Shown here: positions 1 to 64,000 of the stretch, piece after piece
Layout: each line of letters opens with the position of its first letter
Numbering within the stretch: the stretch's first letter is position 1
Virus record (IMG/VR): IMGVR_UViG_3300036770_003135
Coordinates: 1-64,000 of that record
From: a virus
Length of the DNA stretch: 64,000 nt
Direction: 5' to 3' (one strand)
Notes under the pieces: generated by a model
What the model was told of the DNA's origin: nothing
Database searches by the model: none
What the model saw: only the letters and a program-made list of their open reading frames with translations
Position numbers and translations under genes: made by a program

Positions 1-85
1 TTTCTCGTTTGTCGGTCAAAGAAAATTCAATCATTTCTCCATAACCATTCAGTTTAATCTTTTCTGGTAAATTCATATTTTTCAT
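1..85 (-). CDS. Cassette gene, 5' part only (MKNMNLPEKIKLNGYGEMIEFSLTDKRE...)
   Basis: ATG at 85 just inside the cassette arm ending at AAC 113-115; open frame to the window edge. Confidence 0.55.
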   Translation of the reverse strand, partial: MKNMNLPEKIKLNGYGEMIEFSLTDKRE

Positions 86-112
86 TTGTATAAAATTTTT
101 GATACTAAATAT

Positions 113-158
113 AACAAAGAATATGTGCCATTAAAACGAACACATATTCTCAACCGTT
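113..158. repeat. attC-like hairpin A1 (short loop)
   Basis: AAC-aa-agaatatgtg...cacatattct-caacc-GTT; loop contains cattaaaacg. Confidence 0.8.
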
Positions 159-171
159 ATAATTAATAAAA

Positions 172-249
172 TTATTTAGGTATCCAAAACCCTTGAATTG
201 TCTGTTTTACTTCAATAAATACTATTCCGTTTGCTGTTCTTATCCACAT
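172..249 (-). CDS. 25-aa cassette micro-protein MWIRTANGIVFIEVKQTIQGFWIPK
   Basis: ATG-TAA ORF fills the module between GTT 156 and AAC 268; not in the ORF track. Confidence 0.5.
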   Translation of the reverse strand: MWIRTANGIVFIEVKQTIQGFWIPK

Positions 250-265
250 AATTTTACGATTTTAT

Positions 266-348
266 AACAAGGTATATGTGAAATACCTTATAAAGTTTTT
301 ACTAAATTTTAAGTTTGTTGTTAGGTACTTCACATATACCCAACCGTT
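266..348. repeat. attC-like hairpin A2
   Basis: AAC-aa-ggtatatgtgaaatacct...aggtacttcacatatacc-caacc-GTT. Confidence 0.8.
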
Positions 349-360
349 ATGAGTAATAAT

Positions 361-606
361 TTAAAATTTATTTATTATTTTATTTTCAATATACTCTTTA
401 ACTTTTGATGGTAATATTTGTGTTGGAAATGACCCTTCAGCACCAACATACATTTCACTACTTGCGACATCACTTGCATCTATTTTATAATATTGTTCAT
501 CTGGTGAGCATATTGTTACATGAGTTACCTCACCCCATCTACCAGAACCAACCCAATAAAACCATAGGTCATTTCCAATATGTATTTTTCTTTTCGTTTT
601 TTTCAT
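361..606 (-). CDS. Cassette hypothetical protein (81 aa)
   Basis: ORF fills module 346-637. Confidence 0.7.
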   Translation of the reverse strand: MKKTKRKIHIGNDLWFYWVGSGRWGEVTHVTICSPDEQYYKIDASDVASSEMYVGAEGSFPTQILPSKVKEYIENKIINKF

Positions 607-634
607 AGGTATAAATTTTAAATTACATACTTAT

Positions 635-680
635 AACAGCAAATATATTACATTAAAACGACAATATATTTGCGACCGTT
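635..680. repeat. attC-like hairpin A3 (short loop)
   Basis: AAC-a-gcaaatatatt-acattaaaacgac-aatatatttgc-gacc-GTT. Confidence 0.8.
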
Positions 681-690
681 ATAAGTAATA

Positions 691-960
691 TTATTTTTGT
701 TTTGAGTCCATATATTCTTTCACATAAGCAGAATGTGTGTCTCGCATATTCTGTTCAAGTTTTCTCATTTCATCAATATGTTCTTTTGTAAGTTCAAATA
801 TTCTCATTTCAGATTGCTCGACACCCATTCCAAATGTTGGATGTTGTGGTTCGTTACGTTTTTCGTCTTCTGTTAATTCTCTTGAATTGTTTGTTTTGAA
901 TGTTTCATATGATTCTCTCGCATCCAACATTTCTTTCTTTAATTGTTCTAATTTTTCCAT
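691..960 (-). CDS. Cassette hypothetical protein (89 aa, helical/charged)
   Basis: ORF fills module 678-1009. Confidence 0.7.
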   Translation of the reverse strand: MEKLEQLKKEMLDARESYETFKTNNSRELTEDEKRNEPQHPTFGMGVEQSEMRIFELTKEHIDEMRKLEQNMRDTHSAYVKEYMDSKQK

Positions 961-1006
961 AATTTATATTTTTTTAATAGGTAAAACAAAAATAATACTC
1001 ACTTAT

Positions 1007-1092
1007 AACAAGGTGTATAAGTAATTTTTTTACAAAGGTACGAATAAGTTTTGGTATTTCCAAATAAAAAACTACATATACACCCAACCGTT
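1007..1092. repeat. attC-like hairpin A4 (promoter in loop)
   Basis: AAC-aa-ggtgtataagtaattttt...aaaaactacatatacacc-caacc-GTT. Confidence 0.8.
1033..1064 (-). promoter_or_regulatory. Bacteroidota primary-sigma promoter (-33 TTTG / -7 TAnnTTTG)
   Basis: Minus strand reads TTTG-gaaataccaaaacttattcg (20 nt)-TACCTTTG, an exact consensus with correct spacing. Confidence 0.75.
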
Positions 1093-1100
1093 AGCAGAAA

Positions 1101-1277
1101 TTACCGCCTAAACTTTTTACTTCTATCCTTTGGGTATAGTGCTTTCATTAACTTTTTATGTTCTTTTTCACTTATCTGCGATGTCGGTAACTCTCCGCTA
1201 ACAGCAGGTTTGTGAAATAAACCACTTTCGATTTCTCCGTAAGTTGGTAGTGATTTGAATGTTCTGTTATTCTTCAT
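1101..1277 (-). CDS. 58-aa chimeric cassette protein spanning a GTT junction (MKNNRTFKSLPTYGEIESGLFHKPA-V-SGELPTSQISEKEHKKLMKALYPKDRSKKFRR)
   Basis: Hand translation. ATG lies in the A5 loop after an A-rich leader; the junction GTT is the Val codon; the stop lies in the far arm of module 1090-1202. Confidence 0.6.
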   Translation of the reverse strand: MKNNRTFKSLPTYGEIESGLFHKPAVSGELPTSQISEKEHKKLMKALYPKDRSKKFRR

Positions 1278-1322
1278 ATATTTTAATTGTTAAATGTTTA
1301 CTTCACAAACCTGCGAAACGTT
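1200..1322. repeat. attC-like hairpin A5 (start codon and N-terminal coding sequence in loop)
   Basis: AAC-a-gcaggtttgtgaaataaac...gtttacttcacaaacctgc-gaaac-GTT. Confidence 0.8.
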
Positions 1323-1530
1323 ATAACCCATTCAACACATCTACAATCTTCTGTGAAATATCTTTTGGTAGTTTATCCCAATTCCAACTCATAAAGTTAT
1401 ATAAAACAATTCCTTCGTCTTCACATTCAATAGAAGATATTTCACCATCTTCATTAACAATCCAAGTTCTATCTAAAAAAGATGAACGGGCCGTGTAATC
1501 AACATTTTCGTTCTTATTATCTTTATTCAT
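1321..1530 (-). CDS. Cassette hypothetical protein (69 aa), probably a fixed hairpin/gene fusion
   Basis: Stop codon is the TAA of the TAAC core; start lies in the loop of degenerate hairpin A6. Confidence 0.6.
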   Translation of the reverse strand: MNKDNKNENVDYTARSSFLDRTWIVNEDGEISSIECEDEGIVLYNFMSWNWDKLPKDISQKIVDVLNGL

Positions 1531-1559
1531 ATTATTTAAGTTTTGTATTTCAATTTAGG

Positions 1560-1586
1560 AAAAAACTACATATATCCGTAACCGTT
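1560..1586. repeat. Half of attC-like hairpin A6 (partner arm eroded near 1485-1500)
   Basis: aaaaaactacatatatccgtaacc-GTT resembles the right arm of A4. Confidence 0.65.
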
Positions 1587-1605
1587 ATGCTTAATTTTAA
1601 AAATT

Positions 1606-1902
1606 TTATGAATTTGTTTTATGCTTCGCAATCCACTCATCATAAGTTAGTGTATTAGATTGTAAATACTTTTTAGCAATTTCAGCGTTATATTGTCTAT
1701 TTTCTTCCATTAAATTACCATCCCTAAACATTTCACCTGTTTTAATTGCTTTCCAATCTAAACCACCTTTCCATTCAACAATTAACATTTGAGACATTAC
1801 ATCTTTTAAATGTTCTTGTGTTGTTGTTTCGCTTTGCATATTTATAAAACCATCAGTTACTTGTTTCATATATGTTTCATATTCTTTTTGATATTCTCTC
1901 AT
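1606..1902 (-). CDS. Cassette hypothetical protein (98 aa)
   Basis: ORF fills module 1584-1940. Confidence 0.7.
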   Translation of the reverse strand: MREYQKEYETYMKQVTDGFINMQSETTTQEHLKDVMSQMLIVEWKGGLDWKAIKTGEMFRDGNLMEENRQYNAEIAKKYLQSNTLTYDEWIAKHKTNS

Positions 1903-1937
1903 TTTTTATTTGTATAAAATTTTTAAAACTAAAACAT

Positions 1938-1983
1938 AACAACAAATATATTGCATTAAAACGACAATATATTTGCAGAAGTT
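1938..1983. repeat. attC-like hairpin A7 (short loop)
   Basis: AAC-aa-caaatatattg-cattaaaacga-caatatatttg-cagaa-GTT; nearly identical to A3. Confidence 0.8.
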
Positions 1984-1993
1984 ATAGGTAATA

Positions 1994-2182
1994 TTAAAAT
2001 TTGCTTTTAACATCATCTACGAACTTTTGTAAACTTATTTCTTCATCATCCTGATATAGTTTGCCATCTTTTAATTCTGCTACTACGTCATCGCCATTCA
2101 TATAATTCCAAAAGTTTACAAAAGTTCTACCATCACCAACAACGTGAAGTTCGATTTCTATTTTTAATCTTTTTTCTTCCAT
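1994..2182 (-). CDS. Cassette hypothetical protein (62 aa), first gene of the array
   Basis: ORF fills module 1981-2207. Confidence 0.7.
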   Translation of the reverse strand: MEEKRLKIEIELHVVGDGRTFVNFWNYMNGDDVVAELKDGKLYQDDEEISLQKFVDDVKSKF

Positions 2183-2219
2183 ATCAAATTTTAATACATA
2201 CCTATATTACTCATTTTAT

Positions 2220-2672
2220 CTAATTTTTTCTTCCATCAAATACAACAATCATACTATCTTTTGTACCACTTTGTACTTTACCCTTTGAATTTACAGGATA
2301 ATAAAAATTACCATCATTATCAACTTTCCCAAATTTAATCCTTCCCCTTACAAATTCAATTTCAGTCGCATTTGGTTTAATATAATCGTGAAATAACCTT
2401 GTGGAGGTGGAAACTGGTATCAAAAATACACAAACTTTTCCCTTCTTCATCTCCTCAATCCCTTTCTTAATAAAGGCCTCCTTTAACTTCTGACTATATG
2501 GGGGATTTATGAAATTTGACATCCCCCATTCAATATTTAAACCATCAATATCAACATCTTTCTCATTGTATGGACAAGGGTCAAAATCAAATTTAAACCT
2601 CTTGTTTAACTCCTCATAAAATTCTGGGGGAGTTGCATAATTATCATCATTATTAATGTGAATCTTTTTCAT
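2220..2672 (-). CDS. Phage DNA N6-adenine methyltransferase (T1/HP1 Dam-like)
   Basis: YATP, FDFDPCP, NPPY catalytic motif, VFLIP and GRIKF motifs. Confidence 0.85.
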   Translation of the reverse strand: MKKIHINNDDNYATPPEFYEELNKRFKFDFDPCPYNEKDVDIDGLNIEWGMSNFINPPYSQKLKEAFIKKGIEEMKKGKVCVFLIPVSTSTRLFHDYIKPNATEIEFVRGRIKFGKVDNDGNFYYPVNSKGKVQSGTKDSMIVVFDGRKN

Positions 2673-2896
2673 TAAAATAATTCAAAATCTTTATTTATGT
2701 GACCACAATCATCACAACGATATGTTGGGAATGGTACTAATGTATCCTCCAAACTACCAGTTAATAGTTTTGATACCTTTTTAACCATAACCACTTCTTT
2801 GAAGTACTTTGACCCACACTCTTCACAAGTAATGGTGGGTTGTTCTCTCAAATCAATCTTTGGTAAACTCTTTTCCGTGTTAATTAAATTGTCCAT
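2672..2896 (-). CDS. Small zinc-ribbon protein
   Basis: CEEC...CDDC pairs. Confidence 0.7.
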   Translation of the reverse strand: MDNLINTEKSLPKIDLREQPTITCEECGSKYFKEVVMVKKVSKLLTGSLEDTLVPFPTYRCDDCGHINKDFELF

Positions 2897-3056
2897 TATT
2901 TTCGTTTTTATATATAAGTTTATATGTTTTTGGGTTTATTCCAATTATTTCTTTATCTGATACAAATTTAACACCATTATAAACATAATGATATTTCTTT
3001 GATTTCATCCCAATGTAATTTAATAACTTTTCAATTTTTGTCTTTTCACAATTCAT
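2880..3056 (-). CDS. Hypothetical 58-aa protein (MNCEKTKIEKLLNYIG...)
   Basis: Hand-translated ORF filling the gap between co-oriented genes; not in the track. Confidence 0.4.
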   Translation of the reverse strand: MNCEKTKIEKLLNYIGMKSKKYHYVYNGVKFVSDKEIIGINPKTYKLIYKNENNGQFN

Positions 3057-3074
3057 TTTTTAATTGTATTGGTA

Positions 3075-3923
3075 TTATAAATCTAATTTTAAATTAAAAA
3101 CTTGCGCAATTACATTCATAGGAATTCTAAACTCTTCAAATGTCCCATCCTCTTTCAATAATACGATTATCGCCCCAAAAAGTCCAATATTTTCATATTT
3201 ACTTCCAACCAACATTTTAAACAATAATCTCAAATATAATGGTAGTTGAACATAATAGTGACCCAAAGCATTATTGGGTAACTTATTGAAGGGGTATTTC
3301 ATCGGTTTTGTAAAATGGTTGGATTCAAAGTTTTTAGGTTTATTTGTTTTATAATCAGTTACTATCCAACCTATTTTATTTTTTTCTTCATTTTTTATTA
3401 ACCATAATTTATCTGGTTGTCCTGTATATTTTAATTCTGGATGACCTAAAACAGTTTCCGTATCAAATAAAAGTGCTTTTCTTTCTTTCATAAGATTTAA
3501 AAAGTTAATCCCAGCACTGACCATTCTATCACTCTTTAATATTTGGTCAAAATCACAATCAAAGATTGGTTGTCTAACCTCTTTCTTAATATCAAACATA
3601 TCAAGGGATTTTTGTTCCAATAAAAAGTGGGTTCTACTACCTAAGTTAGTTGAATATGTTCCGGCATCAGACCATTCTTTTAACAATTTTTGTTGTTCTT
3701 CAATATCACCTTTAGCTTTCTTTAATGCAATTTCTTCAGCTGGGAATTCATCATAATAGTTTTTAATTACTTTTGATACTGATTTCCAATCATCTCTAGA
3801 ATTACCATTAAGGTCTAACATAGTGTATTTGTGATGTTCTTCGTCAAACGAAAGTTTTAATTCTTTCCTTTTATCTTCCAAAAAACATTTAATTTCATCT
3901 CTTAATTCAATTAATTCATTCAT
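3075..3923 (-). CDS. PD-(D/E)xK exonuclease (Cas4/lambda-exo-like)
   Basis: SVS...GSRTH, E...GQPD...DYKT, and QLPLY motifs. Confidence 0.8.
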   Translation of the reverse strand: MNELIELRDEIKCFLEDKRKELKLSFDEEHHKYTMLDLNGNSRDDWKSVSKVIKNYYDEFPAEEIALKKAKGDIEEQQKLLKEWSDAGTYSTNLGSRTHFLLEQKSLDMFDIKKEVRQPIFDCDFDQILKSDRMVSAGINFLNLMKERKALLFDTETVLGHPELKYTGQPDKLWLIKNEEKNKIGWIVTDYKTNKPKNFESNHFTKPMKYPFNKLPNNALGHYYVQLPLYLRLLFKMLVGSKYENIGLFGAIIVLLKEDGTFEEFRIPMNVIAQVFNLKLDL

Positions 3924-4477
3924 ATGATTTTATTACTTTTTTTATAATTTTCGTTAGCCCATAGGGGTTGTAAATTAGTATAATGTGATAAACGATAAAC
4001 ATCTTCAATTGTTTGAGCTTGAGATATTGGTATTTTGTGGTCAATATGCCACCCATAAAATCCAAAGTTTTCCCAACTCATCCCATCTTTAAATTGTTGT
4101 TCTAAATACATTTTCAATTCATTTGGGGTACAACCAACAAAATCTATAGTTTTATTCAATGAAGTATTAAAATTCTTACTTTTTAAGAAAAGTTTCAATC
4201 TATTTCTTACAGAAATTTTAATCTTATAAATAAGGTCATTATTTCTACGTTTTGTTTCTCGTAAATTTCTGTTTTTTTTCGTTATATCTTTATTTTTTAA
4301 TTGATAATTGGTTTGTCTTTCAATTTCTTTTTTTTGATTTTTGTAATAAAAATTTTTGTATTCCCCTGACGTACATAAACGACATCGATATCTCAACCCA
4401 TCTTTTGAATATTTATCCTTATTAAATTCACAAAGTGATTTTTCAACCCCACATTTTTTACATACTTTTGTTTCCAT
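3920..4477 (-). CDS. HNH endonuclease with N-terminal Zn finger
   Basis: CKKC...CRLC; WHIDHKIP...HYTNLQPLWANENYKK. Confidence 0.85.
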   Translation of the reverse strand: METKVCKKCGVEKSLCEFNKDKYSKDGLRYRCRLCTSGEYKNFYYKNQKKEIERQTNYQLKNKDITKKNRNLRETKRRNNDLIYKIKISVRNRLKLFLKSKNFNTSLNKTIDFVGCTPNELKMYLEQQFKDGMSWENFGFYGWHIDHKIPISQAQTIEDVYRLSHYTNLQPLWANENYKKSNKII

Positions 4478-4616
4478 TTTTATAGTCTTTGAGTAATTTA
4501 TTTACTAAAGAAGATAAATTAATATGTTGTTGTCGAAAATAGTTTAGTAATTCAGGTTCTAATGCAACTGATACTTTTGTTTTCTTTTCGTTTTCATTTT
4601 TGATTTTTCTTCCCAT
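4458..4616 (-). CDS. Small ribbon-helix-helix-like DNA-binding protein (52 aa)
   Basis: MGRKIKNENEKKTKVSVALEPELLNYFRQQHINLSSLVNKLLKDY...; alternating beta strand followed by two helices; paralog at 6304-6459; missing from the track. Confidence 0.7.
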   Translation of the reverse strand: MGRKIKNENEKKTKVSVALEPELLNYFRQQHINLSSLVNKLLKDYKNGNKSM

Positions 4617-4667
4617 ATAATATAAATATAATCAAATTTATAAAAGTGTGAATATTCACATTTTTTT

Positions 4668-5570
4668 TTATTTTATTTCAATATAATATTCATTTATTTG
4701 TCCCCTCAAATCGGCAATATCCTTGTCCAAAGGTAGTTTAACTATTTTAATTTTTCCATATAAATTCCCACCATTTAACTCGTGATACAATTTGATTGCA
4801 TTATTCCAAGCATCACCATCCAAGGCAATTGTTATATTACCATTACACTTTTCATATAAGGTATCAAATAATAATGAACTCATATGTTTTCCCAACATTG
4901 GAATACTATTTGGAATGAATATTGAATCAAATGCACCTTCAACTAGGGTAATATCTTTATTCCAATCAATCAAACTCTCAAAGAATATGATTTCATCTTT
5001 TGGATTTTCAGGGTTTTTATATTTTGCTTTTGTATGTAAATCCCAACTTCTGGCAATATAGTAATTTAATTTGTTATTTTTATCATAAGATGGGATTATT
5101 ATTCTACCAGCGTGACTACCATTATCACAAAAACCGATTCCATATCTTTCAATTATTTCATCGGTAATACCCCTATTCATTAAATAATTATATGCTTGTC
5201 TTCTTACTGGGTATATTGATGAGACCTCATTGAACTTCCGATAAAAACTCGGTAGTTCAAGTTTGTTTACCTTTTTCTTTTGTATTGGTTTGTTTTCTTC
5301 TGGTAAAAAAGTACTTAACAATTTTAATTGTTTTTTATTACCATATCTTTTTACTAATTTATGAATAGTACCATGAGTATCATTCACTTCTGAACAAGAC
5401 CAACATTTCCAAACTCCTTGAAAAATATTAACTTCTAGGTTTCCTTTGTTTCTATCTTCATCACATTCTTTACAATTGAACCCATATTGACCTTTACTTT
5501 CATATGATTTTTTTGGGTCTCCCAAAATATCCGTTAATACATCCAACAAAACTTCATTACCATCATCCAT
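4668..5570 (-). CDS. DNA primase (DnaG/T4 gp61-like)
   Basis: N-terminal CxxC...CxxC, YLMNRGI, RIIIP, KYKNP; TOPRIM VEGAFD and LDGD. Confidence 0.9.
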   Translation of the reverse strand: MDDGNEVLLDVLTDILGDPKKSYESKGQYGFNCKECDEDRNKGNLEVNIFQGVWKCWSCSEVNDTHGTIHKLVKRYGNKKQLKLLSTFLPEENKPIQKKKVNKLELPSFYRKFNEVSSIYPVRRQAYNYLMNRGITDEIIERYGIGFCDNGSHAGRIIIPSYDKNNKLNYYIARSWDLHTKAKYKNPENPKDEIIFFESLIDWNKDITLVEGAFDSIFIPNSIPMLGKHMSSLLFDTLYEKCNGNITIALDGDAWNNAIKLYHELNGGNLYGKIKIVKLPLDKDIADLRGQINEYYIEIK

Positions 5571-5576
5571 AAAATA

Positions 5577-6317
5577 TTATTCATCTATATTTTCTAAAAT
5601 TATTTTTTTTCCTTTTTTTAAGTTTTCGATTGCACTTAATGGTCTCAAATTAGTGTAATGCCATAATTCAAATAAACTTTGTTCATCCTTTGCTGAACTT
5701 AATGGAACTATATGGTCAATATGCCATGTTGCCTTACCCCAATTTTCCCAAGTCATCCAACTTTCAAATTGACTTTCGATATATTCTTTTAATCCATTTA
5801 TTGAAGTACCTAATATTTCTTCTAACCTTTTATTTCGTTTTTTCCTTTTTAATGAAATATAAATGTCTGTTCTTAATTTGGTTTTCAATTTGAAGAATAT
5901 ATCTTCTTTTTTCCTTTGAAAAAATCGTTCTTTAGTTCTTTTTAAAATTTTTTCTTTGTTTTTTTCATAATATTCTTTTCTTTTTTTTGATAATTTTTCT
6001 TTATTTTCGTTTTTGTATTTTTTTATATATTCTTTTCTTTTTTCTGGATTTTCTTTCATCCATCTTTTTGTCCTCTCTTTTCGTTTTTCCCTTTCTTTCT
6101 TAATCCTTTCCCTATCCTTCATCAAGTTTTCTTGATGATTTTCATAATATTTTTGACTTCGTTTTTTAGATATTTCTTCACGATTATCTTCAACATATTT
6201 TTTACCAATAGGTTTCCTACATTCCTTACAGATAGTATTGTACCCATCTTTTTGAAATTTATGTTTGTGGAATTCAGTAAATTGTTTTTCAACTTTACAT
6301 ATGTTACATATTTTCAT
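5577..6317 (-). CDS. HNH endonuclease with Zn finger and Lys/Glu-rich helical linker
   Basis: CNIC...CKEC; WHIDHIVP...HYTNLRPLSAIENLKK; ATG 6317 preferred over TTG 6323. Confidence 0.85.
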   Translation of the reverse strand: MKICNICKVEKQFTEFHKHKFQKDGYNTICKECRKPIGKKYVEDNREEISKKRSQKYYENHQENLMKDRERIKKEREKRKERTKRWMKENPEKRKEYIKKYKNENKEKLSKKRKEYYEKNKEKILKRTKERFFQRKKEDIFFKLKTKLRTDIYISLKRKKRNKRLEEILGTSINGLKEYIESQFESWMTWENWGKATWHIDHIVPLSSAKDEQSLFELWHYTNLRPLSAIENLKKGKKIILENIDE

Positions 6318-6459
6318 TATCAAAGTATTCTTTTAATAATTTATTTGTTAGTGACGATAAATTAATATGTTTTTCCCTAATTATTTTTTCAATTTTTGGG
6401 TCAACAGTAATTGACAATCTAATTTTTTTTTCTTCAGTTTTAATTTTTTTTCGTCCCAT
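6304..6459 (-). CDS. Small ribbon-helix-helix-like DNA-binding protein (51 aa)
   Basis: MGRKKIKTEEKKIRLSITVDPKIEKIIREKHINLSSLTNKLLKEYF...; paralog of 4458-4616; missing from the track. Confidence 0.7.
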   Translation of the reverse strand: MGRKKIKTEEKKIRLSITVDPKIEKIIREKHINLSSLTNKLLKEYFDNENM

Positions 6460-6572
6460 ATATAATAAATACATTATTTAGTGTAAAAGTATCATTTTTT
6501 TTTGAAATATTATATAATTTCCATTCACAAAGTTTTCTTACCTAATATATTTATTAAAAACAATTTTGTCAA

Positions 6573-6788
6573 ATGCCAACAACAATAACAATAAATGGAG
6601 TTTCAGGTTCAACACCTTTCGACATTTATCTATGCGATGATCCCTTAACAACTTGTGTTTATGTAGATACCATAACTGGTGGTACTTATTCATTTGATGT
6701 CCCATTAATTATGGATGGTCAATTATCATATAATCTTAAAGTTGTTGACGATAATGATTGTGAAATAATCTCAAATTTAGTAGTTTAA
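6573..6788 (+). CDS. Small beta-sandwich putative virion protein
   Basis: Beta-rich; similar to 8733-9032. Confidence 0.6.
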   Translation: MPTTITINGVSGSTPFDIYLCDDPLTTCVYVDTITGGTYSFDVPLIMDGQLSYNLKVVDDNDCEIISNLVV

Positions 6789-6791
6789 TAG

Positions 6792-8720
6792 ATGGCTAAT
6801 TACGGCTTTTACGTAGCAAATACAGGTAGTACACTTTATAGTGGATTCACATTCTTGGACTCACAAGGAAATAATGTTACAATTAATATACCACCAAGTC
6901 AAACATTTTATGTTAGTGCTAGTGATGTAATTACAGGTTCAACTTACACCAATTTAGACATAACATTAATAGGTACTTTAGATATTAACTACGATTTTAA
7001 GACGTGTTGTAGTGCTGATTTTTTCTCTATTGATTTACCGAATTCATTATCTGGACTTGCTAACACATATTATTATGTTTATTACGCGGCATTTTCTAGT
7101 AGCTCAAATGTTGGTTATGGTTGTTATAACATAACTCCAGGTGGTCCATCATATTCTTATGTTACTGCATTATCTTTTGACGATTTAACCCCTTATGTTA
7201 ATTGTACTGATTGTACCAACACAAATCAATGTAATATAGATGAATGTTGTTTACTCCTTAGTGTTGAATATAGTGGGGGTTATTATTATAGGACTTTATT
7301 CAACGAAGGTATTATAAATGGTAGACAATTTTATACTTTCTCAAATATAACTGGAGGTACAATTGTTATGTATTGGAGTCCTGGTGGTGAATGGAATATG
7401 GACAATATAACCACTTCAGTTGCTAGGGGTTCAGGTAGTTTAACTACAGGATATTGTCCTTCATTTACTTTAACAACGATAGATAATGCTTTAAATTGTT
7501 TAAGTGATTTAACGGGTTTAACAATTAATCTAAGTTCAGAACTCATTTCTTGTTCAGGTTGTTCTCCAATATATTGTATAAACAATACTGGGTTAGGATA
7601 TGATGATACTTTTTTATCCGCAGGTACTCATAACTCCGAAACGTATTGGTCAGGGGTAACAAATGGTTATTTAATTTATTTTACAACTGGTGGAACTTGG
7701 TGTTTATCAACCATATTGGATGGGGTTTGTTTATTAGAAGGACCTTATCCTTGTATTTCAAGTTGTCCTGATTTATGTGATGACTATGTTTTTAGTGGAA
7801 ATTGTCCAACACCTACACCAACACCTACTATTAATTGTTCCGTATTGGACTTTAGTGCAATATTTGATTGTGAGGTAACTCCAACACCAAGTGTTACTCC
7901 GACTAATACAGTAACACCAACAGTTACACCAACACCATCAACAACACCATTGTGTCCTTTTATTAATGTTGATGTAACAATTACTGGTTATACTCCAACA
8001 CCAACTCCAACACCAACTGTAACTCCTACTTTAACACCAATTATTGATAGACCTTGTAATATAATAGGTAATGTTAATTATACAACAATTGAAAATCAGT
8101 TAATTTGTCCAGTATCAAGAAGATTTGTTGATTGTTCAAATGGTCAGATTTATTTCACTAATAGTGGAATTTCAACACCATCTGGTGATACATTAACACC
8201 ATTATTACTATTTAAAGCTGATGTTGATGGTGTTTCAAAATGTGTTGTTTATACTGGTTTGGACTATGATAATAGTCCGATAAACTCAATAACTTTGGTT
8301 GATGGACCTTTAGGTGATTTAAATATTATTCCTGATTGTTCTCCTTGTACTCCTGATGTATCACCAACACCAACACCATCACCAACTTTAAGTCCAACAC
8401 CAACATTGACATTAACACCAACATCGTCATCAGCAATTGGGTTTTATACATATAAAGAATGTGGTTCTAGCTCTTATATAATTCAAACAAATCCAGGACC
8501 TACTACATCCGTTGGTTCAATATTTAGAACAGCATCAGGTTCGACTGGACTATGTTTTGAATATATTTCTTATAGTTTAGGTTATCCTTCATTACCACCA
8601 AGTTCATCATATACTTATTGGACTGGTAATTATTTCCCAACTAGTGGTATATTATATTTCCCAACTTGTACTGATTGTATTTTTGTAACAAATGGTCAAA
8701 GTTCTCCAATTGAAACTTAG
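6792..8720 (+). CDS. Cys-rich putative fibre/decoration protein with Pro-Thr linkers
   Basis: Several (PT)n tracts and many Cys; S/T/G-rich. Confidence 0.6.
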   Translation: MANYGFYVANTGSTLYSGFTFLDSQGNNVTINIPPSQTFYVSASDVITGSTYTNLDITLIGTLDINYDFKTCCSADFFSIDLPNSLSGLANTYYYVYYAAFSSSSNVGYGCYNITPGGPSYSYVTALSFDDLTPYVNCTDCTNTNQCNIDECCLLLSVEYSGGYYYRTLFNEGIINGRQFYTFSNITGGTIVMYWSPGGEWNMDNITTSVARGSGSLTTGYCPSFTLTTIDNALNCLSDLTGLTINLSSELISCSGCSPIYCINNTGLGYDDTFLSAGTHNSETYWSGVTNGYLIYFTTGGTWCLSTILDGVCLLEGPYPCISSCPDLCDDYVFSGNCPTPTPTPTINCSVLDFSAIFDCEVTPTPSVTPTNTVTPTVTPTPSTTPLCPFINVDVTITGYTPTPTPTPTVTPTLTPIIDRPCNIIGNVNYTTIENQLICPVSRRFVDCSNGQIYFTNSGISTPSGDTLTPLLLFKADVDGVSKCVVYTGLDYDNSPINSITLVDGPLGDLNIIPDCSPCTPDVSPTPTPSPTLSPTPTLTLTPTSSSAIGFYTYKECGSSSYIIQTNPGPTTSVGSIFRTASGSTGLCFEYISYSLGYPSLPPSSSYTYWTGNYFPTSGILYFPTCTDCIFVTNGQSSPIET

Positions 8721-8732
8721 ATATTTATCAAT

Positions 8733-9032
8733 ATGACAACCATTCAATTTAATACGATTACTGGATTGAACCAACCATACTCAATTTACATTTGTGATGT
8801 TTATGGGTTAAATTGTATTTTAGTTGGGTATTTTGCAACAAATGTTCCACCAACTAATACCTTTGTTTTACCACCTCAATTTAATTCAGCACCAGCAATT
8901 GGTGTGAAAGTTATAACAAGTGATGGGTGTGAAAAATTTAAGGTGTTATATTGTAGTGACGATAATAAAGATTTTATGGATTTGGAAGATTTCTTTTTTA
9001 TGGATGGTATTGGTTATTTCTTTATGTCCTAA
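8733..9032 (+). CDS. Small beta-sandwich putative virion protein
   Basis: PYSIYICD...C paralogous to PFDIYLCD...C of 6573-6788. Confidence 0.6.
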   Translation: MTTIQFNTITGLNQPYSIYICDVYGLNCILVGYFATNVPPTNTFVLPPQFNSAPAIGVKVITSDGCEKFKVLYCSDDNKDFMDLEDFFFMDGIGYFFMS

Positions 9033-9054
9033 CTATTTATTAATAAAAATATAA

Positions 9055-10686
9055 ATGGCATTTCTTACAGATAGAACTTTAGCGACAGGGGTTACATTAA
9101 ATGATTTAATTCATATTGTAATAACTGGTGATACATCTCAAAATCCTGCTGGTTCTTCATATAAAGCAACAATTTCTCAAGTTACAGATTTAGTTAATTC
9201 AATTGTTATTACTGGGGGTACTTATAATCCAATAACTGGAGATATAACTTTTACCAATTCTTCTGGTGGTACTTTTGTTGTTAATGGGTTTGTAACAGGT
9301 TATACTGATACATATGTAACTGGGGGTACTTATTCTGTAGGTACTGCTGTGTTTACTAATTCTTCTGGTGGTACTTTTAATGTTAGTGGATTTACTGAAC
9401 CATTTACTGGTGGAAGTGGTAATTGTATAACAGATTTTTATGTTACAAACATATATGGTTGTTCTCCTATAACAATACAATCTGAAACAAAATTTTTTAA
9501 TAACTTTGCAACAGGTACTTTGAGTTTTTCACAAGGTCAAGGTAGTCAAGCAAGTGGTGATTATAGTATGAGTCAAGGTTATGAGAGTAAATCAATTGGT
9601 GATTATTCTCACGCTGAAGGACTTGGTACTCAATCACAAGGTAACTATTCTCATAGTGAAGGTAGAGAAACTATTTCATTAGGGGTTTATTCTCATTCTG
9701 AAGGATATCAAAGTGATTCAATTGGATTATATTCTCACGTTGAAGGTGAATACTCAATAAGTAGTGGTAGAAGTTCTCACTCTGAGGGTTATTACTCACA
9801 ATCAATTGGGGGTTATTCCCACGCTGAAGGTGGTTATTTTGATGGTGTTACAACTTTTAGTGGTGGTACTTCAATTGGGTTAGGTTCTCATGCAGAAGGT
9901 AGAGAAACAATTGCTAGTGGTAATACATCACATGCTGAAGGTCGAGAAAGTATTTCAATTGGTAGTAACTCACACGCAGAAGGATTACAAACAATTTCAT
10001 TAGGTGCTAGTTCTCATTCAGAGGGTCGTGAAACTAATACAGAAGGTGATTTTTCACACTCTGAAGGATATCTAACAAAATCAACTGGAGGTTATTCTCA
10101 CGCAGAAGGACAAAGTACCCAAAGTATTGGACTTGGTTCTCATGCTGAAGGATTATCATCTATATCTATCGGTAAAAATTCTCACGCTGAAGGACTTTAC
10201 ACAATTGCAAGTGGTGATTATCAACATACTCAAGGAAAATACAACTTAACCTCAACAACGGTTTCAGCATTCATTATTGGTAATGGTTCTAGTAATGTAA
10301 GTAGAAGTAATTTAGTTTTTGCCGCAAACGATGAATTCAATATATATGGTGATTTAAATGTTACTGGGTTTATAAATGGTAATATTTCAGGTCTTAGTGA
10401 ATTTATTTCAACAACTGGTGTTACAACTTCAGCTTTTACTATAACATCAGGTATAACATATTGGGGAATAAATTATAATGGAAATGTTGATGTATCAATT
10501 CCTGACCCAACGGGTATTGATGGTTTAAAATTAATAATAAAAGATGAGGGGGGATATTCAGGTTCATATAGAATAAGATTAACACCATTAGCAGGTACAA
10601 TTGATGGAAATTCTTACGTTGACATGAACATAAACTATATGTCACTAACATTGGTGACAAGAAATAATAATTGGTGGTTAATATAA
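9055..10686 (+). CDS. Tail fibre/adhesin-like protein with YadA-head-like 14-aa SHAEG repeats
   Basis: About 15 G.xSH(A/S)EG repeats, AFIIGNG closure, and a C-terminal IKDE..G...IDG...W fibre-tip-type domain. Confidence 0.7.
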   Translation: MAFLTDRTLATGVTLNDLIHIVITGDTSQNPAGSSYKATISQVTDLVNSIVITGGTYNPITGDITFTNSSGGTFVVNGFVTGYTDTYVTGGTYSVGTAVFTNSSGGTFNVSGFTEPFTGGSGNCITDFYVTNIYGCSPITIQSETKFFNNFATGTLSFSQGQGSQASGDYSMSQGYESKSIGDYSHAEGLGTQSQGNYSHSEGRETISLGVYSHSEGYQSDSIGLYSHVEGEYSISSGRSSHSEGYYSQSIGGYSHAEGGYFDGVTTFSGGTSIGLGSHAEGRETIASGNTSHAEGRESISIGSNSHAEGLQTISLGASSHSEGRETNTEGDFSHSEGYLTKSTGGYSHAEGQSTQSIGLGSHAEGLSSISIGKNSHAEGLYTIASGDYQHTQGKYNLTSTTVSAFIIGNGSSNVSRSNLVFAANDEFNIYGDLNVTGFINGNISGLSEFISTTGVTTSAFTITSGITYWGINYNGNVDVSIPDPTGIDGLKLIIKDEGGYSGSYRIRLTPLAGTIDGNSYVDMNINYMSLTLVTRNNNWWLI

Positions 10687-10687
10687 T

Positions 10688-11905
10688 ATGGCATACATTT
10701 TTAATAATTCAATAAAATACTCAGATAGTCCAAACCTAGATGCGTTTGGTAGATTAAGAACTGCTGCAGTTCAAAATCTTTTGGATATAAAACATACTTA
10801 CGATAAAAATCCTCTTCAAGTTAATGAAGTTACTGCAGGTACTGCCACATCCGTATTTAACCAACAATATGCAAGGGTAAGAATGTCAACTTCGGCTAAT
10901 AACGATTTAGTTATTCGTCAGACAAAAACTCACCCAATTTATCAACCAGGTAAAAGTCAATTATTTGAAGCAAGTTTTAGTAACTTTACAATTGAAACAA
11001 ATGTTATTAAAAGAGTTGGTGTTTTTCAATCAACAACAGGAACACCATATAATTCAGTCTTTGATGGATTATTTTTGGAAAGTAATGGTGTTACAAGTGC
11101 AATAACTTTTAACATTTATTTAAGTGGTTCTTGTACATATAGTGCAGATACTTCTATTTGGAATAATACTCAATTTGACCCCAATAATTTTGATTGGTCT
11201 GATGTTAATTTAATGACAATTGATTATCAATGGTTAGGTGTTGGTAGAGTTAGATTTGGTATGGTATTATCAGGACAAACAATATATTTTGTAGATTATA
11301 CAGCTGCAAATAATATATCAACTGTTTATATGTCTTCACCCAACCAACCAATAAGATATGAAATTAGACAAGATGGTGTTGGTTCAGGTTATTTTGATAT
11401 GATTTGTTCTCAAGTTTCAACTGAAGGAGCATTAAATGGTTTGTATTCAACAGTTTCAGTTCCATATACAGCAACAACAACATTAGATCCATCTGGGACT
11501 AAATTTCCATATATTGGTTATAGATTAAAAGAATCTTATAAGTCAGTTACATCACAATATAATTCAGTTAGTATATTAAACACATCTAATGACAATTATT
11601 TATTAACAATGGAATTTAATCCTACTTTATCTTATACCCCAACTTGGGTAGATATTCCAAATTCACCATTCCAATATAGTTTGGGTACTGGTAACACACA
11701 TACTGTAACATCAACAGGTCACGTTATGACATCTTTGATTGGTGAGGCTGGTACATCAGCTTTAACTACAACAAAACTTGATGACAATCAAATCAGAGTT
11801 GGTTCAAATGTTAATGGTACTTTGGATGAAATGTGGTTATGTATAACACCATTAGGAGCTAACGCATATTTTCTTGGTACTGCTGATATTTTGTATTATT
11901 TATAA
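10688..11905 (+). CDS. Putative virion structural protein (lectin-like beta fold)
   Basis: DAFGRLR...YQPGKS...IDYQWLGVGRVRFG pattern recalled from large-phage structural proteins. Confidence 0.55.
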   Translation: MAYIFNNSIKYSDSPNLDAFGRLRTAAVQNLLDIKHTYDKNPLQVNEVTAGTATSVFNQQYARVRMSTSANNDLVIRQTKTHPIYQPGKSQLFEASFSNFTIETNVIKRVGVFQSTTGTPYNSVFDGLFLESNGVTSAITFNIYLSGSCTYSADTSIWNNTQFDPNNFDWSDVNLMTIDYQWLGVGRVRFGMVLSGQTIYFVDYTAANNISTVYMSSPNQPIRYEIRQDGVGSGYFDMICSQVSTEGALNGLYSTVSVPYTATTTLDPSGTKFPYIGYRLKESYKSVTSQYNSVSILNTSNDNYLLTMEFNPTLSYTPTWVDIPNSPFQYSLGTGNTHTVTSTGHVMTSLIGEAGTSALTTTKLDDNQIRVGSNVNGTLDEMWLCITPLGANAYFLGTADILYYL

Positions 11906-11966
11906 AGTCAAATTATCCTCTATATTTTTAATAAAAAAATAATTGTATTTATAGTAAAATTTATAT

Positions 11967-14063
11967 ATGTCTTGTATTTGTCCAGCAGGTTATAGTGCCA
12001 ATACTACCAATAATTTTTGTGAAAGAATTTTAGTTACTGCGGTAACAACAAATCCAACTTCGTTTACTATTGTTTCAGCAACACCAAGTCAATATTGGAG
12101 TACTGGTGGGGCTGTTTTTTATGAGGATATTACTAATTTTAATTTTCCAATAAAAATTTCAGGTTCTTCTGGTGTTGTATATACAACAAATAACACACAA
12201 TTATTCAATACATTGTTTTGGGTTGACCAATCATCTAATGTATTAAGTCCAATTGTCGGAGGACCAAGTAGTGGTATTACTTGTACAAGTTTAGGAACGT
12301 TTAATAGTGCAGTTGGTTGTATATGTAATAATTGTTATGGTCCTCAATTTTTAAGAAATAACATTTGGGGTGGTAATGGTAATCTTTCTTTTGGCCGATT
12401 AAATAATACTGCAGTTTGGGCAAATACTTCACCTGATTCATATGGTAACTATCCACCATTAAACCAATGGATTGGTTTTAGTTATTGTATTGACATTCCA
12501 AATTCAGAAACATATTATATTGGTTTAGGTGGTGACGATGAGTTTAGATTTAAAATTAATGGTCAAGAAATTGTAACATCGTTTGGTGGATTTAAACCAA
12601 ATCTTCCCGCTCAACCAAATACTGAATTCGCATTTAGATATTGGTCAGTATTTCCATACACATTTAATCCTGGATTTAATGTTATTGAAATGGAAGGATT
12701 AAACAAATTATATTCCGCAGGTTTTGGTGTAGAGATATATTCTGGTAGTGTATCAGCTCTAACTGCGGTAACAACAACATCAGCATTAAGTGCTTTGACA
12801 ATTTTTTCAAGTATAGATTTAGTTGGCCAAACATTTGATTTAGGTAATAATGGTGAGTCAGGTTATTCCTGTCCTGAAGGTTATTCATTAGTTGTTTGTG
12901 ATGGTCCTCCGTATTGTGCTCAAATATTACAAACACCTTGCCTTGGTAGTCCAACACCAACACCAACACCTACAATAACACCAACACCTACACCAACACC
13001 ATTACCTCTTGTATTTGTTAATGAGTGTGAACCTATTACATTGTTGTCAATGAGTGCAACTTGTTCTATAGTTAATCTTACAAATAAAACAGGTTCAACC
13101 AAAAGTATGGTTGTTAATATAACAGGTGGTACACCACCTTATACAATTAATTGGAGTAATGGTAGTATTACATCTGGTATATCGCCACAATCAATAAATA
13201 ATTTATCAGCTGGAACTTACACAGCTAATATTGTAGATTATTGGGGTGATTTTAGTGCGACAACAACTTGTACTATACCACCAGAAGCAATAAGTTGTGA
13301 ACGAGTTTTTATTATACCTAATTTAAAAACAGAATGTAATGAAGGTTTAGGGACAGGATTTTTAGATTTTACTATTAATGGTGGTACTCCACCATATACT
13401 TATTCTGGTAATGTGAACGGAGTAGTTACAACAATAACTAATCCACAACCAATAAATGATGGTGATATTGTAAATGTAATAATTACTGACTATAATGGTT
13501 GTGTTTCCAATGTTTATTCAAAAAGAATAAGTTGTCCATCAACTCCTGAACCATTAAATTGCACAACAACTAGTTGTCCTAATGGCAATACTTTTGTTTT
13601 TGATATTTCAGCTACAACTATTTCTCTTACAACAAATATTTCAGTTATATTTGAATCTAAATTATCGTCACCAAATGCGACATCAGTTAGGGGTAGTTAT
13701 AAAATAAGTAATATTGATTTTCCTAATACATTTTTAAAAGATTTCCAATTAGGAATAATAGATCGTAAAAATTATTATAAAGGGTCTGATGGTGCACCAC
13801 AAATTGAGCTATCAAACTATTTAGAAATTGGTTTTAATCAATTGACACCACCAACACTAACAAATTCAGATTCACCTTGGAATTTAACAATTACACCTTA
13901 TCCTAGTTTTGGAGGTTACACACAACCAACACCATTTGAAGAGGGTACTATACTTACAATAGAAATTTCACTATATGATGAAGACTATTGTGTTCATAAA
14001 GGGAGTGGTTTTTTAACAATTCCTAATGATACATTAACAAATACATTATCAATTAGTTTTTAA
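11967..14063 (+). CDS. Cys-rich adhesin-like protein (PA14-like module, PT linker, SprB-like repeats)
   Basis: CPAGY/CPEGY, GGDDEFRFKING, and GGTPPYT repeats. Confidence 0.6.
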   Translation: MSCICPAGYSANTTNNFCERILVTAVTTNPTSFTIVSATPSQYWSTGGAVFYEDITNFNFPIKISGSSGVVYTTNNTQLFNTLFWVDQSSNVLSPIVGGPSSGITCTSLGTFNSAVGCICNNCYGPQFLRNNIWGGNGNLSFGRLNNTAVWANTSPDSYGNYPPLNQWIGFSYCIDIPNSETYYIGLGGDDEFRFKINGQEIVTSFGGFKPNLPAQPNTEFAFRYWSVFPYTFNPGFNVIEMEGLNKLYSAGFGVEIYSGSVSALTAVTTTSALSALTIFSSIDLVGQTFDLGNNGESGYSCPEGYSLVVCDGPPYCAQILQTPCLGSPTPTPTPTITPTPTPTPLPLVFVNECEPITLLSMSATCSIVNLTNKTGSTKSMVVNITGGTPPYTINWSNGSITSGISPQSINNLSAGTYTANIVDYWGDFSATTTCTIPPEAISCERVFIIPNLKTECNEGLGTGFLDFTINGGTPPYTYSGNVNGVVTTITNPQPINDGDIVNVIITDYNGCVSNVYSKRISCPSTPEPLNCTTTSCPNGNTFVFDISATTISLTTNISVIFESKLSSPNATSVRGSYKISNIDFPNTFLKDFQLGIIDRKNYYKGSDGAPQIELSNYLEIGFNQLTPPTLTNSDSPWNLTITPYPSFGGYTQPTPFEEGTILTIEISLYDEDYCVHKGSGFLTIPNDTLTNTLSISF

Positions 14064-14065
14064 TT

Positions 14066-14794
14066 ATGGCAGATTTTAAAGTAAATATTTTTGGTACAAC
14101 ACATTATAATAATGGTATAACACCACCAAATGGTTATCGATTATTTAACTTACATATTTTACAAGTTGAATCCGATATTTCAGTTACTAATTTTGATATG
14201 TTTTTAGAGTTCTACGCATTCCCTTTTAATACTATAGGTAATGGAACTATAGTTGTTGCTGGTGGTGGTACTCAACCCCATTTAACGAATCGAAAATTAG
14301 TAAATCAACCTCAAATTATTCATATAGACCAAATGACACCTACTATTGGTACACCTTTACAAGTTGTAAATTGTACTGGTTTAGCTACAATAACTGAACC
14401 TGGTTACCCAACACCTCCGTGTTCTCCAAGTCAAGACCCTAGTATTGCAACAATATCATGTCCATCACCATCAGATTATAGATTGTATTCTAATACTTTT
14501 CAATTTAAAACAATTTTAAATCCTAGTAATCCTATTATTGATTCTAATTGGTCTGATGCTACTAATCGTAATGGTGGAAATTCATCTAATGAGTCAGGTT
14601 TTTTCTTATTACCAGTTAAAATTATTATAATTGCAGATGGTTGTAGATATGAAAATAATGAAGGTGAAATACGAATTTATGCACAATACGAATTCATAAT
14701 TGGTGCTAATTATAGCTTATATGGTAATCCTAATTGTTGGCAAAATCCAAATTATTACCCATTGGGATATGACGATAAAATATTGGTTAATTAA
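14066..14794 (+). CDS. Hypothetical putative virion protein
   Basis: Last ORF of the plus-strand block; its stop abuts the convergent RuvC-like gene. Confidence 0.5.
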   Translation: MADFKVNIFGTTHYNNGITPPNGYRLFNLHILQVESDISVTNFDMFLEFYAFPFNTIGNGTIVVAGGGTQPHLTNRKLVNQPQIIHIDQMTPTIGTPLQVVNCTGLATITEPGYPTPPCSPSQDPSIATISCPSPSDYRLYSNTFQFKTILNPSNPIIDSNWSDATNRNGGNSSNESGFFLLPVKIIIIADGCRYENNEGEIRIYAQYEFIIGANYSLYGNPNCWQNPNYYPLGYDDKILVN

Positions 14795-15394
14795 TTACCA
14801 AATGTTTTCTTGTTTCATATAACCTAATACACAACAATAAGCATCACTCATATCAAAATTTTCTTTTTTTAGAGTATTATTTTTTGTATAAGTCCAAGTT
14901 ATTTGTGGTTCTTTTTTAGCCACTTGTTCCCAAATTATTTGTTTTTTATCACAATCTTTTGGTAATCCACCAAAAAGTACGTGTTTACCTTTTCCATTAT
15001 CTTTAACTAAAAATGGGAAAGCTGATTTTCTTGAATTATATGTTGATATATATTCAGGAATAATTCCAAGAGTATCATAAATATCTTTTGAAATTAATGT
15101 ATTGTACCGCATTAATGTTTGTACAGTATGAATATTATTACTATTCAATAATGGTTCTTCTATAATAACCTTGGTTATACCTAAATTACGATATTCATTT
15201 AATTTTATTTTAAACATCTCACTTTTAAGAATTAACTCTTTCATTTTATTCTTATCACTAATCTTTGGTCTAGGACTAATGTGAGTTAATTCTAATAGGT
15301 CTTTTGATTCAATATCAAATAATGCCCAACCAATAGTTGAAGTTGACACATCTAACCCCAAAACTTTTGGTGATTTTTTTATGTTATTATTCAT
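14795..15394 (-). CDS. RuvC-like Holliday junction resolvase
   Basis: VLGLDVSTSTIGW, IIEEP, and DMSDAY catalytic acidic residues. Confidence 0.8.
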   Translation of the reverse strand: MNNNIKKSPKVLGLDVSTSTIGWALFDIESKDLLELTHISPRPKISDKNKMKELILKSEMFKIKLNEYRNLGITKVIIEEPLLNSNNIHTVQTLMRYNTLISKDIYDTLGIIPEYISTYNSRKSAFPFLVKDNGKGKHVLFGGLPKDCDKKQIIWEQVAKKEPQITWTYTKNNTLKKENFDMSDAYCCVLGYMKQENIW

Positions 15395-15455
15395 TTAGAT
15401 ATAATTAATTGTAATAAAAAATTAACTAAATAGTTTTAATAGTAAATATATACAA

Positions 15456-17924
15456 CTATATATCAAATTTAACCAAAAATTGTTGTACACCTTGTCTAAG
15501 CACTGGTGATTGCATTTTTGATATTATTAATAAATCTCTATCATTATCATAAAGTCCAATTTCAGTAACATATGGTTTTAAACTACTATTCCAAGTCGGA
15601 TTAGATGATGTTTGAAATTCTACTTGACTAAGATTTATTTTATACCTCATTTCATAAATTGTTGCTTGAATATCCGTTTCAATATTACCATAAAAATAAT
15701 ACTCATCTCCAAAATTAAGTTGTGGGTTAGTATCCCCAAGAGTAGTAATATCAATATAATCCGCTAAATCATATAAAGAGGCACTATCATAATCATTTTG
15801 TGTTATTACAAAAGTAGTACCTGTTAAACCTGATGATGTAATTAACCCATTTATTGATGTGGCTGTAAGTTGTGATGTAAAATCAATCACTCTCCATTCT
15901 GATGAATCTGGTCTATTGTCTCCAATTACTTTTTGACAAATTATCTCAAACTTTTCACCATAAAATCCTGAAGTAACATCACAAGGACTAGTACAAGCTG
16001 AAATTGAAGAGTTTAAACAGCCGAATTCAGGTCCAAACCTTAATGCAACATTTTGAGATATTCCGTTAGGTGAACAATTTAAATTTGGTCCTTGTATTTT
16101 TCTATAATAATTACAATGAAGTGAATTTGTATATCCAAAGTCATTTGTAAATCTATAAGTCACATAAAGATATTCAGTATCACCAGTTAACAAACCAACA
16201 CTACTTCCACTCTCAAAACCACAAGTATTTGGTGTTATTAATGATATTTGAGGTGCTGGTAATGTCCAATTTCTATTTGATTTATATGACATTGCTGCGA
16301 TAATTTCTTCATCATCAAAAATAATTAATTTACTATCAGGGAAAACTTTTCCAACTCTACTTGGAAATCCATCAAAATTTGTATTATTGTCATATAAGTG
16401 ATAATACCTAATACCTGGGTCATTCATATCAGGATTTTTGGTAGATTTTAAATAATATGGTCCATTTTCAAACAATTTAAGATTATCATATCCAGGAGGG
16501 TCAACCCAAAATGTTTGTCCTAAACAACAATTTGGATTTTTATGCCACATTAACCAAGGTAAATGAACTCTGAAATTTCTAGCTTGTCCCGTGGTATCAT
16601 CGGTAGTTTCATCCAAAGGTTCTAAAGCAAATTTTTCACCATAAAATAAATCAACAGTTTGATTTGTAAAATGTACAATTGATATCGCTTTTTGGTCTTT
16701 AGGTTCTAAAATTACAATGTTATCTAAAGAATCGTAATAATATGTAAAACTAGTATCACTTTGACCACTACTTGTTGCGTACCCAAGATATTCTTTAGTT
16801 CCCAAATAATTAATCGAACCGAAATTAGTATATCCAACATTTGTATTAGGATTTAAACCTGCTGGATTTTCTGACCAAGGAATATTCATATTCCATATCT
16901 TAACATTAAGTTCGTCAATATAACAAGTTGATTCGAAATTAATAACATTATCACTCCAATGATTAGCAGGTGTTACTGAATCATAGAGAGATGTTAAATT
17001 CGGTGGGTAAACAATAGCTTTTGCGTAACAATTAGTATTTAAATAACTAAAATCTGGTGTTGGTCTATCTAAAGTTATTCTATTTAAATTTAAACAAACA
17101 TCAACCACTTTAAATGTTAAAATACTATAACAACTAGATATGTTAATTAAACAATCTGGTTCAGGTATTGGTGGACACGCTCTTGATGGTGTTGGTGTAA
17201 CACAACAAGTTGCCGATGGAGTTGGAGTTGGTGTTGGACTTTCACACGGAAATGGGTTTGTACTAGTTGGTGTTGGTGTCTGTGATACAGGGAAAGGTGG
17301 TGTTGTTGATGGAGTAACCGTATTTGTTGGAGTTGGTGTTGGTGTTGGTAAATTGTAACAAATACAATCATTTTCATTAACACCATCAAAAAATATAGTA
17401 ATAATATCACCTACTTGCACATTCCTATTTGGATTTACACTACACCCTGATGATATAATATCAATTACATTAGAACCTGATAGAGTATTCATTTGTATCA
17501 AATAGTTAGCATTAATTACATACTCATTATTTGTTAATGCACTCCAACTTGTAATAATACCCTCATTAGAAGTACCACTAAAAAAACCTCTTGGTGCTGC
17601 TGTATTAAATATAGGACTAACGATTGAATCCATAAATGGGATGCCATAAGTATTACCTGATGTACCATCAACATAAAATGGATATTTTATATTTTCTTTA
17701 TTTGATTGTGGTACTCCAGTTGAATTCTGAGCGTTAAAACTTGGTTCTAAAACTAATGAATTAAATTGATTATACGTTGCTGAAGGTAACACATTATAAG
17801 AAACTTCACTATCACCTATTTGAAAGTAAGAAATGTTAAAATTACCTTGAGATAGTTTTTGTCTACCTGTGTCAGTAAGTCTTGTATTAACTAAACCTGA
17901 TGTATTTTTTAATATATATCCCAT
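15456..17924 (-). CDS. Baseplate/tail-collar fibre-attachment protein with PT-rich insert
   Basis: N-terminal LTDTGRQKL...YFQIGDSE and C-terminal VTEIGLYD...LLIISK as in tail-collar/fibre N-terminal domains. Confidence 0.6.
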   Translation of the reverse strand: MGYILKNTSGLVNTRLTDTGRQKLSQGNFNISYFQIGDSEVSYNVLPSATYNQFNSLVLEPSFNAQNSTGVPQSNKENIKYPFYVDGTSGNTYGIPFMDSIVSPIFNTAAPRGFFSGTSNEGIITSWSALTNNEYVINANYLIQMNTLSGSNVIDIISSGCSVNPNRNVQVGDIITIFFDGVNENDCICYNLPTPTPTPTNTVTPSTTPPFPVSQTPTPTSTNPFPCESPTPTPTPSATCCVTPTPSRACPPIPEPDCLINISSCYSILTFKVVDVCLNLNRITLDRPTPDFSYLNTNCYAKAIVYPPNLTSLYDSVTPANHWSDNVINFESTCYIDELNVKIWNMNIPWSENPAGLNPNTNVGYTNFGSINYLGTKEYLGYATSSGQSDTSFTYYYDSLDNIVILEPKDQKAISIVHFTNQTVDLFYGEKFALEPLDETTDDTTGQARNFRVHLPWLMWHKNPNCCLGQTFWVDPPGYDNLKLFENGPYYLKSTKNPDMNDPGIRYYHLYDNNTNFDGFPSRVGKVFPDSKLIIFDDEEIIAAMSYKSNRNWTLPAPQISLITPNTCGFESGSSVGLLTGDTEYLYVTYRFTNDFGYTNSLHCNYYRKIQGPNLNCSPNGISQNVALRFGPEFGCLNSSISACTSPCDVTSGFYGEKFEIICQKVIGDNRPDSSEWRVIDFTSQLTATSINGLITSSGLTGTTFVITQNDYDSASLYDLADYIDITTLGDTNPQLNFGDEYYFYGNIETDIQATIYEMRYKINLSQVEFQTSSNPTWNSSLKPYVTEIGLYDNDRDLLIISKMQSPVLRQGVQQFLVKFDI

Positions 17925-17950
17925 GTTATATAAATATCATATTTTGTTTT

Positions 17951-18676
17951 TTATTCTGGTATTACGTTACAACAAGAACATCCAAATATTTTCAAATTTT
18001 CAATTGTATAAGTATCACTTGTTGTGTTAACATAACACAAATAATCCCCATTTTTTTGACTAGATGTGGTTGTTATCAACTCAAAATTATAATCATTGTA
18101 ATATGTTAAATTTTGCCAAGTTTCAGCAGTTGAGATTTGAATTAAATTTTCATTTTGACACCCAGGAATAGTATTATTTGAAATTGTTTCTGATGATAAT
18201 GTTAAAGTAACTGGTGTTGTTCCAGAACCTATTGTAAGTATTGAGTTTGTTGTAAAAGTAGTCGCTGATGATATTGGACTAGTTGTTGTAAAATTATAAT
18301 GATTTAAATCAAAAGTAATATAAACGCCATTTGGTAATGTTGGAAGTACTTGTATATTTGTAGTATATTCAATTGTTGTATTTATACCATTATCTATTGT
18401 TTTTTTATTTGATGTTAATAACTTCACTCTATATGTTGTTGGTTTATTTGGATTGTTTAACGTAAATGGTTTTGTAAATAAAAAATCATTAGAATCTTTA
18501 ACTAATAAAAAATATTGTCCACTACACAAATTACTAAAATATGGCATTTTTTTAAATGTTAATCCAGAATTTATTGAATAAGTGTATGGTGGTGTTCCAC
18601 CATATGCAAAGATGGAAACACCACCATCACACCCACAATTTGTTTGATTTATTGTTACAAAAGCCGAAACACTCAT
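17951..18676 (-). CDS. SprB-like repeat protein
   Basis: C..DG.V....GGTPPYTYS...FSNLCSGQY...VKDSN. Confidence 0.6.
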   Translation of the reverse strand: MSVSAFVTINQTNCGCDGGVSIFAYGGTPPYTYSINSGLTFKKMPYFSNLCSGQYFLLVKDSNDFLFTKPFTLNNPNKPTTYRVKLLTSNKKTIDNGINTTIEYTTNIQVLPTLPNGVYITFDLNHYNFTTTSPISSATTFTTNSILTIGSGTTPVTLTLSSETISNNTIPGCQNENLIQISTAETWQNLTYYNDYNFELITTTSSQKNGDYLCYVNTTSDTYTIENLKIFGCSCCNVIPE

Positions 18677-18677
18677 A

Positions 18678-20813
18678 TTATGAACAAGTTATACAATTTA
18701 TGCTATATGTTATTTTGATTTGAACGTTTATTTCACCTCCAACTAAATATTCTGGAGGGTTACATATTGTTTTAATCGTTACTTTATTTAATAATGGATC
18801 AATTTCAACACTATCAATTCCATAATAACTTTCAAGTAAAGTTTTTATAGTTTCAAAAACTAAATTATCACTAGGAAATTGGGTTAATGAACTACTAACA
18901 AAAAACAATTGTGAATTTGTTATTCCGCTAACATCTGTTAGTATTTCCCAATTTGCTGTATTAAGTACACACCCTGTATCACCTGAAGTTAAATCAAAAA
19001 ATCCTTCAAATAACATTTGTTGGGGTCCTTTCTTTATTATTTCACCACTATTTACCAAATCACTATTGCAAATGTTAAACACTTCATATGAACTAAATAA
19101 AACAGTTCCAATTAAATCAATCGTTCTGTTTTGAACACAACCATTGTCATCAGTAATTGTTAAGCTATATGTTCCAGCAGTTAAACCAGTAATCGTAGTC
19201 CCTGTCTGTCCATTTACATTTGAACTCCAAGTTAAGTTAAATGGCGGTTCTCCATCTAAAATTAATGCAGTTATTTCTCCAGTTGTACCTGTTATTGGAC
19301 TATTTGACGCCAATACAAAATCAACATTAGATGAGGATAAAACTTGTGTTGGTAGTATTTGTTGACAGAAATTGGAATCAATTACGGAAATAGTATAACT
19401 ACCTGATGACAAATTATTGAAGGTATAAGCACTTGAAGTTATACCTCCAATTGAATAACCATTTAATTCAAAAGTATATGGGGGAGTACCACCACTAGAA
19501 ACAAATACTGAAATTATACCATCTGAATTATTACAAGTTGTTCCTGTTGTTAATGTAGAAATTGTAAACAAAGTTGTATTAGAAATAGTATACGCACTTG
19601 TAAAATTACAAGGTCCACCATCAGTTACATTTAAAGTATAAGAACCTGATGATAAGTTAGTAAAGGTGTAATTTGGTGAATTTATAACTACGGAATTTGT
19701 ATTACCTGACGAATCTGTTAAAGCAACATTGTATGGTGCCGATGAACCAAATAAATTAATAGACAAAGTTCCACTACTATTATTACAAATTGAGTTTGTT
19801 GTTGTTACAGATAGAATAGAAAATGAGTTTGGAGTTAATAATGATGTTGCTTCATAATCATTACATAATCCAGCATCAGTTACTTGTACACCTAAGATTC
19901 CAGCTGACACACCAGTAAATGTATAATTTGATGCAAAAGTTATCGCAACAGTACCATTTGTTGCCGAAAAATAATATGGAGGAGTACCGCCAGTTACATA
20001 TACATCACAAGTTCCATCCGCGGAAAAACAAGATGGGTTTGTTGTTAACATCGCTGCAATTCCAACATTTGGCACAAATCCAACATTAGTTGATTTTGTT
20101 AAAACACAACCCAAAGAGTCTGAAATAGTCACACTATAACCATCTGAAGTTAATCCAGTAATACTTGACGTACTACTACCATTACTCCAAAGATAAGTAT
20201 ACGGACCAACACCAGTTAAACCTGTAATGTATATTGCCCCAGAATCTACACCACATCCTGCATTATTAATAACGTAAAATCCAAAGTCCATAGTTGTTGA
20301 ACTTTTGATTATACAACTTTCACTTTTACCAGTACAACCACCACCATCATCCGCAATAACATAATATGTACCAGCTGATAAATTATTAAATACGAAATCA
20401 TTGGTAAATGATTCACCGCTTGTCACATAACCTGTACTATTTTCATATAAATAAAAACTACCAAATCCATAAAAATTGGATGTTGATGCCGTTAATACAC
20501 CATTATCTAATCCACAAGTAGTGTTAGTTATTTCTGAAATATTCAGACAACTACCTGTTGATATGTATATATTATAAGTAAGTACATTTGGTGGGACACA
20601 ACTATCTACGACATTTAAAACATATGTACCACCTGACAAACCACTATAATCATAGGTATTACCTGTCAGAACATAAGTTCCAAGTGAAGGTGATATCCAA
20701 TTGATTGAATATCCAGGAGCTTCACCATCAATCTGAATTGAAAATGCCCCAGTATTTGTATTACTACAATCACCAGTTATCCCAATTAAACTTATATCAA
20801 TAAAACAAGACAT
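18678..20813 (-). CDS. Multi-SprB-repeat adhesin-like virion protein
   Basis: About 7 tandem ~80-aa repeats C...G.I......G..PY...W.......L..G.Y.V.V.D..C. Confidence 0.7.
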   Translation of the reverse strand: MSCFIDISLIGITGDCSNTNTGAFSIQIDGEAPGYSINWISPSLGTYVLTGNTYDYSGLSGGTYVLNVVDSCVPPNVLTYNIYISTGSCLNISEITNTTCGLDNGVLTASTSNFYGFGSFYLYENSTGYVTSGESFTNDFVFNNLSAGTYYVIADDGGGCTGKSESCIIKSSTTMDFGFYVINNAGCGVDSGAIYITGLTGVGPYTYLWSNGSSTSSITGLTSDGYSVTISDSLGCVLTKSTNVGFVPNVGIAAMLTTNPSCFSADGTCDVYVTGGTPPYYFSATNGTVAITFASNYTFTGVSAGILGVQVTDAGLCNDYEATSLLTPNSFSILSVTTTNSICNNSSGTLSINLFGSSAPYNVALTDSSGNTNSVVINSPNYTFTNLSSGSYTLNVTDGGPCNFTSAYTISNTTLFTISTLTTGTTCNNSDGIISVFVSSGGTPPYTFELNGYSIGGITSSAYTFNNLSSGSYTISVIDSNFCQQILPTQVLSSSNVDFVLASNSPITGTTGEITALILDGEPPFNLTWSSNVNGQTGTTITGLTAGTYSLTITDDNGCVQNRTIDLIGTVLFSSYEVFNICNSDLVNSGEIIKKGPQQMLFEGFFDLTSGDTGCVLNTANWEILTDVSGITNSQLFFVSSSLTQFPSDNLVFETIKTLLESYYGIDSVEIDPLLNKVTIKTICNPPEYLVGGEINVQIKITYSINCITCS

Positions 20814-23800
20814 TAACTACAATAAATTTGGAAATTTATACCAACATTAATTTTAATGTTGATTGGGGTTTCAGGTACAATACAGCCTTGTGTATAAATA
20901 ATTACAGTATCTTCTGTTAAATAATAATCATACCCATAAACTTTTAAAGACTCCAACGCAAACAATAAAGCATTATCCCAATCATTAACTGAAGGTGAAC
21001 TATAAAATGGTATATAATAACCAGTTCCATTGAAAAATGGATATGATACGACAACAACATCATTTACTCTAATATCAACATACCATTCAGTTAATAAACC
21101 ATTTAAATTACAATCTTTAAGTGAATACCCAGAAACATTTATGTATGAATTAATAACATTAGCCAAAACACCACTAAAATCGGTTAAAAGTGGATTATCA
21201 ATCCAAGGATATTTTGGACATTCTGTTGATTCAATAAAACAATCATTTGTGAATAAATTAGTTGTAAATTCGCATGACCTACAAAGTGGTGGTCTATTTT
21301 TTGGATTACCTTCAGTTGTTCTTGGAATTGGTATTAACTGACAACCTTTCTGTCTTTTCCATGTGAATTTTTGTCTATGGAATATTGAATTTTCAATTCT
21401 TGTACCAGTGTTCCACAGAGTTGTTGCAGGTATCATTTGTTCAACTAATCTAATCCAGTAATCACCCATGCCATTAACATACTCCATCATATTTTGATAA
21501 TTGAAGTTGTTGTTAGGTATATTTACAGTTTCGTTTGATTGAATGTATTTCCAAAATATTGATTGTAGTGTTGGATATCCTCCAGTTTTACCATCAAAAG
21601 CATATAATCTATTTCTTACATTAATTGTATTTTTCCAAAATGTTTGTGCGAATTCAAAAAATGTTTTGTTGTTTGGTTGTGGATTAATCTCAGTCCAATC
21701 TACTCTACCAGTTGATGGATATTGTGGTGTAGGATTTGGGTTACAATAAGTTGGTGGAATGTAATTTAATCCTTCATCTGGTATTGGGTAATTGAATTCT
21801 CTTGACATATACCATACGTCATAAGCTAATCCTTGTCCTGGATTCAAAAATAAATCCACATTCTTAACGTTTAGTACTAGTTTCTCATTATCCACATAAT
21901 ATAACGCATTCAAATCACCATCCAAATTTGACCTAAGTCCAATTTCACTATCAGTCCAACTTTTATTGTTGTCAATTCTTGGGGTTAATCTATATCCTAA
22001 TTCAGTAAATGGTAATTTTCTAAAGACATTTAGATAATCTTGTCCATAAGTAAATGGACTTAATAGTGTTTGGACATTTGGACTTTCACCTGTAAAAACA
22101 CTATTAGTTTCATCAATAATTTCTGGACTAATATGTGAGGGTGTTCTTTCAAACCAACCACTGCCTTTTTGAAAGAAAAATTCATCACTATCATTGTTGA
22201 TACTTGGGTATCCTTCCTCATCAATAGGGTAATCTTCTCTTGATACATCAATAGGAGTAAGTTGAGCACTAGTAGTGTATCCAGTATATTGTATTCCATA
22301 TATTGTGAATATATTCCCTGGTTCTAAAATCGGTAATATTCTAGAATAAGTACCCCCAGAAATTTGAGCAAATTGGGTATTAAATCTATTTATATCTATT
22401 TTTTGATCAGCCAAATAAACATATTCATTAAAATCAACCAATGCTTCTGGTGCACCAATAAGACGCATTAATACCTCAACAGATTTTCTAGTACCTTTAG
22501 ATTTAAATAGATAAGCCGAATTAAGAATCAAATTCCTAAAATATTGATAATTAAGTTCTTCTGGGGTTGGTTGTACACCAACTCCTGAATAAACTGAAGG
22601 TGATTGATTTTGTGTTCCAAATACTGAATTAAGAAATTCATCCGTTGTTATTGGAGAAATATACGTTGACCATCCTAATGTTTGTGCTAAGTTCTTTAAT
22701 AATTGTGAAGGAATATCATTACCAACATTATAATTTACAGATGTCATATACGCCAAAGCGTTGATGAATTTTCTTGTTTCATCAAAACTACGTCCATATA
22801 TTTGTAAAATTTTTTCCATTTTTTGGTCAGGAGTATCAAATTCTTTGAATGACTCCGTTGTTAAAAACCTAGAAATAAGATTTGTTTTATACCCATCAAA
22901 TGAAACTGAAATTTTGTTAAGTTTAGTTACATAATCAACAAAAAAATCAGTTTCAATATCTAAATTCCAAATTCTATTTAAAGGCCAAGTTACTTTAACA
23001 TTTTCAACATAATATTGTCCATTTTCAGTTTCACTTGGAACTTGAAATGTTGAGGTATATATTGGGGTTTCATCCCTATTTAATAGAAATCTGTCAATTT
23101 CATCTAATTTATCTTTAAAAACTTGACTAACAATTTGATCGTTAGGTCTAATAACGATATCACCAACAATAAATGATTGACCTGAAAAAGGATTTCCTCT
23201 AACTGAAATTGTTAAAATACCATTAGATAGAGATGTTGTTGGTATAATACTTGTTAAATTAAATCCATTGCCACTATAATACATTGAATAATTAGTAAAA
23301 CCTGTGGTCATATTTCTAACATTAGAAACTGGTATTTCTTTTAATGTTAGATTTAGAGTTGCTTGATTTGTAAAATCAATCCCAAAAGGATTATAAAGTT
23401 CTTCTATTTCAAAATTTATTGTAGTTTCATTAGCTATTGGATTATAAGTAAAACTATTCACAGTATAACCAGTAGTATCATCATCTTTTAAATATAATGA
23501 TTCAATTCCAGCTGGAAAATAACTAATTATGTTTTTTATTGAGGCTGAAATTCTTTTAGTCATTGACCCATAAAGGGTAAAAGTTGAAACTTGTGATAAA
23601 TCAAAATTAGGATAAACTTTGAAATTATTTTGTGTTATTGAAATTGATTCTTTAACACTTTGTATTCCAAGTGATTGTAAATTAATTGGTTCTGAAAAAA
23701 CACCTGTAATGAAATTTCTATTATTTTTTTCACTTGGAATTGATACAAATTGGAAATTACCCAAAGTTAATCCCCCTCCAGTTGTCAATTGGAGACCAAC

Positions 23801-23863
23801 TAAATAATCTGAAAAGGTTTGTGCACCTGTTGCTTTTTGTGGAGGACATTTAAAATTTGCCAT
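20813..23863 (-). CDS. Baseplate wedge protein (gp7/P2 gpI-like domain)
   Basis: LLKNLAQTLGW...YLFKSKGTRKSVEVLMRLIG; located in the baseplate cluster. Confidence 0.6.
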   Translation of the reverse strand: MANFKCPPQKATGAQTFSDYLVGLQLTTGGGLTLGNFQFVSIPSEKNNRNFITGVFSEPINLQSLGIQSVKESISITQNNFKVYPNFDLSQVSTFTLYGSMTKRISASIKNIISYFPAGIESLYLKDDDTTGYTVNSFTYNPIANETTINFEIEELYNPFGIDFTNQATLNLTLKEIPVSNVRNMTTGFTNYSMYYSGNGFNLTSIIPTTSLSNGILTISVRGNPFSGQSFIVGDIVIRPNDQIVSQVFKDKLDEIDRFLLNRDETPIYTSTFQVPSETENGQYYVENVKVTWPLNRIWNLDIETDFFVDYVTKLNKISVSFDGYKTNLISRFLTTESFKEFDTPDQKMEKILQIYGRSFDETRKFINALAYMTSVNYNVGNDIPSQLLKNLAQTLGWSTYISPITTDEFLNSVFGTQNQSPSVYSGVGVQPTPEELNYQYFRNLILNSAYLFKSKGTRKSVEVLMRLIGAPEALVDFNEYVYLADQKIDINRFNTQFAQISGGTYSRILPILEPGNIFTIYGIQYTGYTTSAQLTPIDVSREDYPIDEEGYPSINNDSDEFFFQKGSGWFERTPSHISPEIIDETNSVFTGESPNVQTLLSPFTYGQDYLNVFRKLPFTELGYRLTPRIDNNKSWTDSEIGLRSNLDGDLNALYYVDNEKLVLNVKNVDLFLNPGQGLAYDVWYMSREFNYPIPDEGLNYIPPTYCNPNPTPQYPSTGRVDWTEINPQPNNKTFFEFAQTFWKNTINVRNRLYAFDGKTGGYPTLQSIFWKYIQSNETVNIPNNNFNYQNMMEYVNGMGDYWIRLVEQMIPATTLWNTGTRIENSIFHRQKFTWKRQKGCQLIPIPRTTEGNPKNRPPLCRSCEFTTNLFTNDCFIESTECPKYPWIDNPLLTDFSGVLANVINSYINVSGYSLKDCNLNGLLTEWYVDIRVNDVVVVSYPFFNGTGYYIPFYSSPSVNDWDNALLFALESLKVYGYDYYLTEDTVIIYTQGCIVPETPINIKINVGINFQIYCS

Positions 23864-24771
23864 TATTGACTAACTATTGTTGAAAAGTTTTTACTAAAAT
23901 CAATGTTATCTAATCTATCTTGTCTAACTTCATATAATAATTCATTGAATGAATCACGAATTTCAAATAGATTATATTGTTTATAAATATTGTTATTACT
24001 ATCATAAATGGTATAAATACCATCATCAATAGATTTAGTTTGGTTACCATATAAAGCAAAAGCCAATGTGGAAATATCATGTTCAACTATTTCAACATCT
24101 AAAGTAATTGGATTAAAAAATGTATTTGATATAATAATTTCTTGATTTGGTTGTCCTATATATGGTATAGCACTTGGTATATTTGTTGGTGCTGAAGATG
24201 GTGATAATGTACAAAATATTAAATTTGTACTAGTTTTAGAGTATTTGTATCTGATAGCTCTTTGTGATGTATTTGTTAAATTCTGAATAATAGGTTCACA
24301 AAAAAATGATGACGTTATAATTCTAAAAAAATTTGGTATTTTAGAACCATCACTATTAAGATATTCCACCCTAAATCCAACTAATCCTTGATTGACAAAT
24401 TTATTTCTACTTTCAACAGGGACATTATTCAAATCAATTACAAGTCCTCTTATATTTGGTAATGCAGCTAAAACACCACAATCAGTAATGAGTGTTCTAA
24501 TTTCGGCAGGTCTAATATAAATAGTGTAAACACCAAGTTGATTGAATCTATCAGCTGGTAACACCAAATTATATAACCCACCTAAAACTTCATTTAAACT
24601 ACCTCCTGTGTCGTTGTTATTAAAGTAAGGTCTCAAAACCTCGGATGAATCTAATCTAGTTAATACAAAATTTGTCGTGTCATCCCTACTTTCAGTATAA
24701 TGTAATATAACATCAACATCTTCAGGTGAAACATCTGCTGGTCTTATTGTACCATAACTTCCTATTGCCAT
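23863..24771 (-). CDS. Putative baseplate/virion protein
   Basis: Translationally coupled within the structural cluster. Confidence 0.5.
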   Translation of the reverse strand: MAIGSYGTIRPADVSPEDVDVILHYTESRDDTTNFVLTRLDSSEVLRPYFNNNDTGGSLNEVLGGLYNLVLPADRFNQLGVYTIYIRPAEIRTLITDCGVLAALPNIRGLVIDLNNVPVESRNKFVNQGLVGFRVEYLNSDGSKIPNFFRIITSSFFCEPIIQNLTNTSQRAIRYKYSKTSTNLIFCTLSPSSAPTNIPSAIPYIGQPNQEIIISNTFFNPITLDVEIVEHDISTLAFALYGNQTKSIDDGIYTIYDSNNNIYKQYNLFEIRDSFNELLYEVRQDRLDNIDFSKNFSTIVSQ

Positions 24772-24813
24772 TTATATTTTTTTTATCTTTTTATAAATAT
24801 TGAATTTAATTTT

Positions 24814-26013
24814 TTAAGTACTCTTTAATATATTAAAAAATTTATAACCATATTTCTGTAAATCACCAAAATTATCAACCTCACCCAATCTCATTAAACT
24901 TTCAAGAGGTGAAATTTTACCTCTTTCCACATAAACATTTGATTGTATTTCAGTTTCACTAATAACATTTAATAAAACTTCATTTTTAGTTAAAGCTGAA
25001 CATACTATTGAATTAGATGTTATTCCCGATGATTCAACAAAAAATATTGTGAATAATGGTATTACTGATGTTATATCCCCATCAAAAAAATCAATATATG
25101 TTACACCACTAATAACATAAGAAACAAAATTCTCACCATAACCTGAAACATAACCAACAACACCAGAACTACCATTAACTTCTTCATATGGTTTATATTT
25201 TCCACCTAATAATTCAGATTCTTTACCATATACTCTTAAATCGTTTAATCTAGAATTAGTATAACCAGTGATTAAAAATGGAACTGTTGTGAAATTGTAA
25301 CTTGCTTGAGCTTCTGTATCACAAATCGAATCCCCTGAAAATAAATAATCATATGATATTGGAGTTCCAGACCAACTACCACCCAATGGGGTGAAAAAAG
25401 CTATTCCGTTTGGGTTTGGTATAGTAGCACCACTAAAAGGTAAATTAATTGTTTTTTGAACAATATTAATATTCCACGGACTTATACCTGACATTGTAAT
25501 TGTATAAGCGGATGGTGTTGTTGGATATATATGAGAATATATTAAAGGATTTATATCATTTACTGTTTGGGTAGTACCATCACCCCAATCTAATATATAA
25601 TTAGAAAAATTTAAATAACTATATGAATTTTTTTCAGACGTATTAGCTAAATAAATTTCATATTGATTTATATTTGAACCTGAGAATATAAAATTTGTGA
25701 AAAAATCTTTTTGTTGTATAGTACCATCAAAAACTGAGTAATAACCTATATCAACATTGTTTTGGGTTAATAAAATTGGTAGAGTTAAGCCAGTCATTAA
25801 TGAATTACCATTAGTCCCACCCGTAACAATTTGACTCATAGGTAATATTCTAGATGTATAACCAGTAACTATTGTTGATGGTGTTATACTTGTCACAACA
25901 CAACAAGGGTCTTCAACAATTGGTGGTACAATAACCCCAGCCTGATATGTCCCAAAAAACAAATCACTTTTAATTACTTCAGGGGAAATTTTATAACTAT
26001 AGTATCTTTCCAT
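24814..26013 (-). CDS. Putative virion protein with PKD-like motif
   Basis: LDWGDGT...SHIY...YTITM. Confidence 0.55.
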   Translation of the reverse strand: MERYYSYKISPEVIKSDLFFGTYQAGVIVPPIVEDPCCVVTSITPSTIVTGYTSRILPMSQIVTGGTNGNSLMTGLTLPILLTQNNVDIGYYSVFDGTIQQKDFFTNFIFSGSNINQYEIYLANTSEKNSYSYLNFSNYILDWGDGTTQTVNDINPLIYSHIYPTTPSAYTITMSGISPWNINIVQKTINLPFSGATIPNPNGIAFFTPLGGSWSGTPISYDYLFSGDSICDTEAQASYNFTTVPFLITGYTNSRLNDLRVYGKESELLGGKYKPYEEVNGSSGVVGYVSGYGENFVSYVISGVTYIDFFDGDITSVIPLFTIFFVESSGITSNSIVCSALTKNEVLLNVISETEIQSNVYVERGKISPLESLMRLGEVDNFGDLQKYGYKFFNILKST

Positions 26014-26819
26014 TATGCTGGTGGATTTACATATTCATACCATTCTATTGGTGTTCCTGTTCCAATTCTTACATTTAAATCATCAAAAATTTGATAAGTT
26101 CTATCTGTAAAATCAAAAACAACTTTCCTAAAAAATAAATCTTCATTATTAAAATTATATACATTCGGTAAGTCACATTGTCTTTTTGTCATTAACCTAA
26201 CAAAAACACCAAGTCTTGCATCAAAAAATTTAACTGACATATAAAAAGTATCAATATTCAAAAAACTTGGATTTCTTAACCAATAAAAAAAGAATCCCTC
26301 TTTATCACCAACAAAATCTAAAATCATATTTGGTTTTTTTATTTTAACTGGTGGCATCAATGGTGAAATTGTTTTTGTTTCAGTTAATCCTTGTTGAACT
26401 GGTAAAATTACTGTGATATAATTAGTTTGTGTTGTCGTATTATTAGTATCATAAAAATCAAGTTTGAAAAAAGAATTTGTGAATGGTTTTCTATAGTAAT
26501 ATATTTCTTCAGAATTGAATCCTTCCGCTAAATAAGAATTAACCCAATCAGATGGTGTTGATGTTGAAACCAAAGTTGGGACTCCATTATAAAAATAAAA
26601 TTTATAATTTATACTCGTAAATCCATTACTTGAATATGGTTTGTGGGAATATCTTGAAATTTCAAAATCTGTTGGCGTACCTACAATGTCCTTAGTGACT
26701 TCTTGTTCATATTTATCAATACTATCACTTCTACCATATAAATCCCATTTGAATTCAATTGGTATATTGATAGTTGAACTTGTAAATGTTCCAATTGGGA
26801 ATGAAAATTTGTTACTCAC
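26013..26819 (-). CDS. Putative virion protein
   Basis: Coupled ORF in the structural cluster. Confidence 0.5.
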   Translation of the reverse strand: MSNKFSFPIGTFTSSTINIPIEFKWDLYGRSDSIDKYEQEVTKDIVGTPTDFEISRYSHKPYSSNGFTSINYKFYFYNGVPTLVSTSTPSDWVNSYLAEGFNSEEIYYYRKPFTNSFFKLDFYDTNNTTTQTNYITVILPVQQGLTETKTISPLMPPVKIKKPNMILDFVGDKEGFFFYWLRNPSFLNIDTFYMSVKFFDARLGVFVRLMTKRQCDLPNVYNFNNEDLFFRKVVFDFTDRTYQIFDDLNVRIGTGTPIEWYEYVNPPA

Positions 26820-28623
26820 AGTTATCGATTAATGGTTGTGTTATTATTGATGATTCAATATAATTAGTTCCTTCAGGTATAATTCTGAAAATATAACTTG
26901 AAAATGGATAATGAGAATTATTTAAAAAAGGATAGTTAACACCAATCCCTGATGTATCAATAAACCCATAATCATATAAATCTCTCCATCTGAACGTTTG
27001 TGTTAATTTTGAGTAATACGCATAATTAGGTCCAGCATCAATTTCTGAACTAGGAACTTCTTCTATGTAATCCGAGAATTGTCGAATAGTTAATTGATGA
27101 TGAGGTTGATAATAATAACCCAAAGGGTTATCTATATATTGTTGCACTTCAGTAGAGAATGCAAATTGATTAAACTTTATTTTATGATAAATTTTTGAAA
27201 TTACTCGTTCTTTTTGTTCATAATTATTCCATTCACATACATCCCCATCTAAAACATCATCACTTTTAAGCGATTCAATATAACAAAAAACTAAATTAGT
27301 ACTATTAGGTCCTAAACCATTACCATATGGTGTTGTGTATGTACGTATAGTTGTATTTGTATTTGATAGTGAATTTATTCTACTCCACCAATTAGTTGGT
27401 CTTCCTGAACTTAAAAGAGGTAAATTAAATTCCCATCCTTGTTTTAATCCCCCACCATTTAAAGTATTAAACATCCACCCAAAATATCCTTTCCATACTA
27501 CGGTAAAAAATAGTTCGCTTAAAGGTCTTCTTCTATTATCTAATAATTCTCCTATTTTTATATCATTGTTGAATGATAAAGAATAAGATTGAGCCCCTTC
27601 TTTAACTGACACTCTACTAATATTATTTGGTGTGAATTTACCACTTTCAAATTTTTTCTTAGTACCAAATATATTTTCTTCGAATCCTGCTTTAGTTAAA
27701 ACAGCGTCATCAACATTTGTTAATAATTTATGTTTCCTAACATAATATTCTGAAATAGTGTCTTCAACTTCAGTACTACTAATTACTCGTTTTATTGTAC
27801 CTGTTACGCCATTATTAAATGTATTACCAGTGAAACCAACATTTACAATGTTGAATATAAATTCGTCACTACCATAAGTTTCTGAACCCAAAGAAAAAAC
27901 TTCAAAAACATCAATACCCGTTAAACCAGTATAAGATGGTAACAAATCAAATTTTATTTTTACATATTCACCAACATTTAACCCATGTTTTATTGGACAT
28001 CTAAATGATACTACATCCAATCCATTTGGACTTTCATTTTCAATAATAAATGGTATACCATCTGAAACTTTCCACGATAAAGTTGTATTTGTAACATAAT
28101 CAATCGCTTGTAATTGTTTATCATAATCACTATCGTAGGCATAACTTAAAAAGAAATTCCAATTATATGTGTTAGCACTTTTAGGTATAAATTGTACATG
28201 TGGTGGTTGGTTTCCATTTGGTTGAGTGTATCCTCGTAAATTATAATCATTTCTAATAAAATCAAACTCATTATATTGAGGTAAACCTGTCCAAGAAACT
28301 AATGTCGCATTAGTACGGCATTGGTCTATTGCCGCTTCTTGAGCGTTTAAATAATATAAATTATTTTCAAATGGTACGTAATTGGTTCTACCTGCTAATG
28401 AGTTTTTAAATAAAATTGAAAATTTACAAGATGGTTTGAATATGTCTGAACTATTTCTTTCATCTTGAAAGAGTTGGTTTAAATTAATATCAATACTTCT
28501 TTCATACTCAGTTAATAATTTTAGATTACCAACTAAAGGTACTTGTAGTAATAAATCAGTATCTGAAGCTGATTTATACCTCAAAGAGCCTAATACAATT
28601 CTAACATTATTAACATTACCCAT
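26812..28623 (-). CDS. Putative virion protein
   Basis: Coupled ORF in the structural cluster. Confidence 0.5.
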   Translation of the reverse strand: MGNVNNVRIVLGSLRYKSASDTDLLLQVPLVGNLKLLTEYERSIDINLNQLFQDERNSSDIFKPSCKFSILFKNSLAGRTNYVPFENNLYYLNAQEAAIDQCRTNATLVSWTGLPQYNEFDFIRNDYNLRGYTQPNGNQPPHVQFIPKSANTYNWNFFLSYAYDSDYDKQLQAIDYVTNTTLSWKVSDGIPFIIENESPNGLDVVSFRCPIKHGLNVGEYVKIKFDLLPSYTGLTGIDVFEVFSLGSETYGSDEFIFNIVNVGFTGNTFNNGVTGTIKRVISSTEVEDTISEYYVRKHKLLTNVDDAVLTKAGFEENIFGTKKKFESGKFTPNNISRVSVKEGAQSYSLSFNNDIKIGELLDNRRRPLSELFFTVVWKGYFGWMFNTLNGGGLKQGWEFNLPLLSSGRPTNWWSRINSLSNTNTTIRTYTTPYGNGLGPNSTNLVFCYIESLKSDDVLDGDVCEWNNYEQKERVISKIYHKIKFNQFAFSTEVQQYIDNPLGYYYQPHHQLTIRQFSDYIEEVPSSEIDAGPNYAYYSKLTQTFRWRDLYDYGFIDTSGIGVNYPFLNNSHYPFSSYIFRIIPEGTNYIESSIITQPLIDNCE

Positions 28624-28624
28624 T

Positions 28625-31600
28625 TTAATCAGTTATAACATTAAAGTTTATCCATTTAGTTGCAAATCTATCCCAAGCAGTTTTACCCTTTTTTAGACCA
28701 AAATAAAAATGAAATGGTGCACCAACAGTTATTGTTCTACCTAATGGAGTGTTCAAGTTAATTGTTGTAACATCAATTGAATACTCCCCATTATTTTCTT
28801 GATAAATATAACCTTTATAATTTATACTATTCAGTGAATTATTACTCCTAAAATATCTTGATGTAGAATTAATCCTATCTAAAGATTGGTATGGGTATTG
28901 GAAAAAAGATATACCATCTAATTTATCCGTAAACCAATTATTCTTTTGTGAACCAAAAATACTATCGTCTGTATTTAAATCATTTGAATCAATATTCCAT
29001 TGGTAGAATGGAACTATTTGGGTGAAAACATTAATACTACTCAAAGAACAACTATTAGTTATTGGTAGATTTTCATTAATTATCGTTCTCCTTGGTGAAA
29101 TAAAATCTCTAATTTGAGTATCGGATGAAAAAAATATTCCTATTATTGCATCTGAACTTTCCGCATTATTAAAGTAAATTGGATCCTGAGATGGATTAGG
29201 TCTTGCAGGATAATTTTCTGGTTCAAAATCTGAAATACCTAACTCAGATGTAATTGATATTAATTGTGCGTAATCACCATCAACAAACCTTTTACCTCTC
29301 TTATTGAAAAAAGTATTAATACTTGCCCCATTTGTACCAAACAATAATGCTAAATAACTCGTATTTACTAATCTACTTATAATGAAAAGATTTAGAATAT
29401 CAGACACATCAGTATAAGTCGTTCCTTTTAATTGATTAACAACATAACCATCAAATTCATCAGACATAACTAATTCTTGAATATATTCAGACCTTGGTCC
29501 TAAATCCATCATAGTTGTTGGGAAATTTAAATGTCTAATATTTCCACCATATGAACCAAAAAGTCCTTCTAATGGTGCTCTACGTCTTGGTGCACCAATA
29601 AAACCAACACCCATTTTATAAGGACTTGACCTATAATAGAAATTGTTTGTTGGATGTAATATCATTGTATTTTTACAATACAAACTATAAGGTTGATTTG
29701 CTTGATTGATATTATTTGTTAATGGTGAAGTAAAAAATCTATCATTTTTAAAGGCAAAAGCGTATAAAGTACCATTCACCCAATTATTAGTAAAAATATG
29801 TGACCATACATTTCTACAAGCCCCAAAAGTTATTTTAGTTCTAGATGTCCATTCAGATAACAATCTAAAATCTTTAAAGAGTGATAAAAATATTTTTGAA
29901 ACTAAAACATAACATCCATTTTTCATTATTTTACGTCCACCAAAAGAATAACAATTATCCGTATTTGGTAATACTGATATTTCACCATTATTAGAATCAT
30001 AACATTCAAGCGGAATTAAATTTGGACATTGAAATGTTTTAATTACATTATCACCGATTGGTGCTTGAGTGTTACTATCCCCTGGGTCTTCTCCAACATC
30101 ATTAGATATTGTTTGATTATTTTGTGAGGTTGATACAACACCATCTTCACTAAACAAAAATACCGCAAATCTGTCATTGGTGTGTAATGGGAAATAATTA
30201 TCTAATGATGACGAAAGTGATGTTGATGTTGGTAACCTATCAGTTCGCATAACAATCTGTCTTCCAGATGAACCTGGTGTTGTTGGATATGTAAAAGTTA
30301 TATTGTATTTTGGTGAATAATAATAACCAACAAATCTTGGTGACCTACTACCCCCACAAAGTCCTATTGGTTGCCAATAAAGAAAAGGACCCCAAGGACC
30401 TTGGAACATATATGAACCACCATCTACTATTTCTCCTTGGAAATACCCTCTGTTATTATTTGATGTTAACGATTTATTTGGTGTTGGTGAGTAATAAATA
30501 CATGTAATATTGTATTGGTCAAACTGCCAAGAAAAACCATTCTGATAGTTTGCTGTAATACTAGGACCCGTAGGTGGTGCAGTTGTAATAGGTGCAATTC
30601 TAACTCTAACACCAAATGTTGGGTTTATTTCACTAACTTGATCAAGAGTTGGTCTAGATAATGATGGTCTATATGTTTGTGTAGAAAAGTCTAAACTACT
30701 ATAATATGATGGTAAAGAAGTTGTAAATCCACTAAATTCATCACCTGGCTCAAAATGATATGAATTATAATATAATTGACCTAATGTAGTTGTATTTGTT
30801 AAATTTGATGATAAACTATTATGTCTTACTGGTTTATATGCACCTTGAATTGGTATATTAAGTTTATAATTATTGCCAGTAACAACAACTTGACCCCAAC
30901 TCTTACCAAATAATTTACTTAAGTCATATTTAACTTCACCCTTTGTTGAATACGGGTCAACTCCTCTAATCAAGAAACAAATTACTTGATTACTATAATC
31001 ATTAAAATTAGTAATAGGGGTTTCTGGATAATAACCACTATTAGTTATAGTTCCGTTAGCATTAATTCTGTAAAAAAACATTACGTTACTCAAATACCTT
31101 GAATTAAATGTCAATGGGTCAGAATTATTACATTGAGTAACAAACTGACTATACGTCATAGCAGTAATAACTTGATAATATTCAATATCAATTGGAAATT
31201 TGGCATATTCAACATCATTAGTTCCTTGTGTTATGTTATATGTTGTCGCAGTATAAGTACCACTTCCATTAGGGTGTGCAAATTGGACTGTAATTGTTGA
31301 TAAACCATTATTAATGGTTGTTCCAGTTATACTTGATGTACCATAAACATTTAATGAAGTATTACCTGTTAAATTAGGGTCACCTGAAAGTAACGGGTCT
31401 TGGAATGAAACGATTTGACCTGGTACTAATTCAGACAATTTACTAGGTAAACAAGATATTGCTAAAACATTATCATAATGAAATTTATTACTATTTTGAG
31501 TAGGTCTAAAACTAGTTCTAATACGATTATACCCACCCCCAGGATTATTACCTTGTGGATTATTTATAGGATCAGTAATTACATTATCAAAATATTTTGC

Positions 31601-33736
31601 TTTAACATTAAATAAATTTAATCTTTCACCCAATGTTAAGCTTGAAGTCCCAAAAGTATCTCCATCAAATACAAAAGAATTTGGTACTGGTGTTAATTCA
31701 TTTGGGGGGTCATTAAAACCTATACCACTTATTAATTGTTGTAAGTTATTAGTTAAATCAGAATCAGCATTTGTAATACCTGAATATAAAACTGATGTGG
31801 TATATGGTGATAAATAAGCATTTAGATTAGCGTCTTCAATCGCTTCATTTAGATTATCACCTGTAACTTCTTGTGTGACTTCAGATTGGTCTGACGCTGG
31901 TATTGATTCAGGTTCACCGCAATTACAAAGTTCACAATCTGGATATGTTAAATTTGGTATTTTTAAACTTGTAAAATATTTGTACAACGTCAAAAGTGTT
32001 TTAATGGTATTACCATAATCCTCTCCAGTTGGACAATTAACTCTAAAACCAATAGAACGAGCAAATCTACAAAGTAAAATGAATATTCCAAATATTATAG
32101 AATAAATTAAAGCTAAAATGGGACCGATTAAAAAAATAACAAAGGCTAAAATATGAACAACAATTAATAATATATTAATTGTTGGATTAAATACTACCAT
32201 CATTAACACAAACAATAGATAAACTATATCAAATCTTTGAATGGAATCATTCGTTGGGAATTTATTATTATCACTTTCACAACTTTCATCCAATATATTT
32301 TTGATTGATATTGTTCTGTTTGGTAAATAACCTCCTCTAAATTGGTCAATTAATTGAGATACTGTGTAAACTTTATTAAACGACATCAAATAGAACCTAT
32401 CTTGACAATCAATAGCTTCTTGAATCATTGTTAAACCTTGACTCGTACCACTATAACCATAATCATTCCAATCTAAACTAAAACTATATGAATTTATAGC
32501 ATATAAATTTTGTAAAGAAGACACAGGGTCAATCAATGGGTCATCATCATTATTAGTCCATCCGTATTCCTTAATATTTGGTACTAAAAAATAACCTCGT
32601 TTGAGTGTTTCTGATAATTTTGGAGATTGATTCCATTTAATTTTAAATCTATATTTCCCTTTAGTAGGTATTCCTTTTTTGGGGTCATCAGATAAAATTC
32701 TTTCACCAAATTCATTTGTTACTACATAATCTAAATTCATTGGGACATCAACCAACCATGTACCATTATCATCAATAACTTGGCCACCTTGGTCTAAATC
32801 AAATAATTCTAATATAGGTCTACCTAATTCGTCATTAAAAATTGTTTGTCTAATTGCTAATATTTCACCAGGACTTGTTACCAAATTACATAATTCACCT
32901 TGTCTTGTTTTAGGTTTACAATTTCTAGCCAAGAATTGCGTATCTGTTGATGAAAATATTGACCCCATAAAAATTGCGGTTGGGGTAATATTAATTGTTG
33001 CTTCAGCCGTTAAATCTATATCTGTCCTTGTAATACCCACAACACATACTCCTTCTTGACCCCATAATGGTTCAACTTCAACTTTTCGATTAATTGAAAT
33101 AATTTGCGGTAATTCATTAAGATTTGTTGATGACCTAAAAGATGTTCCAGCTACTTGAGCTTCAGTTGCTCTTCCCATCCTAATTAAATCTTGTGGTGAT
33201 AACGAAAATTCCCCAATATCAGATAAATCAACATCAAAATGTAATGTTTGTGTTCCAATTGGGACACCAAAAATCATAAAATCACCACTATCATTAGTTC
33301 TTGCTGTGAACTTATAATATTTATCAAAAACTTCAATATATGCTGGGTTAACTAGAACATCCTCCTTTTCAAAGAATGTTCCAGTTGGTACATGGGTACT
33401 ATATGATTTAATATATGGTAGTAAATTATACCTATAACCATCTTCATTAATATCTGTTGGTGATTTATATGGATATAAATCTAAAATTGTAGGATTTTCT
33501 TCATCTTGAGTAGATAAAGGTATGAAAACGGATACCTTTACATTTGGTACACCAAAACCATTATTTACAGTTACTCTACCAACTACGACACCATAATCCG
33601 AACATTGTCTGGTATAAACTTCACTTTGTAAAAATTTTAATGAAAGTATTTCTAAAAATTCATATTCTTGTTCCAGCTTAACTTGTATTGCCTTATCAAT
33701 ACCGACTTGAGTTCTTATTCTATAAGAATTTGACAT
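28625..33736 (-). CDS. Large baseplate-associated protein (1703 aa) with N-terminal carboxypeptidase-regulatory-like domain and internal hydrophobic segment
   Basis: VVGRV...GVPNVKVSVF...TNDSGDFMIFGVPIG; ~55-aa hydrophobic stretch. Confidence 0.55.
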   Translation of the reverse strand: MSNSYRIRTQVGIDKAIQVKLEQEYEFLEILSLKFLQSEVYTRQCSDYGVVVGRVTVNNGFGVPNVKVSVFIPLSTQDEENPTILDLYPYKSPTDINEDGYRYNLLPYIKSYSTHVPTGTFFEKEDVLVNPAYIEVFDKYYKFTARTNDSGDFMIFGVPIGTQTLHFDVDLSDIGEFSLSPQDLIRMGRATEAQVAGTSFRSSTNLNELPQIISINRKVEVEPLWGQEGVCVVGITRTDIDLTAEATINITPTAIFMGSIFSSTDTQFLARNCKPKTRQGELCNLVTSPGEILAIRQTIFNDELGRPILELFDLDQGGQVIDDNGTWLVDVPMNLDYVVTNEFGERILSDDPKKGIPTKGKYRFKIKWNQSPKLSETLKRGYFLVPNIKEYGWTNNDDDPLIDPVSSLQNLYAINSYSFSLDWNDYGYSGTSQGLTMIQEAIDCQDRFYLMSFNKVYTVSQLIDQFRGGYLPNRTISIKNILDESCESDNNKFPTNDSIQRFDIVYLLFVLMMVVFNPTINILLIVVHILAFVIFLIGPILALIYSIIFGIFILLCRFARSIGFRVNCPTGEDYGNTIKTLLTLYKYFTSLKIPNLTYPDCELCNCGEPESIPASDQSEVTQEVTGDNLNEAIEDANLNAYLSPYTTSVLYSGITNADSDLTNNLQQLISGIGFNDPPNELTPVPNSFVFDGDTFGTSSLTLGERLNLFNVKAKYFDNVITDPINNPQGNNPGGGYNRIRTSFRPTQNSNKFHYDNVLAISCLPSKLSELVPGQIVSFQDPLLSGDPNLTGNTSLNVYGTSSITGTTINNGLSTITVQFAHPNGSGTYTATTYNITQGTNDVEYAKFPIDIEYYQVITAMTYSQFVTQCNNSDPLTFNSRYLSNVMFFYRINANGTITNSGYYPETPITNFNDYSNQVICFLIRGVDPYSTKGEVKYDLSKLFGKSWGQVVVTGNNYKLNIPIQGAYKPVRHNSLSSNLTNTTTLGQLYYNSYHFEPGDEFSGFTTSLPSYYSSLDFSTQTYRPSLSRPTLDQVSEINPTFGVRVRIAPITTAPPTGPSITANYQNGFSWQFDQYNITCIYYSPTPNKSLTSNNNRGYFQGEIVDGGSYMFQGPWGPFLYWQPIGLCGGSRSPRFVGYYYSPKYNITFTYPTTPGSSGRQIVMRTDRLPTSTSLSSSLDNYFPLHTNDRFAVFLFSEDGVVSTSQNNQTISNDVGEDPGDSNTQAPIGDNVIKTFQCPNLIPLECYDSNNGEISVLPNTDNCYSFGGRKIMKNGCYVLVSKIFLSLFKDFRLLSEWTSRTKITFGACRNVWSHIFTNNWVNGTLYAFAFKNDRFFTSPLTNNINQANQPYSLYCKNTMILHPTNNFYYRSSPYKMGVGFIGAPRRRAPLEGLFGSYGGNIRHLNFPTTMMDLGPRSEYIQELVMSDEFDGYVVNQLKGTTYTDVSDILNLFIISRLVNTSYLALLFGTNGASINTFFNKRGKRFVDGDYAQLISITSELGISDFEPENYPARPNPSQDPIYFNNAESSDAIIGIFFSSDTQIRDFISPRRTIINENLPITNSCSLSSINVFTQIVPFYQWNIDSNDLNTDDSIFGSQKNNWFTDKLDGISFFQYPYQSLDRINSTSRYFRSNNSLNSINYKGYIYQENNGEYSIDVTTINLNTPLGRTITVGAPFHFYFGLKKGKTAWDRFATKWINFNVITD

Positions 33737-33811
33737 TTAATATTTTTTTTGATAAATAGTTTATGAACCACTTTCAAAAAAGTATAATACAATAAACAAT
33801 AAAATAAATTA

Positions 33812-35650
33812 TCAACTTATGTTGATATTTGAGAAATTTTGAACTCTAACTGTAATGTCTACCTCTGGAAATCTAACTTGATAAATTTGTGTTGGTGTTG
33901 CAAAAATTGTATCTTGGATTAATTTTATTTCTTTTGTTTCATTGTCTAAATAACTTTGAGAAGTTTGTGATGATGAGTATTGTCCACCAACTTTTCCAAA
34001 TACACGTAAATTTGATATTGTTACAACCCCATTTTCAGATTGAATAAGTCTTTTTATTTCTGATAAATATACATTTTGACCCATTTCTCTAATAGTTGGA
34101 CTCATATATGTACTAATAAGATTAACAATATTACTTATTAATGTCCCTTGGTTTTGAGAATTATCAAAGACAACCCAAACTTCAAAAGCTAAATCTATAA
34201 CACTACCATTTGTAATAACAATATAATCATTTATCATACGATAATTAGATATATAATTAGCAACATTACTTCTAATGGTATTAGATAATGTTTCAGATAA
34301 TCTACCTGTACTATCGTAATTTAATAATTTTATGAAAATTTTATTATTTTCCTCAGTAATTTGAACTTTGGCTGGTGCACCAAATTGACTAGGCATTGTG
34401 TTTATCAGTGAATAATAATCATTAACAGTAACAGCTCTTTGTTGTGCCGCAAAATTATATGTTACATAATTTCTTACTTCTTCAACTGATGGTGGTGGAG
34501 CCCCTCCTATTGCAGCAAATTCGTTTGTACAACTAAGTGAATTTATAACATTAACATTTTCAGTTTGTAATGGTCCATTTACCGCGAAATCAACAGTTCC
34601 AATTTGAGTTATAACATTAACACCCACATTACTTACTAGTCCACCACCTACTCTATATTGTATGAAAAGAGTACTGTTTTCTTTTAAAGTAGAACCTAAT
34701 GAAAAATTATTTGAATATTTATATAAATCTAATTTATATCCATTTCTAGCAAATTCTCTTAATTGTTCGTCTATTGATTGGTTTCCCCCACCAAATGTTA
34801 ATTTTGTAAATCCTTCTGGTGTATACTCAGTTATAAATTTAGTGTTGGTTGTTATATATTTACCGACTTTAATTCCAGCTTGGTCTGAAACTTTAGTTGG
34901 GTCTTCAACAAACACTCTATTTTCAACCAAAGCTCTAACTTCATACCATCGATTTTGGTCACCTAAAAATTCTTGTACACTAGGTACATTAGCATAAGAA
35001 GTCCCATCTTTTAATAAAACTGAAGTAACACCTAAAACATTTTTTTCAGGTAAAAAAACTTCATAAAAAGGTCTGACATTATTTGGCGTTATAACTTTTT
35101 TAAAAACTCTAGTTGAACCATTAATACATGGTTCTTGTTTGACAATAGTATAATTTCTTAAATCTCCTGAAGAATTAAAATTAGGTATTACTAATCTATT
35201 TGAAGTTCCATCTCCTCCTATAGGTGAAGCAAAATCTACATCAAATAATGTTTCAAATATTTGTCCCGCACCATTAACTTGTGAACCTTTTCTTAATATA
35301 CCACAATATCTAATATCTGGAGCGTCACCTAAATTTGGAACAGTTATAGATAGTTTTACTACCGCAACAGATGGTCTTTGTCCAGGAATTTTCAAACCAT
35401 AAGTTCTAGCTATATTATATATTGATGACCTTTGTTGGGCATATTGTAACACGGTTTCTTGGATACTCCTATCTATATTGAATTGTAAATTATCACTGAC
35501 CGCAGCATTTAAATCTAATAATGCTGAAAAAACGGAAGCGTCATTAAAGTTGTCAATCACATCAGGATAATATGTCTTAGTAAAACTAATTAACTCATTA
35601 CGAATTGATTGAAAATCTCTTGTTGTATAGGATATTTTTTTGTTTGCCAT
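33812..35650 (-). CDS. Baseplate wedge protein (T4 gp6/P2 gpJ-like)
   Basis: RDFQSIRNEL..., YRVGGG..SNV, AIGG...EEVR...AQQRAVTVNDY. Confidence 0.85.
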   Translation of the reverse strand: MANKKISYTTRDFQSIRNELISFTKTYYPDVIDNFNDASVFSALLDLNAAVSDNLQFNIDRSIQETVLQYAQQRSSIYNIARTYGLKIPGQRPSVAVVKLSITVPNLGDAPDIRYCGILRKGSQVNGAGQIFETLFDVDFASPIGGDGTSNRLVIPNFNSSGDLRNYTIVKQEPCINGSTRVFKKVITPNNVRPFYEVFLPEKNVLGVTSVLLKDGTSYANVPSVQEFLGDQNRWYEVRALVENRVFVEDPTKVSDQAGIKVGKYITTNTKFITEYTPEGFTKLTFGGGNQSIDEQLREFARNGYKLDLYKYSNNFSLGSTLKENSTLFIQYRVGGGLVSNVGVNVITQIGTVDFAVNGPLQTENVNVINSLSCTNEFAAIGGAPPPSVEEVRNYVTYNFAAQQRAVTVNDYYSLINTMPSQFGAPAKVQITEENNKIFIKLLNYDSTGRLSETLSNTIRSNVANYISNYRMINDYIVITNGSVIDLAFEVWVVFDNSQNQGTLISNIVNLISTYMSPTIREMGQNVYLSEIKRLIQSENGVVTISNLRVFGKVGGQYSSSQTSQSYLDNETKEIKLIQDTIFATPTQIYQVRFPEVDITVRVQNFSNINIS

Positions 35651-35653
35651 AAA

Positions 35654-36112
35654 TTATACATTTATAATTATAAAATCACTTTCTTCAAAAACGGAATCCG
35701 TGATTATGTAATCAATTTTTATTTTTGCAGTATGTTCTAATTCACTTATGTTGTTAACTCTAAATACTCTTTGGTCATTATTATCAATATAAAAACCTTT
35801 ATCCTCTAATCCTTCTGATGCTGGAGTTATGTTAATTTGATTGATTAAAAGATTTGGAATATATTCAGAAACTGAGTCTCTAATTTCAGCTTCTAAATCT
35901 GAAAAAGTAGGCCCATCCAAAGGTTCAAATATATATTCTAATAATCTAGTTCCAAAATTAGGTAAAAAATAACGTGTACCTTTTCTAGTGAGTAATAAAT
36001 GAACTAAATTACTTCTAATTTCTTCATCTGAAGTATCTGATAAATCAAAATATGTTCCCTTAAATGAATCCCTAAATGGGAAATTTATTCCATATGTTTT
36101 TCCATTAGCCAT
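35654..36112 (-). CDS. Baseplate wedge/sheath initiator (T4 gp25-like)
   Basis: IRSNLVHLLLTRKGTRYFLPNFGTRLLEYIFEP. Confidence 0.9.
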   Translation of the reverse strand: MANGKTYGINFPFRDSFKGTYFDLSDTSDEEIRSNLVHLLLTRKGTRYFLPNFGTRLLEYIFEPLDGPTFSDLEAEIRDSVSEYIPNLLINQINITPASEGLEDKGFYIDNNDQRVFRVNNISELEHTAKIKIDYIITDSVFEESDFIIINV

Positions 36113-36158
36113 AATAATAAATATACAACCTAATATTTTTCAATAAATACCATAAAAC

Positions 36159-36186
36159 AAAAAATCACGACATTTTGTCGTGATTT
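36159..36186 (-). terminator. Intrinsic terminator after nrdA
   Basis: 11-bp stem aaatcacgaca/tgtcgtgattt ending in a U-tract on the minus strand. Confidence 0.75.
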
Positions 36187-36192
36187 ATTATT

Positions 36193-38607
36193 TTAAGATG
36201 AACAACCAAAACATTCAAAAGGTGAATCTGTTGGTTTGCTAATTACATCAACGTGCGGTAATGTTGGTGTTACTTTTGGTTTATCTATTTTTGATATATC
36301 TACAGCTAAATGTTTTGCTCCAGTTGATATTGCCTTAGTTCTCACATAATAGCACAATGTTTTTAATCCTTTTTGCCAAGCGTGGAAATGTGATGAAGTA
36401 ATCTTTGACAATGTTGGGTTACCCATGTAGATATTCATTGATTGTGATTGGTCAATAAAAGGACCTCTATCTGCCGCCATATCAATCAATTCTCTTTGTG
36501 ATATTTCCCATATTGTTTTATACTTCTTCATCAAATGTTCAATCCTTTTAACTTTGAAGTTGTATTTTTTATCTTCTGGGTCTAAATAATTGTTGAAGTT
36601 TATATTTTGAATTGAACCCTCATTTAGAATGATTTCATTTTTCAAATCTTCACCCCAAATTCCAAGTTTCTCAAAGTCAGCAATTAGATATTTGTTAACA
36701 ATCATAATCTCACCACCGACTACTCTTCGATTAAAGATTGCTGAATGTGCTGGTTCAGTCATTTCATAAGAACCTGTTATCTTGGCCGAACTTGCAACTG
36801 GCATCTGTGCTGTAAATAATGAATTACATATACCATAATTTTTAACATTTTCTTTCAAATCATTCCAATTCCATCTTCCAGATAAATCTGATTCTGTTAA
36901 TCCCCACATATCAAATTGGAATATACCTTTTGACATTGGTGAACCTTTAAAATATTCATACTTTTGATATTCTTCATCATAAGCCAATTTATTACTCTCA
37001 CTAATTGCAGCGTAATAAATTGTTTCAAATATTTCTTTATTCAATTTCTTAGCTTCTTCTGATGTAAACTCATAATCCATTAGATAGAATACATCGGCTA
37101 AACCTTGAGTTCCTATGGCGATTGCTCTTTGTTCTCTACCACCTTTTTCACCCTTATTCGTTGAATAATTGTTAATATCAACAACTTTGTTCAAAGCTCT
37201 CACTACTTTACAAGTTTCGTTATAAAGTTCTTCAAAATCAAATTGTCCATCGTGTACAAAGTTCTTTAATACCATTGAAGATAGGGTACAGATTGCTGTA
37301 GTTTTTTCATCAGTATATTGATAAATCTCATTACAAAGATTTGATTGTTTAATTACACCAATGTTTTGATGATTTGTCTTTTTATTAGCATTATCTTTAG
37401 AACATAGATATGGAACACCTGTCTCAATCTGAGATTCAATAACTTTAGTCCAAACATCTTGAGCTTTTATCTTTTTACCCAATCCCATACGTACAGCCTC
37501 ATTATAAACATTCTCATACTCATCACCATAAACTTCTTGTAGTGCGGGTAATCCAGCCTTTTTAATGTCATTAGGACAAAATAAATACCAATCACCATTT
37601 TCTCTTACAGCCTTCATAAAGTTATCAGGTATCCATAAAGCAGTGAACAAATCTCTTGCTCTTAGTTCTTCAGCACCTGTGTTCTTTTTGATTTCCAATA
37701 AATCAATGATGTCCTTATGCCAAGGTTCAAGATATATAGCTGCAGAACCTGGTCTTCTACCTTGTTGATTAAAGAATCTTAATGACTCGTTAACAATCTT
37801 TAGATATTTTAATAATCCACCAGCAAAACCACCTGATGTTGATAATCTACTTTCTTTACTTCTGATATTAGACATACAAAGTCCAATACCAGCAGCATCA
37901 GCTGAATAAGTGGAAATATCAGTCATTGTATTCAATAATCCTTCTCTTGAATCTTCATCATTATAATGTAACACACAAGATGCCAATTGAGGTATCTTTG
38001 TACCAGAATTAATCATAATTGGTGTTGCTGGAGAAATAAGTTGATTTGATAATGACTTGTAGTATTCTACAGCTTCTTCAAATGATTTTGTAACCCATAA
38101 AGCAACCCTCATATACATATGTTGAGGTCTTTCAATTGTAACTCCATGTGGTGTTTTAAGAAGATACATTTCATATAATGACCTCCAAGCAAAATAATCA
38201 AAGTTATAATCATTCTCGTGATTGATTACACTATCAATATTAGAAGCACCATAACTTTCAATAGTTTCCATTAACTTATCATTAATTACACCTTCAATAT
38301 GTAAGTAGTGCATTGTGTTAGAGAAACTTTCACTAGTTTCTTTATGATATGATGATATAGCAACAGAGGAAGCCAACCTCGAATAATCGTGATGACTTCC
38401 AGTATACGATGCCGCAATTTCATAAATCAACTTATCAAGTTGTTTGGTTGAAATTACCCCCTCAGTTGGTACTGAGGTGATAACTTTAATGAATATTTGG
38501 TCAGAATTAACATTTAGGTTTTTACTTGCTCGTTTAATTCTTGTTTGTATTTTTGTGGGGTTAAATGATACCACTTCCCCATTTCTTTTTTGAATTCTTA
38601 ATGACAT
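36193..38607 (-). CDS. nrdA: Ribonucleotide reductase class Ia alpha subunit with ATP cone
   Basis: IQKRNG ATP cone, ATP..NSG, SNLCNEI, MPVASS, KTLCYY, C-terminal CFGCSS. Confidence 0.97.
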   Translation of the reverse strand: MSLRIQKRNGEVVSFNPTKIQTRIKRASKNLNVNSDQIFIKVITSVPTEGVISTKQLDKLIYEIAASYTGSHHDYSRLASSVAISSYHKETSESFSNTMHYLHIEGVINDKLMETIESYGASNIDSVINHENDYNFDYFAWRSLYEMYLLKTPHGVTIERPQHMYMRVALWVTKSFEEAVEYYKSLSNQLISPATPIMINSGTKIPQLASCVLHYNDEDSREGLLNTMTDISTYSADAAGIGLCMSNIRSKESRLSTSGGFAGGLLKYLKIVNESLRFFNQQGRRPGSAAIYLEPWHKDIIDLLEIKKNTGAEELRARDLFTALWIPDNFMKAVRENGDWYLFCPNDIKKAGLPALQEVYGDEYENVYNEAVRMGLGKKIKAQDVWTKVIESQIETGVPYLCSKDNANKKTNHQNIGVIKQSNLCNEIYQYTDEKTTAICTLSSMVLKNFVHDGQFDFEELYNETCKVVRALNKVVDINNYSTNKGEKGGREQRAIAIGTQGLADVFYLMDYEFTSEEAKKLNKEIFETIYYAAISESNKLAYDEEYQKYEYFKGSPMSKGIFQFDMWGLTESDLSGRWNWNDLKENVKNYGICNSLFTAQMPVASSAKITGSYEMTEPAHSAIFNRRVVGGEIMIVNKYLIADFEKLGIWGEDLKNEIILNEGSIQNINFNNYLDPEDKKYNFKVKRIEHLMKKYKTIWEISQRELIDMAADRGPFIDQSQSMNIYMGNPTLSKITSSHFHAWQKGLKTLCYYVRTKAISTGAKHLAVDISKIDKPKVTPTLPHVDVISKPTDSPFECFGCSS

Positions 38608-38617
38608 AGTTATAATT

Positions 38618-39568
38618 TTAAAAATCGTCTGTAAATGAAATCGTTTCGTTCAATTTAGCTTTTTGGTATTCCATTGTTCTTGATTCAAAGAAATTACCCT
38701 TTGTTTCAACCGCAATTTGTTCCATAAACTTGAATGGTTGTTCAACATTGAAATGTTTACTACATCCCATCTTTATTAGTAACCCATCAACTACAAATTC
38801 TAAATATTGTTTCATTAGATTTGAGTTCATTCCGATTAGAGAAACTGGTAAAGATTCTGTGATAAATTCCTTTTCAATTTCCAAAGCTGACAATAGAATT
38901 TCTTTAATTCTTTTTTCACTTGGTTTATTTTCAACGTGATTATTCAATAAATGAATTGCGAAATCACAATGTAAGTTTTCATCTTTAAAAATCAATGAAT
39001 TAGCATTACAAAGTCCTTGCATCACACCTCTTGATTTCAACCAAAAAATTGAACAAAATGAACCTGAGAAAAATATACCTTCAACAGCAGCAAAAGCAAC
39101 CAATCTTTCTTGAAAAGATGCTTTCTCAATCCAATCCAACGCCCATTTGGCTTTCTTTTGAACTGCGGGTAATCTATCAATAGCATTGAAACACTCGTCT
39201 TTTTCTTTTGGATTTGATATGTAAGTATCAATTAATAAAGAATACATTAAAGAATGGATATTTTCCATCATTAATTGAAATCCGTAAAAGAATTTTGCTT
39301 CAGGGTATTGAACTTCCCTATAAAAGTTCTCAGCCAAGTTCTCATTGACAATTCCATCAGATGCTGCAAAGAATGACAATATGTTCTTAATGAAATATTG
39401 TTCGTTCTCTGACAAGTTCTGCCACTCTCTGATATCACCAGTCAAGTCAACCTCTTCTGCAGTCCAAAATGCCGCTTGGTGTTGTTTATAGAATTCCCAA
39501 ATATCATTGTATTGAATGGGGAATATCACAAAACGATTTGGGTTAATTGTTAAAATTCTTTCTTTCAT
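38618..39568 (-). CDS. nrdB: Ribonucleotide reductase class Ia beta subunit
   Basis: [45 protein letters not shown]. Confidence 0.97.
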
Positions 39569-39582
39569 TTTTTAAATTAATT

Positions 39583-40305
39583 TTATAAATATTTCCATTT
39601 AAATCCACCACAATAGTTTCTAATACCCCTACAAACCATTGTAATATTTCCTTTATTTTTAATATTATTTTCTTTTGATGCAATCTCAAGAGATTCGTAA
39701 ATTTCAATTACATTATCAGTTATAATATCAATTTTTGCTACACGCCTAACATTTTTGGCAATTTTATTTTTATACGGACTATTTTGACTTATTTTCATTT
39801 TATGTTCATCTGAAAGTTTTTTACCTTTAAGTGATTCACTAATATTTTTTTTAGTATTTTCACTCCTTTTTTTTCCAAGACCTGAAATACCAATTTTCTT
39901 TTTATGTTCATCACTAAGTTTCTTACCTTTCCAAAAATTATGTTTACCTAAGTTACTTTCAGAAATTTTTTTTCTAGTTTCTAAAGAAGGTACATAATTT
40001 AAATTGGATTCACCACCATCTGACAAATTTAGTAATTTTTCATTTTTTCTATAAAATCTTATCCAAAAAATTTCTTTTTCTACCCATTCTTTATCATCAG
40101 TTTCTTCAATCAAAACTACTTTAGGTTTTTTACCATCATCTAATAATTTTTTTATCCATAAATACAAAGGCCGTTTAACTTTTCTTTTACTCAAATAAAT
40201 GTGTTGATTTAATCTTTCTTGAATTTTTTTCTTTGTTTTACCAACATACCTAATTAATTGGGGTTCTTCAGAATCGTAAATACCATAAATAAAAATTTTT
40301 TCCAT
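39583..40305 (-). CDS. GIY-YIG homing endonuclease with NUMOD3/NUMOD1-type DNA-binding repeats
   Basis: IYGI...RYVGKT...RLNQH...E..WI...LLN; repeated KLSDEHKxKI; C-terminal GGFKWKY. Confidence 0.85.
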   Translation of the reverse strand: MEKIFIYGIYDSEEPQLIRYVGKTKKKIQERLNQHIYLSKRKVKRPLYLWIKKLLDDGKKPKVVLIEETDDKEWVEKEIFWIRFYRKNEKLLNLSDGGESNLNYVPSLETRKKISESNLGKHNFWKGKKLSDEHKKKIGISGLGKKRSENTKKNISESLKGKKLSDEHKMKISQNSPYKNKIAKNVRRVAKIDIITDNVIEIYESLEIASKENNIKNKGNITMVCRGIRNYCGGFKWKYL

Positions 40306-40373
40306 ATGACTCTATTTTTTAAATAAATAGAGTGTTTTGTATTTTTAATATTACTAATTTACTTACATTTCCT

Positions 40374-41753
40374 TTAGTTATTTTGTTCTCTTTGTTTTCT
40401 TTTTTCTAATAAATCTTTAATTCTTTGTCTATTGTTTTCTTCTTTTTGTTCTTCGTGACCTAAGAATGTTACTGAAGATTCTGTATCAATTTCCAACATA
40501 CTATTATCAAATTTACAATTTTCAAAGATAATACCATCATCCCCAATCCTTGATTTGGTAATAGCCATTGTGGCCAACTTCATTTCTTTTTGTTGAAGTG
40601 TTTTTGCTATAGATATAATTACGTGACCAACCTGAGCTTTTTTAATTGAACCACCCATTTGGTCTGTTGTTACAACCTCAGATGATATTGAACTTCTATT
40701 ACCCTGTGTTGCAGTCCAACCAACCAAATTAAGTTCGTGACACATTGCTTCAAATCCTCTCATTACCGAACCCTCTGATTTCCATTCATCACCCAAGTTT
40801 TTCTCAGGGACAACACAATCGATATAATCTAATAAAACCATATCCACTTTTATACCATCGGCTATCTTCTTTCTAATAAGATTCTTGATTTGTGACATTG
40901 TCATTGTATCAGATGGAAGTTTCTCCAAGATAAGTTGATTTGTCATTTTATTTTCAATCTCCTTAACTTTAGATAAAACTTCTTCCTTTTTATTAGACAA
41001 ATCATCAGGATGGATTTTAGTCCACAATGTAAAATGTTTTCTTTGAATAACCTTGCGATTATCCTCAAAAAATATTTGAAGTACATTATAACCCAAATTA
41101 AAAGCGTGGTTGGCAATCTTGGTTAGGATAGTTGATTTACCTACACCAGTTGGGGCTAATATAACCCCAATTTCACCTTTTGCCAAACCACCTTTTAAAA
41201 GTCTATCAATTCCTGGTATTCCCATTGGAATTGGATGTCTATAATCTTCATTTAAAACATCATCCAAATTGGAAAATACATTCAACATTCCGCTTTCAAC
41301 AATTCCGACCTGAAGAGCTTCACGTATCATTTCTTCAAGAGTATCGTAATTCTCAAACTCACCACCATCAATTACTTTTTGTGCTTTAGTAATCGCTTTT
41401 TGTAGTTCTTGTTGTTTGCAAAACTTTAATGCTTTTTCTTGAACAAACTCTCCACCAGATATTGGTGCTTCTTTGATTTTTCTAATTGTGTCAATAACAA
41501 CTTTGGCAACATTTTCTTGTTGGAACTCCGATTTTGTTATTTGTTCTAAAGTTTCAAAAGAAGGTACACCATCCCATTTTTGACTATACTCTTTAATCAT
41601 CTGAATGATGATTTTGAAGTACTTGTTATCAAAATAATTTGGTTCTATTACATCTACAATAGACCTAGAAAATTCTTTATCTAGTACAATTTGATTAAGA
41701 AGTTGTATCTGAAATGAGCTCCCTAAATAATCGAAATTTTTGTTAGATGACAT
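40374..41753 (-). CDS. Replicative DnaB-family helicase (T4 gp41-like)
   Basis: APTGVGKS Walker A, LLDYID Walker B, WTATQGNR, KSRIG. Confidence 0.9.
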   Translation of the reverse strand: MSSNKNFDYLGSSFQIQLLNQIVLDKEFSRSIVDVIEPNYFDNKYFKIIIQMIKEYSQKWDGVPSFETLEQITKSEFQQENVAKVVIDTIRKIKEAPISGGEFVQEKALKFCKQQELQKAITKAQKVIDGGEFENYDTLEEMIREALQVGIVESGMLNVFSNLDDVLNEDYRHPIPMGIPGIDRLLKGGLAKGEIGVILAPTGVGKSTILTKIANHAFNLGYNVLQIFFEDNRKVIQRKHFTLWTKIHPDDLSNKKEEVLSKVKEIENKMTNQLILEKLPSDTMTMSQIKNLIRKKIADGIKVDMVLLDYIDCVVPEKNLGDEWKSEGSVMRGFEAMCHELNLVGWTATQGNRSSISSEVVTTDQMGGSIKKAQVGHVIISIAKTLQQKEMKLATMAITKSRIGDDGIIFENCKFDNSMLEIDTESSVTFLGHEEQKEENNRQRIKDLLEKRKQREQNN

Positions 41754-41780
41754 ATGTTTGAATTGTTGTATGAATAAATA

Positions 41781-42236
41781 TTAGACTAGTGTGGTATATC
41801 CCAAATAATTAAATGTTAAATCTTTTTCGGACAAAATATCCGTTAAATCATATAAAACACCTTTGATTTGTTGACGAATATCCACAGTATATCTGATTTT
41901 TGGGGGATATATCTTAGCATCAATTTTTCTATGACAGATTATTCTATCATTTTGTTTTATAAAAATGTTAAAATACTCAGGTCCTTCTACAAAGGAAGTA
42001 TTAAGAATTGTTGGGTTGTTTGTGATGTCATATTGGTTTTCCAATAGATAACTCACTGATTTCATTTTTAACGAATAATTAAGATTTTCAACCAACCCAT
42101 TCATATATTCTAAAAATTCAATTGAATTCTTGGCTTTTGGATTGTAATCTCTTACATTGAAAAATCTTTGTACGATAATATTATCGTTTACCATCATCAA
42201 GAATTCCAGTTTGGTTACATCATTTTGTTCTCTCAT
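41781..42236 (-). CDS. Hypothetical protein
   Basis: Co-oriented ORF in the replication block. Confidence 0.6.
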   Translation of the reverse strand: MREQNDVTKLEFLMMVNDNIIVQRFFNVRDYNPKAKNSIEFLEYMNGLVENLNYSLKMKSVSYLLENQYDITNNPTILNTSFVEGPEYFNIFIKQNDRIICHRKIDAKIYPPKIRYTVDIRQQIKGVLYDLTDILSEKDLTFNYLGYTTLV

Positions 42237-42242
42237 TGTTAA

Positions 42243-43250
42243 TCATTTTTTTGTTTTAAAATTGTGTTTTTCTTTTCTTGTAAGTTTCAAAAATGGTTTT
42301 AAAAAATTTACCCAAGCATCATCACCTTTTGGAAGAAATTTAAAGAACCCATCTTCCATCATCATCTTTATTAGATTTCTATGTCCTCTACCATCAGGGT
42401 CTAATGTCTCCTTATAATAAAGTTCAACCATCTCTTTTCCTTCATCGTCAATTAATGGTTGGGACAAATCTACAATCTTTTTATTGATTTGAAAGAATTC
42501 ATCACCATATATTCCTGTCTTTGTTTTTCCTGTTAAAAGGTTTTTAATGGTATTGTTTTCTTTGTCTTCTTTCAAAAGGTTTTCAGCCTTGGTTAAAATA
42601 TCGTCAATTGTTACGTCTTGTTCAAGTAGTTCAGGAAAAAATTTAAATAAAGTTTTATCACCCAAATAATATATCCCATCAATATTATCTGATTTATCAC
42701 CACATAATACCTTGTATGTCAAAATATTATTATGTGGAATTGAATGTTCTTTTAATTTAATCTTATCCCCATTTTTATATAATTGTTTTGCAGATGGTGA
42801 ATAAATTGATACATTTGGGGATATAAGTTGTGTTAAATCCTTATCAGATGAGAATATTGTAATTGATTCATCTGTTGCAATCTGACAATAATAAGCAATT
42901 AAATCATCAGCTTCATTATTCTCAATATTAACTTGTCTAATAAACATTTCTTCCAAATATTGTTTAACCCTTTCCTTTTGATATGAGAAAGATTCTTCTT
43001 TAAACACATTGGAATCAACTACCCTATTTTCTTTATATTGGGGATATATAATCTTTCTTTTACTTGAATTACCTTCACCATCCCAAAAAGCAATTACTTT
43101 ATCAAAATTGTATTCTTCAATAAACCTTTTGGTTGTATTTAAAAAGTGCCAAATACCCCCAATATGATTACCATTGTGGTAATATTCTTTAACCCCATGA
43201 AATCCAATCTTCATTAGGTTATTACCATCAATTAATAATGTTTTTGTCAT
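42243..43250 (-). CDS. 5'-3' exonuclease / flap endonuclease (PolI N-terminal, T4 RNase H-like)
   Basis: LLIDGNN, YKENR, EADD, SSDKDLTQL, GDKSDNIDG. Confidence 0.92.
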   Translation of the reverse strand: MTKTLLIDGNNLMKIGFHGVKEYYHNGNHIGGIWHFLNTTKRFIEEYNFDKVIAFWDGEGNSSKRKIIYPQYKENRVVDSNVFKEESFSYQKERVKQYLEEMFIRQVNIENNEADDLIAYYCQIATDESITIFSSDKDLTQLISPNVSIYSPSAKQLYKNGDKIKLKEHSIPHNNILTYKVLCGDKSDNIDGIYYLGDKTLFKFFPELLEQDVTIDDILTKAENLLKEDKENNTIKNLLTGKTKTGIYGDEFFQINKKIVDLSQPLIDDEGKEMVELYYKETLDPDGRGHRNLIKMMMEDGFFKFLPKGDDAWVNFLKPFLKLTRKEKHNFKTKK

Positions 43251-43259
43251 TAATTTTTT

Positions 43260-44267
43260 TTAAGGGTTAACAAAATTGTTTTCTTCTTTTTTGAATTCGG
43301 ATGTGATGTATTCACCCAAAAATTCTGTAAATATTGCTTCCATCACAGGCACACATATTGAATTACCAGCCAAGGCAACGTGATTGTTTGTTGTTAGACT
43401 TGTTGATAATAATTTATCAATGTCTTCTTCTCTAACACCCATAAATCGATAACCTTCTCTACCAGTAATTGTTCTAATTCTACCATCCTCTGTCATAATT
43501 TGTGGTGAACCAGTTGTCGTTAAACAAGGTGAACAACCATCAATGGAATAGATACGTCTTGCTTGGTCATATTTAACATCGTTTCTACGTCCCACAAGTC
43601 TACACACACTATTTTTTTTAGGTTCGTTAGGTGTAACTTCACATTCAATAAATAAGTCCTCCACAATGTCATTTTCAATGAATGGTTTCATTGGTACTCT
43701 TTCTTTCCTATGTTTCTCAACTCCGTTCATTATTGATTCAACATCTTCATTTGTCATTCCAAAAACTGACATCATAAAGACTCTCTCCCTATTTTGGGGA
43801 CAACCATAGTCAGCACCATTTAAAACCCTCCAAGAACATCCATATCCCAACTCATTTAAGAATGATATATGAGCTTTAAAGTTATCTATATGGTTGTGAG
43901 ATACCAAGTTTTTAACATTCTCCATCAAAAGATACTTTGGTTGATTCTTTGTTAAAATTCTCTCAACTTCATATAATAAACCACTTCTTGTGCCTTTTTG
44001 AATTCCTTTTTGAACTCCTGATATTGATATATCTTGACAAGGGAATGAGTAAGTCATTAGGTCACATTGGGGGTAATTGTCCTCGTTTACCGTAGAAATG
44101 TCCCCCAAGTTACCCAATGTTGTTGTATGTAATGAATCGTAAGCAATATTCGCGGTTTTGAGGATGTCACAATTTGCAACATTCTCAAAATCAACACCAA
44201 TATATTTTAGTGCCAATTCTTGTGTCCCATAACCCGAAAATAGTGATATTACTTTTAACTTATTCAT
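43260..44267 (-). CDS. DNA cytosine-5 methyltransferase
   Basis: Motifs FSGYG, FPCQ, ENV, QNRER and AGNS. Confidence 0.92.
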   Translation of the reverse strand: MNKLKVISLFSGYGTQELALKYIGVDFENVANCDILKTANIAYDSLHTTTLGNLGDISTVNEDNYPQCDLMTYSFPCQDISISGVQKGIQKGTRSGLLYEVERILTKNQPKYLLMENVKNLVSHNHIDNFKAHISFLNELGYGCSWRVLNGADYGCPQNRERVFMMSVFGMTNEDVESIMNGVEKHRKERVPMKPFIENDIVEDLFIECEVTPNEPKKNSVCRLVGRRNDVKYDQARRIYSIDGCSPCLTTTGSPQIMTEDGRIRTITGREGYRFMGVREEDIDKLLSTSLTTNNHVALAGNSICVPVMEAIFTEFLGEYITSEFKKEENNFVNP

Positions 44268-44273
44268 ATTTTT

Positions 44274-45281
44274 TTAATCTTCGTAAGAAATATCATTTAT
44301 TTCAGAAATACTTTCATCTAATGTAATTTCACCAGTACCACTTAGAATTGCATTCCAATATTGTGAATATTCTTTTTTATATTTCTCCAAAGCTTCTTTA
44401 GTATCCGAGATATATCCTTGAGGGACTGCAATTATTTTACCATCATTATAACCAAGTCCATTTACGTGATTCTTTATGATTGATATTTTTGTTCTAATTG
44501 CGTATCGAATAGTTCTACCATTTTTCGTTGCTGTAATGTGATTAATACCAGCCTTTTTTTGATTACCAAATAAGAAAACTAAAGATGATGCTAACCATAA
44601 CGCCTCACCACCTTTTGCTTTAATTTCTGGTTGTCCAAAAGGATTATCAGGTAAATCAACCCAAGGTTGGTTAACTACTACCATAGTATTGTAATAAGGA
44701 TAATCTTCTTTTTTTGATTTGGCAATCCTTGAGTGGATACCCATACCAATTTTATCGGCTAAAACTGATGCGTTGTGCATTTTACCACCTTTACCTTCAA
44801 AAGTCATTTTACAAGGAATTGAGCCCACAGAGTCCCATAGGAATAATAAATTATATGGTAATTCTCCTTTTTCTTGAGCATCTATTAAATCATTAACGTA
44901 ATCAGTAGCTTGCTCAATATAATCAAAACTATCATTAAAAATAAAATCACCATCCCATTCACCTTCATCGTTTTGTACTGCGTTTAATCCTAATTCAACT
45001 GCGTGACTCCAACTCCATTTCTTTTCAGTGATTATAAAAACGGGTAAATGTCCTTTTTTTTGTGCATCAACTCCACTAAGAATCATTGCAGTGGTTTTAC
45101 TACTATTTGAGTGCCCCAAAAACATATTAATCCCTCCCATAATAGGACCTGGTAATCCACAAGCATCCATAAAAGCATCACCACAATTATAATAACTTTC
45201 TGGTTTGTATTTTGTTTTAGTTGAAAACTTGGACTTTATTGAGTCCAAGCTTATCTCTTTTTTCTTAATTGCCATATTCAA
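44274..45281 (-). CDS. RecA/UvsX-like recombinase
   Basis: GHSNSSKTT P-loop, LWDSVGS, VVNQ, KGGEAL, KNHV; next to the SSB gene. Confidence 0.8.
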   Translation of the reverse strand: MNMAIKKKEISLDSIKSKFSTKTKYKPESYYNCGDAFMDACGLPGPIMGGINMFLGHSNSSKTTAMILSGVDAQKKGHLPVFIITEKKWSWSHAVELGLNAVQNDEGEWDGDFIFNDSFDYIEQATDYVNDLIDAQEKGELPYNLLFLWDSVGSIPCKMTFEGKGGKMHNASVLADKIGMGIHSRIAKSKKEDYPYYNTMVVVNQPWVDLPDNPFGQPEIKAKGGEALWLASSLVFLFGNQKKAGINHITATKNGRTIRYAIRTKISIIKNHVNGLGYNDGKIIAVPQGYISDTKEALEKYKKEYSQYWNAILSGTGEITLDESISEINDISYED

Positions 45282-45492
45282 TATTATTATATTTAATAAA
45301 TTCTTTTAATTTTTCAACTTTTAGAATAGTATTAGAAAATGTATTTAAATAAACATCAATTTCATTTAAATAATCTTCTTGTATTTCATCTGTTTGTTTT
45401 CTGAAAAACATCAATAATGTTTTTTCAGTTTCTAAAAGTTCAAGCTCATATTTTTCCATAAGAGCTGAATACAATTTTTCCGAATTATTCAT
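45265..45492 (-). CDS. Hypothetical helical protein
   Basis: Start moved to ATG 45492 because the upstream ATG lies inside a terminator hairpin. Confidence 0.55.
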   Translation of the reverse strand: MNNSEKLYSALMEKYELELLETEKTLLMFFRKQTDEIQEDYLNEIDVYLNTFSNTILKVEKLKEFIKYNNIEYGN

Positions 45493-45501
45493 AAAAGTGT
45501 T

Positions 45502-45528
45502 AAAAAACCCCATTGATTAATGGGGTTT
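45502..45528 (-). terminator. Intrinsic terminator after SSB
   Basis: aaaccccatt/aatggggttt stem plus U-tract. Confidence 0.7.
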
Positions 45529-45543
45529 GATTAATAAATAATT

Positions 45544-46392
45544 TTAAAATGGTAAATCACCATCAACATCAAAGTCAGCTTGTGGGTCTTCATAAGAAGA
45601 AGATTTACCACCAAATGATACTTCACCCACCTCAGAGTTTCCATACACATAACCACCCTTTTCACTATCCCATTTTGGTGTTTCACCTTTTGCAATAGCT
45701 TCCAAGTATTCAACTGGTTTTTTAGAATAAACATCAGCCCAAGTTAATTCATCATTTACCCAAGAGTCAGCCTTAGACTTATCAGAATGAATTGGTGCTG
45801 GGTCATCATACATAATTGTTTGTATAACTGTGTATGTAGCACCTTTTGGTGTTTTGGCTTTGGTCATTTCAAGGATAATGTCTCTACCTTTTTCAGGGTC
45901 AGTTACATCACCTTTAGCACGGAAGATAGGAATTAGTTTGTCTAATATACCTTCGTTTTTGTAGTTATGTTTAAATCTCCAAAATTTTACACCATCTTGT
46001 TCGTTGTCACGATCAATTAATTTAACGATGTAAAATTTACGAGGTTTATATTGTTTGGCAAGTTCTTTGTCAGCATCTTTACCAGTTGCCATAAGTTCTT
46101 CATATACCTCAGAGAGTGGTGAACGTTCATTGTCGTTCTTTCCTGGGTCATAGAACTTTTGCCATTTACCATCAACTTGGATTTCGTGAAACCACACTTC
46201 TTTAAAAGGAGAAGTACCATCGTTTGTTGGTAAAATTCTTAGTCTTTTTTGTCCTTGTTTTTCATTGTCTTTAAGAAGAGCTGCGAAGTATTTCTTCATT
46301 CTCTCATCTTGAGACATTTTGTTAGTGTTTGTACTTGATTTTTGTGATTGCTCGTACTGAGCCAAAATCGCATCTAAAGGATTTGTCGCCAT
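45544..46392 (-). CDS. Single-stranded DNA-binding protein (T4 gp32-like)
   Basis: RLRILP...PF...FH, GVKFWRF, DVTDPEKGRD, acidic tail ending DGDLPF. Confidence 0.8.
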   Translation of the reverse strand: MATNPLDAILAQYEQSQKSSTNTNKMSQDERMKKYFAALLKDNEKQGQKRLRILPTNDGTSPFKEVWFHEIQVDGKWQKFYDPGKNDNERSPLSEVYEELMATGKDADKELAKQYKPRKFYIVKLIDRDNEQDGVKFWRFKHNYKNEGILDKLIPIFRAKGDVTDPEKGRDIILEMTKAKTPKGATYTVIQTIMYDDPAPIHSDKSKADSWVNDELTWADVYSKKPVEYLEAIAKGETPKWDSEKGGYVYGNSEVGEVSFGGKSSSYEDPQADFDVDGDLPF

Positions 46393-46427
46393 GTTTTTTA
46401 AATTTTTAAATTAGAAAATATTATACA

Positions 46428-46459
46428 CAATAATAAGTGTCAGTCGTGAGTTTGTCAAA
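46428..46459 (-). promoter_or_regulatory. Host-RNAP promoter upstream of the SSB/replication block
   Basis: Minus strand TTGACA-17-TATTAT, which also reads TTTG-20-TATTATTG (one mismatch to the Bacteroidota -7 box). Confidence 0.65.
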
Positions 46460-46469
46460 TAAAGTTCTA

Positions 46470-47180
46470 TTATATTTTTTTGAATCCTAATACATCATTT
46501 TCTGGAGTCATTTCATCATCACCAAAATCTCTAAAACTTCTTTTAATTTCGTTTGGTGAATAACTTTCAATTTCGTCAGATGTTAATACATATTCATTTT
46601 TTCCTGATTTTTCCATTTCATCTTCTTTTTCATCAAAAAATTGTGATAACTTTTGATTGAAAGGTCCAGAATCTAAAGTCCTTAATTCTAATTTTTCTTC
46701 AGGTGTTTTAACTCTATATTTTTCTATTTTTGTTTCAATTGAATTTAGTCTATCCATAATGTTATCCATTGCTGATAGTTTGTTTTCCAAATCTGTTAAA
46801 TGATTAAATAACGAATCAAAATATTGTTCTTGTTTCTCCTCAACAGATTTTTGACTTTTAACTAAATCAGTTACCTCAATTTCTTTTTTGTTTTCATCAT
46901 CAATCTTTTGAACTTCTGGATCACTTTCAATATCAATTGGTTTAGCTTCTGTTGTTGACGCACCCTCAGTACCACTAGGAGGTGGTGGTGGAACAGCCCC
47001 TATGTCAGTACCACTAGGAGGTGGTGGTGGAGCAGCCCCTATGTCAGTACCAGGAGGAGGAGGTGGTGTAGCCCCCATATCACCGCCTGGAGGAGGTGGT
47101 GGAACATCTTGTTCAAATAAATAATTATTAATTTCTTTGTATCTAAAAATTTCTTTTAAAATTTTTTTATCTATGTTCAT
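46470..47180 (-). CDS. Proline-rich/coiled-coil protein, possible head core/scaffold-type
   Basis: KKILKE...LFEQ N-terminus, four poly-Pro repeats, coiled coil. Confidence 0.55.
   Translation of the reverse strand: MNIDKKILKEIFRYKEINNYLFEQDVPPPPPGGDMGATPPPPPGTDIGAAPPPPPSGTDIGAVPPPPPSGTEGASTTEAKPIDIESDPEVQKIDDENKKEIEVTDLVKSQKSVEEKQEQYFDSLFNHLTDLENKLSAMDNIMDRLNSIETKIEKYRVKTPEEKLELRTLDSGPFNQKLSQFFDEKEDEMEKSGKNEYVLTSDEIESYSPNEIKRSFRDFGDDEMTPENDVLGFKKI
46968..47102. repeat. 36-39 bp tandem repeat encoding PPPPP(S)G(T/G)D(I/M)GA
   Basis: Repeated ...ggtggtgg..cagcccctatgtcagtacca units. Confidence 0.8.
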
Positions 47181-47184
47181 TTTG

Positions 47185-47409
47185 TTATCCGTTTAAAAGT
47201 TGTTTTATTCCATTGGTTGTTTCAACCTGAATTTTTTTATTAGTTTTAATTGTATTATCTACCCTTTCAATTAAACCATCTTTCATTCTTACAGTATAAC
47301 ATTCACCAGTTTGTAAGTCACAAACTTGTTTTGTTCCATCACCCATATCCTTTTCAGTCGTTTGAGTTTTTCTACCTAAGTAGTTTTCTAGTATATTTTT
47401 AACTTCCAT
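47185..47409 (-). CDS. Hypothetical protein (74 aa)
   Basis: Co-oriented ORF with upstream TATTTAT motif. Confidence 0.6.
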   Translation of the reverse strand: MEVKNILENYLGRKTQTTEKDMGDGTKQVCDLQTGECYTVRMKDGLIERVDNTIKTNKKIQVETTNGIKQLLNG

Positions 47410-47450
47410 ATTTTTTTTATTATAAATATTACAATTCTGTTAATTGTTCA

Positions 47451-50400
47451 TCAAATATTTCGATATTTATTCAAAGCTATTTTTATTTCTTTTTTTAACT
47501 TATCATAATCATCTTTATTTGAAGTTTTAAAACTTTCAAAAAATGCCCCATTGTCATTAATAATTTTAGATGGGTCTCTGTTATAAATTATAAATTTAGC
47601 AATACTCTCAATTACAATATTTTCATCTGAATTTGTTATATCAACAATTTGTAATCTTTGATTATTACCCCACCACTCAACAAAAAATCGTGTGTGTAAT
47701 GCTAAACTCCCAAATACCGCCATTGGTTTAACTTGATTAACATTTGGTGTTGGTTGATTATTTCTATTTGGGGTATTATTACCTTCCGGTTTTGTATTAC
47801 CTTCCGGTATTGTATTACCTTCCGGTATTGCATTTGTATTACCTTCCGGTATTGTATTACCTTCCGGTATTGCATTACCAGATACGTTTTTACAAAAATA
47901 TTCTAATTTAGTTTCAAAATATTGTGATTTTGGTCCCCAATATTGTAATAAATCAATTCCACCAAAGTTATTATAATTTGCTGCAAATCCTGTTGATGTA
48001 CCATTTTGAAAATATAAATAACTAAATATTACTATTGCTAGTTTTTCATTAGGTGACTTACTAGCATTAGTAATACTTGATAATATTGCTGATTTCATTT
48101 GTTCAAATTTAACAACATTTTCACTTGTTGGTGATAGGGTTTCGGTAAATTGACTGTACTGACTTACATTTGGTTTACAATTCGGTGTTTGTGTTGTTGC
48201 TGTTGAATTTTTATCTTGGCTACCTAACCTAGTTTTTTCATTGATTATATTTGTTGGTGATATCGGTTGCGCATTTTTTACAATTGTTTCTTCAATTTTT
48301 TTAACTAAATTAGTTCTTAATCCTTGTAAAAAATTTTCCAAAATAGGTAAAGAAGTAATTGGTTGTCTAACACCAACAATTTCAGTGTTAAAATCACCTG
48401 GTGATATTGAGTGGTTAACTTCAGTAATCATATAAGGACCACTAAACATTGGTACATACCTCAAATTAAAATACATTGTCGGTTGTATTAAAGCGTTACC
48501 CATCATAGATAAGTTACAAGTATAACTTCTATTTTTATAAACAGAATAAAGTGACATATTTTGTGTTGCAATATTTCTATGTCCACCTTGATTCGCCATT
48601 TGGTTTAATATTTCCAAAGCTTCAGATGTTGCAAGTCCAGAATTTTGACCAACTGAAAAACTTTTAAATATTTGTTGGTTTTGTACTCCAATGTCAACAT
48701 TAAAACCAACCACTTTATTTGATTTATCATAGTCTTTTTTATTTAAAAGTGATTCGTTCATAGGATTTTCAGATTCTTTTAATATATCAAAAGCATCATC
48801 TCTGAATTTGTAATCCACATTATCTTTTAAATCAACATATTGACTTGGTCTATCAATAAATTGACAAACTAACTTAGATGAAGAATCTCTATAATCCACA
48901 TTTAAAAATGTACCAAATAAATTATTAGCAAATTCCAAAGTCCCTTCTGGTTTTGGTCTCGCATCAGCTGAAACATTTTGTAACCCATAAAAATTAATAT
49001 ATGATGGTAATGTCATAACAACAAAACCATTTGTTTCAATGATTGTTTGTATAAAAGATAAAACATCAACATTTAACATTATTTTAGTTGGGTCAATCAT
49101 ATCTTTTAAACCAAAAATATCAACTAAAACTTTATCCCCAATATTCCTACTAGCTCGGTCAACTAACATAACATCTTCAAATAATGTTTTGTTTTTATAA
49201 TCATTACCCGCAATCCATTTATCATTCATAGCCTTAAACGTTTCCCATAGTTCCAATTTAGTCTGTGGGTCACCATCTAATTGATTTGGATTAACTTTTT
49301 TTTCTGTTTTTTCAATTTTCCCAATACTACTAATTAATCTAGGCCAAAAATCATTTATAATTTGTTCAATTATACTTTGATTATTTAATAAATAAAAATC
49401 CATTTTGTTTTTAAAAAACTCAAACCCACCAGGATTTGTTAATGGGATTACGGTAGTGATTGTTAAATTACCTGGTAATGTTTGTAATATATCATTTTTT
49501 ATAAAATCTAAATCTTTATCATTAGAATATATTTTTTCTAATACTAAAATATTTGATTCTTTTACTCTAGCAATTTTATTTGATATATTTTGAATAATAT
49601 CAAATGTTTTTCCATCACTTAAATTTGCGCTATAAATTAATAAATCTTCATTTAGTGGTTGACTTGTATTAATTATATTAGATTGATTTTGATTTAATTT
49701 CTGAGTTGCATATAATTTTATTATTGGTGCAAAATTTTTTATATTTTGTTCAGTAAAAGCAACATTGAAATCAATAAAAAAATCAAATATGTATGAATTT
49801 GTAGTGTAACCTAATTCATTTATTGTAGAAAATCCTACATAAGTTTTTAAAACATCTAATTCATTTTTATATTGAATTGTACTAGTAGGTGTTAGAGGAA
49901 ATACATCAGGAGTTGTTGTTGTGTATTTTTGCCATTGAAACTTATCAGTCAAAGGTAAATTAGAAAATGAGTAGAATAATCTTTGATTATAATTACTAGG
50001 ATTACCATAAAGAAAATATATGTCCTCTTCTAAAAAATTATTAATTACACTATTAATTTGTTTAATTTGTTTTTTAGCTAGGTCGAATAATTTGTTTACA
50101 CTATTTTCCGGTATTACATTACCTTCCGGTATTACATTACCTTCTGGTATTGCATTACCTTCCGGTATTGCATTACCACTACCTATTGTCATTAAACTCC
50201 TCATTAACAATTGGAAATTGTAATACTTAATTGTTACTGATTTAGTGTCAGTAAGTTTAGTTGTAAAATTTGTTATTGGTTTTGAAAAATTCAAAAATTC
50301 ATCCCTAAATGAGTTTAATATTTCTGTATCAAAAATAGAAAATAATTCTTCAATTTTAGAATAATTTATAACATTATTATTGATTGAAAAATTTTGTTGT

Positions 50401-53400
50401 TTTTCTGTTTTCGGTAAGATTTCTTTAAGATAACTATCATAACTAGGTTTAATAACATTTCCATTATCAAAATAACCAAAGTTCGGTGCTGACCAAAAAT
50501 TTCTAACAGAACCATTATATACTGAAGTATTACCTGTTATTTCTATTTTTAATCTTGCTGATGTTGATATTTCTGAATTTGTAAAACATTCACTCTTACT
50601 TTGATTATTACCACCCATAGATGGTAATAATATAAATGTATTCGTATCGGCTGAAATATATAATGACCAACTAGTAACATTTATAGTCCTATTTGGTTGG
50701 TTATTATCAACTCCTTTTCCATACTTTATATCCGCAAGATTTGTAAGTAAAAAATTTAATTCTTTTTTATCTATCACTTGTTGGATGTCATTATTTGTAT
50801 AAGTATTTGCAATAATATTCTGTCTATCCAAATAGAAATAACCAAAATCATTAATTACTTTAGGATAAAACCCTAAGTTCATTATTGTTCCACTTGCTTC
50901 ATTTTTCTCTAAAACAATCGTATAATCTATTCTTCCTGTAGTAGTTGATGCTGAAAATTTGTATTCTTTTTCTTTATTTGTGGTTAGTGGATCGTAATTT
51001 TTAACAGAATCAAAATTCTTCCAAACATCATCTAAAATATCAATACCTTCATCAATGAATTTTTGATATCTATACCATATAGAACCTATTTTTAAAATCC
51101 AAGCATATGGTAATTTATGTAAAGCTCCATATTTTTTTAGTGATGCAAATATATAATCAAACTCAGTTTGAGTTGTATTATTATAAGAATTCAATTTTTC
51201 TTTACCAGTAATTAATGGTAGACTATTCAAAAATAAATATGCTGCTTGAGTATATGGATAAGTATTTTTTGTTTTTTGTAATTCAACTCCATTTTGGATA
51301 GCATTAACAAAATATGGGGTATTAAATATAGATGTTGTTTGTTTAAATGATACTTCACCATTATATGATGGTGAGTAATATATATTACCCTCAGTTACTA
51401 ATTGTTTATTAAATTCATCAACTCTGTCGTTATAATAATTTTTAAGGTCTCCATTTGTAGGGATAGTAGTAGGTAAAGTATTTTTAAAAATAAAATGGGT
51501 GATAGGTCTATTAATATTTTGACTATTAATAGATTTAAAATTAGTTAATGTCTTGTATTCAGGACTAAAAGATATTGTATTTCTAGTTCTATACGCTCTA
51601 TCAAATGATGTCGCATTTCCATTCGCCAAATTTTCTTTAATCCATTTTTCGTTAGTGAAAGGATAGGTATCGGTAAAATCAGGCATATTATTTTTTGTTG
51701 TACCTGTTAACCAATTAATTAAATCATTTCTTGTTTTTTCTGTTAGTGAAACTTTTGGTGTAGTTTCTAAATCACTCATTTCAGCTAATGATTTAATTGT
51801 GAATGAATTTTTAGCTTGATTATTAATATAACTAGTATTAAAAACACCTCTTATCCAACCTTGCCAACTTGTACTTAAACCATTATTTGATATTTCTTTT
51901 AAAACACTTTCATAATTTGTAGAATTAATTTGTAATAGTTGTAAATTTTCCAATAAATTTATTGGATTACTATCACTAAAACTTTGATTTATATTTGTAA
52001 TTTCAACTTCTGAAACGGCATTAACAACGAATTGAGGATTACCCTTATTAATTTTACTATAATAAATAACATATTTTAATCTTTCAAAGATTTCATAAAT
52101 AAATTTTACAATCTCTTGATTAAAATACACTGAATTTTTAATTGGGAATTCAATGGCATTGAACGAAACTCTCTTAACATCTTTAGTTTCATTATCAACT
52201 ATTTTAGCTGATGTATCCCTAGAAACTCTTTCAGTTAACGCTTGAATGTATTCTTCAACAAATTGCACTTCAGGCCAAACTGTATAATCTTCAGCCCCAA
52301 CATAATCTTTTAATTTTTGGTCACCAGGATATCTTAACTCATAAGTTGTTTTATCTTCCGTTTGATTACTAACTATAAATTGTGGCCAAGGATAAATAAT
52401 TTCTTCATCATTTTTATCCGCGGTTGGTTCTTTGCTACCAAGAATTGCATTAATTCTTTTTGGGTTTTTATTTTGTTTCCAAGCTTTTGTATGAACATCA
52501 TCCATAAGTCTAAGAAAAGCTTCAGTATTAGCAAAAAATACTGCCAAAATATTTCTGATATTTGGTGTAAATCCTATTGGTTGTTGATTTTGTAATAATA
52601 GTGATAGTGATTCTGTAAGGTCATCTTCTATTTCTTGTTTAAATCCATCAACTTGTTTTTTCATTTTAGAAATTAATGATAAAAACCTTATATCACCATC
52701 AAATATAAAAAAAGTAATTTTTTTTTCAGTCCCATCTTGTTTTCCTGTGATTGGATTTATGGGATAAAAACCTTTATCTTTTATATCGTTTCTAAACTGA
52801 TTTATTATAAAATCTTGTAATTCTTGAGCTACTGATTCACTACCACCTCTTCTTTGTTTATAGGTTTGTTCTGTATCAATATCATCCTCAGTTACATCAA
52901 ACAGATATAAAAAAGTATTTAAATCTATTTTATTCGTAACTTTTGTTTCAATTATTTGTGTTTTACCTAAAGGAACTTTACTTATTCTTTTATATGAACC
53001 ACTATTTTGTCCAACTGTTTTGTTATCATTTAATCTTCTATTAAATTCAGTAACTAAAGCATTTAATTGACTAGTTACTGAAATTGGATTATATCCTTTT
53101 TTTATAGTATATATTTTAGCACCATTATTTAATATATAAAAATTTGTTTTATCAATATATAATTCAAACCAAGACCCAATTTTTTTTGTTGGGTCTATTG
53201 CATTCCAATAAACTTCTTTAGCATATAAATCTAAATCTTTCTGATATATATCAATATCAGTTAGTGGTTCTAAATTAGTTTCAATAAAATTATTTAAATC
53301 ATTTTTAATAAATCTAGATAAAGTTTCATGTAAATCTTTTATTGTAAGTGGTGGAAAATTAGCTGGAATTAAATTTTTACTAATATATTCTTGATAAACT

Positions 53401-54236
53401 TCAACTACTTTTTGTCTTCCTAATTCACTTTTTATTGTTTGAGTTTTAGTTAATGTTGTACCTTTTGTATTATCTCTAGTATAGGTTGTAGGGTACATAT
53501 AAGGTACAGATAACGCGTGTCCCATAGGGGTTTCAACCAAAACAGAATATTTGTAAGTATAAAAATCTAATTGTAATTTAAAATTACCTGAAATACTATC
53601 ATATCTAGCATTAAATTTAGATAACATTAAAGTTAATTTTACAGCTTTTCCATAATAACCTTTTAATGTAAGATAAAATGGTGGGTAAGGTAAATGAAAA
53701 AAAGAACCATAAGGTGAATTAGCTCCAGATTCAAATAGAGCCCTACCTCTAATATCTTCTAATTGTATTGTAATAATTGGTGTAAAATCTAATCCTTGTC
53801 TAATCTGAATACTAGTTATACCCAACAATCCGTTATCTGTTTGGTTTAAACTTGTTTGTCTTATGTAAGATGAGTTTTCTTTTGTTTCTGGAATTTTTTC
53901 TAAACTTATTTGATTTTGAGCATTACCCTTAAGTGAATTTTGACCTGTTATTTCATTTGTATATTCATTATCCAAAAAACGTTTTTTTCCTGGATTTAAA
54001 AAATTAATTTCAGCTATAGAAATTGTTTGTATTGAGTCTAAATTTTGGGGTGTTCCAACAGCTAATTTTGTTCGTGGTAGTACACTACATTCCAAATTGG
54101 CATACATAACCAAATCTTCTTGTTTGACATATCTCTCTTTAACTTTACCATTACCATCAATTACCTTATTAGGGTCTACTATTGTAATGTTGTTATAATC
54201 AAATGCCACAAATATATTTTCTAAACTATCTACCAT
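47451..54236 (-). CDS. Very large baseplate hub/tail-tip-associated protein (2261 aa)
   Basis: Follows the LysM/gp53-like gene; LGITSIQI..IQLEDIRG and MMGNALIQP...GPYMITEVNHSISPG resemble gp27/gpD hub termini. Confidence 0.6.
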   Translation of the reverse strand: MVDSLENIFVAFDYNNITIVDPNKVIDGNGKVKERYVKQEDLVMYANLECSVLPRTKLAVGTPQNLDSIQTISIAEINFLNPGKKRFLDNEYTNEITGQNSLKGNAQNQISLEKIPETKENSSYIRQTSLNQTDNGLLGITSIQIRQGLDFTPIITIQLEDIRGRALFESGANSPYGSFFHLPYPPFYLTLKGYYGKAVKLTLMLSKFNARYDSISGNFKLQLDFYTYKYSVLVETPMGHALSVPYMYPTTYTRDNTKGTTLTKTQTIKSELGRQKVVEVYQEYISKNLIPANFPPLTIKDLHETLSRFIKNDLNNFIETNLEPLTDIDIYQKDLDLYAKEVYWNAIDPTKKIGSWFELYIDKTNFYILNNGAKIYTIKKGYNPISVTSQLNALVTEFNRRLNDNKTVGQNSGSYKRISKVPLGKTQIIETKVTNKIDLNTFLYLFDVTEDDIDTEQTYKQRRGGSESVAQELQDFIINQFRNDIKDKGFYPINPITGKQDGTEKKITFFIFDGDIRFLSLISKMKKQVDGFKQEIEDDLTESLSLLLQNQQPIGFTPNIRNILAVFFANTEAFLRLMDDVHTKAWKQNKNPKRINAILGSKEPTADKNDEEIIYPWPQFIVSNQTEDKTTYELRYPGDQKLKDYVGAEDYTVWPEVQFVEEYIQALTERVSRDTSAKIVDNETKDVKRVSFNAIEFPIKNSVYFNQEIVKFIYEIFERLKYVIYYSKINKGNPQFVVNAVSEVEITNINQSFSDSNPINLLENLQLLQINSTNYESVLKEISNNGLSTSWQGWIRGVFNTSYINNQAKNSFTIKSLAEMSDLETTPKVSLTEKTRNDLINWLTGTTKNNMPDFTDTYPFTNEKWIKENLANGNATSFDRAYRTRNTISFSPEYKTLTNFKSINSQNINRPITHFIFKNTLPTTIPTNGDLKNYYNDRVDEFNKQLVTEGNIYYSPSYNGEVSFKQTTSIFNTPYFVNAIQNGVELQKTKNTYPYTQAAYLFLNSLPLITGKEKLNSYNNTTQTEFDYIFASLKKYGALHKLPYAWILKIGSIWYRYQKFIDEGIDILDDVWKNFDSVKNYDPLTTNKEKEYKFSASTTTGRIDYTIVLEKNEASGTIMNLGFYPKVINDFGYFYLDRQNIIANTYTNNDIQQVIDKKELNFLLTNLADIKYGKGVDNNQPNRTINVTSWSLYISADTNTFILLPSMGGNNQSKSECFTNSEISTSARLKIEITGNTSVYNGSVRNFWSAPNFGYFDNGNVIKPSYDSYLKEILPKTEKQQNFSINNNVINYSKIEELFSIFDTEILNSFRDEFLNFSKPITNFTTKLTDTKSVTIKYYNFQLLMRSLMTIGSGNAIPEGNAIPEGNVIPEGNVIPENSVNKLFDLAKKQIKQINSVINNFLEEDIYFLYGNPSNYNQRLFYSFSNLPLTDKFQWQKYTTTTPDVFPLTPTSTIQYKNELDVLKTYVGFSTINELGYTTNSYIFDFFIDFNVAFTEQNIKNFAPIIKLYATQKLNQNQSNIINTSQPLNEDLLIYSANLSDGKTFDIIQNISNKIARVKESNILVLEKIYSNDKDLDFIKNDILQTLPGNLTITTVIPLTNPGGFEFFKNKMDFYLLNNQSIIEQIINDFWPRLISSIGKIEKTEKKVNPNQLDGDPQTKLELWETFKAMNDKWIAGNDYKNKTLFEDVMLVDRASRNIGDKVLVDIFGLKDMIDPTKIMLNVDVLSFIQTIIETNGFVVMTLPSYINFYGLQNVSADARPKPEGTLEFANNLFGTFLNVDYRDSSSKLVCQFIDRPSQYVDLKDNVDYKFRDDAFDILKESENPMNESLLNKKDYDKSNKVVGFNVDIGVQNQQIFKSFSVGQNSGLATSEALEILNQMANQGGHRNIATQNMSLYSVYKNRSYTCNLSMMGNALIQPTMYFNLRYVPMFSGPYMITEVNHSISPGDFNTEIVGVRQPITSLPILENFLQGLRTNLVKKIEETIVKNAQPISPTNIINEKTRLGSQDKNSTATTQTPNCKPNVSQYSQFTETLSPTSENVVKFEQMKSAILSSITNASKSPNEKLAIVIFSYLYFQNGTSTGFAANYNNFGGIDLLQYWGPKSQYFETKLEYFCKNVSGNAIPEGNTIPEGNTNAIPEGNTIPEGNTKPEGNNTPNRNNQPTPNVNQVKPMAVFGSLALHTRFFVEWWGNNQRLQIVDITNSDENIVIESIAKFIIYNRDPSKIINDNGAFFESFKTSNKDDYDKLKKEIKIALNKYRNI
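47778..47879. repeat. 18-bp minisatellite (GN(A/T)IPE)n, copy 1
   Basis: attaccttccggtattg(c/t) repeated ~5 times, in frame. Confidence 0.85.
50106..50177. repeat. 18-bp minisatellite (GN(A/V)IPE)4, copy 2
   Basis: Same unit repeated 4 times, in frame. Confidence 0.85.
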
Positions 54237-54549
54237 AAAAAAAGAACAGATTTTCTAATTGATTTTTATAATCTTGTAAAGAAGCTATTAAAGGAAATGG
54301 AATTGTCAATACTGAACCATCAGGTATATTCCATTCTTCACCACCAAAACTTGGGTTAGCTAATAATATTAGCCATCCAAAAGTTGGACTACCATAATAT
54401 TCTTGTGAAATTTTATCCAATCTTGATGAATTAATCTTATATATATAAGATTTATCAGTTACCTTTTGTGGTAAATTAACATAAGGGACAACTGTTTGTT
54501 GTCCTTCAATTAAAAATTGATCGTATCGTCCGTAGAATCTTATCGCCAT
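54226..54549 (-). CDS. LysM-like baseplate protein (gp53/P2 gpX-like)
   Basis: RLDKISQEYYGSPTFGWLILLANP...IPDGSVLTIP. Confidence 0.8.
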   Translation of the reverse strand: MAIRFYGRYDQFLIEGQQTVVPYVNLPQKVTDKSYIYKINSSRLDKISQEYYGSPTFGWLILLANPSFGGEEWNIPDGSVLTIPFPLIASLQDYKNQLENLFFFYGR

Positions 54550-57500
54550 TAGTTGAATGTTATTTTACCATTATATGTTGATTTATCATCATTTGCATTT
54601 TCTGTTGCGTATAGTGATTGAATTTGTTCTTTTTGTTCCGCAGTTCCTAAAGTTGGTGAAGTAATATATTGACACACTCTCTCTACTCCTGGTTTATACA
54701 TAATAGTACTTAATCCTCTTGTTAACTTTCTATAATTTTGTTTTCGTTTTAATTTATTAAAAATTTGATTTTCACGTATTAATTCTCTAGAATATTGAAA
54801 GTCCAATTGAAGTATACGAATATTAAATCTTTTTAATAAAAGTGTATATGTTCGTCTATTAGTGATTCTAAGTAACTCATCCTCTCTTAAAACGTATTTT
54901 AAGAATTCTTGTCGTTTTGTTTTATTATTTAATATTCTTGCCATTATAACAAAAAAATCTTTTTCAGTATCGTCTTCAAAGATATTATCAGCAACTAAAT
55001 CAAAAGGTTTTTCAGGATTTTCTGGTTCGTAAAAAGCTATCTTGGTGTTATCTTCACTAAGTAGTTCTACATATTGATTCATAGCATCTTCCAATTTTCC
55101 GAAATCAGTTTTCAAAGTTTCTAAAGTATCACCAGATATATTATATATTTGAGCAGAACCTCTACTATTTATCTTCCCATCAATTTCAGTTGTAACTACA
55201 TTTATTTTTCTAATTGTTTGAACATATTTTTCTTGTAAGGTAACAATTTCTTGTGCATTAGTACCAAGTGAAGTAATTAATTGTTCGGAATAATCAGAGA
55301 TATATTGTTTCATATTTGCCCTAATATACCTCATAACACTCGTTAAGTTATTATATTCGTCAGTTGTATAAGATTCTTTAATTTTTGATAAAATTGGGTC
55401 GGTATCATTATCAATGGAATCATATACTCTTTCTAAAGTACTATTTAAAAGTTCTTCCCAATTTTCAGATTTACCAAAAATTTTAATTGTTTTATCATTA
55501 CCCACATTCCCCTCACTGTAATTTCTTTTAGCATTAAGTATCTGTACAAATCCTATATTATTTTCTCTTTGAACACTTTCTAATATATTAACAAGACCTG
55601 AAAAATAGTTAGACGTTGATGATAATAGTTTATCCATAATTGATTTATAGTTAATATCACCAATTTCACCACCTTCGCCACCTTGTTCATCAGGTAATGT
55701 TAATACTATAGTTCCAATTGTGTCACCACCATCATTAATTCTAAATCTTTGATTACCTGAAGTGTTTACTGACAATTTCAATTTATCAAAGAAATCTTTA
55801 GACACTTTAGACAAGTCTTCAGTTGGGGTTGCTCTTTCGTCATAAATTTCAGTGTTAGCATAAAAATTAAATGATAATGCGTTTTGTAACTCTTCCACTG
55901 GTTTTGCGATACCCATACCACCTATAATTTTGAAATTCATACTTACATTAACAATCATTGGTTGTACACCAATTCCTTCGGGGTTTTGGTCTAATAAAGG
56001 TTCATAAGTAAAACTAACACCATCTGGTACAATCTTAGTATGAAAAAAATCACCAATTCTTAAAACTAAAATAGGAGGAGCTCCAAATGACGTATTTAAA
56101 GCATTAGTTTGTGTTAATTGATTATCAATTCCAACAGTAGGTATAGTTTCACCAGGTCTTACGCATTGATTTAAAAAAACAAGTCTAGAATTTAAACCTT
56201 CAGGTGTTGTCGAATGAAAAGTAGGACTAAAATATTTTAGTTTTTCTCTTATTGAATCATATATCATTGGAGTGTCTTCCTTTATCATATCAAAATAATC
56301 ACATTCAGTTAAAAAATTTCTTAATATTTTTTTTGTGAAACTTTGTTTTAATCTGTCCAAGATATCACGATTGTCTGTTGGTTTATTTCCAGTTTCTTGT
56401 ATTTGTTCATCAACTCCAATATTACTTGGTAATGTACCATAATCTGGGTTACCACTTGGGTCTTTATAAATTTCATTAAATAACTTAGTCGCGTCATCTG
56501 GATTTGATGTGTTATTTAAAGCTCTAGTAATTTGTTTAATTGTTGATGGTTCTAAATTTGGGAATCTTCTAGCTAATTCATATATATCGTATTTTACACA
56601 TCCAGCAAAAAAAGATTCAATTATTGAATCAACTTTTTCTTTTCTCGCACCCTTTAATTGTTTTCTAACAATAACATTTAATATTGATGGGTGGTCAACA
56701 ACTATTTTCCAACTTAATGTTCCACTTCTTGATGTCTCTTTATAAGTATACATAGGTTCTGGTCTACCTAAAAAACTTGTTCCTTGGAAGGATGCTGTAC
56801 TAGAATCTGAAAATTTTAAATCATATGGTGGAAACCACATAATTCTACCCCCATTAGGTCCTTTTTCACAATTAGGTAAGTCATCTACAGTGAAACCAGG
56901 TCTACTTGAAGTTCTCCAAGCTAGATTCTCTATTGAGAACATATATTTTTTAGCATAAAAATTACCTTGATTATTTCTTTGAATATTGGTTGAATCACTC
57001 CCTCTTAAAGGAACAATATTTAAATTAAATGTTTTGTCTAAAATAGAACTTGGGAATCTTCTATTTTCTGTTGTTATACCAGCTTTCTTTTGTAAATCAT
57101 TATAAGTGTAATAAGGAGTATCTTTAGTAAAAACTCTACCATACTCAATACCTTCTTCAGTACCTCTAGCATTATCAACATAACTCAATACTTTTGAACC
57201 TTTAGTTATTTCTTTATACCCATCATTAAAAACTTTACTAACTTGATTAATTGCATTACCAACGTGTTTTAATTTACTTTTACCTGTAACTTTATCGGCA
57301 GAATCAATTAATCTTTGAGTTTCATCTAAAATAGACCCAGGCTTTAATTTTACATTAGTTGAAATACTTTTTTGATATTGTGAAGCAATTTGGTAGGCAT
57401 CTTTATCTGTTTTTCCTAATCCACCACCAATTGTTGCTTTTTTACCAGCACTATTTCTAGTCTTAGGGGAAATCCAAGTAAATCCACCATTTAAACTACC

Positions 57501-58685
57501 ACCTTCAATAACTGGAAATCCTACCAAACCAAAGTTTAAAGCACTCTCATTACCTTCATACAAAATACTTAAATCCGTAGGTCCATAAACTGGAGACTTA
57601 ACTTGTTTTCCAAATTCATTAACGGGTATTTGATTACTTGGTGAATTTATATCTCCAGGTTCTTTTTTAGAAGACCCAACATAATATCCATTTTCAGTTG
57701 CTCCTGAATTATTTGATAATCCTTTAATACCTTTGGTATAATTTGAATAATTCGGTTGAAATCTATTTAAGTTAATATTTTTAAATAATTCAAACCTTTG
57801 TCCATTACCAGTATTTCCTAAAAATAATAATGATGGGTTTCCTCTTAGACTTAAGATAGGTCCTAAAGAACCACTTCCTAAATTATTTAATGAACCTAAA
57901 GCAATGGCAGTCTGATTTGTTTGACTATTATTAAGAACATCATTGAAATAATCTCCAGGAATAGTTGACGCAGGGAAAAATGAATTAGATATTCTAGAAA
58001 TGAAATTATTTGTAACAGTTGTTGGGGCTTCAGGTGTTGTTATAGTATAATTGTTATTAACAACATATCTAAGATTTCTAATAGTTTCTACATTAATCCT
58101 ATCTTCAAATAATGTTTTCAATTTTCTAGCAGACATCATTGCTAATGTTGAGTCCTGAGATAAAAATCCAGCATCACCACTTGGGTTACTAGATAATAAT
58201 ACTTGTTGTGGTGAATAACTAGATGGTATAAATGTAGGCGGTTCCCAATATGGTAAGTGTATTTTATCGGTTATTCCTTCATTAGAAACAAAATACATAG
58301 AAGTAAATCCACCTTCGGGTCCATATCTATTTTCATTATAACTAACATCAATCCAACTTTCATTTAATAAATCCATATTAGTATCAGTTGGACTATATTC
58401 ACCACTATTAGAATTACGTTGACGATAATTTAATGTTACTCTATTATTAAACCCACCAAAAGGACCAAATTGATTTAAAGGATATAATTCAGTTAAATAA
58501 GGTGGTCTATTAATTAATTGATTTGGTGAGTCTATAACTGAAAAGTCAGATAAAGTTATAGATTGGTTATAAGATGAAGTATTTGGAGTAAATTCACCTT
58601 GTATTAAATATGGGGGGAGGTTTTTTGCTAACAAAACCCCTCTCCATTGTTCTGTTATATCTAATGTTAAGTTACTTAATGACAT
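54549..58685 (-). CDS. Large tail/baseplate protein containing a tube-initiator-like domain
   Basis: FLGRPEPMYTY...RSGTLSW, PPILVLRIGD, QPMIVNVSMNF; lies between tape measure and LysM genes. Confidence 0.6.
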   Translation of the reverse strand: MSLSNLTLDITEQWRGVLLAKNLPPYLIQGEFTPNTSSYNQSITLSDFSVIDSPNQLINRPPYLTELYPLNQFGPFGGFNNRVTLNYRQRNSNSGEYSPTDTNMDLLNESWIDVSYNENRYGPEGGFTSMYFVSNEGITDKIHLPYWEPPTFIPSSYSPQQVLLSSNPSGDAGFLSQDSTLAMMSARKLKTLFEDRINVETIRNLRYVVNNNYTITTPEAPTTVTNNFISRISNSFFPASTIPGDYFNDVLNNSQTNQTAIALGSLNNLGSGSLGPILSLRGNPSLLFLGNTGNGQRFELFKNINLNRFQPNYSNYTKGIKGLSNNSGATENGYYVGSSKKEPGDINSPSNQIPVNEFGKQVKSPVYGPTDLSILYEGNESALNFGLVGFPVIEGGSLNGGFTWISPKTRNSAGKKATIGGGLGKTDKDAYQIASQYQKSISTNVKLKPGSILDETQRLIDSADKVTGKSKLKHVGNAINQVSKVFNDGYKEITKGSKVLSYVDNARGTEEGIEYGRVFTKDTPYYTYNDLQKKAGITTENRRFPSSILDKTFNLNIVPLRGSDSTNIQRNNQGNFYAKKYMFSIENLAWRTSSRPGFTVDDLPNCEKGPNGGRIMWFPPYDLKFSDSSTASFQGTSFLGRPEPMYTYKETSRSGTLSWKIVVDHPSILNVIVRKQLKGARKEKVDSIIESFFAGCVKYDIYELARRFPNLEPSTIKQITRALNNTSNPDDATKLFNEIYKDPSGNPDYGTLPSNIGVDEQIQETGNKPTDNRDILDRLKQSFTKKILRNFLTECDYFDMIKEDTPMIYDSIREKLKYFSPTFHSTTPEGLNSRLVFLNQCVRPGETIPTVGIDNQLTQTNALNTSFGAPPILVLRIGDFFHTKIVPDGVSFTYEPLLDQNPEGIGVQPMIVNVSMNFKIIGGMGIAKPVEELQNALSFNFYANTEIYDERATPTEDLSKVSKDFFDKLKLSVNTSGNQRFRINDGGDTIGTIVLTLPDEQGGEGGEIGDINYKSIMDKLLSSTSNYFSGLVNILESVQRENNIGFVQILNAKRNYSEGNVGNDKTIKIFGKSENWEELLNSTLERVYDSIDNDTDPILSKIKESYTTDEYNNLTSVMRYIRANMKQYISDYSEQLITSLGTNAQEIVTLQEKYVQTIRKINVVTTEIDGKINSRGSAQIYNISGDTLETLKTDFGKLEDAMNQYVELLSEDNTKIAFYEPENPEKPFDLVADNIFEDDTEKDFFVIMARILNNKTKRQEFLKYVLREDELLRITNRRTYTLLLKRFNIRILQLDFQYSRELIRENQIFNKLKRKQNYRKLTRGLSTIMYKPGVERVCQYITSPTLGTAEQKEQIQSLYATENANDDKSTYNGKITFN

Positions 58686-58711
58686 TATCTATTTTATTTA
58701 TAAATAGATTA

Positions 58712-60667
58712 TTACCCAAATTTTTCTCTATTCTTTTTATATCTTATTTCAGTTGGTGAGATTGTACCATTAGGTGCATTTAATTTATGTATTTCATTTT
58801 TAATTGTATTGATTAATCCAACATCTCGTAAAACATTTTCCATTTCTGACTTGTTAATGGTATTACCCATTACATTTATATTTAATGTTAAATTAACATT
58901 TGTACTTGTATTTGTATTTAAATTTGTACTAAAAGAATCTTGTTTTTCTCCACTACTTAACATTTTATTAGGATCACCAGCAATAATCATATCTCGTTGG
59001 TCTAATGAAAATGCACCAAATTCTCCAGTTAATACTCTACCATTAGTACCTGGAAATGATACTAAGTCCTTAGCAGGATTTGGAGCTTCTGTTCTTATAA
59101 TTGTTCCACCACTCAACACAGTCTTAAGATTCGTAATTACAGGTCCTAATGTGTCTTCAGCTAAATTTTTAACTTGTTCTCCAAGTCTAGAAAAAACTTG
59201 AATCATTTTATTTTCACTATTAATAAACTGATTCCAATTTGCTGCGGCTTCATCTGTAAATTTGGTTGATATTTTATTGAAAAAATTATACATATTTTCA
59301 CCCGCTTGTTTAAATCCATCCAATGTTTTACCATCTAAAATACTATCAAACATTTGTTGTATTCCACTATCCATACTTTCTCTAATTTCTTTAGTATTGA
59401 AGGTATTAGTAAATGTTTCACTTATTGATTTATACATTTGAACTTCGGCTTGCATAATATCTTCACCAGATTTTGTCCCAGCAAAAGCATAACCAGTAGC
59501 GTTTTTCATTGCCATTAAACTTGCATCAATACTCCCCAATACAGATAGTTGGTCTACTGCCAATTCTTCCATTTTCTTAGGTGGTAATTTTAATTTCTCA
59601 ATATCATCAGGACTTAATTGAGATATTAGTTTTTCTTTTGTTTGACCTTTTTCATCCGTGACTTTAATCCTATATTCACCATCCTTTCCTTTTTCTGCCA
59701 TATTGGCAATTAGTTGTCTCGTTTCCTTTGATGCAAATTGGTCAACATCAGGAAATTTAATTTTTTTCATTTTATCTTCTAACTCAGCACTACCTAAGGC
59801 CATCTTAGTTAATTCAGAATAACTCATACTCATAGCCTTACTTATTTCCATCAATCTACCCTTAGCTCCAGGCATAATTTCAAAGTTACCCTCTTTACCC
59901 ATTGTTACAAAACTTTTTGTCATTTGTACAATTTGGTTTTGTAATTCAGCAGGGTCATTACGTGATAGATTCATTAATCTAAGTGGGTCTAACAATTGTG
60001 ATTGAGTTACACCTAATCTTTGTAATGCCGCAGCAGTTTCTATTGCACCTTCAGGATTGAAAACTTTATCTGCAAATTGTAAAGTTTCCTTCATATTAAT
60101 TCTTAAAGAAGATGCTTGTGCTGCCATTTTTGCTAAACCTTCAACACCACCTTGGAAGGTATATTTGTTAAGGGCATCCATATTCTGTATAACATTCTCA
60201 CTAACGGATTCAACATTTAAACCTAAAGTTCTTGCTGTGTCAACAACCTTTTGCATTTGTTCAGTTGTCTGATATACAGAATATCCAGCATTTTTAAAAT
60301 TTTCAACAATACTACCAATTGATTCATTGGTTACTTTTGTCATAGCAAATAATTTATCATATGATTCAGAACTTAGAACCACATTTCGATTAAGTTTTGA
60401 TGCTATTTCAGTTTGAATTGTATTAATATCATCAAAAGTACCTCCCATCTTAGCAACACTTTGATAAGCGTCAGTCATACTTTGTTTGATAATACCAATT
60501 TGTTCTCTACCTTGTCCAAATGACTTGGCTATTGATGTCGCCTTTTCATCAACATCAAAAAAAACATCTCTCATTGCTTTTTGGTCAAATAAAGAACCAA
60601 TACTTTCACCAATAGGACCACTAAGTGAACGTACATATCTACCTAAACCATCTAAACCACCTGCCAT
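58712..60667 (-). CDS. Tape measure protein
   Basis: Helical, Ala/Gln/Met-rich; canonical position after tube and chaperone. Confidence 0.7.
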   Translation of the reverse strand: MAGGLDGLGRYVRSLSGPIGESIGSLFDQKAMRDVFFDVDEKATSIAKSFGQGREQIGIIKQSMTDAYQSVAKMGGTFDDINTIQTEIASKLNRNVVLSSESYDKLFAMTKVTNESIGSIVENFKNAGYSVYQTTEQMQKVVDTARTLGLNVESVSENVIQNMDALNKYTFQGGVEGLAKMAAQASSLRINMKETLQFADKVFNPEGAIETAAALQRLGVTQSQLLDPLRLMNLSRNDPAELQNQIVQMTKSFVTMGKEGNFEIMPGAKGRLMEISKAMSMSYSELTKMALGSAELEDKMKKIKFPDVDQFASKETRQLIANMAEKGKDGEYRIKVTDEKGQTKEKLISQLSPDDIEKLKLPPKKMEELAVDQLSVLGSIDASLMAMKNATGYAFAGTKSGEDIMQAEVQMYKSISETFTNTFNTKEIRESMDSGIQQMFDSILDGKTLDGFKQAGENMYNFFNKISTKFTDEAAANWNQFINSENKMIQVFSRLGEQVKNLAEDTLGPVITNLKTVLSGGTIIRTEAPNPAKDLVSFPGTNGRVLTGEFGAFSLDQRDMIIAGDPNKMLSSGEKQDSFSTNLNTNTSTNVNLTLNINVMGNTINKSEMENVLRDVGLINTIKNEIHKLNAPNGTISPTEIRYKKNREKFG

Positions 60668-60697
60668 AAATTATTATTTACTATAAATATGAAATTT

Positions 60698-60863
60698 TTA
60701 ATTTTCTTTAGGTGTATTAGTTTCTACTATTTTATTTATTAGGTATTTTCTAACATAAGTTGGGATGTTCAAGAATTCCGAATAAGATGTTCTCAGAAAT
60801 CTTGCCATTAAATAATATTCATCCAACAAATATTTTGAATAACTAGAAGAAAGGACGAAAAAA
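60698..60863 (-). CDS. Tail assembly chaperone C-terminal ('T'/gp51-like) segment, probably reached by frameshift
   Basis: ...SYSEFLNIPTYVRKYLI... overlaps the end of the chaperone in the +1 frame. Confidence 0.55.
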
Positions 60864-61601
60864 TTCAACCCCAAAGGTGATTTCATATTTCACCGTTTCT
60901 CCTGATGGGGCTGTTGTTGTTTTTTTTAAATCTAATGATGGTATATTATCCTTTAAAAATTTTCTAATATATTTTGAGTCCCCAATTGGTAAAGTGTCTA
61001 TAAATTTAGATATGTAACTTCTATCGTTATTTTCATTTACCTCCAAGATTTGTTTATTTAATCTCCAAGTTATTCTTGGTGGTACTAAATTAGCTGGATA
61101 ATTATCAGCCATTTTATCAAGTTCTAATTGGTCTGAATAAGTCAAAGGTTTTAATTTAACTACAGCACCAGTCATAGGTAAAGTTACCAAATAAGTACCA
61201 TCATCATTTGGCATAACTTCAACTTTTTTAATATTTAATTCGTCTAAAACTATTGTCTCATCAAAATTTTTACCAGTTTTTGGATCGTTAAGTGTGATTG
61301 TATATTCAGAACCAAATGATGTATTTCTTAAAAATATTAAAATTGCCTCAACATCACTATCAACAAGTTCTTCAGGTTTTATATCTGGTTCATAAATTTT
61401 TGACCTTAATAGTTGTAAAACTATATTATTATTTGCATTAGACGCTGCATTTATTAAAAAATTTTCATCGTTAGCTGTCAAATATCCAACTTTAATTGAT
61501 TTTTTTTTGTTTTTGTAAAAAATACCCTTTGTTGGTAGTTGTACTACATCGTGAGCTAAAGGTAAATTTGTGTGAGCTGATTGTATTAAATCTTTGTCCA
61601 T
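60843..61601 (-). CDS. Tail assembly chaperone / baseplate hub assembly protein (T4 gp26-like)
   Basis: VQLPTKG.FY, LTANDE, D.EAILIFLR..SFG, ends EFFRPFF; start moved to ATG 61601, downstream of the terminator. Confidence 0.75.
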   Translation of the reverse strand: MDKDLIQSAHTNLPLAHDVVQLPTKGIFYKNKKKSIKVGYLTANDENFLINAASNANNNIVLQLLRSKIYEPDIKPEELVDSDVEAILIFLRNTSFGSEYTITLNDPKTGKNFDETIVLDELNIKKVEVMPNDDGTYLVTLPMTGAVVKLKPLTYSDQLELDKMADNYPANLVPPRITWRLNKQILEVNENNDRSYISKFIDTLPIGDSKYIRKFLKDNIPSLDLKKTTTAPSGETVKYEITFGVEFFRPFF

Positions 61602-61643
61602 TTTTTTTATTTTAAAAATAAAGTATAAATAAATATTATAAAT

Positions 61644-61672
61644 AAAAAAACCCACATATATTGTGGGTTTTT
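61644..61672 (-). terminator. Intrinsic terminator after tail tube gene
   Basis: aaaaacccaca/tgtgggttttt stem with T-tracts. Confidence 0.75.
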
Positions 61673-61687
61673 ATGAATTTTATTTTT

Positions 61688-62176
61688 TTAGTAAACTAAA
61701 ATACATCTATCCATTTGAAGAGTTGCTGAAATTGATGCTAGTGTATCAGACGCATAACCTAATGAATCAAAGTTAACACTAGTTAAGAAACAATCTTGAA
61801 TAATCCATTTTTCAACAACAACCCCAGTTGGGTCTAACATTTCTAAATCAACATCCTTTTTATAACCTGCAGCGTAACCCATACGACCTGTAACTGATTC
61901 TGCACTCAAACGAACCCATTCCATTAATGCTTGAGATGCAGAAGGACCGATTGGGTCTCTAAATTTAACATTTATAGGATTCCATTTAAAACGACCAGCA
62001 ACATAAGTCGATGTGTTTAAGAAAGGAATTTCTTGAGATCCAATTGTAATACTTGGTCTAGATGCGGTTTCAACAAACCATTCGTTTATTCCTAAATCAC
62101 TAGGGAATCGCATAATAAACCTATTCTGTCTTTTCGGTTCATAGGGAACCGGCATTTTCATTAATAAATCAGCCAT
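61688..62176 (-). CDS. Tail tube protein (T4 gp19-like)
   Basis: YEPKRQNRF, RPSI, YVAGR..W..I.V.F.D, WV...GY...YKKD..L..LDP.G..VEKW. Confidence 0.85.
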   Translation of the reverse strand: MADLLMKMPVPYEPKRQNRFIMRFPSDLGINEWFVETASRPSITIGSQEIPFLNTSTYVAGRFKWNPINVKFRDPIGPSASQALMEWVRLSAESVTGRMGYAAGYKKDVDLEMLDPTGVVVEKWIIQDCFLTSVNFDSLGYASDTLASISATLQMDRCILVY

Positions 62177-62308
62177 TTTATATCGTTTTAATTTTATTCA
62201 TTTATTTTATAATAAATATTGTGTTATTGAAAATTTTTCTATTTACTTTTACTTGAAAAAAATTATTCATTAATAAATCACATTATATATTAGTTATTAT
62301 ATATAATT

Positions 62309-63223
62309 TTAATTATATATGATTATTTTTTTAATTATATTTCTTAATTTATTTTCGAATTGTATTTCTAAATCATCTTCGAATTCAGGTTTTATTCCTT
62401 TTTCTCCTTTTTTAACTAATTTTTTTTCATCACCATGTGTTGAATATATATCAATACCTGTTGTGTTTGTAATAGCATACGCAATATTTTTTAAATCATC
62501 GTCTGAAAAACCAAAATATGCTTTAAATTTAAAATCATAGATACCATCAGCAGCTAATTTTGAATTCATAGCTTCAACCAATTCATTTCCACTTGTTTGA
62601 AAGAAATTCATAGCCTTAGCTTTGATTTCTTCTGGTTTTGATGAACCAGTCGGATAATAATACCCTACAGTATAAAATAAACAACTATCTAAATAATCAT
62701 CAACCTCTTCTTCCATTGATAAAGGTTCTTGGCCTACTAATTCTTTACGATCAACTAAACTACGAAATAATGATTCTTTTGAAATACCATTTTCGTTGTT
62801 ATCAATTAAATCTCTTAAAGATTCTTTTATTACTTGTGGTTTATGTCCTCTAGCGGTTATTATAGCCAAATAAGAACCTGAATTAATTGCCTCAACTAAA
62901 TCAGGCCAAGATGGTGCTTGTTTAGATTTTTTAACATCTTTATAAAATTCTTCTTTACCTCCTCTAAATTTTCTAAACGGATTTTCACCCATACCTTTAA
63001 CAGTTTTCCCTTTATAAACAAAAGGTTCACCACTAGTTAATTTAGACCTTAAATGAGCGAAATCTTCAGTGCCCATACCAATTTCTTTATTTTTGTCAGT
63101 AGTAACGTAAATCTGTGTTGGCATATACAATAGATTATCGTCCCAATCAAACATATAAAATTTTATTGGAATTTCTTTTACTTTTGATTGTTCTCTTAAA
63201 ATTCTTCGTATTAAATTTCTCAT
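62309..63223 (-). CDS. HAD-superfamily phosphatase-like protein
   Basis: FDWDDNL (DxD), ITARG, K, FSDDD motifs. Confidence 0.7.
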   Translation of the reverse strand: MRNLIRRILREQSKVKEIPIKFYMFDWDDNLLYMPTQIYVTTDKNKEIGMGTEDFAHLRSKLTSGEPFVYKGKTVKGMGENPFRKFRGGKEEFYKDVKKSKQAPSWPDLVEAINSGSYLAIITARGHKPQVIKESLRDLIDNNENGISKESLFRSLVDRKELVGQEPLSMEEEVDDYLDSCLFYTVGYYYPTGSSKPEEIKAKAMNFFQTSGNELVEAMNSKLAADGIYDFKFKAYFGFSDDDLKNIAYAITNTTGIDIYSTHGDEKKLVKKGEKGIKPEFEDDLEIQFENKLRNIIKKIIIYN

Positions 63224-63244
63224 ATTAATAAATATTGTGATTAT

Positions 63245-63276
63245 AAAAAAATGGGGGAGAATTAATTCTCCCCCAT
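63245..63276 (-). terminator. Intrinsic terminator after tail sheath gene
   Basis: atgggggagaat/attctcccccat stem followed by a U-tract on the minus strand. Confidence 0.8.
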
Positions 63277-63292
63277 AAATATCAGATAACTT

Positions 63293-64000
63293 TTAAATGT
63301 TTTCAAACGAAGCACCTGTTGGAGTTATATAGAATGTAATATCTATAAATTCAAGGGCTTTTGTTGGTTTAACATAAATCTTACCAGTAAGTTGATTTCT
63401 ATCCAAATCAGCTGGTTCAGAAGAAACTGTTACACGGAAATCGTATAAACCTCTATCTCTTCTAATTGCATCAAGAATAGGATTAACAGCGTCTAGGAAG
63501 TCCTGTCTAACTTTTTCATCATTTTGTTCAAATAACAATCTTACTGAAACTGCTGAAATTAATTTACGAGCTTGTAGTAACAATCTTCTTACATTAATTC
63601 TATCTAAAGCAGATTCTCTTATTTGCATTGTTTTGTTACCCCAAATTACAGTTCCAATATCAGAGAAAGTTGCAATTGGATTAATTCTACCTTTGTAAAG
63701 TACATCTCTATCCTCTTGTGTTAATTTCTTTCTAGCTTTAACAGCATTAACAATACCTCTTGTATAACCAGCCGCAGCAAACCAAGGGAAAGCAATGTTG
63801 TCTGTAAGGGCAAGATTTTTACAAACCTCAGCTGTTGGTGGTAAGTATATTTGAGTGTTATTAACACTATCTCTCGTTAATACCCAAGGATAATATGTTG
63901 CGGTGTAGTTAGAGTCTAAAACCAAATCTTCTAATCTATCTACAGCTTCTTGTGGTAATACCAAATCTTGTGAATCACCTAATGTTGGTGTAAACATATT
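63293..64000 (-). CDS. Tail sheath protein, C-terminal part (T4 gp18-like)
   Basis: YYPW, PWFAAAGYTRG, RDVLY..RINPI, WGNKT, LDRINVRRLL, LFEQND, KPTKALEFI. Confidence 0.95.
   Translation of the reverse strand, partial: NMFTPTLGDSQDLVLPQEAVDRLEDLVLDSNYTATYYPWVLTRDSVNNTQIYLPPTAEVCKNLALTDNIAFPWFAAAGYTRGIVNAVKARKKLTQEDRDVLYKGRINPIATFSDIGTVIWGNKTMQIRESALDRINVRRLLLQARKLISAVSVRLLFEQNDEKVRQDFLDAVNPILDAIRRDRGLYDFRVTVSSEPADLDRNQLTGKIYVKPTKALEFIDITFYITPTGASFENI

Follow-up and report, generated by a model that had tools for sequence, protein, structure and literature searches.

Inverted repeats flanking small phage genes are probably the outer part of cassette-specific attC-like recombination sites

Classical integron theory invokes recombination sites with 7-bp cores and with extrahelical bases, which a special segment of IntI recognizes. 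Xer recombination on folded single-stranded DNA is known from the attP site of CTX phage, in which a hairpin mimics a two-arm site with an unpaired center, and genes bounded by inverted sites are known from the pdif modules of Acinetobacter plasmids. Both of these systems rely on the host's XerCD and on dif-like sites, which are 28 bp long and conserved in sequence. Clusters of attC sites without an integrase (CALINs) have been described in virulent phages, including a phage of Polaribacter (Bacteroidota), and IntI1 recombined some of the phage sites in an assay based on single-strand delivery (Qi et al., 2023; PMC9892861). In T4-type phages, stem-loop-containing repeats (PeSLs) lie between small open reading frames (ORFs), and both shuffling and mini-circles have been reported for them (PMC2839356, PMC4122927). 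Our search for literature on the array system described below turned up nothing beyond Qi et al. (2023) and the PeSL papers.

The window, a stretch of 64,000 nucleotides (positions 1 to 64,000 of the viral record IMGVR_UViG_3300036770_003135), belongs to a source contig of 102.8 kb that is 35% complete. An array of small genes with a G+C content of 28% occupies window positions 1 to 2207 and is cut by the start of the contig itself at window position 1. The carrier is a giant phage, probably of Bacteroidota. We consider it probable that this region is the recombinase-distal part of an integron-like cassette array and that its inverted repeats are the outer part of an attC-like site that has been opened. 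On the plus strand, each cassette reads in the order G|TTA, downstream arm, gene (antisense), upstream arm, TAAC, hairpin, G. The units are as follows, with arms given as downstream / upstream.

1 to 160, minus strand: cassette truncated at the contig end, with the 5' portion of a gene (start codon at 73 to 75); upstream arm at about 86 to 115; hairpin site 111 to 160
157 to 346, strand unassigned: cassette 1; downstream arm 156 to 175, upstream arm 248 to 268; hairpin site 264 to 350; no ORF of at least 30 aa
347 to 678, minus strand: cassette 2; arms 346 to 370 / 612 to 637; gene 361 to 606 (81 aa); hairpin site 633 to 682
679 to 1090, minus strand: cassette 3; arms 678 to 703 / 983 to 1009; gene 691 to 960 (89 aa); hairpin site 1005 to 1094, with TTTG-N20-TAccTTTG in its loop on the gene strand
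1091 to 1320, minus strand: cassette 4; arms 1090 to 1106 / 1185 to 1202; hairpin site 1198 to 1324; an ORF at 1101 to 1277 (58 aa) starts within the hairpin loop and reads across the core
1321 to 1584, minus strand: cassette 5, eroded; gene 1321 to 1530 (69 aa); without an upstream arm and with its hairpin reduced to the 3' half (about 1540 to 1588)
1585 to 1981, minus strand: cassette 6; arms 1584 to 1609 / 1914 to 1940; gene 1606 to 1902 (98 aa); hairpin site 1936 to 1985
1982 to 2206, minus strand: cassette 7, the recombinase-distal end of the array; arms 1981 to 2002 / 2185 to 2206; gene 1994 to 2182 (62 aa); TAAC core and hairpin absent

Within cassette 5, positions 1510 to 1588 resemble 3' halves of hairpins found elsewhere. 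A contig of run X4 joins position 159 to position 2207, the shorter side of this joint being just 24 letters long, and the distal ends of the arrays in G001 and G002 are ragged, with no rule emerging. The rest of the 102.8-kb contig yielded no further array. No match was obtained for window positions 1 to 2300 against cultured phage records (blastn) or for the Dam, exonuclease, HNH, and primase genes flanking the array against the array regions of G001, G002, and G004 (tblastn), and six cassette proteins matched no family in PHROGs or Pfam.

The initial annotation had listed five pairs of arms, all of which are present at the coordinates it gives, and the pair of cassette 7 is a sixth. An ungapped repeat finder recovered distal arm parts at 357 to 371 / 611 to 625 (100%), 689 to 703 / 983 to 997 (100%), 1591 to 1609 / 1914 to 1932 (95%), and 167 to 182 / 241 to 256 (81%). 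Within the window, the distal score ranged from 5 to 14 for the six own pairs (mean, 11.0), versus a mean of 1.2 and a maximum of 7 for 30 mismatched pairs. A family-wide set of 298 unique cassettes from related phage contigs gave the same picture: positions 5 to 10 matched at 5 or 6 of 6 positions in 74% of own pairs, 5.7% of array neighbors, and 4.4% of random pairs, and a distal score of at least 8 was reached by 28%, 1%, and 0.5%, respectively. Because the arms of one module are, past the first 7 bp, far more complementary than neighboring or random pairs, the outcome that the annotation had named as contrary to it, arms pairing no better within modules than between shuffled AT-rich ends, does not apply, and its claim that each pair is specific to its module holds both in the window and in the 298 cassettes. 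The inverted repeats are real, unit specific, and far beyond chance. A G+C content of only 28% would lend itself to chance complementarity of AT-rich gene ends, but own pairs stand far above neighbor and random pairs drawn from the same AT-rich arrays, which refutes this explanation and leaves it virtually no probability.

Other generalizations drawn from the window need narrowing. Arms were said to flank every module; this is true of most, but module 1320 to 1584 has no upstream arm and half a hairpin. The upstream arm is 1 nt longer in all six pairs of the window, as had been noted for the five listed pairs, but only in 47 of 220 cassettes (21%) across the family. Arms of 20 to 27 nt represent a long class, and about 71% of cassettes pair over just 13 to 21 nt or so. 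All five window genes do have their stop codon inside the downstream arm, as do 50 of 61 cassettes across the family. The constant feature is position 11, which in 217 of 220 cassettes is A in the downstream and G in the upstream arm. Good proximal pairing is absent from 26% of the parsed cassettes, which counts against an integron-like reading.

The hairpins between modules, 117 of them unique and 47 to 164 nt long, have TAAC...GTTA cores, an internal loop of 1-2 x 4-5 nt, and inner stems with a median of 20 pairs. Their layout corresponds to that of attC, an imperfect palindrome in which AAC/GTT cores lie on the outside and an unpaired spacer separates them from the inner stem; an Rfam scan of the window returned no family, and a tRNA scan returned no tRNA. 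When the two ends of a cassette are joined, the outer stem, the 10-bp core stem, and the inner stem follow one another as three segments of one continuous hairpin, and the gene forms a large loop. The shape is thus a lollipop and not the dumbbell envisaged for an excised cassette in the initial annotation. In general, the site combines a 10-bp stem specific to the cassette with a distal stem of 3 to 19 bp, and position 11 shows a fixed A/G difference, so that pairing across the cassette ends does extend far beyond the classical 7 bp of R''/R', and this long cassette-specific pairing makes the architecture distinct from that of a textbook attC site, both as had been proposed.

The predicted folding energy averaged -26.5 kcal/mol for joined-end sites versus -17.7 kcal/mol in array context, and the joined-end site was the more stable in 215 of 219 cassettes (average gain, 8.8 kcal/mol). 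The core stem is mostly unpaired in array context (2.3 of 6), and for this reason an integron-like reading does not account for how two sites in the array are recognized for excision. Distal stem length correlated with proximal GC (rho, -0.44; P, 5e-12) and with the energy of the inner hairpin (rho, 0.24; P, 2.5e-4); the distal stem, at 3 to 19 bp, is longer where the rest of the site is weak and so compensates for it. On the plus strand, the inner stems contain 190 A.C versus 37 G.T pairs, and it is therefore the gene strand that folds better. In integrons, one folded single strand recombines and replication resolves the product; the strand bias bears on this mode only indirectly.

No match to PF00589 (tyrosine recombinase) was found in the 102.8-kb contig, which is 35% complete and cut inside the array. 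This absence counts against an integron-like reading, as does the result that assembled metagenome contigs showed neither an excised circle nor a recombination event. A CALIN has at least two attC-type sites in a replicon that lacks an integrase; the contig holds six and a half sites but is broken on the side on which its relatives carry their recombinase. In related phages, the arrays are linked to an Xer-type recombinase of 266 to 268 aa. Array-type recombinases at 48% identity or more are encoded at 75 viral loci, around which 320 hairpins lie upstream on the opposite strand versus 24, 13, and 18 in the other quadrants, and at least two hairpins occur at 57 of the 60 recombinase loci that have at least 1.5 kb of upstream sequence. 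A conserved TATATA-N(2-4)-TA|GTTA stands about 55 to 65 nt before the recombinase start codon, and the sequences diverge right after GTTA. Like attI, this site lies by the integrase gene and is where the first cassette starts, an arrangement seen in the relatives only and located beyond the end of the present contig. Among 168 oriented ORFs, 165 point toward the recombinase and 3 are inverted; the integron arrangement of promoterless ORFs read from a promoter at the integrase end was not found. In cellular genomes, the closest relatives of the recombinase are at most 48% identical and come mostly from metagenome bins, and few have upstream hairpins.

The array-linked recombinase has its best match, end to end, in XerA. 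Against TIGR02249 it scored 151 to 161 bits (cutoff, 265) in two stretches, and its alignment with IntI4 (PDB 2a3v) covers only residues 21 to 180. As the protein is of XerA length and the IntI profile is matched in two pieces, there is no room for the IntI-specific additional segment, and an IntI-type integrase with this segment was not found.

Cassettes shared with other arrays mark the boundaries of the unit. Positions 156 to 349 are 93.9% identical to a cassette located directly at the attI-like site beside the recombinase (L142), and positions 1584 to 1987 are 92% identical to L130, there the first cassette by the attI-like site and recombinase; both of these shared cassettes have a GTTA core at start and end. 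Positions 328 to 697, which hold cassette 2, are 92.5% identical to L127-L129 (a locus in G002) in another context, and this block overruns the cassette 2 cores by 18 nt before and about 15 nt beyond. Blocks common to different arrays stop sharply at GTTA +0 to +9. The cassettes are thus bounded, as in integrons, at a GTT core, with a start complementary to their own far core, one of the three shared blocks overrunning by 15 to 18 nt. Since homology in the shared cassettes begins at GTTA and ends at or near the next GTTA, the comparison indicates that the mobile unit is a gene module together with the hairpin on its recombinase-distal side, and not either alone. The annotation had suggested that either type of module might move separately. 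This finds no support in the units shared with L142 and L130, in the first cassette at the attI-like site, which has no hairpin on its inner side, or in the downstream arm, which co-varies with the far hairpin (15%) and not with the adjacent one (6%; background, 5%). The link to the far hairpin is loose (15%), hairpin families occurring with many different arms, and this counts against an integron-like reading. Nor is a hairpin always common to homologous gene modules, a further point against this reading: among 13 pairs, 4 shared the right hairpin alone, 2 the left alone, 3 both, and 4 neither, numbers too small to decide between left and right. The classical orientation, in which a hairpin is assigned to the gene upstream of it, was also considered and was abandoned because the breakpoints and the attI junction point the other way.

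As in classical integrons, a tyrosine recombinase gene adjoins a conserved attI-like site and a one-directional array of small cassettes, the sites are imperfect palindromes with AAC...GTT cores and a putative crossover within the GTT core, the start of a cassette is complementary to its own far core, and one strand folds better. In contrast to integrons, the recombinase (266 to 268 aa) is collinear with proteins of XerA length, and the ORFs are antisense to the classical orientation by 165 to 3, so that a hairpin precedes its own gene and the genes point toward the recombinase. Pairing between the ends of a cassette spans 10 bp plus 3 to 19 bp instead of 7 bp, position 11 has its fixed A/G difference, the internal loop measures 1-2 x 4-5 nt, and the carrier is a virus. 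The CTX attP and pdif systems are comparable in that an Xer-type enzyme acts on a hairpin or, for pdif, genes lie between inverted sites; the present arrays differ in having arms of variable sequence and an enzyme that the phage itself encodes beside the array. The phage CALINs also are attC-type clusters on phages without an IntI gene; in their description, as far as it is available to us, extended pairing between a cassette's own ends, an Xer-type recombinase, and an attI-like site go unmentioned (Qi et al., 2023; PMC9892861).

On the integron-like reading that we favor, the terminal inverted repeats would be the outer portion of the cassette's own attC-like recombination site. This site would be opened at a crossover inside GTTA when the cassette is spliced into the array, and because it is opened there, its two outer halves would come to lie at opposite ends of the cassette. 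A long imperfect hairpin would form when the ends are joined in an excised circle or when the gene loops out in single-stranded DNA. It would comprise the distal stem of 3 to 19 bp; a fixed G.T pair at position 11 on the gene strand (A.C on the other), with an optional bulged base; a 10-bp stem beginning with the invariant GTTA/TAAC; and the internal loop of 1-2 x 4-5 nt followed by the inner stem-loop. Judging from the sequences, the phage recombinase would recombine the folded gene-sense strand at TAA|C, and the outer stem may serve to stabilize an AT-rich site and perhaps also to orient it. Tentatively, and with some doubt, we raise the possibility that the outer stem, including the G.T (A.C) pair and the optional bulge at 11 nt from the core, is a device selecting strand and polarity, which would replace the extrahelical bases of integrons and the extra helix of IntI and let a plain Xer-type enzyme recombine single strands in folded form. 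Within the array, a cassette's own ends would then pair, with the gene looped out, and so assemble the excision substrate, giving each cassette its own excision switch.

Since the folding strand is also the mRNA strand, the G.T bias suits RNA structure equally well. The arms could pair in the transcript and close each ORF in a stem, the intergenic hairpins being terminators or stabilizers and recombination a separate matter; such structures could provide an RNase III-type processing site, protection of the message from exonucleases, or control of the ribosome-binding region. It fits this explanation that the coding strand folds better (165 sense ORFs versus 3 inverted), that the fixed pair at position 11 is a G.U-type wobble on that strand, that the upstream arm stops just before the start codon while the stop codon falls within the downstream arm, and that a Bacteroidota-type promoter motif occurs in the loops of 86 long hairpins 11 times in sense versus 2 times in antisense (0.17 expected from shuffles). 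However, a function in RNA leaves unaccounted for both the homology breaks between contigs, which fall on a 4-nt core or no more than about 20 nt away from it, and the ending of arrays at a recombinase gene and conserved attI-like site, and a transcript begun in a hairpin loop would be without the 5' half of that hairpin. We regard it as unlikely.

The resemblance to PeSLs, whose stem-loop repeats separate small ORFs without a known function in the hypervariable regions of phages, raises the alternative that hairpin and upstream arm form a promoter/terminator unit shuffled by homologous recombination as in T4-type phages, the pairing of the arms being a by-product. Blocks shared between arrays often consist of hairpin, upstream arm, and 5' leader with a differing gene, the same arms flank other genes in metagenome contigs (joints 357>625, 702>984, and 1600>1923), and mini-circles also arise from PeSLs (PMC2839356). 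Homologous recombination, however, neither creates nor maintains complementarity between the ends of a unit, and PeSLs, as promoter and terminator units recombining by homology, have no dedicated recombinase, 4-nt crossover core, or unit-specific end pairing, whereas here the breakpoints coincide with, or come to within about 20 nt of, a 4-nt core common to otherwise unlike sites and the arrays are tightly linked to a dedicated recombinase and attI-like site. The sigma-70 early promoter plus terminator stem-loop of homology-driven PeSLs was not found as a rule, the promoter motif being present in only 11 of 86 long hairpins, and this alternative appears very improbable. Less probable still, to the point of being hardly credible, is that the gene modules are small transposons or MITE-like elements moved by a transposase. 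They do have terminal inverted repeats of 20 to 27 nt with a conserved GTTA tip, but the repeats are otherwise not conserved: the arms vary between elements except at GTTA and nevertheless stay complementary, which points to recognition of structure and not of a transposase-binding sequence. In addition, no target-site duplications flank the units, the adjacent hairpin belongs to the unit shared between contigs, and no transposase was found near the arrays, the neighboring enzyme being a tyrosine recombinase.

The integron-like reading thus retained, our contribution is the split-stem anatomy of cassette-specific sites. The cassette logic of integrons seems to operate in a large family of phage arrays with a short Xer-type enzyme and a much longer, split, cassette-specific stem. 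Should the outer stem be functional, it would illustrate how very AT-rich DNA can accommodate a folded-DNA site and would offer, through stem length, the position-11 pair, and the bulge, a simple handle on what recombinases need at hairpins. It would then also bear on the origin of cassettes and their sites, because both ends of a cassette must stay complementary. Hundreds of tiny phage genes of unknown function are apparently exchanged among phages, and these are possibly genes for host takeover or counter-defense.

Two cultured phages, Cellulophaga phage Ingeline and Polaribacter phage Freya, showed no clear array in the stretch inspected; their integrases are 37 to 40% identical, and they have GTTA-type junctions.

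The array occupies the extreme start of the 102,792-bp viral contig (CheckV 35% complete; G+C about 29%), whose bases 1-64000 make up the window, and an examination of the whole contig revealed no similar array in its remaining 100 kb. Its small genes lie on the minus strand with hairpin elements in between, each of which reads on the plus strand as TAAC, one or two unpaired nucleotides, a stem-loop-stem, four or five unpaired nucleotides, and GTTA. What the initial annotation called gene modules are the stretches between these elements.

Hairpin elements and eroded cassette of the array
111-160, hairpin element
264-350, hairpin element
633-682, hairpin element
1005-1094, hairpin element
1198-1324, hairpin element
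1936-1985, hairpin element
about 1540-1588, half hairpin element
1320-1588, eroded cassette: gene 1321-1530 with the downstream core but without the upstream arm, and only the 3' half-hairpin 1540-1588

The half-hairpin is similar to the 3' half of hairpin 1005-1094. A 58-amino-acid open reading frame (1101-1277, minus strand) starts within the loop of hairpin 1198-1324 and crosses first the inner stem and then the core (1198-1202); its stop codon is in the downstream arm belonging to module 1090-1202.

All five pairs of complementary module ends (arms) listed in the initial annotation were found where it had placed them, together with a sixth (1981-2002/2185-2206), and a repeat finder recovered ungapped distal parts, two of them 100% complementary over 15 nt and one 95% over 19 nt. 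In the window, the distal-stem score was 5 to 14 for the two arms of the same cassette (mean, 11.0), compared with a mean of 1.2 and a maximum of 7 for 30 mismatched combinations. Among 298 unique cassettes from related arrays, collected from viral contigs by a sequence-pattern scan and by protein-guided scanning, positions 5 to 10 agreed at 5 or 6 of 6 in 74% of own pairs, 5.7% of array neighbors, and 4.4% of random pairs, and a distal score of 8 or more was reached by 28%, 1%, and 0.5%, respectively. Complementarity beyond 7 bp is thus far higher within modules than between unrelated ends, contrary to the refuting condition set in the initial annotation; the arm pairing is real and cassette specific. 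As had been noted, stop codons fall within the downstream arm; this holds for each of the five window genes and for 50 of 61 cassettes across the family. All six window pairs carry the extra base in their upstream arm, yet only 21% of cassettes do so overall. The constant feature is position 11, where the downstream arm has A and the upstream arm has G (217/220 cassettes); the next base is T in both arms of 186 of these cassettes. The distribution of distal stem lengths is bimodal, with one class near 5 pairs and a long class near 16, to which the window cassettes belong.

Three window cassettes recur in other contigs, each marking out the mobile unit. A segment of locus L142 that adjoins a recombinase gene directly shares 93.9% identity with window 156-349, the match being bounded by GTTA at both ends; window 1584-1987 is 92% identical, from GTTA to GTTA, to the first unit beside the recombinase in locus L130; and window 328-697 is 92.5% identical to loci L127 to L129 (three contigs, including the related phage contig G002), with different neighbors on both sides. 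This last block overshoots its GTTA cores, by 18 nt at one and about 15 nt at the other, which we attribute to the resemblance of hairpin halves and arms among neighboring cassettes. Where arrays share blocks, one side of the block breaks off sharply at GTTA +0 to +9. Although it adjoins the left hairpin, the downstream arm covaries with the family to which the far (right) hairpin belongs (15%, versus 6% for the adjacent hairpin and a background of 5%). The recurring blocks and this covariation show that the cassette is a gene module plus its far hairpin, with the plus-strand order G|TTA, downstream arm, gene (antisense), upstream arm, TAAC, hairpin, G. Module and hairpin travel together, and the earlier proposal that either module type might move separately found no support. 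Locus L131 (reverse complement, about 1470-1900) carries a 90%-identical copy of the window's 98-amino-acid cassette gene with the GTTA core and downstream arm; it is without an upstream arm or hairpin and has a tRNA gene directly upstream instead.

No recombinase is present on the window's contig. In the related phage contigs G001, G002, and G004, about 300 bp separate the end of the array from a gene for a tyrosine recombinase of 266 to 268 amino acids; the window holds the distal part of such a recombinase-linked array, whose recombinase side lies beyond the contig end. Across 75 viral loci with a recombinase relative at 48% identity or more, hairpins upstream of the recombinase gene numbered 320 on the opposite strand and 24 on the same strand, and those downstream numbered 13 and 18, respectively; two or more hairpins were found in 57 of the 60 loci having at least 1.5 kb of upstream sequence. 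A conserved TATATA-N(2-4)-TA|GTTA lies about 55 to 65 nt 5' of the recombinase start codon and, directly past its GTTA, diverges into typical downstream arms; it is an attI-like junction. The recombinase has a SAM-like N-domain and a catalytic domain, collinear with XerA-length proteins, and lacks the IntI-specific segment, because its match to the integron-integrase profile is below the cutoff and in two pieces and its alignment to IntI4 reaches only residue 180. The related contig G003 (locus L081; 362 kb, terminal repeats, rated complete) has hairpin-bounded cassettes yet no PF00589 match; arrays without their own recombinase thus seem to occur in some complete phage genomes.

Were the cassette ends joined, as in a putative excised circle, the upstream and downstream arms would flank the hairpin and lengthen its stem. 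With DNA folding parameters, joined-end sites of the window reach -20 to -30 kcal/mol, compared with -10 to -21 for the same sites in array context, where the 10-bp stem is largely unpaired (2.3 of 6); over 219 cassettes, joining the ends adds 8.8 kcal/mol of stability on average, and 215 of them show a gain. An AT-rich 10-bp stem (rho = -0.44, P = 5e-12) and a weak inner hairpin (rho = 0.24, P = 2.5e-4) each go with a longer distal stem, as though selection acted on how stable the composite hairpin is as a whole. Inner stems have 190 A.C versus 37 G.T pairs on the plus strand, so that wobble pairs form, and folding is better, on the minus (gene) strand; the fixed position-11 pair obeys the same rule. 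Judged by crossover position, the gene strand corresponds to the "bottom" strand of integrons, and TAA|C is the expected cleavage point. Since the strand that folds is the one found in mRNA, an RNA role for the arms would account for this wobble bias just as well. Some hairpin loops contain a Bacteroidota-type promoter motif: TTTG-N20-TAccTTTG, which corresponds to the Bacteroidota promoter consensus, lies on the gene strand at 1033-1064 (minus) in the loop of hairpin 1005-1094, and family-wide the motif is in sense in 11 of 86 long hairpins and antisense in 2 (0.17 expected from shuffles). In the DNA reading, we infer that the "terminal inverted repeats" would make up the outermost third of an attC-like site that has been split, lending it stability where the DNA is very AT rich and perhaps setting its orientation. 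One may speculate that the ends of a cassette pair with each other, the gene loops out, and the excision substrate is thereby assembled.

The layout works like that of an integron, but departs from it in two defining features, the IntI-specific segment and the orientation of the reading frames, 165 of which point toward the recombinase versus 3 away, the mirror image of classical cassettes. CALINs have been published in virulent phages, including a Polaribacter phage (PMC9892861); the section consulted makes no mention of extended own-end pairing or an Xer-type platform. The nearest phage analogues are the PeSL cassettes of T4-type phages (PMC2839356), in which the PeSLs recombine by homology. 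Literature searches found no description of this phage array system. The present analysis contributes measurements of the split-stem anatomy, the fixed pair at position 11, the compensation in stability, and the demonstration of module and hairpin as one unit.

Assembled contigs of public runs, from several lake, subsurface, and other metagenomes, show the hairpins and arms repeated beside different genes; no circle or recombination product was seen in them. Summed metagenome-contig depth is many-fold higher over hairpins and arms than over genes (window 201-400, 601-700, 1001-1100, and 1501-1600) in runs of three studies (subsurface, fungus associated, and lake water), and the elements are therefore common to many phages in those samples. 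A contig of sequencing run X4 fuses position 159, the end of a GTTA, straight to 2207, which would represent an array end lacking the seven cassettes; the overlap on the shorter side is only 24 letters. At the outer end of the last cassette (region 2185-2215), the upstream arm is present and the TAAC-hairpin-GT part is gone (cctata|ttactc). A perfect 16-nt inverted repeat (2021-2036/2112-2127) lies inside the coding sequence of the 62-amino-acid cassette gene 1994-2182. Beyond the array (3920-6474), a primase-like gene (4668-5570) sits between two genes of the HNH type (3920-4477 and 5577-6323), each of them preceded by a small reading frame (4458-4616 and 6304-6474); these two frames are paralogous and share the motif ...INLSSL.NKLLK.Y.

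Follow-up and report, generated by a model that had tools for sequence, protein, structure and literature searches.

A portable hairpin of Flavobacteriaceae phages whose loop is a candidate host primary-sigma promoter

Comparison with homologous elements suggests that the hairpin A4 is a portable module of Flavobacteriaceae phages, in which the loop would act as a promoter for the host's primary sigma factor, the stem would insulate or process RNA, and the unit as a whole would be a shared junction for exchange. We give this reading a probability of about 0.62. A4 lies at 1006–1094 on the minus strand of the window, the 64-kb stretch analysed here, which forms the first part of a viral contig of 102,792 bp (29.6% G+C). 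CheckV rates the contig as a 35%-complete linear fragment, and its gene order shows weak synteny with that of complete jumbo phages (~290 kb). Among its products are a baseplate wedge protein, ribonucleotide reductase, DnaB-type helicase, primase, exonuclease and Dam methylase, as well as fibre proteins with YadA-head and SprB repeats. The hairpin array is limited to bases 1–2000 at the contig edge, and the array genes are on the minus strand.

Read on the minus strand, A4 consists of an outer CTAAC box (1094–1090), a GGTTG bulge (1089–1085), a 19-nt 5′ arm (1084–1066), a 34-nt loop (1065–1032), a 20-nt 3′ arm (1031–1012), TT (1011–1010) and an outer GTTA box (1009–1006). An earlier note on this DNA had described nearly the whole loop as TTTG-N20-TACCTTTG, and our reading of the sequence and a pattern search bore this out: on the minus strand the motif runs from 1064 to 1033 and occupies 32 of the 34 loop bases, with the −33 element TTTG at 1061–1064 and the −7 element TACCTTTG, of the form TAHHTTTG, at 1033–1040. 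Primary-sigma promoters of Bacteroidota have TTTG at −33 and TAnnTTTG at −7 (PMC6847099, PMC9723704), and the refined Flavobacterium consensus, TAHHTTTG, specifies T−12, A−11, T−8, T−7, T−6 and G−5 with no G at −10 or −9 (PMC6847099). A4 has all six near-invariant −7 positions, a G at neither −10 nor −9, the −33 TTTG, and AT-rich tracts near −18 and −28. By the G−5 rule for Flavobacterium johnsoniae promoters (PMC6847099), transcription is predicted to start at 1028 on the minus strand, an A in an A-run 5 nt past the G of the −7 box, in agreement with the 1025–1030 expected in the earlier note.

The A4 strand is predicted to fold at −23.7 kcal/mol as RNA and −13.7 kcal/mol as DNA (z = −3.7; 1 of 200 shuffles equally stable). 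Full TTTG/−7 motifs occur nine times on the two strands of the 64-kb window against 4.3 ± 2.0 in shuffles, at least nine being reached in 2 of 100 shuffles. With nine motifs against 4.3 expected, a lone match is unremarkable, and the evidence beyond chance is conservation among homologues; by our own rough estimate, the chance of a full motif in the A4 loop on the correct strand is ~0.002. At A4, the sole Rfam match was to a microRNA and, at 22 bits, fell below the gathering score of 71; we took it as noise. A scan of 1–2300 for sigma-70-type promoters gave 12 matches against 15.5 in shuffles and nothing at the hairpins.

To avoid circular selection, copies of the A4 subtype were gathered by stem sequence alone, in one viral and one metagenome scan with a both-arm filter. 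The matches listed comprise at least 44 distinct copies from viral and metagenome contigs, 85–95% identical. On the sense strand, the −33 TTTG was present in 41 of the 44 listed copies, TAnnTTTG likewise in 41, and the full TTTG-N18-21-TAnnTTTG in 39; on the opposite strand, none of the 44 carried the full motif. The spacer from TTTG to the −7 box measures 20 nt in 43 of the 44 listed copies, and the optimal −33/−7 spacing in Bacteroidota sigma-A promoters is ~19 nt. At the two free −7 bases, CC, TC, CT, AC and TT were observed, with G at 0 of 88 positions in the 44 listed copies, and the sole common loop variant in four metagenomes, 1038 G>A, hits one of these free bases. Non-consensus cells made up 1.4% of motif columns and 10.3% of other loop columns, a difference of about sevenfold (Mann–Whitney p = 0.013, a modest value, computed on 44 related copies, which are non-independent samples). 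Further invariant stretches, AAT at about −30 to −28 and TTAT at about −19 to −16, coincide with the sites of AT-rich motifs in PMC6847099; GGAAAT following TTTG is invariant among the listed copies and absent from the published consensus. That the loop corresponds to the Bacteroidota primary-sigma consensus, as the earlier note had it, agrees with the motif in 39–41 of the 44 listed homologues and with its promoter-like tolerance of change, and this comparison makes the promoter reading of the A4 loop well supported. The whole loop is fairly conserved and contains a family-wide AAACTT, in A4 at 1051–1046 (minus strand) within the promoter spacer; another function could also constrain it.

Beyond the A4 subtype, two stem patterns each matched more than 119 IMG/VR contigs, and a search by stem complementarity yielded 845 elements (731 distinct) in 299 loop clusters. 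The family design, TAAC, GGTTG, stem, loop, stem, TT and GTTA, is kept across the 731 elements while the stems differ. Among these, the sense strand carried the full promoter motif 56 times and the opposite strand 3 times. The motif is confined to three types: 42 of 49 members of the A4 subtype have it, as do 6 of 7 in a second type and part of a third. In the second and third types, the −7 box belongs to the 3′ arm and likewise stands 20 nt from a TTTGG. The full motif is lacking in common subtypes, among them A2 (266–348) and the short A1 (113–158), A3 (635–680) and A7 (1938–1983), all on the minus strand of the window. Counted over all hairpin types, the −7 box appeared 115 times on the sense strand and 91 times on the other, which is unconvincing outside the three subtypes. 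The enrichment of TAnnTTTG that the earlier note anticipated in homologous loops is seen in the A4 subtype and two smaller ones but not in the family overall, and the reading of the loop as a putative promoter applies to the A4 subtype, not to the whole family.

Other loop types hold the start codon and first codons of the downstream gene. Window examples on the minus strand are A5 (1200–1322), with 12-nt arms ~100 nt apart and a loop that holds the start and first codons of a 58-aa ORF, and A6 (~1565–1590), a 5′ arm only, before the ORF at 1530–1321; neither carries the full motif. Of 577 long loops, 366 have AAACTT followed by an A/T-rich stretch on the sense strand, and 67 have it on the opposite strand. 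In 20 of the 27 larger clusters, 60% or more of the members carry it, and it also occurs in the A2 loop of the window. AAACTT may be recognised by a phage sigma factor or by a recombination protein.

The stems themselves indicate which strand folds. At non-Watson–Crick stem positions, G·T on the sense strand outnumbered A·C by 290 to 80, the same count in inner stems gave 554 to 50, and with one representative per cluster it gave 121 to 40 (p = 1e-10). This excess of G·T wobbles implies that selection acts on the sense-strand form of the structure, be it RNA or DNA, and a sense-strand fold suggests a role in read-through transcripts. A scan of 1–2300 for canonical intrinsic terminators was not above shuffles and found none at the hairpins; because the stem is not of that type, an RNA role for it is a guess.

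The earlier note had the motif pointing into downstream cassettes, and an ORF of at least 30 aa indeed begins within 150 nt downstream on the same strand in 50 of the 54 A4-subtype copies listed. These neighbours are diverse, with 36 unrelated families among the 50 downstream ORFs and 27 among 33 upstream ORFs of the listed copies. Among pairs of listed copies, both neighbours are different in 1,196; 20 have only the downstream gene in common, 3 only the upstream gene and 6 both. Homology between copies breaks at the hairpin edges, in the three upstream-sharing pairs right after GTTA. At least 15 leader types stand behind the A4 hairpin type, and the same leaders are also found behind other hairpin types. 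The A4-subtype unit measures ~88 nt, and its carrier genomes range from ~40 kb to nearly 300 kb. By these comparisons, the A4 module is portable between unrelated genes, and in recent exchanges the A4-type hairpin appears mostly to have stayed with its downstream gene. Since the hairpin keeps the downstream gene in 20 pairs and the upstream gene in 3, the promoter looks like the head of the cassette that it would drive rather than the tail of the preceding one.

In the window, the candidate promoter target is an 89-aa ORF (691–960, minus strand) with no Pfam or PHROG family match. Its leader (961–1005, minus strand) includes an imperfect inverted repeat of 1005–984 with 702–678 and a second, weaker −7-like box, TATTTTTG (994–987), 27 nt before the ATG at 960, with no −33 element at the usual distance from that box. 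Leaders of this type are found before different genes and behind several kinds of hairpin. The upstream 58-aa ORF (1101–1277, minus strand) starts in the A5 loop and ends 7 nt before A4. Across the 103-kb fragment, which is mostly long late operons, TAHHTTTG was not enriched upstream of genes (1.1 versus 0.9 per kb), and these counts do not show that the phage relies generally on this promoter type.

Metagenome contigs were compared with the window, and uncovered bins and joints classed as 'between: not known' were never counted as deletions. In four metagenomes, summed contig depth over the hairpins was mostly several-fold, and up to ~20-fold, that of the genes between, with raised stretches at 78–154, 232–385, 617–693, 1002–1078 and 1541–1617. 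Many contigs departed from the reference at hairpin or leader edges, and the hairpins were common to many genomes. A joint from 1025 to 1071, seen in two runs, keeps the A4 stems but not the loop. Elsewhere in the window, 3920–4616 and 5577–6474 (minus strand) are two copies of one gene pair, in which a small ORF that weakly matches CcdA antitoxin (52 and 56 aa) is followed by an endonuclease VII/HNH-like gene (185 and 248 aa); both copies carry the direct repeats D7 and D11.

The host group can be approached through cultured relatives. The hairpin family is present in several copies both in Polaribacter phage P12002L, where they lie in the early region, and in Flavobacterium phage mumin6-1, and this supports a Flavobacteriaceae host. 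In mumin6-1, a free-standing homologue of the A4 loop, TTTG-N19-TATATTTG (81.6% identity over 49 nt), lies immediately behind a family hairpin, with gp011 beginning 28 nt further downstream, and supports both the promoter reading and a Flavobacteriaceae host. The best DNA matches are to Flavobacterium phages, and Shine–Dalgarno motifs are nearly absent before the phage's genes, as expected for a Bacteroidota host. The view that the motif indicates the host phylum is thereby backed independently, if indirectly, by the cultured phages, and also by the SprB repeat and the scarcity of Shine–Dalgarno motifs. The annotated gp012 of mumin6-1, a 35-aa 'hypothetical protein' (L432:507-614), overlaps a family hairpin and the promoter-like sequence and is probably not a gene. 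Bacterial genome contigs were rejected as a guide to the host: 20 of 51 matches had complete elements, all on short MAG contigs with inconsistent labels (Methanolobus, Gammaproteobacteria, Flavobacterium) that are probably mis-binned phage DNA, and the isolate-genome matches had no complete element. The complete relative G001 (288 kb) carries ~11 true elements, none of the promoter subtype.

The mechanism that we propose runs as follows. Host polymerase would start at about 1028 on double-stranded phage DNA. Because the new transcript would include only the 3′ arm, it would form no hairpin; it would provide a ~68-nt leader for the 89-aa gene (960–691) and continue into later cassettes. Where transcription comes in from upstream, the RNA would contain the entire module, which would fold on the sense strand and probably insulate or process that RNA. 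The unit would then combine a stop-or-process signal with a restart signal, a nested counterpart of the promoter early stem-loops (PeSLs) of T4-type phages. Placed between dozens of unrelated small genes, the module would for that reason also be a shared junction for gene exchange.

Two alternatives deny the loop a promoter function. The match could be chance in AT-rich DNA, its persistence reflecting the recent spread of one hairpin copy. The 4.3 full motifs expected per window make such a match easy to come by, and the listed A4-subtype copies are closely related; but non-motif loop columns are ~7 times as variable as motif columns, the full motif favours the sense strand by 56 to 3 across the 731 elements, and the motif, equally spaced, recurs in two further hairpin types. 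We regard this explanation as very improbable. The loop could instead be conserved for a reason other than initiation, as a site for a regulator or recombination protein or as an RNA element, the consensus match being incidental. The strand-specific AAACTT in most long loops (366 versus 67), inside the promoter spacer, would fit such a role, as would the invariant GGAAAT past TTTG, which falls outside the published promoter consensus. Against it, the constraint mirrors the consensus base by base, with TA and TTTG fixed, the free bases never G, and the spacer fixed in length and variable in sequence, and the mumin6-1 homologue is not part of a hairpin and stands as far from a gene as a promoter would. 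We think this unlikely.

Recombination raises a different issue, in which the promoter would be cargo. The earlier note had compared A4 with classical integrons and taken promoters as mobile parts of recombination sites. Mobility of the module is borne out by portability among unrelated genes, but a classical-integron frame is not: the window is a jumbo-phage fragment, its 35%-complete contig gave no match to the tyrosine recombinase family PF00589 or to a Y1 (HUH) transposase, and it is the sense strand that folds. The contrast drawn there with integrons that rely on a Pc outside the array also needs qualifying, since promoters that move within integron arrays have been described before (PMC11014356). 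The integron framing holds only in part. A Xer/IntI-group protein of ~270 aa is encoded at most ~1 kb from hairpin arrays, and in the same orientation, in four related jumbo-phage records (G001, G003, G005 and G006); in one such array, an A4-type hairpin lies one gene upstream of the recombinase gene. The protein scores 151.7 bits against a TIGR02249 cut-off of 265, also falls below the curated XerA cut-off, and its alignment to IntI4 is split at the position of the integron-specific insert, which the enzyme lacks. The complete phages P12002L and mumin6-1 have no Xer/IntI-like recombinase gene. Directly downstream of the recombinase gene in the complete 288-kb relative is a 291-aa sigma-70 family protein (regions 2 and 4; L414:515-1390, minus strand). 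At L412:1120-1190, a lone CATAAC box and non-hairpin sequence separate the last cassette from the recombinase gene; this box may be an insertion-site half at the array's downstream end.

The narrower version of this idea makes A4 the attC of the upstream 58-aa cassette, recombined at G|TT on a folded single strand by a recombinase, with the loop promoter as payload that would read into any cassette newly placed downstream. Its boxes agree with RYYYAAC ... GTTRRRY, being CTAAC ... GTTATAA with GGTTG opposite TT, and the AAC/GTT cores come with an asymmetric unpaired spacer and with variable stems whose pairing is kept across the 299 clusters. Each gene is flanked by the two halves of a 24-nt inverted repeat, which adjoin the cores, a recombinase lies within ~1 kb of arrays in the four relatives, three listed pairs share the upstream gene, differ downstream and break right after GTTA, and the family member in P12002L was predicted as attC (PMC9892861). 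This reading is nevertheless doubtful. No integron integrase stands beside the array in the contig, P12002L or mumin6-1, and the relatives' enzyme is short and below cut-off. In integron attC sites the bottom strand is the recombination substrate, whereas here the stem wobbles, as a proxy for a recombination assay, favour the sense strand. A site placed after its own gene would keep that gene, yet among listed copies 20 pairs keep the downstream gene and 3 the upstream one, and other subtypes supply the downstream start codon. P12002L_attC1 was the sole phage site tested that gave no IntI1 recombinants (PMC9892861), although IntI1 is heterologous and the result hence not decisive. A broader version is one that we take seriously without favouring it: the hairpins may be true site-specific recombination sites of an undescribed integron-like platform of Flavobacteriaceae phages, with a short Xer/IntI-like recombinase, a sense-strand fold, hairpin-headed cassettes and the loop as exchangeable regulatory payload. 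That payload might be a sigma-A promoter in the A4 subtype, a start codon and N-terminus in others and AAACTT in most, the last possibly read by the phage's own sigma factor. On such a platform, one recombination event would move a gene and set when and how it is expressed.

If the loop does fire as a host promoter, phages of a major environmental bacterial group would be exchanging a ready-made expression switch, a ~88-nt unit set before dozens of small genes that would let captured accessory genes be expressed at once by host polymerase. This would extend the PeSL idea, that a regulatory motif can be a shuffling junction, beyond the T4-like phages of Proteobacteria, and would give Flavobacterium genetics a compact natural part that serves as promoter and insulator. 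It also bears on the nature of phage hairpins earlier labelled attC, which may be recombination sites, RNA elements or both.

Among known systems, the closest functional analogue is the PeSL of T4-type phages (PMC2839356, PMC4122927). Like A4, PeSLs are short intergenic sequences that are conserved and pair a host-type early promoter with a stem-loop; both kinds of unit are found among small orphan genes in the plastic parts of large phage genomes, have unrelated flanks and are proposed to serve gene shuffling, which for PeSLs was proposed to proceed by homologous exchange (PMC2839356). The fold, copies and flanks of A4 agree with the general definition of PeSLs (PMC2839356), and A4 lacks their specific form, a sigma-70 promoter beside a G/C-rich terminator in T4-like myoviruses. 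The two share no sequence relationship. PeSL promoters follow the sigma-70 consensus and stand beside a G/C-rich terminator stem, whereas the promoter-like motif of A4 has Bacteroidota −33/−7 elements and is nested in an AT-rich stem-loop that has a bulge and invariant AAC/GTT cores. For PeSLs, experiments have demonstrated the promoter, terminator and mini-circle functions, whereas A4 is known from sequence. The resemblance is one of analogy, not membership.

Promoter-bearing gene-less cassettes of the Vibrio superintegron (Blanco et al. 2024, PMC11014356) resemble A4 as mobile promoters that activate downstream cassettes. They are whole cassettes of bacterial integrons with IntI and carry the promoter outside attC, whereas the A4 candidate lies inside a phage hairpin. 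Single attC sites and attC clusters that lack an integrase have also been described in virulent phages (Qi et al. 2023, PMC9892861), and one such site, P12002L_attC1, is a short member of the A4 hairpin family. Its loop, TCGTTTTAATG, recurs in A1, A3 and A7 of the window, its AAC/GTT cores and imperfect palindrome are attC-like, and it was the one of six tested sites that failed to recombine with IntI1 (PMC9892861). Two IntI1-recombining sites in the primer table of that study, attC1 and attC2 of Pseudoalteromonas phage PH101, whose host is a gammaproteobacterium, have the outer design ATAACG ... CTTGTTAT as in the family. PMC9892861 describes neither the hairpin family nor its loop types nor a promoter; the A4 family differs further in its sense fold and in that the hairpin heads the downstream gene. 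Bacteroidota sigma-A promoters have −7 and −33 elements as in A4, for which placement inside a hairpin loop is unusual. What appears new here is the position of a putative host promoter, within the loop of a hairpin of Bacteroidota phages that is both conserved and portable.

Follow-up and report, generated by a model that had tools for sequence, protein, structure and literature searches.

Sites of the integron type are usually regarded as joints outside the coding sequence, by which genes are moved as wholes. Folding of these sites in classical integrons takes place on the non-coding (bottom) strand. In the ORF-11 region of attI1 and in cassettes of the aacA4 type, a start-less cassette uses the start of the neighbouring site, and the resulting N-termini depend on the context.

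Clusters of attC sites without an integrase (CALINs) have been reported in virulent phages (Qi 2023; PMC9892861). In the part of that report on which we draw, 2-4 sites were predicted per phage and treated as parts of bacterial integrons carried by phages, and P12002L_attC1 is the only one of six sites without a reported verified IntI1 recombination junction. Long arrays (up to 20 sites), loops with coding sequence, fusions of leader and body, and a Xer-like recombinase of phages are not mentioned in the same part of the report, and nothing was found in the literature on start codons and leaders inside such sites. The closest analogue in function is provided by the PeSLs of T4-type phages, which are composed of a promoter, a stem-loop, a Shine-Dalgarno sequence and the ATG of the next gene, and which are shuffled as modules, with mini-circles, by homologous recombination (PMC2839356; PMC4122927).

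The stretch analysed here (the window) comprises 64,000 nt, the first 64 kb of a 102,792-nt IMG/VR phage contig (IMGVR_UViG_3300036770_003135) that is estimated to be 35% complete. At its left end lies an array of hairpins and small genes, which is an integron-like cassette system of Bacteroidota-type phages. A 58-aa ORF of this array is probably a real, translated small gene composed of two separately mobile modules.

Structure of the 58-aa ORF and its two modules

The ORF (1101..1277, minus strand, taken from the ORF list) consists of a leader (codons 1-26), a tail (codons 27-58) and a stop codon. The preliminary description had placed its start in the loop of the hairpin module A5 and its end in the far repeat of the following module, and both placements were confirmed. 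The ATG of ORF 1101-1277, at 1277-1275, is situated between two 19-nt arms, behind an A-rich leader. The frame then crosses the 3' arm and the core, where GTT is read in frame as Val26 within P-A-V-S, and the stop codon (1103-1101) lies inside the repeat 1090-1107.

The attC-like module A5 (1200..1322, minus strand) was delimited by arm scan, hairpin scan and folding. On the coding strand, it is ordered as AAC (the complement of 1322-1320), a 5-nt spacer, the 5' arm (1314-1296), a 73-nt loop, the 3' arm (1222-1204), a 1-nt spacer and GTT (1200..1202, minus strand), the last being codon 26 and the junction of leader and tail. The arms (1204-1222 and 1296-1314) are 95% complementary, and their single mismatch is G.T on the coding strand. 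Within the loop (1223..1295, minus strand) lie the A-rich 5' leader and codons 1-18, of which the ATG is the first. The predicted fold energy is -33.9 kcal/mol (z -3.8) for the coding strand and -33.8 kcal/mol (z -4.4) for the other, and the fold was matched by none of 200 shuffles.

The tail is encoded by a start-less module of 113 nt (1090..1202, minus strand; residues 27-58 and the stop in the far repeat), which is bounded by GTT...AAC and bears inverted repeats of about 17 nt (1090-1107 and 1185-1202). That this module has only a late internal start was correctly noted before, since Met44 is the sole in-frame ATG, GTG or TTG behind GTT. No match for the 58-aa protein or for the other array ORFs was found in Pfam and PHROGs, the protein atlas returned only weak unnamed matches, and Rfam gave no credible family. 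The AlphaFold model of the protein is of low confidence (mean pLDDT 66), with a single helix at residues 37-47, in the tail, and a leader of little structure.

The hairpins of the array resemble integron attC sites in being imperfect palindromes in which only AAC and GTT are conserved, the stems are variable but complementary, an unpaired spacer is asymmetric and the loop is variable. They are unlike integron sites in that their loops hold promoters, starts and up to about 50 codons, the site itself is a part of the protein, and GTT serves as a second breakpoint.

The cassette array and its surroundings

The array that contains the ORF (112..2206, minus strand) comprises six clear AAC...GTT hairpins and an eroded seventh (general form TAAC...GTTA), all at 112-1984, which alternate with gene modules having terminal inverted repeats of their own. 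The next hairpin module downstream of the tail, A4 (1007..1092, minus strand; identified from the sequence, the hairpin scan and the fold), carries in its loop a promoter motif of the Bacteroidota type (TTTG, 20 nt, TAnnTTTG). The left-end genes of the window are on the minus strand, and the array continues off the left end of the contig, along the direction of transcription. As in integrons, the genes are small, mostly orphan and in one orientation. The hairpin scan detected no further cluster of this kind elsewhere in the 102,792-nt contig.

The GC content is about 29%, and genes for ribonucleotide reductase, a DnaB-type helicase and virion proteins are present. The scan for sigma-70 promoters and terminators remained at chance level, with sigma-70-like sites no commoner than in shuffles, and megablast of the first 5 kb against GenBank phages gave no match. 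Upstream of the array lie genes for a Dam-type N6-adenine methyltransferase (2220-2672), a 74-aa zinc-ribbon protein (2672-2896) and a phrog_298 exonuclease (3075-3923), followed by a gene with an HNH-like motif read from the sequence (3920-4477). A second module of exactly 113 nt occurs at 156-268; its first 12 letters are the same as those of the zinc-ribbon body of locus L156, a stop follows after four codons and an ORF of only 25 codons remains, so this module may be a decayed body.

A CALIN is defined by at least two attC-type sites with no integrase nearby, and here six hairpins at 112-1984 were accompanied by no tyrosine recombinase in 103 kb. The site P12002L_attC1 (30008-30056, minus strand), which stands between two methyltransferase genes with no integrase nearby, has the same architecture as the 48-nt hairpin class of the window and an identical 11-nt loop.

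Relatives of the two halves

The preliminary description had proposed that recombination at GTT can exchange the N- and C-terminal parts, in which case each half should be found joined to a variety of partners, the break lying at the Val codon and the junction showing a recurrent V(S/I/M), whereas constant co-occurrence of the halves as one conserved gene would speak against it. In the protein databases, 30 relatives were obtained by a word-indexed search and 32 by an exhaustive search of 1.8 billion cluster representatives, which gave 52 distinct proteins. Full-length relatives, at 79-91% identity, account for only five of the 52, which excludes the constant co-occurrence of the two halves; at 50% clustering, a single full-length cluster was present in the whole library. 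Twenty relatives share only the leader, joined to about 13 different, unrelated C-terminal partner groups, and in 16 of these 20 the match stops directly after Val. The remaining 27 share only the tail and fall into about 25 unrelated N-terminal partner groups, whose parts are 11-90 residues long; most of them read V|SGQ, or V and a short conserved stretch, before the tail. Several of the partners of the leader are CxxC zinc-ribbon-like bodies without any Met. Since some bodies contain no Met and the tail has only Met44, such sequences can be made only as fusions. The expected pattern was thus found, including the recurrent junction among the database relatives, and the DNA contexts agree with it.

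A second GTTA is located 12-21 nt behind the first, within a conserved R-S-(E/G)-Q-L stretch (1185-1199 in the window; also in L124, L172, L175 and L177), and several unrelated bodies diverge only after it. This second GTTA may be another in-frame exchange point.

The DNA contexts were drawn from JGI metagenome and IMG/VR loci. The A5 hairpin was found behind five different genes and in front of four different bodies, the A5 module having other neighbours in L124, L149-L152, L154 and L156. Nucleotide similarity to the window is bounded by AAC and GTT, with variation in the 5-nt spacer. The tail module also occurs behind three further hairpins (L153, L155 and L175), which have unrelated arms, an ATG in their own loop and an in-frame join at GTT. 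In L172-L174 and L175, the loop reaches about 190 nt and accommodates a complete N-domain (45-49 codons); for one such N-domain, at least five different bodies were seen directly behind Val, among them the tail of the window. In L150, the leader ORF runs out of frame for 13 codons and ends just past an ATG that belongs to the following gene itself, which indicates that fusion is frequent and not universal.

Contigs from unrelated studies match single modules exactly (1199-1323, 1981-2206, 345-669 and 1583-1994). Such contigs break at the hairpins into module-sized pieces and are blind to rare junction variants. Contig depth is highest at the hairpins, which is what multicopy elements should show. 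A search of IMG/VR with the exact 16-mer of the A5 3' arm gave mostly chance matches and one real contig.

The comparison of seven DNA copies of the leader revealed 24, 30 and 96 differences at codon positions 1, 2 and 3, respectively, and the leader differs from that of L148 by five synonymous and no non-synonymous codon changes. The predominance of synonymous differences in the leader suggests that the 58-aa ORF is translated. None of the sequencing runs listed for the sequence is an RNA run. In L148 (1-360), the 5' arm and the untranslated leader are lost and the whole 58-residue protein is kept, with an ATG that overlaps the stop of the upstream gene (ATGA); a truncated homologous copy of A4 stands behind the tail. 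The coding sequence has therefore been maintained without the hairpin, and the fusion in L148 is by now an ordinary fixed gene.

The hairpin family beyond the window

The pattern of the 48-nt hairpin was found in more than 120 IMG/VR stretches. In total, 407 hairpins were identified in 154 loci, compared with 29 in the reversed-sequence control, and an array can comprise as many as 20 sites within 8 kb. The asymmetry of the spacers is conserved (4-5 nt against 1-2 nt), and the stems are unrelated in sequence between units. Three sizes, of about 48, 85 and 125 nt, can be distinguished, with loops that span 11 to about 190 nt. For the class of about 85 nt, the promoter motif was read in one example, A4 (1007-1092).

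Among 127 distinct long hairpins (105-140 nt), 96 have an ATG in the loop and an ORF that continues for at least 20 codons past GTT, 61 of them in frame 0 and 35 in frame +1; four more are in frame +2. The reverse-complement control gave 18 ORFs over the three frames (7, 7 and 4), and the ORF that leads from the loop into GTT cannot therefore be attributed to chance. Recurrent leader families precede unrelated bodies, including DNA methyltransferase cores, and the leaders of frame +1 are often lipoprotein signal peptides (e.g., in L034, L051, L076, L025 and L120). The core and the repeat are read as V-S-G-S in frame 0 and as a hydrophobic L-L-A-V-V in frame +1. Borrowed starts are isolated cases at attI in integrons, whereas here they are regular, with about three-quarters of the long hairpins carrying a start and with leader families that recur.

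A distant search with one hairpin retrieved only LR756500.1 (L157), an uncultured phage of 462 kb, in which an array of at least eight such hairpins extends from about 9700 to 13060. The cultured virulent Polaribacter phage P12002L (L171) carries short and long hairpins of the family around methyltransferase genes. Besides P12002L_attC1, they are located at 32224-32280, 32798-32924, 38036-38089, 38880-38935 and 39126-39244, all on the minus strand, and the long hairpin at 32798-32924 overlaps the start of an annotated 74-aa gene.

Recombinase genes

The profile search detected neither a tyrosine recombinase (PF00589) nor a Y1 transposase in the 103-kb contig. A hairpin transposase of the IS200/IS605 type was ruled out by the absence of Y1 transposase from the contig. 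Inversion switches acting on the inverted arms were also rejected, the loops of 11-70 nt being too short and no inverted copies having been seen. The array end at which a recombinase gene would be expected lies beyond the contig of the window, which is only about 35% complete.

In related phages, a tyrosine recombinase of the Xer/IntI clade (267-287 aa) is encoded by 10 of the 27 larger array-carrying contigs (L161-L170); in L168, for instance, its gene occupies 7957-8763. The hairpins are upstream of this gene and on the same strand in all ten; the array reaches the gene in nine, and in L162 the single upstream hairpin is some 2.6 kb away from it. The terminal site ahead of the gene is attI-like: an A/T-rich stretch comes after its AAC core, and there is no return arm. 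A recombinase of the Xer/IntI clade at the end of the array, beside a hairpin-less terminal site, is a feature that these relatives share with integrons, but in the phages the gene has the orientation of the array and follows it on the downstream side.

The best NCBIfam match of the recombinase is of the XerA type, at 184 bits, below the cut-off of 220, and the protein is also below the cut-offs of the XerC/D models. With the integron-integrase model, the score was 146-151 bits, short of the required 265, and the match fell into two stretches, a split which we read as a probable absence of the IntI-specific insertion. An integron integrase with the IntI-specific extra domain was thus not found, either in the contig, which is without PF00589, or among the recombinases of the relatives, which stayed below the cut-off. 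The gene is also missing from two of the four hairpin-carrying contigs that are at least 90% complete; the recombinase may therefore act in trans, or an Xer enzyme of the host may serve.

Breakpoints and the folding strand

The breakpoints were mapped by pairwise comparison of the hairpin flanks between loci. The break was on the AAC side in 67 pairs, where either the hairpin and body were constant and the upstream neighbour differed or the upstream gene was constant and both hairpin and body differed, compared with 15 pairs for the GTT side (about 4.5-fold). For long hairpins, the upstream neighbour changed next to a constant hairpin and body in 12 pairs, and no pair showed a new body next to a constant hairpin and upstream gene. 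These numbers indicate that the hairpin and its downstream body are the usual unit and that GTT is a minor exchange point. The arrangement differs from that of the integron cassette, in which the ORF is followed by its own attC, since here the hairpin is upstream of the gene and travels with the downstream body. The proposal of an exchange at GTT consequently holds on the evolutionary scale, as the partner groups and DNA contexts demonstrate, and is limited in so far as AAC is the commoner breakpoint. The family of the 58-aa ORF is a case of very productive GTT exchange.

Among 289 distinct hairpins, those of the window at 112-1984 included, isolated stem mismatches were G.T on the coding strand in 284 cases, compared with 49 cases in which the wobble is on the other strand (p ~2e-41), and in 274 of these 284 the G is in the 5' arm. 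This bias indicates that the selected fold is that of the mRNA or of the coding DNA strand. In contrast to integrons, it is thus the coding strand that is selected to fold, and the bias would fit a role at the RNA level as well as strand-specific folding of DNA.

Discussion

The partner groups and the DNA contexts show that the leader and tail modules have been re-paired many times at the GTT core, in frame, over evolutionary time, which would have given rise to chimeric small proteins. According to the model that we favour, one module is an attC-like hairpin of about 125 nt, whose loop provides the start and the first 18 codons, whose 3' arm encodes codons 19-25 and whose GTT is Val26, and the other is a start-less body of 113 nt that supplies a helical, basic tail of 32 residues and the stop codon. 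The modules would be exchanged by a site-specific recombination that acts on the folded hairpins. Its main crossover would be at the AAC that precedes the hairpin, the hairpin with its downstream body would be the usual cassette, and GTT would be a minor second exchange point. The enzyme would most likely be a small Xer-like tyrosine recombinase, such as is encoded downstream of the arrays of related phages, or an Xer enzyme of the host. As the mobile hairpin contains a start, it would double as a recombination site and as a portable start and leader cassette for start-less bodies. On balance, we consider exchange by a recombinase acting on folded sites to be the most probable mechanism. The absence of both a recombinase and a Y1 transposase from the contig, the absence of the recombinase from two of the four near-complete contigs, the G.T bias, which would suit an RNA-level role as well, and P12002L_attC1, a site of the same hairpin class for which the consulted part of the earlier report gives no verified IntI1 junction, are counted against it.

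The modules might also be shuffled without a dedicated enzyme, in the manner of PeSLs, by general phage recombination through cores of about 9-12 nt. The hairpins would then be mainly RNA-level regulators, serving as terminators or attenuators, processing sites or carriers of promoters and translation starts, and the breaks would fall in the cores because nothing else is shared. The selection of the coding strand for folding, as expected for RNA, the promoter motifs or translation starts in the loops, the breakpoints on both sides of the hairpin, the lack of a recombinase in half of the near-complete contigs and the precedent of the T4-type PeSLs are all in line with such shuffling, and the elements are likewise composite, intergenic and placed among small orphan genes in hyperplastic regions. 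However, PeSLs end at the ATG and encode no residues, whereas 14-49 codons lie within the present elements; PeSLs share a long conserved promoter sequence and have variable recombination points, whereas here only about 7-12 nt are common to unrelated modules and the breaks are at fixed triplets. Neither a sigma-70 early promoter nor long homology nor an end at the ATG, by which a PeSL is recognised, was found at this locus. The retention of AAC, GTT and the fixed asymmetric spacer while the stems differ looks like recognition of structure, the Xer-like gene is downstream of the hairpins and on the same strand in ten of the ten contigs that have one, and the gene modules keep terminal inverted repeats that would extend the stem in a circular cassette. 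Enzyme-free shuffling is for these reasons considered rather unlikely. An explanation to which we assign a still lower probability is that leader and body always form one cassette, cut only at AAC, and that the combinations arose at the birth of cassettes or through rare illegitimate events. It accounts well for the excess of AAC over GTT breaks (67 against 15 pairs, and 12 against none for long hairpins). In chromosomal integrons (Vibrio repeats), near-identical attC sites stand beside unrelated genes with no crossover there. Yet 15 pairs do break on the GTT side, and about 13 and 25 partner groups are joined at one nucleotide position, in frame; so many independent and precise joins are hard to obtain from illegitimate events. 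The second conserved GTTA moreover marks another recurrent break, which comes after R-S-(E/G)-Q-L.

It is very improbable that the leader serves only for regulation, as an upstream ORF to which translation of the next gene is coupled, the long in-frame fusions being tolerated by-products. The out-of-frame leader of L150, which stops just after the next ATG, is typical of coupling, the predicted structure assigns low confidence and little structure to the leader, and the leaders in front of methyltransferase cores are plain extensions. The Met-less bodies and the tail with Met44 alone are nevertheless makeable only as fusions, purifying selection acts on the amino acids of the leader, beyond its length or the position of its stop, and L148 has retained the full fusion after the loss of a hairpin arm.

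Within recombinase-driven exchange, GTT may even be an active second crossover at which phage populations continually make in-frame chimeras, of leader and body or of N-domain and tail; this extension is possible, but we hold it to be doubtful. If such a crossover is active, it would represent DNA-level exon shuffling for small phage proteins, with the 113-nt tail as a mobile protein-tag cassette and the loops as portable start and leader cassettes.

The joint described here is a part of the gene, since it supplies a start codon and a leader of 14-49 residues and its crossover triplet is a codon. Recombination could then build proteins from halves and switch on start-less bodies, which would be a compact route for the diversification of small phage accessory proteins, many of them resembling zinc ribbons, methyltransferase extensions or lipoprotein signals. 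These observations also bear on the birth of integron cassettes, in which a site has to be joined to a new gene. With Polaribacter phage P12002L, in which these hairpin classes occur, a host-phage pair in culture is available for bench work on the idea.

Outside the array, three consecutive ORFs of 335 aa on the minus strand of the window (42243-45281) look like tandem paralogues.
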